A stretch of DNA of 44,843 bases from Catajapyx aquilonaris (GCA_000934665.2 KZ538845.1:1-44843), one strand, 5' to 3'. Positions 1 to 44,843 are shown, numbered from the stretch's first letter. Numbers and translations are program-made. Notes: a model not told the origin generated them from the sequence alone.

Positions 1-125
1 ATGCGGTATACAAGCAATTATTCTTAACCTTACTGCACACTCCAGGTGTGGCATTTTTCCTGTCTGCAGCAGAGTGGAGATAACTAACCCTTTGCATAAA
101 CTGCTAACTTCAAACACTCGAGGTA

Positions 126-505
126 CAGTCCCGCTCATAAAGAATGGTACGACTCTATGGACGACGTGTTTATTCTGAATATCCAGCATTATTCCCAACC
201 TGATTTCGTCGTGACACTATGGACAACTTGTCCTAGATCTCTGGCAACCCATATGACACCCTCCCGACTTTTTCCAAAAAAAATTATTACCAAAATGTTC
301 AACCTGGTACAATGCTTACATAGATTTGAGATGAATTTCCCTCCTTAAATTTTATTACTTTGCCTTGTGTTTTTCTGATATTTTTTTCTTGATTTTAATT
401 GCCTTTTCCCAGCCTTCCTCATGACCCCTAAGAACATGCTGGTGACCCAGGGGTTGGGAACAGAATAAACATTTTGTCCATAGAGTCGTACCATTCTTTA
501 TGAGC
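126..505. mobile_element. Tc1/mariner-type MITE remnant
   Basis: 45-bp inverted repeats at 133-177 and 461-505 (about 4 mismatches). The left end begins TA|CAGTC; the right terminus is truncated. Confidence 0.7.
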
Positions 506-1275
506 ATACATTCCCAAGGTTACCCATTGGGTAGTGACAGGGTAGACTGGGTAGGCTCTTAAGATGATTTCCAAGGAAGTAAGGTGTGGTGTAATGTGAC
601 ATTAGTTGTTTATGAAGCTAGGATGATTTTAGGATGCTCAGCTCAGCTATGATTAATTCAGAAGTGAATTAAGACCCTATTAGAAAAAGAAAAAAGAACA
701 CTTAAGCCTATTAGAATCTTCATGAATTTTCATCCCTCAACAACAGAGCCTCAACCTATATACAAACTTCAAAGGTCAACATGGTTGATTGAATGACTGA
801 GGTTTTACAGTGCAAAAGCAAGATTCATATAGCCTTTGACTATAAGAGAGGACACAGCCAACGAGATAGGGACAACACTCTGCTTCCCCACCCAGTTGCT
901 GGCGCTGACCATTCATCATAATGATTGCAGTCCATGAAAGCCCACAAGGAAAAAAATTCGCCAGTGCCAACCAACAGTCAATAACTCAGAATTGCATTCT
1001 AGTAATGTTGGCAAAGATGGGGCAGAGGTATAAAGAGATTTAACATAGTGAAGGTTTCTTTTATAGTCCATGACATGGCTTCCAATAAATTGGACCTGCC
1101 CCCAGCAACTCTCACCCTAGCTTTATGGGGACAGCCCTGCTCTTAACGAGTCCTCCGCCACCCCAGATTTGGCGCTGCAATCAGGCACTGTACCAAATCG
1201 CAATTCAGGCGGATGACTTCTGAACTGTTCCGAACCTACCTAAACTGTCAATTCACTTTCAGCCCCTGTCCACAG

Positions 1276-1344
1276 ATTCGCCTACCAATCCCCCGAGTGC
1301 ACTTTGCACTGTGCAAAATGCACTCAGGTGGCTGGTGGGCGAAT
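1276..1344. repeat. Imperfect palindrome in Pez intron, probably MITE-derived
   Basis: ATTCGCCTACCA...GAGTGCACTTTGCAC pairs with GTGCAAAATGCACTC...TGGTGGGCGAAT around centre 1310. Confidence 0.6.
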
Positions 1345-1423
1345 GTGCTGGTGCAAATGGCCCTTAGACATCGTTACATAGGCCCTGCATAAGCCTGGGT
1401 GTTGTGTTGGTAGTGCTAGTTAC

Positions 1424-1597
1424 CTGATGCAGTCCAAGTCTTTGACAGACATTTTGCAGGCAGTCATGTCCAGTAGACTCTGAGGACAGCGTGCATTCCA
1501 TGGTATTGTTGTCCAGCAGCTCCACTGATATGACAAACATCGACTTGGACACCACATTGTACTGCTTGCTTCGCTTCAAGTGAAACTTGAAAGGCAT
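1424..1597 (-). CDS. Pez: First coding exon of FERM-domain tyrosine phosphatase, Pez/PTPN14/PTPN21 family (58 aa; gene continues beyond left edge)
   Basis: MPFKFHLKRSKQYNVVSKSMFVISVELLDNNTMECTLSSESTGHDCLQNVCQRLGLHQ closely resembles the PTPN14/21 N-terminus (MPFGLKLRRTRRYNVLSKN...LLDSNVIECTLSVESTGQECLEAVAQRL). ATG at 1597; phase-0 donor CAG|GTAACT after 1424. Confidence 0.92.
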
Positions 1598-1638
1598 CTT
1601 CTCCCCTCCTTGTCCTTCGTCTCTTCTCAGTGCCCCCG

Positions 1639-1714
1639 CTGCTGACCAAGCAAGTACGTAAGTGTTAATCAAACATGCTTGTAAGTTCAGATTGGCGAGT
1701 GGTTACCTACTCAC
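1639..1714 (-). other. Probable short 5'-UTR intron of Pez
   Basis: Minus-strand donors GTGAGT (1714-1709) and GTAACC (1706-1701); tandem acceptor TCAG/CAG at 1643-1639. Confidence 0.5.
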
Positions 1715-1799
1715 AGGTGAATCATTTGCTAGCCTGGTTGATCTGACCACCCTGGGTCTTTCTGCCGGCCTGCGTGGGTGGGTGGGCGTATGAACCAAT

Positions 1800-1940
1800 G
1801 TCACCGGATGTCCAACCCGGAAGATGCCCTTTCCCTCTCCTCCACGGTCCGTTCAGTGACAGGAGAGCGCCTTTTTTTACGACATAGCTGTGGCGGCCAT
1901 TTTTTGTGGGGGGGAGGGAGGGAAATGGAAGTGGGGAGGA
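1800..1940 (-). promoter_or_regulatory. Putative Pez promoter / 5' end
   Basis: GC-rich patch with a YY1/Pho-type motif AAAATGGCCGCC (1903-1892, minus) and ETS-like CCGGATGT (1804) and CCGGAAG (1817), just upstream of the first exon. Confidence 0.5.
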
Positions 1941-3688
1941 GTCAAATCACTTAGTATATTAGTTTTAAAAACACAAGTTAGTAAAAGAACTGGCGTTAAA
2001 ATATTAAAATTAGGGATAGTTTTGAGCGACATTAAAACTGTGTTCCCTCGCCGCATTTTTGCATTTTATTACGTCATTATGGCGCGGAATTTGAGCTCAA
2101 TCGCAGACAGTACCAACTATGACTTCATGATATTGGCATGAGCGTCATCTAAATGCCTAATGCTGCCTGTGACCATCACCATTTTGCAGGTATCTTAACT
2201 GAGCAGCATTTAATATATGCATTTATGTTTTCACAAGGCAATAAAAATACGGTAGTTAGGCTACCGGTACGTCAAAATGTCACTTTTTAGGAGACACAAA
2301 AAAACATTCCCTGCTCTTCAACATAGGATTCTCGCAAATATACTATTAAAAAATTGTGCCTTATGGACACAGACATGTGACATATCATGACATGAAGTTC
2401 CATATCTGCAAGCGGTAGTAATATTGAAGAAAAAAACAGACGGATAATTACATAAATATGATGTTCTAACGTAAAAGGTGGAATGGTGATAATCGTCTCA
2501 GGTCTCAACGGTATAATAGGCGTTACACTTCTTGACGTGAAATTAACGTTAAAATTCGTGAAATTTACCGTATGTTAGAATTCGTTAAATCATCTGGCGC
2601 GATCTGGCGTGGGACTCTGGTCTACTATATCCGAATAGGTATGGGACTCCGATTTTTCACACTACTCATCGATTTCAAGAAATACACTATTTTAATTATC
2701 GGAGAATGTAGGCCTACTCATTGAATTCTACACATATTCATAGCTCTTTGGCTGTCTGTCATTATTATTATATTATTATATCTTTGTTGCTTTTCTCAAT
2801 AGCCACTGTTCCTAATATGGGCTTGACAGTCAGTAGGAAGGTGCAGTGACAAGTATTGAAACAACTTTACTGTTCTTTTAGGCGGAAAATATATCTTCGG
2901 ATATGCCTTTTGTCCAATAATTCCAATAATTAGGAGTCGAAATCGTGCACACCAAACACCAATTAAGTTTTTTTTTTAATCCATGTAAGTAATCCATGTG
3001 CTCATGAAGTTATGCCATATCATCCACAGTCCTATATCCAGATAGAACTTGAAAATTAAATATTAAAATATTTTAAAATATTAAATATCGCTCAGTAACC
3101 AAATTGTAAAAATTTCATGGTGTTAAAAGCAATATTATTATGATGGGTACACTTCTCTGCATGAGGTAGTCCTAATGGCCTACAATGCTTCATAATTCTG
3201 TGCAATGTATTTTATGTCAAACTCTTTAAAATTTGGTTCACCTATTTCTCCTGAAATGACATCCGATTTAACAGTCACATACATATAGAAACAGATGGAA
3301 CACTACTACGGGTGAAGAAAAATCGCCCAAACGTATGCCGGTTCAATACTATTGTCATTAAATTCAATTTAATAGACAATGATAATTGATTGGTTCAGGA
3401 TGATTAATTGATTAAATAATTATTTGTTTAAAAATATCGTCTGAACTCTTCGGTTATTACCTCTCCGAATCTGCCTGCCCTAGTAAATGGTGTGCCTGTT
3501 AATGTTCATCTGCGGTAGTTTTGCCTTTGTCAATTTGTTTTAATTTTTCCATGTAATCCTTGCACCAAATAAGGCCAAGGCTCAAGAAAGCCATTTTTCT
3601 CTGTCGGGGTTCAAAATTATATATTTGGCTTGTTTATTTAATTTAATTGAACCAAACATACAGTATATCCTGGTGTTATACAAACATT

Positions 3689-3836
3689 CAAGGAGGTAAT
3701 CACTTCGGTACTCCGGTGTACACCTGGGAGTGGTACTCCCTGGTACTCCTCAGGCACCTCACTCTTTATTACTCCGTGGTACTCCTTGAATTTGGTACTC
3801 CAGTGTACACTTTTCAGTCGAGTGATTACCCCCTTG
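3689..3836. mobile_element. 148-bp MITE with 8-bp TSD (hAT/P-type)
   Basis: TIRs CAAGGAGGTAATCACT / AGTGATTACCCCCTTG; flanks CAAACATT / CAAACGTT; internal GGTACTCC repeats. Confidence 0.75.
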
Positions 3837-4166
3837 CAAACGTTATAACATCATAAGTTAGTGCTGAGACTGATGACCGTTGGAAGGCAAAACTGCCACA
3901 GTGCCACTATTAGTAGTGCAGGTGACACATTCGGAAAGGCACTGAAGAGTTGAGACACAATTCAGGCCCTTTCTTTGACACAGAAAAATATGAAAGGAGC
4001 TCATGTGTGTCCAAATTACACCAGCAGGTGCCAAACCTCATACCGTTCTTGTTGGAAGCAGAATTGAAAACAAGTGTTGGTAGCAAGCTTTTTTGGACGA
4101 ATTCGACCCCGCCGATTTCTAAAATCTATGTTAGCACCCGGGAATTTGGATCCTTATGCCCCCCCC

Positions 4167-4183
4167 NNNNNNNNNNNNNNNNN
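4167..4183. other. Assembly gap (17 N) within poly-C
   Basis: N run flanked by C homopolymers; single Ns also occur in poly-G at 36864 and 41286. Confidence 0.95.
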
Positions 4184-4664
4184 CCCCCCCCCCAACAAGA
4201 TGGCGTCCAAGGTTACGGAATTTCTCAGAATTACAATGTTTTCACGAATTTTTACCCTAAATGTGGCAAGTGAGGTATGTATGGTTTTAGGCTTTTTCTG
4301 GGTCGATAACATCAACCACGAGTGACTCGAGGTCATCGCCTCATCGGAGCTAGGTCACCGGATCTCTATGGAATGGCGGGTAGTTTTACGGACTTGAAAA
4401 GTTTCGTTTATAATATAGCCTACACACATACGACATCAGTCACAGAATACGTTATGTCTGGCAATAATATATATTATTATATTAAGATACAATATGACAA
4501 ATACATAGTATTTGATCCTAACCATCAGACAGTGTTCAGTACTCACTGGCCCGTTAAGAATTGTGTGCCTGTATATCTTTGGTAGCTACCTGTGTCGATG
4601 TGTGATTGTGTGCATTTATTCATTTGGGTTGCATTACTCGTGTGGATGTAACTTGTCATAGCAC

Positions 4665-5585
4665 TAGGGAGAGTGGGACAAGACAGGACGCTTAAGGTTT
4701 AGGAAGTTACAGCAGAGCTAATTTATGCAGCATAGGTCTGAAATTTTGACATACCATGCTACCAACTGTTTTCTATTTAATAAGAAAAAAATTGGTACTC
4801 TATAAATGACTGTATTTAAGCGGGGCCCTAAATACCAAAGAGGTGCAAACGTCCCATCTTGCCCCATATGTGGGGCAATATGGGGCAACATACGACTTGC
4901 ATGCGACACAGTCACTCATGAACTATCTCGTTGTCGGACTCGTCTATTCCTGCACAGGCACAGTGTGCCCACCTGCCACACACTCCACAGGACACCCATC
5001 TTTCATGGGATTGGGAATAGAGATGTTCACAATAGAGACATGAGTGTCACATGAGTTGCCAGCATCTCCATCAGGGATTTTCTTCTGCCGCTTCATTTTT
5101 TCGATTCTTTCTTGGAATATATTTTAGAAACAAAATCTTCTTCAATAATATTTTTTCCCTCCAGATTAATTTATGGTGGGGATACACCCCATCATGCCCG
5201 TCCCTGTCTTGCCCGAGCAGCCATTTGACACTCAATTGACCCATGCGACAGCAAGAATGCAAATGTGCACATATTTTTTGACAAAATTGACTCGTCATGA
5301 ACTGCGCTTTTCTGGAAATATATCATCGTTATCCATTTCTGTAACTAATATACAAATATTTTGGTAAGAAAGATGGTGCAAAATAATAGCAAACTTGTCT
5401 AAAACCAGAAAAAACGCTCCCTACTGACCAAAATCACATTGGGCTAGCGGCCATTACTTTCATCCTATGTAGATAGATGCAGTAAGTGCAAAGAAGGCAT
5501 CGTAAAAAATATAGCAGCACTTGTCGACTTTTTAGAGGGGGTGGTCCGTCTTACCTCGTGTCCCCACCTTGCCCCACCCTCCATA
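4665..5585. mobile_element. Non-autonomous DNA transposon (TA-flanked, pogo/Tigger-like ends)
   Basis: Ends TAGGGAGAGTGGGACAAG and CTTGCCCCACCCTCCATA are inverted (3 mismatches); internal TTGCCCCA/TGGGGCAA palindrome near 4859-4887. Confidence 0.55.
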
Positions 5586-7496
5586 CTTCATTATAACTTC
5601 ATGTTTGTAATTATAATGTAATATAATATTGCCAGACATACCGGTAACTTAGTATGTTCTATGTGTGTAGTATAAACAAAACCTTTCAAGTTCTCCGTTA
5701 AAAAGATGATGGTTTCAGGAAACGTAATGTTAGCAACTAAGTTAATTGCTAACCCTATATAGTCGGGGTATAAATAAAAAACTAAAAGTTAATTGACTAC
5801 TTTTGATAACCCCTAAAAGTTATTATGCCAAAAATTTCTACAACCTTACAGAAATCTCCACCAAACGTACACTTTTGTTGAATTCCAAATGGCATACTGT
5901 ACAATATTATGCAAACTGGTACAGTAGCCTACAATACAACCGCCATGATCTTTGCACCGCACCTGTTTGTACTGTAGCTCTACAGTCGTTATGATATACA
6001 TACTGCTGCCTCTCTCTTATGACTTCTGCAACTCACTGCAACCTGCATTGCGGTAGTAAATTGCCTTTTGTAAACTACGTACTGTAAAATTGTAAGAATC
6101 CAGAAAATATACAGTATTGCAAAAGTATGTTTCCTGCGCATGAATGTGAATCAACCAAAATTGTGTTGCACATTGTCACAGTCATCTATCATTAATTTGG
6201 TTTTTAATGTAGAGCAATTATATTAACGATATCATAATGCTCTTGTTTGAAGTCCACTTTTTCAGCAGTCGGTGGTCAGCATATATAGTAACAAACTAAC
6301 AATAACTCCTCTCTGCTGCTCCCTTAGCGTCATCTTCTCCTGACCTCGCTGTCTTATAGTAAGTGACATTTTACTCAAGTCAACCCAGGTTTCTACAGCT
6401 TCAAATAATCACAGACTTTTGGTTGGACCCCGTGATGACACCTTGTCAGATGGCAAAATGAACTTAATCCTATCTTTTTTGAGTCTTATAATTGCCCTCC
6501 TTGAAGCTCGTCACTATACAACTCATCGCAGTGATTAGATTGTCTTGTGCAAATCGGCGGCGCTTTATTCTACAGCATATACGTATCCTATATGGTTGTA
6601 TCTCTTGCGCTTGCCGGATTAGTGTGCATATAACAACTTTTCCATTGTCACATATTTATGGTGCAAATAGAAGTTTTCGTTATACTACACAGCATTTGCA
6701 CCAATATATTATCTTAGCCACACATTAGCAAAGCAAGCGTCCTGCAGATTCTCTATCTTATACCTGGTAAGATCCTTAGTCATGAAAATGCTTGTAATTA
6801 CCGTAGTATAAACCATCATGCTTCTCGACTCATCTGTGTAAATCAAGTGATAGTTTCGCTGCACAGCACTGCGTGCTAGTTTTACTTGCAAAAAAGATGT
6901 GTGCCTATATAATTACTTCATTAACTCAATTGTTATTTACCCTTGTACTTATGTTTTCCTTGTTTGAGGATAATCATAGAGGAATGGAGAGTATTAGTAC
7001 CTATTATATCATATATCAATAGTGGTCCAGTAGTATAGGTAAGTAATTACATAGAGTAACGAAATTAGAGGAATCACAGTCAGCCTGCAGCCATAATATT
7101 GGGTTGGTTTCCGGTTAGGGCCGAGGCTACTAAGACCATAAGGCACACGGATAAGGTTCAAGCCGAAGCCCCGTGGCCGATTTGTGGAGGGGTTTTTGGA
7201 AGTGGATTTTTCTCACGGGAAAAAAAAACCATCCACGTATTGCATAGCGAGAGAGAATCTCGCTCAACACTTTCCGTTCCGAGGATCAAACTATATAGGG
7301 ACCTCAGATTATTATTATTGGCATTACCTGCTATACTGCCGTGTCACCCCCTTATAGCAAAGAAATGGTGGCAAACTACCTTGTCACATTATCTCAAAAT
7401 AATCAGTGCATAATTTTATTTTCCTTTTGAGATGGTAAGCATCTAGAGAGGGTGTTGCATTCCCAGATTTTGCTTCCTTGGATTTATAGAGGGGAG

Positions 7497-7703
7497 TTGC
7501 CATAGTTAATTTTGGTGATTTCGGATCCATTAAGGCGATAATTTCTTATTAATTTTCATTTTGTCACCCACGTGAATAACAGGGAAATCCTGCGTGCTTT
7601 GCAATCTCCCCAGCCAACCCGTGCATAATCTAACCTTCAAACGTAAATTAACATATGATTAACTCTGTAACCGAACCAAAATTGCCAAAATCAACTAGAG
7701 CAA
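7497..7703. mobile_element. Degenerate MITE
   Basis: TTGCCATAGTTAATTTTGGTGATTT is an imperfect inverted copy of AAATTGCCAAAATCAACTAGAGCAA. Confidence 0.4.
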
Positions 7704-8641
7704 TATGAGCCATGTGATGAGATGGCATATTGCGCATATGGTAACAGGCTGTAGTATTACGTCTAAACGGTGGTTTCTTGGCATTTATAACCGTTTATAA
7801 CTCTTTATAAGTTTCTGATTGTAATGTTTCATTTGTATACTCCCATTTAAGTTTTTGTGAATTAACTTGCATCGCTACTAATATCACTGACTACTCTCAT
7901 AGGGAAATGTGATGAAATGGATGAACTACAGAGCAATATGTATAGTATTTCTAGATTAATTGATTGAATACGTTGTATTTCAGATTAGAAATTCGCATGG
8001 AACCGAAATTCAAAAGGCGGGTGCACCTTTTGGATCACCCTGTATGTATAGTGCATTGTATGATACCTGATGATACACATAATGCCTATATCCACCGCAG
8101 TCAACAGGTACTGCACGTAAGGTGGGTGAGCTATCACCACCACCACCGCCTATACCTGCCCTCCTACACGTAACCCAACCGTGCAATTTCCCATGCAGTC
8201 TGACCACTCATAATTAATTATAATGCTGCATGTTCACATTTCAGCGGTCCTTTTTATTCCTCCCACTATACAGTATACCATTTTTATCGTGCATGAGAAT
8301 GGTATTTACCATTTTCCGATTATTTTATTATTATGAATTGAATGGTACGATAATGAGATTTCCAGGAGGAAATGAGGTAATAACTTTAGGGAACGGAGTA
8401 TTTGCAAAACTTTTGCAATACTGTACAAGAATTTTTTAATTACAAAATAACGATCGTTCTACAAGTACATGATGTCATTTTGTAATTGTAATATGTCCTC
8501 TCCCGGCTAATTTCAATGTCAATTTTGGCAATTTCATCTCAATAAGTATGGAGATAATGTCATTGTTTCTTCGACATTATGGATTATAAGAACATTGTGC
8601 GGAGCAGATTACTTGTCTAATACGGATGTTTCCGGTCACAA

Positions 8642-8703
<62 letters not shown>
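8642..8703. repeat. (ATT)n microsatellite
   Basis: About 20 perfect ATT units. Confidence 0.97.
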
Positions 8704-8704
<1 letters not shown>

Positions 8705-8893
8705 ATCCGCATTTAGTACAGGAAGATATTTTAAAGACTCACCAGAATAATATGTGGAGTAGTCTGCTGCATGAACTTGACTGAAGGGAAAATGCCGGCT
8801 TCTTCCTTCCTCCTTTTCTAATTCCTCTAACTTCCTCCCTACTTTTCACCTGGATGAGAATTCCTTATATTGCGGCCATTGTCTCGTGAGAAT

Positions 8894-8968
<75 letters not shown>

Positions 8969-8984
8969 CCGTCCGTCCGTCCGT
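8894..8984. repeat. (CT)n followed by (CCGT)n compound microsatellite
   Basis: Directly visible; explains the SLSLSL ORF. Confidence 0.97.
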
Positions 8985-9067
8985 TGGTTCACCCATTGCT
9001 TTCCAATGCTGGTATAAATTGGATAGGCCTAACACATTGTATTAAGTTACATTTGGGATATATGGTA

Positions 9068-9175
9068 GAATTTTCGTCGTATACTACTAGTTACTGCTAA
9101 CTTAGCAGTACCTTTACATTACACGGGTACTGCTAAGTTAAAAGTAACTAGTAGTAGTCTATACGACGAAAATTC
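9068..9175. repeat. Foldback hairpin / tiny MITE
   Basis: Arm GAATTTTCGTCGTATA...CTACTAGTTACT..TAACTTAGCAGTACC and its reverse complement flank a short spacer. Confidence 0.8.
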
Positions 9176-11323
9176 CACTCATAGTCACGGGCAGTTATTT
9201 CTGAAAGAAATACCGATTCCTGGAAATACATATTAATTAAGATACACTCAAATCAATATTATTAATAACATTTGATATAGACTTTATTGCGTACCGGTAT
9301 AACTATATCGTAACAGATGTACAGCACGTTACATGAGCAGCTCTAAAAATCAGATGGCACAACGATCAGGATGTAATATATCGGCACGTATTTATTTTCT
9401 ATTTGTTTTAGCTCTTTTCCCAAAGAATGCGTAATGATTTAGGACTAAAATACTTTAGATTTACACGTAGAACATCACAGTCATGCATTTGCGGATCACG
9501 AAAATAAAATGTGACGGTCGAGCAGCGCTATGTTGGATCTCTTTCTATACTTAATAGCCTACCCTTATTGTTTGTGCTTTTTTTTCAGGTCACAAAGGAG
9601 CGGTGTGTTTTCATAATGCAATATAATTATGCGTTTCACGGGAAACAAGTATTGGTACGGGATATTATAATTGAAGCATATAAAAAAGTAGATTCCTTTA
9701 ACATCGTGTGTATAACGTATATTCTTTTTTAAGTTATCGTACATTCTTCTTCTAGGCAGTCGCTTTTCAAGGTCGGAAATATAGTTTCGGGGAAAGACAA
9801 TATTTTTTTTCTTGCAGTCGTGTTGTCGGATGCACTCGATTGCAACCGCCAATGGCATTTGTCTGGTCAGACAGTGCGAGCACCGAGTGATGAACGGTTG
9901 AAGGGATTAGGCTACTGGCGTATGTCACTTTCAACAAGTACATTTCACGCTAAATTAAGGATGTCCCTGTCATAAATGAAAGATATCAGATATATTGCAG
10001 TCCTATTAATTTTGCCCTTGAAAACGGAACCATTTTTTTAAATAGTATTATTATCGTTTGACGTCAGTCTTGACTGTCGCAAATTGTAGTGAAATAATTA
10101 CAAGTTGTGCTCCATATAATTGCATACACATGCAGGACGAGATGCTGGATGGAGGCCAAACAAAAGTATCAAAGTGATAAAAGAATAACTAGAGATGGGA
10201 ACATGCATATATTTGTTCATCATTATGTTATACACACATTCCTATCAGTAAGTTATACACTTTTGTGAGATATGCAAACTCTCAGGATTGGTAAATAAAT
10301 ATATAATTATTTTCTTTAAATTTTGGCGACTGCTAGAGCCCGCCAGCAGGCTCGCACTATAATATTCATCTTGACTGTTACTGATCATGCGTACTTTTAT
10401 CTTTGATGTCCACTGCCGGTGGCAAAGGCGTTGGAAAATACACCTACAAATTAACATGCTCGTATTCTTATTTAAAGTAACTTTTATACAGTCTGTATGT
10501 TTCTTCGCGATCTTGATCAGTAATGTTGTAAAATCAAATTCGATTCCGTCCAATACATCAGTCATTTTCCACAGTTCGAAAAACAAGCATATTAAAAGTG
10601 CTACAGAAGAAAATACCATTTATAATATTCCTCCATCACTATCGTAATGAGAGAGAAATTAAATTGCAACGACATGCTACTATTTTGTTAAAAATAAACA
10701 TGACCTGTTGACCGCTCAGTAAATGTCACTTTCAAGTCACGAGCGCGTTGTCAAGTTTTGAAAGTGAGCATATATGTGTAAATGAGGGTAAAATAATGAC
10801 AGCAAGAAGAGCATAGGACACTCGCACATGCTCATACCAAGTGCAATATTTACATGCAAAACATACGCACACCACAAACTCATACACAATCATGGTATAG
10901 GCACACATTCACACCAGATGAACACACCACAGTGAAAATCTAAACACTGCTGAAGGAACAATCAATATTCAAATCCAGGATTGTCTCGAAGGAGATATTG
11001 ACACATTATTTTGTGTCGTTAAACACCCACAATTACAAAACACACAATAATGTGTGCAGTGACTATATAATGTTTTATACTGTGTATTATGTACGTAAAG
11101 CCTCCCATTGCAGTTTCCTCCTTCTCATATTGGTCAAATAAACTTGAGCTTCCTCCAGTTGATATGCAACTCTTTACTATTCATGATCTTTAGATGTGTT
11201 TGGTAGCAAGTAAACTACTTGGCCAGAATATTTTTACAGCTATGGAAAAAAGGACAGAATGGTCTCAGACAAATAAAGCTGTCGAACCCTTCCCTGCACA
11301 CGTAATGTATACTACATCATGTA

Positions 11324-12144
11324 TACTGTAGGGGAGACAAGGACAAAGCAGACCACCAGGACAAAGTGAACAACAGGCATTTGTTTAAAAGTACAGAAAG
11401 TGACTGTTGTATATGTAAATGACGCAGGTTTATGCACATTAAGTCGGTGTCTCTAGTGAGAAGGTTAAAACCCTCGCGAGCCTTAAATCCATTTTATAGT
11501 TTTTTCACACTTTCGTCACATCATAAACAAAAACTATCCATAAGTCATGTTCTCTCGTCAAATTAAACACGTAATATTAAGAGTGAAAGTTCTCTTATTG
11601 ACTAGGGAAATCATTTTGACACCCACAATGATGTCTCAGAAACCACTGATCCATGCGTATTCCTCCTTTATGTCATACTCTTAGTACTCGGCACTACAAC
11701 AATGGAAATATGATATTACCGTAGGCCATGGTACCCCAACACAGAATCAGTGAATCGCGTAAAGTTAAACAGGGACGATTTTATAATGGTACCAAAACAA
11801 ATGAATTAACTATTACAGATATCTAGCACGTCATGAAATATCTGTCTCTTAGGTGCGAACGTACAGGTGCGAAAGGACTTTACCTTATACACTTGATGGG
11901 GTCAAGCGTACCGTTAGTGCTGACCTGTATGTACTGTATATGTAAATATATATTTAATAATATACAAAGTACTGAATACAACTGCACCAGTGTAATTTAA
12001 ATATAGTTTTTAGAAGAAGAGATCCCTCACTCCGAAATGCCCATTAAATTCTAATGCCACTCTACAATACATTGACAGAAAAATCATTTAACTGGCATAA
12101 TATTATTATGTGGTCCGCCGCTTTCTTCGGCCTCCCCTACAGTA
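11324..12144. mobile_element. Non-autonomous TA-flanked DNA transposon
   Basis: TACTGTAGGGGAG...GACCAC at left; GTGGTCC...CTCCCCTACAGTA at right (inverted). Confidence 0.6.
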
Positions 12145-12158
12145 TGTATACAGTAGGC

Positions 12159-12235
12159 TACACTACTGGGAAAAAATAGCCTGGTACCCCGGCGCTGCTT
12201 TGCCGGGATACCATACTATTTTTCCCAGTAGTGTA
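12159..12235. mobile_element. 77-bp hairpin MITE with CACTA ends, TA-flanked
   Basis: TA|CACTACTGGGAAAAAATAG...CTATTTTTCCCAGTAGTG|TA; arms of about 34 bp pair nearly completely. Confidence 0.75.
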
Positions 12236-13558
12236 TTGTACAGTGCTACGTAGCAGGCAGGGACAAAATAATGTTTGACGTGTACAACGAAGACGCCTCA
12301 ACATATCGTGATTGCCAGTCCGCAAAATAGTGTTCTCAAAAATATGTTGTCAGGCTAATGTTGGAAGCTTTCAATGAAGAGCGATGCATGGCATTTATAG
12401 GCTTCATGTATTTTTTTTTCTTTCTTATGTTGTCCCCAAATCTCCCGGAGGAGCATCAGGATATGTAAAGGAACAGAGGTATATAACGGACCAAACAACT
12501 ATAACATCAAGCTGACAATATAACAGCACTGTAATGGGTTGTTGAATGTCAATTCCATTCATTTAAAATGTCGTGAAATAAAACACGGTTGCAATCAAAT
12601 CAGTTTGGTCAAATAATAGTCTTTTGATTTACAAATTGGTAACTAATACTTCACATGACGTCAATGAGACGGAAATCGAATAAGTCGCAGGAATCACATA
12701 TTGTGCAACCACGCTCTTTTACACGCATATTAAATACTAATTTTATTTTCATCTAATCATATGAAGAGCGTAGATCGTACAGTGGTAATAGGTACTATGC
12801 AGCAACGTTGGTAGTTCCATTTTTGGCAGTCTGCAGTCGTGGACTGTTTGACTTTTAAAAAATCTACTCTTCCTTGCGCAGCAGACTTATTATTTTGTAT
12901 GAGTTTTACAAAAGCGCATATGAAATCCGATTTATGCCTCTTTCCAGTTTGATACTACGCAATCTTATGCGCAGAGAGGCAGAGTACACATAAAATGCTA
13001 CTGCCAAGTTGCAAAAAATGGTACTTCAAACGTTTTTTTTTTTGCATAATACACCTCATCTTCACCTTCCGTGCAAAATGAGGCTGCATTCGCCTTTCCT
13101 TTTTTGGTATATATTTTCATTAAATTGCGTTATCCGGGAAAGAAGGTCCACTCTCTAACTAAAGCTCTGCTAATTTTTTGTTGGAAGAACGTCATGAGCA
13201 AGAAAATGAGGCCTTCCACATATACCCATCCCTCCACTTCCTCTGTGAAATAAAACTAACATATATATTAACTGTACCGGTACATAAATCGATGCAGGTA
13301 ATAATTACCCGGAAAAGACATTAGCGACTTTGTCACTTCCTTTGCCCAGCAGTAACCCTTATCGGTTTGAGATGTCATGTCTCTCATCAGAAGACGCGGT
13401 TCCCATGTGACTTAGTCGCAAAATAAAATATTGGCAGACAGATACATAAAATGATGATTGGGGAATATCTGCGTGTTTCGGACTACAGCCTTGTTGGGTT
13501 TTACAGCAAAAGAAAGCCATAAATAACGAATGGATGAAAGGAAAAGTGGGTGATTTTC

Positions 13559-13866
13559 TTATGGCCTGGCATGGACCGGAGTGGTCTCTTCGGGGCTTGG
13601 GGAATCGTCTCTTCGAGACTTGATACGGACCACGTGAGGTCCGGAGGAGGTGCTGCCAGATACATTTCCGCGTCCGGATACTGGTTCGTCCATATGCTGG
13701 GTGTATTTGGGACCTAGAGAACCTGGAGCCTGCAACCTCATCTTCTCTGGATCCAACGACTGCTCGTCGGCCCTCAGGAGGAAGAAGGTGCCAAAATTTA
13801 GCTGAGGGATGTCGTAGAAGACCGTCAGTGCCAGCATCATGAACGTCAGGCCGACCATGAGATAGC
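13559..13866 (-). CDS. K2P channel (TWIK/KCNK1-like), shared last exon: TM4 and C-tail
   Basis: Acceptor TTGCAG|GC (phase 1); (G)YLMVGLTFMMLALTVFYDIPQLNFG...; TAA at 13561-13559. Confidence 0.88.
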
Positions 13867-14433
13867 CTGCAATTGAACATGAAAATTGATATGTGACTTG
13901 CTGTGCCATGCTTCTCATAACCCTGAAGGTCTTGTCGATGCGACACCGGATTTCATAATATTTATTTTCCTATCGCAACAAGGACAAGCAGAGCAATGTT
14001 TGTTTGGGTTCTTCCCAGTCATATATACGTACGTGTGACACGTGACGCTGGCGTATAGTAACGCAGTACTAAAGGCGCGTTTGCACAACCACACATGTGT
14101 GATTCTGGGTCCGATAAGACACGCTTCATGCTGCAGATTGGAGGGATTTGTTGACGAAAAACTGTAAACCAATGCAGACTGCCTGCGTAGCTTGCCCTAA
14201 ACTTTAAAAGGTGCTTTACGGTACTCGGTTCTGCTACATGCAACATGTCATGCTCTTTGCACCTCGCCTGTGTCATAAAAGCTTTGAAAATGGTACAAGC
14301 CTAATCTAAACAAATTATGACCAAAGAAGTATACTGTTATCTATCGACCTTAGGCGATTGTATAATAACGCAGGTTTCCAGTTTTGACTCCTTCGTAAGC
14401 AAAAGGTAAAGTCGTCTTGAAACAGCAACTTAC

Positions 14434-14832
14434 CTGTGATGCAGACTTTGTAAAGTGGCCTGTACGGCTGGTTGGACGAATCTCCAGGAATGTAATCACC
14501 AAGTCCGATGGTGGTTAGTGAGATGAAGCAGTAGTAGAACGCATCTAAGTAGTCCCAGTCAGGTTCCAACTGCGTGAAAATAGTCGCCGGCACCAAGAAG
14601 AAGAACCCTCCAACAAGAATGCCCACCAGAGCAAGATGGAACAAACGGATGTTGAAGGGCTGGTACAAGTGACCAAGCTTAGAGTTGAGCAGCTGTAGAA
14701 GGAGGGTAGTCGGGATCATCAGGCGTTCTACTAACGCCGTCAACAGGATCAGCGTCAAAGGGATGCCCAGAACGGCGTACACCATGCAGAAGATCTTCCC
14801 TCCGCGTGACAATGGGGTCACGTGGCCATACC
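14434..14832 (-). CDS. K2P channel shared exon: end of P1, TM2, TM3, P2
   Basis: TTTTACAG|GG acceptor and AG|GTAAGT donor; 399 nt, phase 1-1. GYGHVTPLSRGGKIFCMVYAVLGIP...WDYLDAFYYCFISLTTIGLGDYIPG, with the GLG filter typical of TWIK. Confidence 0.95.
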
Positions 14833-14889
14833 CTGTAAAATGTCGGTGTGTCATTGTCTGATTTTCTGTACACTACCAAAAAGGCTCAC

Positions 14890-15030
14890 CGATGGTAGTG
14901 ATGATGGTTCCAGAGAAGAAAAGACTCTGCCCGAAGCTCCAGTTGGGTTCACTGGACACGTTGTGCACCACCGACACTCCCCGATTGTTGGCCTCCACCA
15001 CATCTGCCAAAAGCTCTTCCAGGTCTTCAT
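14890..15030 (-). CDS. K2P channel shared exon: cap helix 2 and P1 pore helix
   Basis: TTTTTGGCAG|AT acceptor and G|GTGAGC donor; 141 nt, phase 1-1. (D)EDLEELLADVVEANNRGVSVVHNVSSEPNWSFGQSLFFSGTIITTI(G). A 57-nt intron follows. Confidence 0.95.
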
Positions 15031-18000
15031 CTGCCAAAAAAATGTTTATGATCATAAGTAATGACACTCATTACTTCACTTCGCAATCAATTTATCCAAC
15101 TGTCACAGTGACAAGTCCCTCCAATAATCATTATTGCTGCGAAAACATAGATATGAAGGGTCAATGTAACAATTTAATATTTCTCATCCTTTCTGGGAAA
15201 GCGTTAGGTACACAATCCCAGTTGAACGACTGCACGATACGGTCATTTGGCACTATCAACCCAACCACATACTCGTGCCAAAGGCCAGTCAGTTGCAACT
15301 AGCCCATATGGATGTTATACTGTATAGTATACTGACGTTGCGAAATGTCTCTATAGCTACTGTACCTTTCCCAGCTTAATTCACGAATATTTTATTACAC
15401 GGTAATGTAATGATAGAGTGCTTTTTGTCATAAGTTCACTATGTTTTTTTCTCTCTCTTTTTTATCGACCGTCTTTTCTGCTAGAGGCTATACTTAGTCC
15501 CACCTACATTAGTCGGTCAGATCGACTTGAAATCAAGTAGTGTCGCGTTGATTCATTAGCAACCGTGACGGAAGAGGACGTGGACAAAGATAACCTCTTT
15601 CTATCGTGCCCTCCCCCACCCACTCAACGCCCCACCCTCGCTTTTTCGCCCCCACTTGCTTCTATCACCCTAGAAACCGTCATGCGTAAGCCATATGGCT
15701 GTACAAAAAGGAAGATAAGCTATATGCCTACATACTACAATCAATATTCTGCACTTCGGTCGGCAGGACCTCTAGATATCATTTTGCATATGCTAATACC
15801 AGTGTTCAAATAATTCAGTGTTGCATGCAACATAGGATCACGATATTTAAAAATGCATGCATTTTATATGGACAGTTTTTTCTTGCTTCTATAAGGACAA
15901 TCATTATTATCATGAAACATGAAGTCACGGATCAGTTCAGGCAAAGGGTAATTAAGACGTTGGAAGCATTATTAACAATGCCGGGGTAACTTTGGAATGA
16001 TCTGAACATCACTGTAGGAGGCCTACTGACGTAAGAATAAAGAAGTTCTCGCCAGTGGTGGATGGCTTCTTTATAATCCAGGAAAAACAATATCGACTGA
16101 AATAACTATAATGTAGTATAGATCATAAACACTGCACCACATTTTTTTTAAATGTTATATGCGTCAGAACATTTGGGGAAAAAACACGCCTGTGAGATGT
16201 CGATGTGGAGCATTTGGGTAAGTGCCATCAGTGATACACCATCACTATGATTAACATTGACATTCAGAGTATTGATGTACTGTACTCACACGAGCAAGTT
16301 ATATAGGCCTACAGTACTGTACTGTACTGGCCCAGCCCATACCTCTGTTGTATGGTTACGCCTACACATTTTGTAGTAGGCCTACCGATATTTAAAAATG
16401 TATCCTATGCTGCTGTAGTCCGCTTTGATGTATTCATGATATTTACCACTCTTGATCCTCGCGAGTATTCAATAATGAACCTCTTAGATTTTTGTTCACC
16501 TTGTACTTGTAATAATGTTTTATGATCCTGTGCTTCACATTAGCCTACTGCAAGAGTGTATAGGCTACAGGTTTTTCCCCGACAACATTCATTTAACAAT
16601 TTTAACCCCATCCTGTATGGCAAATAAAAGTAGGACTCCGTACTACAAAAAGCAGACAACTCGTCACACCATGAAAGGTAGCCCGAAAATGACAGTTTTT
16701 GACTGTCAGGATTATACTGTATATTCATAATGCCGGAAGGGTGCTACAATACAGTTCCCGAGACTGACATTTTAAAGCCAACAGCAGGTTCGCCAGCACG
16801 ATATTTTAATAATATTTTTGCACATTCATTGCGTATGCACCAATCTCATTTCAGACACTTAGGGTAATTACTAATGGAACACACCAAAGGCGGTGAAGTA
16901 TAAATGATTCCTTGATTATAAAAATTGCAACCAAAAAGGGTTAAGGTGCAACTTGTACGAGTTACCCTAACGTATGCGCAAGAAGTTTCGTCACTGAAAT
17001 GAAGTCCTTGACACAGTAAAATAGATATGAAGGCCTGAAATGCAGAACTATCACCGTTAGTCCACTTTTTTGTCAAAATTGAATTAAACATTCTCTAGCA
17101 CAGACAGTCGTAAAAGGATATCCCTTCTGATGGAAAAGTCAGATTTATTATTAAAAAATTACGTACCCCTGGAGATATTTGTGAGAAAAAAAAATCATCA
17201 CATAAGGGATAATGCAATCTTAAATCTTTAAACCCTTATTATCTCGAAATGAGTCAAATGTCACTCTAATCGTTCTGTATTTCAGGTGCAGTGAAAACGT
17301 CACCCTTTAATGCAGCACAGTATTTTAAATGCCTTGTCGGCGTTCAAAGGCCGGTAACCGCATGCGTACGGAATTTTGTGCTTTTTGCGTACACTCAATA
17401 CCTTCAACTCTGTGCCTGTGGCTGACACATAAGTAGGGCCTGTTCCGCAACCTTCATTGACGTCTACACCATTAAGGCGGAGGCATTGTCATTTCCTGCC
17501 TTTACTTATTTTGGGTTACAGGTTGGGCTATATGAAATAGTCGACCAAGTATCCACTCACTGTCAGTCTATAGCAGTGTTATATCCTGCACTTTCCCAAT
17601 TGGAAAGTGCCACTATCGCATGTCACTGCTTTATATTGTGCCTGGGATGCACAAAGGACTTTAAAACTTTAAGAACAACAACAGTGTCATAATTATGTTA
17701 TGACGCTATAGCACACAGCGGAACCCACTCTGTGCTGTTATTAATCTCAATTCAAGAAATAAGCTGATTTCAATCACAACGATTGAGAGGTATCGAGCTG
17801 TATTGATCTTTAATCCCAGCGCAGAAAAATCCATGTCGACCTTGCAAGAGGCATCCAGCTGCCTACCTGCCCAAAAGCCTTGCAGGCCATTGGGATCATA
17901 TGTGATCAGTCCTTGTTAATATGGGGATTAGAATAGTTAAATAAGCTCTTTGTGGGATAGGTCCAGATTGTCTTTAGGTTACAAACAAGACCTATCCGGA

Positions 18001-19086
18001 TCTGTGTGTGCATAATCCTCAAACCTTATCCGATCATGTAGTGCTGAGTCTTTCAAAACCACCTCTGCTTCTTATCAGAATTTATTTTTTTTGCATTAGC
18101 CAGTCCGTGACGTCAACGCGAAACTAACATTTACCACCTTTCCCCGACCACTTTACAATAGATCATATTTTCATATAGTATATTATGCATAATATCCCGC
18201 ATCTGTTGGCAAACTGTAAAAACCATTTTCAGTTACTACTTATATAAGGTCGCATAATTATTTACACTTGGGTGGGCTTAAATAGTTCATAAAAACAAGT
18301 GCACATTATAATAATGTCAGTGCACTGTGCACTGACAAGTGAATGAAATACGTTACCCTTGTGATTCAGGTAGCGATATATCAAGGCCTTTGAGGTACAG
18401 TAAGTAGCAAAAAGGTCGCGGAAAGTAGGGTGCTTTTGCATTATCTCCAAGCAGCTGATCTGAACTGATTATAGAAGTATGTATGTTGTACAGGGGTTAT
18501 TGATAATCATGTGCGTCAAGATAAACCCAAATATTGGAGTACAGTGCCTTCCAAGAATATTGCATACCTACACGACATTACCAGAATAAAATTACTTACA
18601 ATTTGCAATGAATTAATTAATCACTCGGTCACAATTAATTTAAATTACAATGCCAATTTTCTTAGCTCTTGATTTGCAGACACGCTAACCTAACCAATCA
18701 AACGCGTGCAGTACAGTACCAAAAATCGTCGCAAAAAGGGACAAAATGCACAGCTGCCTCAGTTACTGACAGATTCAGAAACAATGTGGTCAACAACAAA
18801 ATAGTTATGCCTGGCAACTTGCGACTAATCCATGTACGTGTCTGGCCGCTTATTTGCAACATAACCTATATGCAAAATTGACCATTATCACATTAATCAT
18901 ATGAACTAAAATATGCGCAGCGCTGTTATCGTCAACACTTTCTAAAAAAATCGTACATTGCAACCAGAAGTAATCAACCTCAAGCATACACTGCATTCTC
19001 TACGCACAATGTTACTGCAATTCCAATAATTGTTCCTCAAAAATATAGAGTAAATCCCTCCCCATTGCTGACCCCATTGTTTCTAC

Positions 19087-19369
19087 CTGAGACACACTCA
19101 TTGCTGTTGAGGAAGAGCAAAATTTTGCTCCTGAGCGCTCTCCGGAAATCATCCTCCAGGTCTGCTTCCAGGGACGTGAACACCAGGCTTCCTACCACTA
19201 AGTAAGCGACGTAAAAGATGACATAGAGCCAGAGTAAGAGGGTACTTCTGCGAATCCAACAGCACCGGGACACATAGTCTTGCTCAGAACTGTTGTCGCT
19301 AACTAGTTCTCCGTGCTCCAGACGAGCAGCGGTTCTTTCATCCGGAATGGCTTGGTACCCAGGAAGCAT
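19087..19369 (-). CDS. K2P channel alternative first exon B (proximal): N-terminus, TM1, cap helix 1
   Basis: AACAAG-ATG at 19369; MLPGYQAIPD...LLLWLYVIFYVAYLVVGSLVFTSLEADLEDDFRRALRSKILLFLNSNECVS; phase-1 donor CAG|GTAGAA. Joined CDS is 1131 nt = 376 aa. Confidence 0.88.
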
Positions 19370-22300
19370 CTTGTTGGCTTGACAGACAGTGACACTCACC
19401 GAACAGGACTGATGCCACAGACGTCCTTTGCAATTCCTTTTCTTTAACACAGCAGCAAGCAGCTCTGGAGGGATTACGGATGAATGGATCCGATTCCAAG
19501 GTACTTAATGATCCCCTTGCAGGCAAAGAGGATTTCCACCACAGGTCTTTTTGAGGAAACTCCTATTCGTCACGTGTCAGGCGAGGTCCACCAGAGATAT
19601 TCTATCACACCTTCCAGCGCTACTCTTTTACAATAGGCTGCCATGACTCCCTTGTCCGTACATGATGCTGTACGACTGCTGTTGAAGTAGTAGTAACTCT
19701 GAATGGCTGCTCTGCCACTGCTCTGATCGTGCCAGCACTTCTAATCTACATGCAGTAGAGTTGGCACCTCTCACAACGAGCCCGAGCGCGTATCTGGCGG
19801 TGACCGGCGATATTGCATATCAGGTGAAGTGCCAGTCCGCACAAGGTCCACCATATGCTGCTATGGCGGCTGAGTGAGGCGAAAGGGAGTGTGGCAACAC
19901 GGGTTTGTTGGAAATCACTCGAACCAAGGGTGACTGGATTGTCACCTCAGCGGCAAAGTTCATCCTAGCTCTTGTGTTGCCAATTTGATCTATAAGACGC
20001 GTGATGATTGGTTCTTGTCTGCATTTTTGGCGCTTCGCCCCATTATTGCAGGGCATGTCCGTGATCCGGGTAGACATTGGTCAAGCTTTCCTAATTTAGT
20101 TTTATGCTGCCGATATCAAGTGCGGAGGCCACAAAGTGTTTCACTGCCGATGATTACGTATTACGGACACGGTAATAGGTGCAATCGACTCATAATTTTT
20201 GTTTAAGTTTGAGTTTAATTTAAGCGCAGTGAGTGCAAAAATATATAAAAAATTTTATTCAGCCCATTATTTTCGGTAGATAAGATCCCGTACACTATAA
20301 TTATCTTGATGTAAAAAGGATTACTTTTATGTGGTGCAAGGGTCCCGAGCTGGCAGGTATTTGCCCCCAAATGTAAATAACTTATCAAGATACCAAATTA
20401 CAATGGGTAGATTGAATAGTGCATATAGATATCAGTCAACAAGATATTCAGTATACTGTAGCCTAGTATAAAATACCGTTCTACCCATGAGTCACTGTTT
20501 CTTCATGTCCAACTGTATAACAGAAGTACACATAAGAATTTGTATGCGCAAAATATGGTACGAAAAATATGGCTGAACGTTGCGTAAGCCACAGTACTTC
20601 AATCCTTTCTCAACCACACACTTATGAGCAAATATAACTATTGAATCATTCCCAATGATTATTTAACATAATATAGCTATACTACATGAAGATAAGGGGT
20701 CATCGCAACGAACAAAAAAAGGAGCTTGCCAATTACACCGCCCTGCTGGACTTGGCCCAAGACCATACAGTTTTTTTTCTGCTGTTGTTGTCGAGTCCTC
20801 TATACGAAATGACCCGTCATGTTAATAGCGTTATAAAATGAACCATCTTGGGCAAGAAAATGTTTCGATGAGGCTCCTCCTGGGCATTTAGTAAACCAGC
20901 ATAAACCAAGTAACTACTATTCTGTAGTACAATGTAATGTGTGTCGGTTTTGCGAGTTTTCTAGGGCACTCCGGGCAGTTAATAAACTAAAATGGATGGT
21001 TCAGTTCCGCCCATTTATGATCGTGCTCCTGGTATATCAGAGGAGCTCAAAGAAAGGCACAGGTCACCAGAGACCCAGCCTGAAATCAAATAGAACATCG
21101 CTCAAAGAAACCTCATCACATACACCGGATTCCATGTGCCAACTGCTGCAAGAGCTGCTCTGATATCTCAATTATTAATCACCTGGTTTTATGCGGTCCC
21201 TGACGTCAATCCTCCTTCATCCTGGATCCATTCATATTTAAAGTCAGCCTGACTGTAACTACCTGCAGGGCAGAGCTTGTTGAAACCCAACAGCCCCTAG
21301 GTGACGGATCTTTTTTGCTCGCTGTAATGAGATGCAACTACTGTGCCGTACTCAGTATGGACATCAACAGCGAGTATTACGGACGTGCTCCAGGGAATAC
21401 GCAGCGAATGACGCATACTATTGCTGTGCAGGGATTCACATCGTATTTATATGCTGATGACATAACCATGGGGCATTGCGCGAGTGATCGCAATGAGTAA
21501 GCATTGTACACCTAATGTTTGTGTGGTCGACATAACTGTTGAAATTGCCCGCATTTTCAGGCCAATATGAACATCTACTGCTTCTGATTATACGCTGTGC
21601 CCACTACCTCCCACACACACTTTCGATCTGTCATTCCGTTCAGCGTTGCCAGGCAAGTAATTTCTATAGGCCTACAGAAGGAGTAATGTCTGAGAGAAAT
21701 ATAGAATCCATTTGGTGGGAACTGAAGGAAGCTCCGCCGAGTGTCTGGCTTCGTCTCTATCTCCATTTTAATCTCGCGTGAGCAGAGCCCATCATTCCTC
21801 AATCAAACCTCAATTTGCGATGGTTCCCCTATTCTCCATGTAATTAAGCCCTTCCTGCAGGTAAATTAATGTTGCAGAAATTGCATCCAGGGTGTCATTG
21901 TCCTAATCAAAAGTACAGACATCCTGAAATGACGTCACTGAGACGAGATGTATCAGGGGACTGTGAATCGATTCCCATGTTCTGGGTCGCACAGTGACGG
22001 CAGTCAAGCACAAGGATTTACGGAGAAACGCCTGCCAAGTGCAATACTACGAACCACCTTCATATCAGACTCAAAATTAGCCTTCTAGACAGTGATTACT
22101 AATTATTCTGACTCGGGAACTGTCCGTGATGGCTGCTGCAGGTTCACTCGGGCTTTCTAAATCAAAATTTGATCAAAGCGGATAGGGAAGCAAGATTCAC
22201 TTTGAAGGTGGTATATGCTTCCATATAGTGCGAATGTAAGTGACAGGTCATATCCGTAAGGTAACCTGTGTTCTGAAAATATACAGAATAGCCTAAAAGG

Positions 22301-24238
22301 ACAGGGCCATTTTGATAGTTAGAGTGCATCCTACGTATTGATTTAGACCAGGACGGTGGTAGCCGAGCTGTGTATATTATTGCCATACCAAGTCTAGTAG
22401 AGCATATAATAATACTTTTGGTCCTAGATTGTCGTCTGCACGTTACGACTCGCACAGCATGCCCGAGAAAAGAATAATTACTTCCCAGGGCAAAGGTTCC
22501 ACACATTTTCTTGAGAAGTTCAAGTGGGGACTGATTTTTAGTTAATAGGGAAGGTGAAGGGAAAGGTCGAAGTTGAGTTCACCTAATCGATAGGGTTCAG
22601 CCTCTCGGCCCCAACATCTCCTTTCACATAGTGGCCTATAGATATTAATTTTCATGAGTGCAAAATAAAGCTGCCTGAGTCAAGTGTCGGACCAGGATTT
22701 TGTGAGTCGCTCAATCGAGTTGGACACTTTTGATGGCTTTCATTCCGAGTGAATAGACAACGCCCGTCATAACATCCCTTCTTGAGTCAGGCCTTGTTGC
22801 AACGACTAGCTACTACATTGTTACTATCTTGACATCTGGATCTGCTGCTTGAACAGTATGCATTAGGAACATTTGCAGAAAGTGTGTTCCATATTAGTCA
22901 TATCACTTTTACAACAAGTGACATGCTAATGAACTGCTACATTTGCATAGGTAGCCAACACGAGATGCTGCTGTAATTAATATTTAACAGTGCACAGTAT
23001 ATAAAAAATATATATTCCATCATGGCTGATTACTTTTGAGCTGTCTACTGTGCATGTCATAACGACATGACAATACGGCAACTAGCACGAATTTTATAAT
23101 TTTTAAATAATATTATTTGGTTTTTATCACAGTCACCAGGACCAAAAAGCCGATGATAAAATCGCATTCCAGTTCTATGATGATGAGCACATAAATTTAA
23201 TAACTCATCCATTAATGACATTCTGACAACACATGGAAGGAGCCGTTCCTTTACTAGCATTTTGTATCAACACACTTTGCACTTTGACATAGAACAAAAC
23301 CCTTAGTATATTTGAAAACCCTCGCATAGAGTCAACAAAACAAGGGATTGTTATGGAGTCCCGCATATCAGGCAACCAAATAGCACACGCGATGCGTCGT
23401 GCCCTTTGCAATACCTCCCTCTGGGATAGCGTGCAATGTCACTTCTTACAAGGTGCATCTTGGCAACATATTGTCCCATTTCTTGGCTACTTCACGCCAT
23501 CTTATTCTTTCTACTTCCAACGACAAATGCTGTCACAGGAGACCCCTTGTTGTGACCCTTTCTTATCAGCAGAACAAGGTGACCTCCAAAAGAACCGTTT
23601 TGTACTGCACCGGTATACGGACGTACTCACTATTCGCTCCTAGAATCTACCACTCGACACCCCCCCCCCCTCCCCCCTCCCGACGTCCCTTCACCCTCCG
23701 TCCCCCTGCCCCGCAATCAATATGTGGATTTGTTCCATGCGTGCTGCCGCCTTGTGCTAGCATCATGTCATATCCGCCCGCCACTTCTGCACTACATCTG
23801 CACAGAAAAATATGATTCAACATGATTTCACCTGAATGCGGCATAACCTGTAATATTAATTTTAATATCCAGCAGGAGTTGCTGAGATAAGGTTTCGCTC
23901 AGTTGTTTTTTTTCTTCTTCTTCTTCTTTTTTTGACAACCGTGGGTAGATGTAGGCCTAGATTGCAAATGTAACACAACCATGAAAGAGGGGCAATCATT
24001 TCAATTTCAATGTCATTTTGATAATGATCTAGCAGTCTTGGAACATTTTTGTTCAATATTTTAAATATATGAGTTGATCATTGAAGCGCCTGTTGCATTT
24101 GTCTGTGGCGCAATATAGCCTATACTGTATTATGCAAGGAGAAACGTTTGCGAACTGTAACCACATTCAACAATGGGAAGAAACTTAAGGACATTAGTAA
24201 TCTTGAAAAGGCTAATTCCAAAGTCATCTCTTTCAGAG

Positions 24239-24241
<3 letters not shown>

Positions 24242-24279
<38 letters not shown>
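24242..24279. repeat. (AT)n microsatellite
   Basis: About 19 AT units. Confidence 0.95.
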
Positions 24280-24283
<4 letters not shown>

Positions 24284-27200
24284 ACCCATTCTTCGTGACT
24301 GCATCATGAGTAGCTAATCCGTTTGTCAAAATTTTGGGAATAATAATTCGCGATTTAAAATGTTCACAGGATATGTTCTTTGATATATTCACTATTGCTC
24401 TTATCGTATATTTGGATTTTCCCAATATTATTCATATCTGTGTTGTTGTTTTTTGGTCCGTGGATGGCTGGCTATACCTTTCCTCATGGTAATGATTCTG
24501 ATTGACTCCTACAACCAAAATTTTGTCCAAGAAGATAACGCATGTTTATCATAAGTAACGAGAAAATAATAACAGTAAGGCAAGTATCCTATCAGATAAC
24601 ATGATCATCTGATCATACACTTGTGTCGACTTTTAAAAAGTATTATGATATTCATCCGATATCACCCCATTGATAAATGTCCCCAATAACAAGAGGTTAA
24701 TAGGTTAATGCGTCATTCCTCTCGCAATCAAACTAAATGTAAGAAATTGCGCAAACATTGCTTTCAGTATGTCATATTGACTTCTACGTCTATGTTCAAT
24801 GTTTATATATTGTTGGCTACGACTCTACGAGTGGAAGTGGCCAACAATGTACAGGCGTAAGGTACAGTTTCATCTGCCAAGCCAACTGACCAACATCTTA
24901 AAATGCTTCATTTTCAATCCATTCATAGTCGTACTACGTTGGCGAACGCAATCAATTTGAAAGGTCTTTGATTCGGCAACACCGCTTCATCATTATCTTG
25001 GCCGGTGTGGCTGGTGGTATGGCATAGTGAGTTTGGGAGAATGAGAGATAGGATCTTTTTGTACACCTCTGTCAGGACGTCATTGGTCCATTCCATCGTT
25101 CATCAGCAGTGCTGTAATCACTTTTGAAATTTTTATGGGGATAAAAGTAACCAATAATTGAGTGCGTAATTTAAAACATCAAGATTTCGTAATTAGTATG
25201 CCTACATGCGTACAGCAGTCATACCGAAAAAGGGCACATCTCTGCAATTGGGATGAGAACGTTTGGGCAAGACAACTCGATAGAAAACACGACGTCATTG
25301 CAATGTGCAGATGTGCCTTTTTTATATATAGAACCGCTGTACAGTCTGCATTCTTGGCCGAGGCGTCAATGTAAGTGCACCACAAAGTTGTGGCATCGCA
25401 ATTGAAGGACCTTTTGGCAATTAATTTTTTGTTTATTACCTTTCTAAAAGTACGGTAAGCTGCGTTTTCCAGCATTTCCCAATTATCTGGATAACAAGTG
25501 ACCAGAGTTGATCAGAAGGCCTACCCTCATCATTCTTAATTGGCCAAGTGGCCATGGTTGAAGCACTTTTTGTCATACTCTAAGTTCATTGAGGCAAATC
25601 CAATAAGGCTTTTTTTTCATCTCAACTGTGCTTCGAAGTGATATGATGCGGTTTTTACTTCCCAGATTATATTTTTTAATAATTTGTTTTCACATGAAGT
25701 GACTGCATTCTCTCTTATTATACTGCAGGAAATGAGTAACATTCTGTTATTTTCTCCGTTTTCGAAAGGACTGAAAAATATAAAGGAAGGGCCTCGGGCA
25801 AGTTTTGCTCTCTGGGTTTTATGCAAAGTAGGGTTCGGAGTGGAGGAGAAAAGATACATTAAAAAATCCTAGAAGCTTTGATGCGATATGAAGCAGAAAC
25901 CAAACTTAAGAACTTTAATAAGCTAAAGTATTGAACCGCTTCACGTGCCACAATGTAACTTAACTCTATAGGGCTCTAATGTCTAAACTCTAAACTCTAA
26001 AGCATCAAATGGCGCATGCAGAAGTTGCACAGCAATGCTTATAATGGTATGTCTGTATAGCTGTACGATGGGGAATAGTTGTATAAGTAATTATTCCGCG
26101 AATTAATTCTCTGAAAAGACTCATCACTTGACTTGATGTTTTATGTATATAATATTAAAAATTTCCAATTCACATTTTAAATGTAAATTTCATTATTTTT
26201 TTGAAATGATTAGGAAATGAAAATATCAAGAAATTGTATAGCAGAGTACAGTACATGAAAAGTCTACAATGTAGATATTATGACGGAGAAAAAATGTGCG
26301 TCTATCCTGTATACCGTATAGTAGTATTCTAAAATTTTACTATGTCTTATTATGCGAAGAAAATTGCATTTTGGACAAGAAAATATCTCTCTACTGTACA
26401 CACCAAGTGATATTTCCCCACTGAACAAAAAAGCTAACTAGATGGTGCAATTATTTTAAATGTACATCTGAATAAAAAGATAACAAAATAAATATCATCC
26501 TCCGAAAGGTCCAGTACAGATAGGTCTACTGCATAATAATAATACGAAACATGTTCCGAGTTACTTAAAATTCGACTTACATATACCGGTAGCCTACGTA
26601 TTATTGCAGAACTATCCATTTACTTAAGTAGGACACTTATGCTATACGGAACGTTTAGTGAAATACATAGCAACTAAATACAGTATAGCTAGTACAGAAA
26701 ATTTTCGTGTATAGTACGTAATATGAATTTTGCGGTTTCAGCTCACGCAGTCCTATACTGAAGTAATCCTCGGAGTCTTTTTTCAAAGGTGCCACCTGCT
26801 TTTTAAATTAGACTACAGGAAGTATCGCACTCCAAGTGGATACAAAATACGCCACAAGGGAGGCTACGCCCACGAAATATGAAAGGACATTGGACATGCA
26901 ACCTAGTTGGCATTCAGCGTCAGAGGTACCGGTATTTCCATGACGCATGACCTTAAGGTGATAACATTGTAACTATTAAGGTTTAACACTTGTGGTATAA
27001 GTTAATTAAAATTCTGATAGCCTGGTCGTCTATATTAGATTAGCTTTGCATTCCACCTCCGGGATTCCTGAGTTCGATCCTCATATTTCGAATGGAATAA
27101 TTTCAGATGTATAGTAAAAGCATAGCCTACTCGCCCCCCCCCCCTCCCCCGTTTCTTCCCGTGCAAGGTAAATTGTCGGTCAGCTCTACGAAAGATTACA

Positions 27201-28249
27201 TTATTTTAAAATACTGTTTCTTTCTCTTTTTGGTGGGTGCAACATAAAGTAAATGATATATTACAGAGTATTGAAAAATAATAATATCACGACGCGCCAG
27301 AATAGCACAATAACTTCTGGAGAACACTGCGCTGGAAATGTTCCAAGAGCGTGCCAAAATTTATTTGGCAACAGTACAAATAATATTTTGCGAGACAGTG
27401 CTTATATGAGCATAATCGTGAAACAGTAATTCTCCACAACAAGTGGTCCACTTGGGAAGACAGTGCCGTTACTATACAAAATTAATCAAAGCCAAAGATA
27501 AAGCAATAAATAAAAGTAGGCCACTTAATTTGATCTAAAGTGAAGAGTTGAAATTCAGAAGTTTTTGAGAGTTTTGAGAGTTTTTGAGATACGGTATACT
27601 TGAGGCGGATAATCTTCAATTACAATAATCACTCGATTATCCGGACATCGACTAAAATGGACTTCCGCATTTTTTGAACATCCCGTATATGGATCACTTG
27701 AGCAAAAGGACATAAATAATATACTAAACATGAAACTAAGCTACCGCCTACCGATATTCAAGAAAATACGACAATAATCTTCCCGCCTTTAAAAAATTAA
27801 AGTTCGCGGGTTTTACTGATTTCCGGAACAATTTTTCTCTACAAAATTTTGCCGAAATCTTTACAATCAAGCATTACCAAAATATCTTCCGAGAACCCTT
27901 CCGGCTGGCCCCCGCGGAACATCGGTTGAAGGCAGAGGCATGTAAACAACATTGTAAAAACTGTAGTCACCTCAGTTTGCACCAAAATTGCACGAATACT
28001 GTTGCATTTAACAATTATAAGAAAGCCTGCTTCAAGAACTTAAGTTGAGTTATAACAAAAATGCTAATGAGGGAGTAAAAAGATATGCCGCGTTAATAAG
28101 TAGACCCCAATTAGTTCGTCTGAGGAAAGGGCAGGTTTCAGAATTTTTTTTCGTTGTGTGTGTATGACCAAAAAAATTGGTTTCATATCCAACGGATATT
28201 TATATCTATCCGGAAATAATTTTACAAATACGATTACAATAATTCACAC

Positions 28250-29087
28250 TAATGAGATATCCGCTGTTCAAAACCGCTGATTGTAAGAACCTGTCGTTTG
28301 GCTATATAGTTACTGACCCACATTTGTGTGGACATTTTATCGGATTTCATTGTTATAGAAGCAACAACGGATTTGGACGTGAACCAGAGCGTTATAGGAC
28401 GGAGTCGCCGATTTTCCCGCCTCTCGCGCACTGCTAAATTCGTTGTTGTTTCCAACAATGAAATCCGATAAATCTCCTACCACAAATAATGCACCTTGAT
28501 ATGATAACATTGTTGCATGTGTTCCTAGCCCGGTTTCTTCGGCAATGACCAGAACCTCGTACCTGGACAAGCTGGAGAATTACTCTCTGCTCAATCAATT
28601 ACCATCTGGAACTGTCTTCCAGAAAGATGATGTACCACTCCAATGCAGTCCTATGGTGAGGCATCATCTGAATCATGAGTGGCTTGGGAGATTGATCGGC
28701 AGAGGTGGGACAGTTGAGTGCTCTTCTAGTTCGCCACAACTTTAACCCCGCTGGATATTTCTTGTCAGTGGGGTCACATGAAAAAAAAATTATTGCCTAC
28801 CAGGTCAAGGTCAGAAATAACCTTCAGTAGCTGATACCAAGCATGATGTACGCTGTGGCTACGGTTACACCTAACATGCTACAAAACACAACCATGCACT
28901 GTTTCTCGCATGTTTCTTTTGTCGGCCTCCCGGCGCGGCGCGGCGTATCGTGCTTCACATTTAAACTTATTGAGTCAGACATTGGAATAAGCTTTGAACA
29001 TGACAATCCGGAAACGTGTATGACACTATGACAGCCTATATTCAGATGTGATTTTTTAAGTTTTGGGTATAGTAATCATCCACCCTG
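28250..29087 (+). pseudogene. Decayed Tc1/mariner-superfamily transposase with right TIR
   Basis: YLDKLEN..VFQKDDVPLQ..VRHHLNHEWLGRLIGRGG...SPQL resembles the YLDML..FQQDGAPPH..VR..LN..FPGRWIGRGG..WPPRSPDL catalytic region; frameshifts and stops; ends ...CACCCTG at 29087. The left boundary is approximate. Confidence 0.8.
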
Positions 29088-29093
29088 CACACT

Positions 29094-29149
29094 GTCCATG
29101 AGGAGAATAATTATGCCGTACAAGGCATAATTATATTCTCCTCATGGAC
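29094..29149. repeat. Near-perfect hairpin
   Basis: GTCCATGAGGAGAATA-ATTATGCC / GGCATAATTATATTCTCCTCATGGAC, with a 6-nt loop and a 2-nt bulge. Confidence 0.8.
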
Positions 29150-31199
29150 GAGTCAAGTATTCTGATAAACTAACGTTTGAAATAATGAAACATGACGAAA
29201 TTGAAACGGGGACGCGTGTAATGTTACACAATGGAGTGGATGCGCAACAATCGAATACTGAAAATGAAATGTGTATTGATGTGGACATGTGCATAGAATG
29301 GGAAAGAATTTTATGAACATTTTGCAGTGTATTTGCCCTTCTAAACGGAAAATCAAACATGACGTATACCCTGCTTGACACACGTTAAGGTTATTTCGGT
29401 TTCTGATGATTCGTTGTCAACCTCCTCGTGGCTCACGGCAAACTGAAATAATAACTTAATTGATTTGTGCGTTAGAGCACCCAAATCTATTTATATCGTA
29501 CATGCAACATTAGGGCCGATAGTGTGATGCATGTTGACCCATTTTCAAGCCCACAGGGGAGTAGCATATAGTGCTTGCTGTACTGTCCAGTCCATACCAT
29601 CATGTACCACATGCCAAACTAGAACTGGAGTGCTTCTTCGTATTGAGCAAGCTAGCAGTCATCTTGACAATGTAGTTCGCACGGGTACTTAAAGTGGGGG
29701 ACCACTCGCAATGGCCGAATGGGGGCAAAACGCCTTTGGCATAATTATTTATGTAGCGTGGCATTAAGTAGGCTTACATGCAGGTTTCTCTATATGAAAC
29801 GCCAACGCAGTGCAGGCAAAGCATAATACTGCAAATATAATGGTAGACCTATACACTCACGTTATTGACTTTACAATAACATACGGTATGTTTTCATCCA
29901 CCACGAATGTCGTTTTTTGGTGTAAGTTTATGGTTCACTTCAGTCTATCACAGTTATTATTATTAGCCAAAAATACTGTCAATTACTACTTGTATCTATA
30001 CACAGTGAAACCGGAGTCCTGCCACTATCATAGCTCATGCTGACAATGGTTTACAAAAATTGGCTTTGCATTATCAGCTTCAATGATACATGCGTCGCTC
30101 TCAAGCCGAACTGGGCTACTTCCAGTAAAGCTCTTTTCCGAATCATCTGGTGTGAAGTGGTCTGGTGTTTTGCAGGACTTCCCAAGTGCCATAACTCAAT
30201 TTCAAGAGAACATGAACGAGAAATCATTGTCTTGCCTACTCGAGTGACACAAATACTCGCAATCTCGCATTACAGGGCGATCAAAATAATATTAAACAAT
30301 AACTCTGAGCAATATTTTCAGTGTTGTCTCGACCTTATATGTATGTTTAGACTAATAAAAAATGAAGAAATCAATCACCACATTTTAGTAATTAAAAGAT
30401 CGATATTTTAAAAACATTAAAATGAAAATGCAGCTGGTGTAATTGAGACAGTAAGACACAAGTCGCCATTGTATTTACGAATGTCCTTTTTCTAACTCCG
30501 AGAACTAATTACTAAATTTGTATAACATGTACAGTACACTACCGGAAAATACTGATTATTAAATAGCAATGTTGTGGAAATGATGATACTGTAGCCTACT
30601 ACCGGTATAGCATCATCATAAGCTTATTCTATTTGTGGTAATTTTCCGAAAAAACCCCGTTCTTGATCACATTTTTAATTTTTCAGAGTAGGCATACTGT
30701 ATCTATTGTATATCATGTTTGCTGCACGTAGTAGAGTACTCAGTAAAAAATATGTTATTACATTCATATGAGTTCCGTCAGTTTTGTAGGTCAATGTGTT
30801 CCTGTAGGCATGAAGCTGCAGAATTTATGCATTGGCAATATGGCATCGATTGACATCATAATCCGGCCACATTATTATTCGGCTGTTGCAGTATGCAGTG
30901 CATTTCTGCTGCATCCAATATAATTCAATATGTATTATCATTCTCTCTTACCTTTTTAAAAATGCAAACCCACTAACAATGCCGTCAGTGAATTTGTTTG
31001 GTACTGCACCTAAAACAGTCTAATCTAGCCAACTGCTCCATTCTTATCTCTTAAGCTAAACGTACAGTACCGGTATAGGCTACATTATTACAATAAAAGA
31101 TAATAGCATCTCAACCGCTGAAGCCGGAGTGAGCAAAGTAAAACGTGTAGCTCTGTCATAAAATTATGAATGAGGCTGGTTGAAGAACGGTACCGGTAC

Positions 31200-31461
31200 C
31201 TTTAATGCAACTGTGCTTCTGTAGGAAGTTGATCCTGCGGTTCCTCAGCTGCTTGACGTTCTTGGCCTCTGCCGGAGCTTCGATGGCGGAAAATATGGAG
31301 GCCCCGATGACCAGGAAGAGGACATAGAAGGCGGCCAGGAGCAGGAGTCGGCCGTTGCTGCGGCTCATACCGACGACACCTCCTCCGCCTCCGCCGCCGC
31401 CACCGACGCCAGTGCCCCCCGGAAGCACTTTGCGCAGCGAGTCCGCTGTTATGGACACCAT
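31200..31461 (-). CDS. K2P channel alternative first exon A (distal): Gly-rich N-terminus, TM1, cap helix 1
   Basis: GTC-ATG-G at 31461; ...RLLLLAAFYVLFLVIGASIFSAIEAPAEAKNVKQLRNRRINFLQKHSCIK; phase-1 donor AAG|GTACCG; GC-rich codons. Joined CDS is 1110 nt = 369 aa. Confidence 0.9.
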
Positions 31462-31854
31462 GACTCAGCACGAGCAGGGACGGACCTACGGACTCAGTGT
31501 TGACCTACCACCGGCCAACTCGTCCCTTGCTCTACCCGTTAACCCCTGCCTGCTGACGTCGATGTTCCCACCCGACCCCTGCCTACAGGGTACCACTTTC
31601 TTCTGGCTGCTGCCTGCAGCCAGCCTCTGACCAGCACGCCGTGTTCGATATTCCTTGCTTCAACCACCCCGTACGCGCATGTCCCAAACTCTCATTCATA
31701 CTGTCTCCAGTTGCACACCTACGTAAGCCCTACGCTATAGCTTCTGCCTGCTCGTCTTCTCCATTTCATCAGTGGATGAAAGGGGATGGAGAGAATGATG
31801 GAAAATCAAACCCCCACTGCCATTCTGTAGGTTCCGACTGTATAGTCATAGCGA

Positions 31855-31900
31855 TGGTTACGTCAGAAATGGCCAGTGGAACTACGCTCTATTTATAACT
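31855..31900 (-). promoter_or_regulatory. Putative distal K2P core promoter
   Basis: TATAAATA on minus at 31897-31890 (overlapping MEF2-like CTATTTATAA) and CRE-like TTACGTCA at 31858-31865, at the edge of the GC-rich 5'-UTR region. Confidence 0.4.
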
Positions 31901-34900
31901 CGCGCATTAAAAAAAAATATCCTGGACAACCACAACCCTCATAACAGGAGCACTTGGTTTTTTAATATTATATGCTTGCTTGCCTCATTCCATTCTGGGC
32001 AACCTCAGAGTCTAGTTTTGCTTGTAACACTGCTCAAAATAAGAGAATGCTGTATGTTTGTGACACGGATTGTTTTCTATGTAATTCTCATTACGCTAGT
32101 AGCGCATTTACGAGTAAAAATATGTTTTACGAGCAACATCGGCCTACCTAGTATCACGGGTAGGCCTATAGAGTAGGGCGGTCCATTGTCATAGCAGGTT
32201 GTAATACCAGATAGGGTCAATTAAGTATATGAGAACTAATGGATCCGATTTCTATTTGACTGTGTGGCCCAATAGGCATCGATGGTTTTTCCCCCCGTCA
32301 AATAGAAATTGGATATACATTCGGAATCCGAGATTCTTATTGAGACCCGCGCTGGTGCAACCGGCTCTGAGTTGCATACGTGTAAATATTCATCTAACCT
32401 CTACCCAAATTTAATCTCTACCCAAAAGACAGACCCAGGTCATCAGGTCCCACTCTGTATAAGGGCGTACGTGGCATCCTGTTTGTTGTTCCATCACCGA
32501 CCAACAACCACTGCTACTGGGTAGCCCGGGGTAGTCTGACGCGCAGGACTTGCTCTGCCATATGTTAATCTTACTATTAGATCGTATATAGTCTAACAAG
32601 AATTAATACAAGATTATATGAGATATTATGGCAAAAGTAGGTTAATTTTGTATCGGAACATCGTAAAGACTATATACCGCCACTGCATAAGACCGAGATG
32701 AAGTACGAACCGTCATGAACGCGATGAACTGTACCGGTATATAGGCCTTCTGCATATCGTATTATATCGTAGGACACGTACCGTAAATATCAAAATAAAA
32801 GGCCCACATTCCTATCAATGAAAATTGGCCACTCCTGCACCCTATAGTGTACAGTACAGTACAGCACAGTATACACGACGCGTATATAGTAGAAGCCCCG
32901 TACACTACGCTCATCTCCTCTATTTTGCAGTCAGGAGGGCCAACGCGACCTCTTGAGCGGCTCTGAGCTGAATTATTTTACATATGGTATTTTTAAAACT
33001 ATGTGCAGTTTAAAGGGAATAACACGTGAACGTGCTATTCTTCGAGATATTTGTTGCCAAAACCATTTATTTGAATATTGCTTATAATATTAGGCAAATA
33101 CTGTAGCATCAATACTGTATTCAGTTAGCCTAAACAAAAGTTATAATATGGATAATCCGTGTATGCTTATTTTTCTCATGAAAACCTTTTGTCACTTTTC
33201 TCGAGATAGCTCAAAAATGGCACTAAAGCAAACGATACTGTGATAATGTTGAAACATAAGAATGTGCTACGAGTTATTCACAGTATAGACTATTGTTTGT
33301 TCTGGGAGAGATTTGGGTTGTTAGTCGTCACTTATAATGATAGATGAAACTGGCCTTCAATGAGATGATTTCAGTAAGAGCTTCGATCCACTATACTATA
33401 TTTGGGAATGCGTCAGTTTCTGGGTGTGGGAATCCACAGATTCTCTATCCCAAACAGAGCCTGATGCGGCCTGATGTTTGAGGGTGTGTTGTGCAAAATA
33501 CACATGCCCACCGAAAACATTTCATGAACTACAGTCCTAGAGCATTATTTATGACACAAGAAACATGTTGTAGGCTACCTGACACTGGCTGTTTTATACT
33601 CGTATCTGATTTTTGTCAGAGACACTATATGTATTTTGAACTGCTTAGCCCAAACCCTTAATGTGACTTAAGTCAGTCGGAGTATACCGGTAGGTCTTGA
33701 ACGATTATAATGATACATACCGCAACTGCACACGCGTACATACAAGCACACTACCTTGCTGAACGTGGCCTCTAAACATGCACATGCATGTTATCTCACC
33801 CCTTGTCGACTTCATATCCGCTAACGTTTCCTAATTCCGTCATACGATATCTGCGGTCACATAGACTTTGCAGTTCATCTGAAGGATTAAACAGAGTTTG
33901 GGAGTCTGAAAGTATATGCATGTGCAGGGAAATAAAAATATGCATCATTCTGAAGGCCTACTACTCGTATTTCACTATTTTCTGCAGAATGATGTAGTCT
34001 TCCATATTTTATCGAGGGGTGGTACTGATGTAGGCTACTGTACTTACAACATTTCAACAAAACATATATTTTCCCCCTTCAAATTACCTCTATCAAGCAA
34101 TACCTTTTTAAATGATTTCGCAGGTGCATCATTTTGATAGCCTTTTGAAGCAGTTTTTGTATTCAAATTTTTGCTTCAAGTGGCACAAGCAAATGGATAT
34201 GTTTATAGGTGCCTCAGTTTGCAAGACGTGTTTTTATCTTTATTTTCAACTTCAGGTGTAATTTCTTGATTATAAAGATATTACCGAATTGTAAAATACC
34301 GTAGACCTACTAATAAAATCCTGTAAAGTTACGTATGCCTCATAGGCAATCCTCAACGCCATATAAACATGTTTTCACCTTAAGGTGCCTTCATTGGTTC
34401 TTTTGCCACCCCCCCCCCCCTCAAGATACTGTACAGTATACCACCAACTCAGTTGACTCCTGCTGCTGCGACAGCCATACTCACAGTCATAGGCAGAGAA
34501 GAGCATATATTTTTTCATGTAATGGTACAGTACTACGTAAAAGGACATGTGGGACCCCTGACTTATTCCGGGCGGAAAGAGACCTTGGCCTCTCATGTCT
34601 TTTTTGCAAAGATAACAATCATTGGCAAGTGAGTTAGCCAGATGGCGGAAGAGTCATGGCTGAAGAAAGTGACCGCTTCTGACATGGATCACGACCTGGA
34701 TATAGAAGATTAAAAGTGGCGGCTCACCATTAAAAGGCCCCATTAAACTTCAATTTCGTTACTTTTGTATGGATAGTAAAATGCACGTAACAAATTAATG
34801 ACCAGGTAAGTAGGCCCTAATGCCACTACGGAAGGTAATTAAAACCTGCGGCTGCCCTGCCAGTAACCTTTCATTTCAGACTACTTGTAGCCTACATGGA

Positions 34901-35490
34901 ATGTAGCTTTGAATATTTCAGTACAGCACAAGCAAGCATATTCAGTCCTTGATTGTCCAATACCATTCATTTTTGATGCATTGGCCAGGAATATCGGGCT
35001 TCTGGCCGTTCTGACCCACAAACATCAGTGCACATAACGCATTTCAAATCCGCTACATTCAGTACAGTTTCTCCTTTTTTGTCAACTTGCACTTTGCAAG
35101 CCATAGTTGTTAACCGATTTTCATATACTTTCGGATGTTCCCCTTCAAAAGTTTGAAATTTGCGGGGATGAGGAATTGACCAGACGTCAGAAGTGCGTCA
35201 GACGATGGTCAGACGCGTTCTCCTACTTTACACCAAACAGCTAGATGTCAGGAGCAGTCTAGCAACAACAAGGATGAGATGGCAGCACCAACCAAGTGAC
35301 GTGACAAAGGAGTAGGCAGCGTAGGCTGACGACGCCGTTGGCTACCTCAGGTAGTAGGCTCTGCCTAACTGTCATAGTGTGAAAACCCGGTAAACCCAGC
35401 TCCCCCTCAGTTGGACTACCCTGGCGTCTTTCTCCTCTCCCCACTTGCTCTTCTCCCTCCCCCGCCGTCCCACCCCCGTGTGGCGTCTGC

Positions 35491-35504
35491 ATCCCCATAG
35501 CAAC
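35491..35504. promoter_or_regulatory. RFX X-box
   Basis: ATCCCCATAGCAAC fits RTHNYYWTRRNRAC at 14/14; it ends 72 nt before the ATG at 35576. Confidence 0.6.
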
Positions 35505-35575
35505 CCTCGTTGCCCCGCTTGCTAGCGACGGACCCAGCTACCCACCAGTGGCACAAGACCTGCCAGTCGCACAAG

Positions 35576-35740
35576 ATGTTTCGCTTTGAAGCCGTTGTCC
35601 AAAATAGGATGCATCCGTCCAGTGGCCGAAGGTGCTCACGAACATGTGTGACGATTGAGGCGAAGGATGTCGAAGGAGAAGGACCACAGCAGTTCATCCG
35701 AATCACCACACAGCAGAATCTGCAAGGGATTTATTATGAG
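35576..35740 (+). CDS. Probable first coding exon of unidentified gene (55 aa)
   Basis: GC/CpG-rich upstream region; ACAAG-ATG; MFRFEAVVQNRMHPSSGRRCSRTCVTIEAKDVEGEGPQQFIRITTQQNLQGIYYE; strong phase-0 donor GAG|GTGAGA. No homolog recognised. Confidence 0.55.
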
Positions 35741-38222
35741 GTGAGACATACACAACTTTGCTGCACCGTCCAATATGTTAAGCAGTGATGCAGCTGTACC
35801 GCCAGAGCATGTAACCCACTAGGTTACTTGCATATTGCTGCGGCATTCGTTCTGCCCAGGTGTAACAAGTGTGCTAACTTACCTTATTGGTAGTCATGAC
35901 CATATCGTAACTCGTGGCATGAGCAGATTGTCCCATTTTTAGTGAACTGTAAGAAATTTATAGTATTAACTGTATACTGCATATTGCTATCCTATGCCAT
36001 TAGTGTTTTTTTGGAAATACTATTGTACATAAGTAGGTTAAGGGAATACTGACAGGGGAGGGTGTGAGGAAGAGGGGCAAGGAGAAGGGCCCCCGCAAGA
36101 ACAGTTCGTAGCTGTGATTCCATGTCACAGGTGAAAGAGATGTGGCTCTAATAGAAACAAGCCTTCAGGTTACTACTTATGTTAATACACACTGAAATAA
36201 TTACTATTTTAACTTGCCCTTATCTATCCGCCAAACATCAATGGATATACAAAACACCAGTTGCAGTGAAATCTATATAGGGGGATCACTGTCTTGCTAC
36301 AGTTTCCTTGCCAGATATTTGCTTTAAGGTTTAAATTTAAATGACAAGGCACTGAAAATGGCAGCAGAATGCAAGATAATTGCAACTGGCAAATAACCCA
36401 ACAGACTTTTTGGGAATTGGTTCATATAATTATACATGAGCATATAATTATTCAAGGTGTAAATACCAGAAAGTCATGTGTGGGATAATTAGTATCATCG
36501 TACAACTGGTAATCAATCTACATATTATACATTACAGTACACGAAAAAATAGGTTTTGATGATTGAAGTCATTTTAAACCTATTTTTTAAATAATCTTGC
36601 AGCACATTACTCGGTGGAAGCTGATTCTAGAGAATAAAATGGTGGCACAAGCAGTTAGTGATGTCCAGAATTTACGATAAGTTTTTTTTTATTTTTTTTT
36701 ATTTTTTGTACAGGTTGGCATAGCTATGACAGAAAATGAAATACTGAATTTTATGCGACATATTTTATCACATTATTTTCTAGGTAAAATCTTTGGAAAG
36801 TATCAAGTAATGCGTGTGCAGATTTTTCATAAAATATGTTGAGTCTTTGGGGGGGGGGGGGGGNGGGGGAACGAAAAAAGTTTTTTTCCTGGCCTTTACA
36901 ACACTAGCTTAGTACAATAGTATGACTATAAGAGTAAATAGGATTACTCGCCAAGATGGCCAGTTATCAAACGACTTGGATGATGTATCTGAGGAAGACC
37001 CATACCATAACATCTCATTACAGTGGCAAAAATACATAAGAATTAGTGCTGTTATCTTCATGTCTAAAGAACATACGTAAATACCATAGTACACTTGCAA
37101 TGGTCATTTACCATCACCGGTTCACTCAACATTTTTGAGGTGTCCCAAATTTGGGGCTTGGAAATCTGGTCACCTTTGTGTAGAAGGGAGTTTTGCAGGG
37201 CATGCGTCTGCAAATACACATTAACTCATTAGCGGTTTTTGGGAGATGAAGCAGAAAAGTATTAGAAACAATCAAGTCACAACCATTTGCAATCCAATAC
37301 ATAACATCTGAGAGACCATGGATACATATTTGGAGTGAAATTATGGCTGAAAAAAAGGAAGATGGTGGCCACAAAGCTGGTAAACCATGAGTTGGTGAAG
37401 AAAGATGAGATTGTGGCCTTTGCATCCCCTGCAAGTAAGGTTTCATTATGCAAAAAAAAAAAGACACCTTAAAGCAAGACACTCACTAAACAAGAGCTTT
37501 GCGGAACTCACCCCCACCAATACACCCACCAGAGTAATTCATTGTTCACCCTTCATACCATCCTGCCCATTCTTTGCCTCACTTGCAGTTAACAAAGTAG
37601 CCTATGTGAATAATGGAGTGTTAATTCTGTGACACAGAGGGTTTTTCTTACAGAGGGACCAAATAATGATGTCTGTTTCTACGTTAGGCAGGTTTCACCA
37701 TATCTAACAAAGATACACGCTGCCAGGACTGCAGACGTGATCCAGAGTGCGATATAGGCAGTATAAGAAACTACAGTTACCTGACCCCCAAAAACTAATG
37801 GATGCACATAAACATAATTAAGCTAATTCATATACTGTCCAAGCATGGTTCTTGGGACTAAATGTGTGATATGCCAATTTATTTAGACAGTCAGTACCAG
37901 AACAATAAGGGCACAAAATACTGCCAAGTAGCTGGATCATTCCATCTGACAAGTGAGTGAGCAAACACAAGTTGCTCAGCTTCTGGAATGGCATCTTTCT
38001 GATAGCATGTGCCTCGGACATAATTATATCTGTCTCACAACAAACCTCTACATAACTTGGATGTAAAAATCATATAATTGGCATGAAGTGCAGATTGTAA
38101 ATATGTTTCTAGTTAATTCTCCTGGTACTGCCATAAGGAAATCAAGCATGCGTGAAAATTGGAAATGATTTTTGGCAAGGACAGGCCACATTGAAGACCT
38201 GAGGTGTTTGCTTTTATTCCAG

Positions 38223-38258
38223 GTGCAGTGCAGGATACGTGACCTCGCTCTTCCTTGA
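38223..38258 (+). CDS. Candidate terminal exon for the 35576 gene (VQCRIRDLALP*)
   Basis: Acceptor TTTGCTTTTATTCCAG|GT, phase 0; AATAAA at 38334-38339. Other acceptors are possible. Confidence 0.25.
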   Translation: MQCRIRDLALP

Positions 38259-38636
38259 CCTTCAACCGTATTGCATTTTCAACCCTTGCTTGGCTTTTGG
38301 GATCTAGAGAAACAGCACGGGATGTGGGAAAATAATAAAAGCTGCTTTTTTGAAATTATAATTTCAGGCTACCAGCTACCTGCTTAAATATTTTCAAAAG
38401 TTTACTTCAAGAACAACTTCAAATTTGTTTAACTTTTCAATTAATTCAAGTTAATTATTATCATTACATTGTTGGGGTAGACCTTTCAGTACTACTGTAA
38501 AGAAATCACATGCTTGAAAGGGGGAAATGATTTTTGTGTGTGTGAGGACAAGAACAATCCAAGCAATGAACTAAGGAGTGTGATTTTTAGCCCATGGGTA
38601 GTCAGCAATGTAGGAGACACAAGCCAGTTGATTAAA

Positions 38637-39518
38637 TACATGCTGTTTCTTACTTGTAGGCAGGCAGGGTATTCTTTGGCCCAAACCAAGTCCAAAATGT
38701 AGGGGGGAGAACTGTCGAAGGGTGAACTGGTAACAAGGTAGATGACCAGAAACATTTTGTCTACCCCTGGGCATATGCGGCGACATACAAAGTGCCTCTT
38801 TAGGCTCATTCACACGAGCGACCCTTGGCCAGGAATTCCTGGCCAATACGGAAACGTGGCCAGCGGCTGGCCAGGAATCGAAAGTAACAGTTCACACGAG
38901 CGACGTTGTTGGGGGACAAGTGAGCATCGCGAGGCGCTTGGGAGTGCCGCTACTGCGCATGCATTACTCCTGGCAACCTTCGCTGGCCATGGCTAGCCAT
39001 CTTCCGGAGCATGGCCAGCTCGGCCACCTTTTCCTGGCTCAGGTGGCGACCTCCCCTTCCTGGCCGAACCTGGCCACTAGCGTGTGAACGGGCTTGGCGA
39101 CCTTTGGCCAGGAAACTTCCTGGCCGAGGTCGCTCGTGTGAATGCGCCTTTTGTAGGGAGAGCTCCTGGCAGATGGACTCTTGCGCCTTACAGTGGTTGC
39201 CTGGGAAGCAGGATATGAACATGATAATCACTTCTGCAAAAGGTGACCTCGCAAAATTCCATTGTCATGATTATCAAGCTCATATCCTGCTCCCTAGGCA
39301 ACCACTGTAAGGTGCGAGAGTCCATCTGCTAGGCAATCTCCCTACAAAGAGGTTTCCTGTGTGTTGCTGCATGTGCCTAGGGGTAGGCCAATGTTTCTGT
39401 TTGTCTGCCTCGTTACCGGTTGGTCCCTTGACATTTCCCCTCCCCTACATTTTATACTTGGTTCATGCCAAGGAATAGAAAGACTTCCTGTTGACCTACT
39501 AGTAAGAAACATCGTGTA
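38637..39518. mobile_element. Long-arm palindromic Tc1/mariner-type MITE, copy 1
   Basis: Inverted arms containing AAAATGTAGGGGG, CCAGAAACATT, CAGATGGA and GCAGGATATGA; same family as the copies at 40258, 43085 and 44088. Confidence 0.75.
38802..39149. mobile_element. PIF/Harbinger-like MITE nested in copy 1
   Basis: 22-bp TIR AGGCTCATTCACACGAGCGACC (1 mismatch); 3-bp TSD TTT (empty site GCCTCTTTGTAGGGAG seen at about 43238); many internal TGGCCA motifs. Confidence 0.8.
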
Positions 39519-40257
39519 CCATGGTTACAAAAACCAGACAAATCCTAAATCATGAGATATTTGCATACACTTTGGCTAAAATTTATATCAGGATGGCACT
39601 CGATATGACATATACCTGGAATGTCCTTATTTAAAACATGAACAACATGTCACTATGAGAAGGCTGTCAATGTGTGATGGTGTACATAATTACAGGAAGT
39701 ACTACGCCGTTTAACATTAACGCCGGTTTTAAAATTACATTTGTAATTTTTTAATAGTATTTTTTTTGACAAATTTGAAGATATCAACACAATCTAAAGC
39801 AGGTCTATTCAACTGGCGGACTGCGGTCCGGATCCGGACCGCGACAATATACAGGACAGTTTGAAATAGCATTATAAATATTACTAATTCCTGATTTTCT
39901 TGGAAAATGTGCTACCAATTTCATCAAATACACACCCATTCAAATCTCCCACATCTCACCTAAGCTCGTGTGATCTTGAACCCTCCAAAAATTTCGCCTG
40001 CGGCGGGCTCGTTCCCCGCCCACTACAGCTTGTTCACCTTGTGCTTAGGAAATGAGCCCCCCTCCAAAATTCTTCTGCCTACGTGCCTGTCCAGGACATC
40101 ATAACGGGCGAAAATGTCTTCATATGCCGTCTTGATAGGCCCTTCTATCCTTGCTGCACATGTTTATATTTTCGAATATGAATTTCGGAGTTCCAACAAC
40201 AACTTTAAAGGCTCCTCTTTTGTTTTTCCTGGTGCCTGGTGGCAGGTTCTGTCAATA

Positions 40258-41005
40258 CAGGGTGTTTGTTACTAGTCGAGCCAACCGCCATCGCGTATTC
40301 CTTGGGCCAAAACAAGTTGAAAATGTAGGGGGGAGAAATGTAGAGGGACCAACCGTTAACGAGGTAGACGGCCAGAAACCTTGCCCGGTGGTTGCCGAAG
40401 TTGCAGGATATGAGCTGTGATGTGGGGAGGTGTGGTGGCCGAGATGGTAATGTCTCGGCTTGCTGAGTGAAAGGTCCCAGGTTCGATCCCCGCCTGGGAG
40501 TTCCCTTTCGCCTGCATTGGGAGGGTCTCTGACCTGCACCTTGGAGGTGTCTGGCAACCTAACCTCCTGGGGGACTGCACATGGCCCAATTTGAGACAAT
40601 GCACTTGCACTGTGTCCCCTCCCCAAGAATCCCTATCCTTACCCTATGTCCTTGATTCCTTGCACCGGAGACTGAAGAAAAACTATACTCTAGAGTCTAG
40701 ACAACTGATGGTGGTGTGACACCCCCCTATAAGGGCTCAGCCCTATCACGGGGTTTAAGAAAAAAAAGCAGAATAAGATATGAGCAGTGATAATAATCAT
40801 TTCTGTGAAAGAGGTGAACTTGCAAATCCCAACAGTCACGATTTTCATGGTCATATCCTGCTCCTTTGGCAACCATTGACCAATGTTTCTGGTCAGGGTC
40901 ATATTAAAGGTTGCTCCCTCAACATTTCTCCCCCTACATTTTCGACTTCTTTTGGCTCAAGGAATATGCTGACGGCTGTTGGCTGGACTAGTCACAAACA
41001 CCCTG
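40258..41005. mobile_element. Long-arm palindromic MITE, copy 2
   Basis: TA|CAGGGTGTTTGT...ACAAACACCCTG|TA; inverted arms of about 155 bp. Confidence 0.85.
40422..40776 (+). mobile_element. tRNA-derived SINE
   Basis: Box A TGGCCGAGATGG, box B GGTTCGATCCC, A-rich tail; 15-bp TSD GATATGAGC(T/A)GTGAT at 40407-40421 and 40777-40791. Confidence 0.85.
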
Positions 41006-41520
41006 TATATACAGTATTGTATTGTGATTGGTGAAATTACTGTGGCATTAATTTCAATTTTTCTGGGAGAGTGTATACTAGGGTTTTGATTGTAAGAGTT
41101 AGGGTCAGAGGATACTGAATATCCAAAGTGGGTTTGTGTCAGGTAAAAGTTGTATAGATAAGATTTTTTGCCTGACACAAGTAAGAGAGAAGTATTTAGC
41201 TCTGAACAGGATGTTTTTGTAGAATTAGAGGACGCATATGATACAGTGAGTAGAGAAGGTTTGTCGGGGGGGGGGGGGGGGGGGGNTTCTGAGCCTCTAG
41301 TCCAGCGTTTCTCAACCGGGGTTCTGCGAGCAATCGCCTGGGGTTCCGCGAGAAGTAGTGACGAATAGGCTAATCACATTATATAAAGGTATTTTTGAGT
41401 CATAAATTGATATTTTTGAACAGGGGTTGGACACAATAATAGGGATACTTGCGAAAAGCGATTGAAAGTTCGCATCGGTTTTATTCGAAAACTGGGAATG
41501 TTACAAAGGTAACTTTCATG

Positions 41521-41778
41521 TTTGTTTGCTTGTTTTGTGTTTTTTATACCCCATTGGGAGAATCGGCGCTCCATTAGGGGGTTGGAATACCACCATTGGA
41601 TGTGACTGAGGATAGGGAAGGAAGGAAGCAGCTGTGGCCTATTATACGGAAGCGACCCCAGAATTATCCTGGGGGGACCGTGGAAAACCATGGTCATTGT
41701 CGCCGACCCCGAGATTCGAACCCAGGACCTCCCGATTAGCAGTTGAGCTCCTTAACCCCTACACCAACCTGCTTCGGT
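41521..41778 (-). mobile_element. tRNA-derived SINE (second family)
   Basis: Minus-strand box A TGGTGTAGGGG, box B GGTTCGAATC, (CAAA)n-like tail; perfect 13-bp TSD GGTAACTTTCATG at 41508-41520 and 41779-41791. Confidence 0.85.
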
Positions 41779-42084
41779 GGTAACTTTCATGGAGTTTTGA
41801 AGCTATGTCGATGTACATTTGTCGAGGTCTGCAGATGGCGCAAAAATCACAAGATCACAAGGGGGGGAACGAAAGTCGAACGACATCTCCTCAGCCACAG
41901 TTTTCGACCAGAGTGTCCTACCCTATTCTTTTGAACACTAAAAGAGTTACAGATATGAACATTACTGTGTTTTAAGCTTTATCAATGTCCCTTTGTGTGG
42001 TATACAGATGGGCCAAAAAGCTATGAAGAGGGTGGGGGAAAAAAGAGAAATGACACACCCTCCCGTCCAGCACTAGATCTGATT

Positions 42085-42177
42085 CAGCTACAGACTGTTA
42101 AAAACTTGAATGCATCCATTCCAAGAAGGATTGGGGCTGTATTGAAGGCAAAGGTGGTCAAACACCATAGTAATTAA
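42085..42177 (+). pseudogene. Tc1 transposase C-terminal remnant
   Basis: TVKNLNASIPRRIGAVLKAK resembles the Tc1 C-terminal L..SMPRRI.AVI.AKG motif. Confidence 0.7.
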
Positions 42178-43370
42178 AAATTGTAGTGTACACTAACTGT
42201 AACAGGGGTTTCCATTATCCAACCTACGCCGCACATTTACATCAATAGAACTTCAATACCCAGTAAAGGAAATTACCGTAACTGCTATTATTTTCAAAGG
42301 AAAAAGGTGGGACACAATGGTCGAAAATGGCAGCTGGGGGTGTTGTTCGCATTTTGTTTCTCCCCCCCTCCTTTCATGACTTTTGTAAAAATCTGCAAAC
42401 TTCGACAAAATAATATGCACTACATCAAAAGAGCTTCAAAAGTCAGTAAAAGTCATCTTTGTAACTTTTCCAGTTCTGGTTTTAGAATAAAGCAGACACG
42501 AACTTTCGACCTCCTTTAGCAGGTGTCCCTATTATTTCGTCCAACCTCTGTTAGGCTCAAATGATGAAAACGCTCATTGAGAGAGAGAAAACATCAATTT
42601 CGCGAAATTGTTGTTTTCAAACCATCCATTTAGCGCCATGGTCGTTTATTTCCCTCAGTGATAATTTCCGGTGTTTGAGCCTAACATTTAATAAATTAAT
42701 TTTTATGTAGGGGTACCCTGAGACATGAATATAATTTCAAGGGTTCAGCACGAGTAAGAAGGTTGAGAAATGCTGCTCTAGTGAAGGGGTTTTTGTTGAG
42801 GGCTGTGAAGTCGTCATAATCTGTACGAAACAGTACTAAACAGCAAGGATAGCGGACATCTCTTGCATCATAATACATCGGTGCAAACTGGTAGTCATGC
42901 ATGCAAAAGTATCTGCCTGACATGTTCTTGCAGAGTAAGTTATAAAATATGAAACATGGTGTTTACATGATTTGCAGATTAGTATACAAAATATGTACTG
43001 ATAAGTTGCAAATGACTATACAATCATTATCTTCAGTATATGCTATATGCTGCATTTATGAACTAGATGTGCATATCTGGGGATGTACAAGGTGTTTCAA
43101 TCTTTCTTACTAGTATGGCCAACGGCAGTCACCGTATTCCTTGTCGAAAATGTAGGGGGAGAAATGTCTAGAGACTAATCGTTAATGAGAGACAACCAGA
43201 AACATTGGCCTACCCCTGGACATCCAACACACACGATGCCTCTTTGTAGGGAGATTGCCTGGCAGATGGATACGCGTGCCTTACGGGTTGCCTAGGGAGC
43301 AGGATGAGCCTGATAATTGCTTCTGTGAAAGAGGTGATCTCACAAAATCCCAATAGTCTGGATTATCATA

Positions 43371-43627
43371 TCGCGGGCTGAGAATCATCTTCGGTTAGCT
43401 CCATTCTTCAACGAAATCGAGCCAACAACGGATTGACATTGGATGCTATGTTTGTTCATATCCACCCAACGTAGGTTGTAATAACGGCATCATAAACCTT
43501 CTGAGAGTTGGAAACAGTTTCGTTCAAGTCCACAAGTGACCACAATTATTCAGCTCTGAATATGTAAATGACTCTCCTGAAAAAAATTAAAAAGTGGAGT
43601 TAACCGAAGATGATTCTCCTCCCGCGA
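43371..43627. mobile_element. TA-flanked MITE nested in copy 3
   Basis: TIR of about 33 bp: TCGCGGGCTGAGAATCATCTTCGGTTAGCTCCA / TGGAGTTAACCGAAGATGATTCTCCTCCCGCGA; TA on both sides. Confidence 0.8.
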
Positions 43628-43827
43628 TATCCTGCTTCCTAAGCAACCACTGCAAGGCACGCGTGTCCATCTGCCAAGCAATCTTCCTACAAAGTGGTGT
43701 CGTGTGTTGGTGCATGTGTCTAGGGGTAGGCCACTGTTTCTGGTTGTCTACCTCATTAACAGTTGGTCCCTCCGCATTTCTCCCCACTACATTTTGACTT
43801 GTTTTGGCTCAAGGTATATGCCGATTA

Positions 43828-44025
43828 CAGGGGTCGAATTTTAAAATTTTTGTCCAGATGCGAAGTTTGCACTCCAGACTTTAATCTGGAATGTAAATAG
43901 CTTACTTGGAGTGCTTAATTTTTAATTTCTGGGTATAGCCATGTTTAAAAGCAGAGCCAATTGGAGTGCAGATGACAATTTTGGAGTGTCAATGGCAGCT
44001 TTGCATCCGAATATTTCTACCCCTG
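43828..44025. mobile_element. hAT-like insertion in right arm of copy 3
   Basis: CAGGGGTCGAA...TTCTACCCCTG ends; host arm resumes afterwards; TSD not clean. Confidence 0.5.
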
Positions 44026-44087
44026 CTATTAATGTTGGCCATACCAGTAAAAAACACTGTATTTACAATATATTGTGCTATATTTGT

Positions 44088-44431
44088 ATAGGGTGTTTCT
44101 TACTAGTAGGTCAACCCAAAGTCAGCATATTGCTTGGTCCAAAACAAGTCGAATATTTAGGGTGTAGAAATGAAGGGCCGCCCCGAATAATGTAAGTGAC
44201 ATTGGTGAGAATAATCACTCACAACATTATTCGGGGCGACCCTTCAAATCTCGAGGGACCAACCGTTAACAAGATAGATGGCCAGAAACCCTGGCCAGTG
44301 TTTGCCTAAGGAGCAGGATATGAGTTGAATATTGTGACTGTTGCAATTTGCCAGATCACCTCTTTTGCAGAAGTGATTATCATCACTGCTCGCATCTTGC
44401 GCCTTAGGCAACCTCTGACCAATGTTTCTGG
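44088..44431. mobile_element. Long-arm palindromic MITE, copy 4 (right arm truncated)
   Basis: TAGGGTGTTTCTTACTAGT start and the same internal motifs. Confidence 0.7.
44172..44245. mobile_element. 74-bp mini-MITE with 4-bp TSD, nested in copy 4
   Basis: 22-bp TIR GAAGGGCCGCCCCGAATAATGT (1 mismatch); AAAT duplicated on both sides. Confidence 0.8.
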
Positions 44432-44769
44432 TATTGTCATTACTAAGATACAATAACAATGATGCCATTTGTCACAAGTTTGTAAAAATAAGGGTATATT
44501 CTGATTTTTAGGTATACAGGGTGGTCGGTAAATGGCGGACAAGCTTCAGGTAGCGAGATTGCTTGGGAAAAATCAGTATATGGAAGTGAAGGTCATATTG
44601 CTCTACGTGGCCTGGTTAGGGCTCACGAGGTCCCCAAAGTTTGGGCCAAATCATGACGTCATATCCGCCCGCGAAATTCAAACGCTACCGTATCGCTACC
44701 GTACGCGGCGTGTTGCTAGGCGTTGCCATGTTGACATCCCCCACATGTTCACCAAACAATGGAACCGTA

Positions 44770-44843
44770 TAAACTCACCGGGACGTTGCCAGGCATTGCC
44801 ATACCGTCGTCGCCGAGTTCCTGGCAACGTCCCGGTGAGTTTA
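44770..44843. repeat. Perfect 24-bp inverted repeat running to window edge
   Basis: TAAACTCACCGGGACGTTGCCAGG / CCTGGCAACGTCCCGGTGAGTTTA. Confidence 0.85.

Follow-up and report, generated by a model that had tools for sequence, protein, structure and literature searches.

The window (i.e., the whole 44.8-kb stretch of DNA that was analyzed) contains what we read as one TWIK-type two-pore-domain K+ (K2P) channel gene, encoded on the minus strand and provided with two alternative first coding exons, and we assign this reading a probability of roughly 80%. In the proposed arrangement, a transcript would take either first exon A or first exon B, never both, yielding 369- or 376-aa subunits with an identical pore. 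Each first exon supplies its own start codon, cytosolic N-terminus, first transmembrane helix (TM1), cap helix 1 and apex cysteine, and the three constant exons supply, in turn, cap helix 2 and P1, then M2, M3 and P2, and finally M4 and the tail.

The coding part of first exon A (positions 31200 to 31461, minus strand) is 262 nt long, encodes Met1 to Lys87 plus one nucleotide and ends at the donor AAAG/GTACCG, the slash marking the boundary. It codes for a Gly-rich N-terminus, TM1 (FYVLFLVIGASIFSAIE), cap helix 1 and the apex Cys (HSCIK). The coding part of first exon B (19087 to 19369, minus strand) is 283 nt long, encodes Met1 to Ser94 plus one nucleotide and ends at the donor TCAG/GTAGAA, and it codes for an N-terminus with RRST right before TM1 (FYVAYLVVGSLVFTSLE), followed by cap helix 1 and the apex Cys (NECVS). 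The two are 35% identical over 55 aa, and tblastn aligns them within the window at an E-value of about 5e-8. Both first exons are 3n+1 nt long and have a phase-1 GT donor, and both are compatible with the one acceptor at 15030 (...TTTTTTGGCAG/AT), where joining to either of them completes a GAT codon for Asp. After splicing, the reading frame is open for 369 aa with exon A and for 376 aa with exon B.

Constant exon 2 (14890 to 15030, minus strand) encodes cap helix 2 together with pore helix 1 and the first residues of filter 1 (..TTIG), and its match to the Pfam family Ion_trans_2 (E-value of 6.5e-4) falls below the cut-off for this 46-aa piece. Constant exon 3 (14434 to 14832, minus strand) encodes the rest of filter 1 (GYGH), M2, M3, pore helix 2 and filter 2 (TIGLGD), and matches Ion_trans_2 in two stretches with an E-value of 8.8e-21. 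The first Gly codon of GYGH is split by the intron between exons 2 and 3. Both pore loops carry the K+ filter signature, with T-I-G-Y-G-H in P1 at the exon 2/exon 3 junction and T-I-G-L-G-D in P2 within exon 3. The coding part of constant exon 4 (13559 to 13866, minus strand) encodes M4 and the cytosolic C-terminus and closes with a TAA stop. The contig-covered portion of the 3' UTR lies at 12100 to 13558 (minus strand). From the length of the contig record, the 3' UTR probably extends to about 9335, and AATAAA is found at 9396 and 9288. Intron 1 of the A transcript (15031 to 31199, minus strand) is 16,169 nt long, has joint ends of CT..AC and encloses exon B, and a B transcript would excise 15031 to 19086. 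On re-derivation, the coordinates, ATGs, phase, acceptor and product lengths given in the initial annotation were all exact to the base, and the peptides quoted there, FLQKHSCIK and FLNSNECVS among them, are found in the exon translations. As for the window itself, the gene is an ordinary, conserved one and its annotation is sound.

Exon A is used in mRNA. The transcript data consisted of one small public run that is stored as contigs and is not on record as RNA; its contigs are regarded as RNA-like because they are spliced. In an RNA-type contig of 294 nt, 31200 is followed directly by 15030, with 16169 nt skipped and CT..AC ends; this contig begins inside the coding part of exon A, at 31441. 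A second RNA-type contig of 4662 nt joins exon 3 to exon 4 (14433/13865) and matches 12100 to 13865 without mismatch. Together, the contigs of this run extend over exon A, portions of exons 2 and 3, exon 4 and the UTR. The initial annotation had named the 31200 to 15030 and 19087 to 15030 junctions as its check; the former is present in an RNA-type contig, and the latter, like any coverage of exon B, is absent from the contigs of this single small run, which is evidence neither way. By comparison with other species, exon B would also be used in this species. The RNA evidence from the contigs of this one run is on exon A only, and would likewise fit an exon B that has been silenced recently and is now a relic without disabling mutations as yet, such that the gene makes the 369-aa A isoform only. 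We regard such a relic as distinctly unlikely, given that exon B has an intact ATG, an open frame of 94 codons, and an intact donor (GT) and phase, and the comparisons with other species described below bear on it further.

The first exons and pore exons were counted by tblastn across the 44.8-kb window, with both isoforms and 163 first-exon segments of other species as queries. Below an E-value of 1e-3, only two first-exon loci and one set of pore exons were found, so the initial claim of a single set of pore exons holds across the window. No third copy of the first exon was found below this threshold with the 163 segments. A 33-aa match at 30407 to 30505, which stands exactly at an E-value of 0.001 (26.9 bits), was taken as chance, and an exon-A-like match on the plus strand at 3747 to 3842 (E-value of 0.06) was at chance level with other queries (E-value of about 0.5). 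No additional K2P-like exon was found by tblastn in intron 1 or at 1 to 13 kb. Intron 1 contains no DNA-level repeats of at least 60 nt, and the duplication is therefore considered old. An alternative is that exon B opens a separate K2P gene, with pore exons beyond the ends of the window, or that the locus is misassembled. The single pore-exon set is established for the 44.8-kb window only, and there are three N runs in the window (4167 to 4183, 36864 and 41286). All three, however, lie outside 13.5 to 31.5 kb, a transcript of the separate gene would have to bypass, on the same strand, exons 2 to 4 and some 4 kb of UTR, with no K2P-like exon ahead of it at 1 to 13 kb, and a B-type exon is joined to the constant part of the A-type in all 11 species pairs described below. 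We consider this explanation very improbable.

Comparisons with proteins of solved structure place the constant part of the gene with the TWIK subfamily (KCNK1/6/7) over other K2P subfamilies. The best solved relatives of constant exon 3 were KCNK1 (E-value of 3.6e-38) and KCNK6 (about 7e-37), followed by KCNK9 (1.4e-22). For the constant part, the scores were 134 bits with KCNK1 and 130 bits with KCNK6, compared to about 83 bits with KCNK9/KCNK3 and 55 to 68 bits with TREK/TRAAK. The structures concerned are those of TWIK-1 (KCNK1) and TWIK-2 (KCNK6), i.e., 3UKM, 7SK0, 9OTA and 9E94, and human TWIK-1/TWIK-2 share with the window gene the P2 filter motif GLGD. To our knowledge, vertebrate KCNK1 and KCNK6 each have a single first coding exon.

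Both isoforms are predicted to have M1 followed by a helical cap before P1. Exon A aligns to residues 16 to 79 of TRAAK (E-value of 3.5e-8) and exon B to residues 18 to 71 of TWIK-1 (E-value of 1.4e-4, 25.5 bits), and each alignment spans M1 and cap helix 1. Cys92 of exon B aligns to position 69 of the full-length TWIK-1 chain 7SK0_A, and Cys85 of exon A aligns to the Cys of "..hpcv" in TRAAK. Cys69 of TWIK-1 is the cap-apex Cys that forms the inter-subunit disulfide. A cap-apex Cys is found in most, though not all, K2P channels; it is present in both first exons of the window and, by comparison, absent from several beetle exons that are not of the A type. Among these pieces, which are too short to be assigned to a subfamily, exon B of the window matched best to TWIK-1, and TRAAK was the best match of exon A of the window, of a termite-type B exon (P0011) and of the A exon of Cryptotermes. 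We considered whether exon A had been acquired from a TRAAK/TREK-type gene, with B being the TWIK-type original, and dropped this idea, as the termite-type B exon is also best on TRAAK, and so is the A exon of Cryptotermes.

The same design is found in other arthropods. A protein search with exon 3 returned 429 proteins at an E-value of 1e-20 or below; among the 120 matches listed, nearly all were arthropod proteins, and the named ones were mostly "potassium channel subfamily K member 1/6-like," with many X1/X2 isoforms. Isoform pairs from the same species were compared for Nilaparvata, Clastoptera, Tribolium, Anoplophora, Harmonia, Coccinella, Leptinotarsa, Henosepilachna, Pollicipes, Cryptotermes and Periplaneta, which span a planthopper, a spittlebug, six beetles, a termite, a cockroach and a barnacle. 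In all 11 pairs, the C-terminal 249 to 276 aa are identical and the differences are found only upstream, in the N-terminus, TM1 and cap helix 1, and each pair consists of one A-type and one non-A member. The shared part begins at D-x-x-L-E, which corresponds to the start of exon 2 in the window, in 10 of the 11 pairs, and six residues earlier in the Tribolium pair. The annotated pairs (e.g., Nilaparvata lugens X1/X2, Cryptotermes secundus X2/X3, Periplaneta americana X1-X3, Tribolium castaneum X1/X2 and Pollicipes pollicipes X1/X2) are orthologous to the window gene, with 70 to 80% identity over exon 3 (best exon-3 identity, 80%), and have the same exon 1/exon 2 boundary and the same A-type and RRS[ST]-type classes. 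They are automatic gene models of other species that were compared as proteins, and the species of the window is not among them. In ticks, the constant parts of the A-type protein of Rhipicephalus appendiculatus and of R. microplus X1 are 100% identical over 243 aa, while their first-exon parts are 36% identical. In addition, full-length A-type and non-A proteins are also encoded on contigs of 1.8 to 3.5 kb, which can only be transcripts.

Judged from these protein comparisons, the design of two first exons is real and as old as arthropods, and the arrangement is at least as old as the ancestor shared by chelicerates and pancrustaceans. The view that one gene carries alternative first exons that swap the N-terminus, TM1 and cap helix 1 is thus borne out by the joint of exon A to exon 2 in an RNA-type contig and by the 11 of 11 pairs, and the case for an old, selected duplication is stronger than first thought because ticks, a barnacle and insects all have it. 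What was overstated in the initial annotation is the implied novelty, since RefSeq already holds such X1/X2 isoforms for many arthropods. Full-text literature searches, which returned mostly titles and abstract openings, found no description of K2P first exons that exchange TM1. The design is, however, already in the public annotation.

By profile score, exon A of the window is a typical A-type exon and exon B a typical RRS[ST]-type exon. Exon A scored 98.5 bits on the A-type profile (member range of 85.5 to 112.5) and 69.6 bits on the non-A profile, and exon B scored 83.6 bits on the non-A profile (member median of 84.4) and 41.7 bits on the A profile. The A type is highly conserved in arthropods (FY.LFLV.GA.IFSAIE.P.E), and the RRS[ST] type evolves faster and carries a basic RRxS/T site where TM1 begins on the cytosolic side. 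The sequence RR[ST][STN] precedes TM1 in exon B of the window, as it does in 62 of the 106 non-A exons and 1 of the 49 A exons. The single nemertean protein among the sequences scored contains two units of the RRST type and none of the A type. In a word-based search of the longer proteins, exon A gave one match, the A-type P0001, and exon B gave none. With phmmer, exon B gave 52 matches at an E-value of 1e-3 or below, most of them to exon-sized open frames in which the match stops at query residue 93 or 94, i.e., at the same exon boundary. The sequence Y-x-x-I-(P)-D-E-R, which is found in exon B of the window and three exon-sized matches, was set aside as too rare to be of use (3 of 106 non-A sequences).

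In the tree, exon A falls inside the A clade (50 rows, SH-aLRT support of 83). Exon B falls outside it, in an unresolved polytomy that is separate from the main insect B clade (support of 73), and has a longer end branch than exon A (0.58 vs. 0.34); we counted both against our reading. We also counted against it that exon B has EADLE in place of E-x-P-x-E, and lacks the Pro after TM1 that is found in 95 of 106 non-A exons. This missing Pro and the longer end branch are what a relic might be expected to display. The profile score of exon B is, however, at the median of functional members, and its divergence equals that between species with both isoforms annotated: it is 47% identical to the B exons of both the termite and Nilaparvata, and at similar identity of the constant part, B exons are 49% identical between the termite and Anoplophora and 44% identical between Schistocerca and Anoplophora, so that exon B falls within the range between other species. 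Moreover, retention of the exon since before the split of chelicerates and pancrustaceans implies selection until very recently.

The two first exons may well have separate promoters. A GC-raised stretch precedes each of them, at 31462 to 32200 (minus strand, GC of 0.48) for exon A and at 19370 to 20100 (minus strand, GC of 0.50) for exon B, against a window median of 0.397, and these stretches are candidate 5' UTRs or promoters. The CpG observed/expected ratio was also tried as a promoter mark and is raised at neither first exon, and no promoter element or 5' UTR was observed for either. Alternatively, a single upstream promoter and a non-coding leader exon could serve both, with A and B chosen through mutually exclusive splicing. 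A transcription start has been seen for neither exon, the RNA contig starts within the coding sequence of exon A, and the frame of exon B is open for 45 codons upstream of its ATG, such that an acceptor would be possible there. Against a shared promoter are the GC-raised stretches of about 700 nt upstream of each first exon, as well as the start codons: each exon's ATG is its first in-frame ATG (that of exon B being the first after a stop, in an open frame of 155 codons), and the ATG of exon A, lying upstream on the same transcript, would normally capture the translation start. In addition, RefSeq isoforms elsewhere begin at different first coding exons, as judged from protein models. We consider a shared promoter unlikely. 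As a separate observation, a consensus-like donor (GGTGAGT) is located 25 nt upstream of the ATG of exon B; it was counted against our best explanation.

K2P channels set the resting potential and excitability, and in these channels the dimer interface is made up of TM1 and the cap, which also roof the extracellular ion pathway. Here the swapped segment comprises the helices, one in the membrane and one in the cap, from which this interface is built. Ticks, barnacles and insects have all retained the exchange, and this retention points to a functional difference between the two subunit forms that is under selection. Such a difference might concern the dimer interface, the cap, kinase control or AB heterodimers. 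We tentatively propose that two interchangeable cassettes of TM1 and cap helix 1, A near-frozen and B faster and with RRxS/T, have been kept through the whole of arthropod history and could give channels that have the same pore and differ in partners (AA, BB and AB), cap chemistry, trafficking or kinase control, because it is TM1 and the cap that form the dimer interface and roof the ion pathway; we hold this to be possible rather than probable. With the gene models public and the design not discussed in the searched literature, channel physiologists have a ready, testable question, and the question is relevant to arthropod K2P channels as pesticide or acaricide targets.

The isoform diversity of vertebrate K2P channels is not known to extend beyond the cytosolic ends. 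TREK-2 (KCNK10) a, b and c and other vertebrate K2P variants arise from alternative first exons and are not known to differ outside the cytosolic N-terminus, with TM1 and the cap constant; a PDB entry with the label "Isoform B of KCNK10" exists. A likeness in design is offered by ASIC1a/ASIC1b, in which the choice between alternative 5' exons replaces the N-terminus together with the first transmembrane helix and a portion of the extracellular domain, and whose subunits differ in gating and can co-assemble. ASIC1 is, however, a trimeric ENaC/DEG channel of unrelated fold, and the likeness is in design only. Like the window gene, twk-40 of C. elegans (isoforms a, b and c) is a K2P gene whose isoforms have upstream exons of their own, and its separate promoter fragments drive differing expression and behaviour (PMC9049526). 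Unlike in the window gene, the 393-aa TWK-40a is contained in b and c, and the alternative exons add a cytosolic N-terminal extension only, such that TM1 and the cap are not exchanged (PMC9049526).

The TWIK-type two-pore (K2P) potassium channel gene lies on the minus strand and has two alternative first exons, followed by constant exons at 15030-14890, 14832-14434 and 13866-13559, the last of which ends in TAA. Exon A (31461-31200, 262 nt) and exon B (19369-19087, 283 nt) each start with an ATG, have a length of 3n+1 and end at a donor (AAAG/GTACCG and TCAG/GTAGAA, respectively), and the acceptor TTTTTTGGCAG/AT at 15030 makes a GAT codon with either of them. The two first exons are hence in one phase and served by one acceptor. 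After the exons were joined by script, reading frames A and B were open over 369 and 376 aa, and the coordinates, peptides, phases and product sizes of the initial annotation were all right. Between exons 2 and 3, the intron falls within the codon for the first Gly of GYG in the filter. Exons A and B are 35% identical over 55 aa (tblastn in the window, E about 5e-8). The N-terminus of exon A includes a run of nine glycines, encoded by a GGN repeat (about 31375-31405, minus strand), which none of the A-type exons examined from other species has. A consensus-like donor, G/GTGAGT, is found at 19394-19400 (minus strand), 25 nt 5' of the exon B start codon; it could be a chance occurrence or mark where a non-coding leader exon ends.

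Exon 3 matched Pfam Ion_trans_2 in two stretches (E 8.8e-21), and its closest solved structures were TWIK-1/KCNK1 (E 3.6e-38) and TWIK-2/KCNK6 (about 7e-37), with TASK (about 1e-22) and TREK/TRAAK far behind. The selectivity filters are TIGYGH and TIGLGD. Exon B aligned with TWIK-1 residues 18-71, its Cys falling on position 69 of the full-length chain, and exon A aligned with TRAAK residues 16-79, its Cys falling on the TRAAK cap Cys. Therefore, each first exon codes for the cytosolic N-terminus, M1 (TM1), cap helix 1 and the apex Cys, and cap helix 2 onwards is the constant part. For the short M1/cap-helix-1 pieces, the best solved match was TRAAK (KCNK4) for window exon A, the Cryptotermes A exon and a termite-type B exon; of the four first-exon parts compared, only window exon B, also a short piece, matched TWIK-1 best. 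Given the shortness of the pieces, the TRAAK-best matches may have little meaning against a clearly TWIK-like constant part.

That the window holds only one set of pore exons, as initially claimed, was borne out by tblastn of both isoforms, which revealed a single set and no second one. Nor was a third first exon found in the window, where 163 foreign first-exon segments matched only the 19.1 kb and 31.2 kb loci below E 1e-3. A 33-aa match at 30407-30505, at exactly E 0.001, was taken as chance. Intron 1 contained no direct or inverted repeat of at least 60 nt, and the N runs of the window (4167-4183, 36864 and 41286) are all outside the gene.

The RNA evidence comes from one public sequencing run (X1), kept as contigs, in which a third of the words sampled from 13300-15100 occur. 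Alignment of its contigs to 12100-32000 yielded two spliced records. A 294-nt contig follows 31441-31200 and then 15030-14979, with a joint that skips 16169 nt and ends in CT..AC, which is GT..AG on the gene strand; therefore, exon A is spliced to the 15030 acceptor in RNA, a junction that the initial annotation had proposed to look for. A 4662-nt contig follows 14563-14433 and then, from 13865, runs without mismatch to 12100, the edge of the aligned stretch, which confirms the predicted junction of exons 3 and 4. Judged by the length of this contig, the 3' UTR would be about 4.2 kb long and end near 9335; AATAAA sites are found around this position at 9396 and 9288. At 31261 (plus strand), an X1 contig has A where the window has C, which changes AAG (Lys67 in cap helix 1 of exon A) to AAT (Asn); at a contig depth of 4.1, the difference could be erroneous or allelic.

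The either/or first-exon design is also found in orthologues from chelicerates to insects. With exon 3 as query, 429 longer proteins were found at E <= 1e-20. The best 120 of these were almost all from arthropods, many were X1/X2 isoforms of one gene, and those with names were mostly called "potassium channel subfamily K member 1(-like)" or "6-like". The best identity among the matches listed was 80%; therefore, Catajapyx aquilonaris has no entry in that protein collection. Within-species isoforms were compared by their longest identical C-terminal stretch, which was 249-276 aa in all nine pairs (Nilaparvata, Clastoptera, Tribolium, Anoplophora, Harmonia, Coccinella, Leptinotarsa, Henosepilachna and Pollicipes); two further pairs, X3/X2 of Cryptotermes secundus and of Periplaneta americana, were likewise identical C-terminally. 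In 10 of the 11 pairs, the shared part starts at D-x-x-L-E residues equivalent to the start of window exon 2, and in the Tribolium pair it starts six residues earlier. Upstream of it, paired isoforms are 29-42% identical, and window A vs. B is comparable at 36%. Between two congeneric ticks, A-type Rhipicephalus appendiculatus and R. microplus X1, the constant part is 100% identical over 243 aa and the first-exon parts 36%; the corresponding values for decapod pairs across genera are 87-95% and 36-44%. Full-length proteins of both first-exon classes are carried by contigs of 1.8-3.5 kb, which, given their size, must be transcripts. In a partial krill protein (P0026), a non-A first exon is joined to exon-2-like sequence.

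Of the 163 first-exon segments gathered, six whose boundaries were truncated or misplaced (P0059, P0063, P0130, P0156, P0038 and P0033) were left out, and the tree of the other 157 rows over 62 columns had many forks without resolution. The A-type clade (50 rows, SH-aLRT 83) included spiders, a scorpion, ticks, horseshoe crabs, decapods, a barnacle, a millipede and insects. Window exon A fell within it, beside termite, stick insect, locust and hemipteran rows (SH-aLRT 89), and window exon B fell outside, in a polytomy with horseshoe-crab and tick non-A exons (support 73). On profiles built from 49 A and 105 non-A rows, excluding the window, exon A scored 98.5 bits as A (members 85.5-112.5) and 69.6 bits as non-A, and exon B scored 41.7 bits as A and 83.6 bits as non-A (members 50.8-100.6, median 84.4), the member scores not being leave-one-out. 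When 1.84 billion representatives were searched by phmmer for exon B, 52 matched at E <= 1e-3, mostly exon-sized open frames of 70-190 aa with matches ending at query residue 93-94, the exon boundary. The motif RR[ST][STN] stands immediately before TM1 in 62 of 106 non-A rows, in window exon B (RRST) and in 1 of 49 A rows; RRxS/T plus a hydrophobic residue would correspond to the classical basophilic-kinase (PKA-type) consensus. A cap-apex Cys occurs in 44/49 A-type vs. 62/106 non-A exons; in several beetles (Harmonia, Coccinella, Anoplophora, Leptinotarsa and Henosepilachna), the A isoform has it and the other isoform lacks it. In the model of a 662-aa protein of the nemertean Lineus longissimus (P0054), two near-identical K2P units follow one another in tandem; both open with a CRRST-type first-exon part and score higher on the non-A than on the A profile. 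This single data point hints that the RRS[ST] type is older and the A-type later.

Some points would speak for decay of exon B. It has EADLE where 95/106 non-A exons have E-x-P, its end branch is longer than that of exon A (0.58 vs. 0.34), and no X1 contig covers it, although one small contig-only run says nothing for or against its use. B-type exons, however, evolve faster than A-type exons everywhere: in other species pairs with 74-78% identity in the constant part, B exons are 36-49% identical. Window exon B, with identities of 47% to termite and Nilaparvata, 44% to Schistocerca and 41% to Clastoptera, lies within this range and is therefore no outlier. No in-frame ATG lies between the preceding stop and its start codon, the open frame spans 155 codons, and neither donor nor phase is damaged. 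Exon B is probably used in Catajapyx aquilonaris.

The gene anatomy, the RNA junction of exon A with exon 2 and the orthologue pairs together support the original interpretation of one gene with swapped first exons, and the finding is real. Each first exon would have its own promoter. GC rises to 0.48-0.50 over some 700 nt upstream of either exon, vs. a window median of 0.397, and no transcription start site was seen for exon A or exon B. K2P channels are dimers whose subunit interface is formed by M1 and the cap, as in the TWIK-1 and TRAAK structures; therefore, AA, BB and AB channels are conceivable. The A and B isoforms may differ functionally.

To our knowledge, first-exon variants of vertebrate K2P channels alter only the cytosolic N-terminus. 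ASIC1a/1b are parallel in design in another channel family. A full-text literature search returned, in the texts it covered, no published description of K2P first exons that exchange TM1 and cap. In C. elegans twk-40, isoforms b and c contain all of the 393-aa TWK-40a and differ from it only by extra N-terminal residues (PMC9049526), so that the channel core stays whole, in contrast to the exchange of TM1 and cap helix 1 in the window gene. The design is already in the public automatic annotation of many arthropods, so the window gene is one more member rather than a new kind; the ancient TM1/cap swap, seemingly without study so far, merits attention.

Elsewhere in the window, an open frame at 1364-1702 (minus strand) shows similarity to the N-terminal FERM domain (PF09379, E 4.1e-8); it is probably an exon of a neighboring FERM-domain gene that shares the strand of the K2P gene and lies downstream of it. 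A 17-N assembly gap is at 4167-4183, and simple repeats are at 23898-23940 and 24232-24286, the latter being TA-rich with frames that read as runs of YI.
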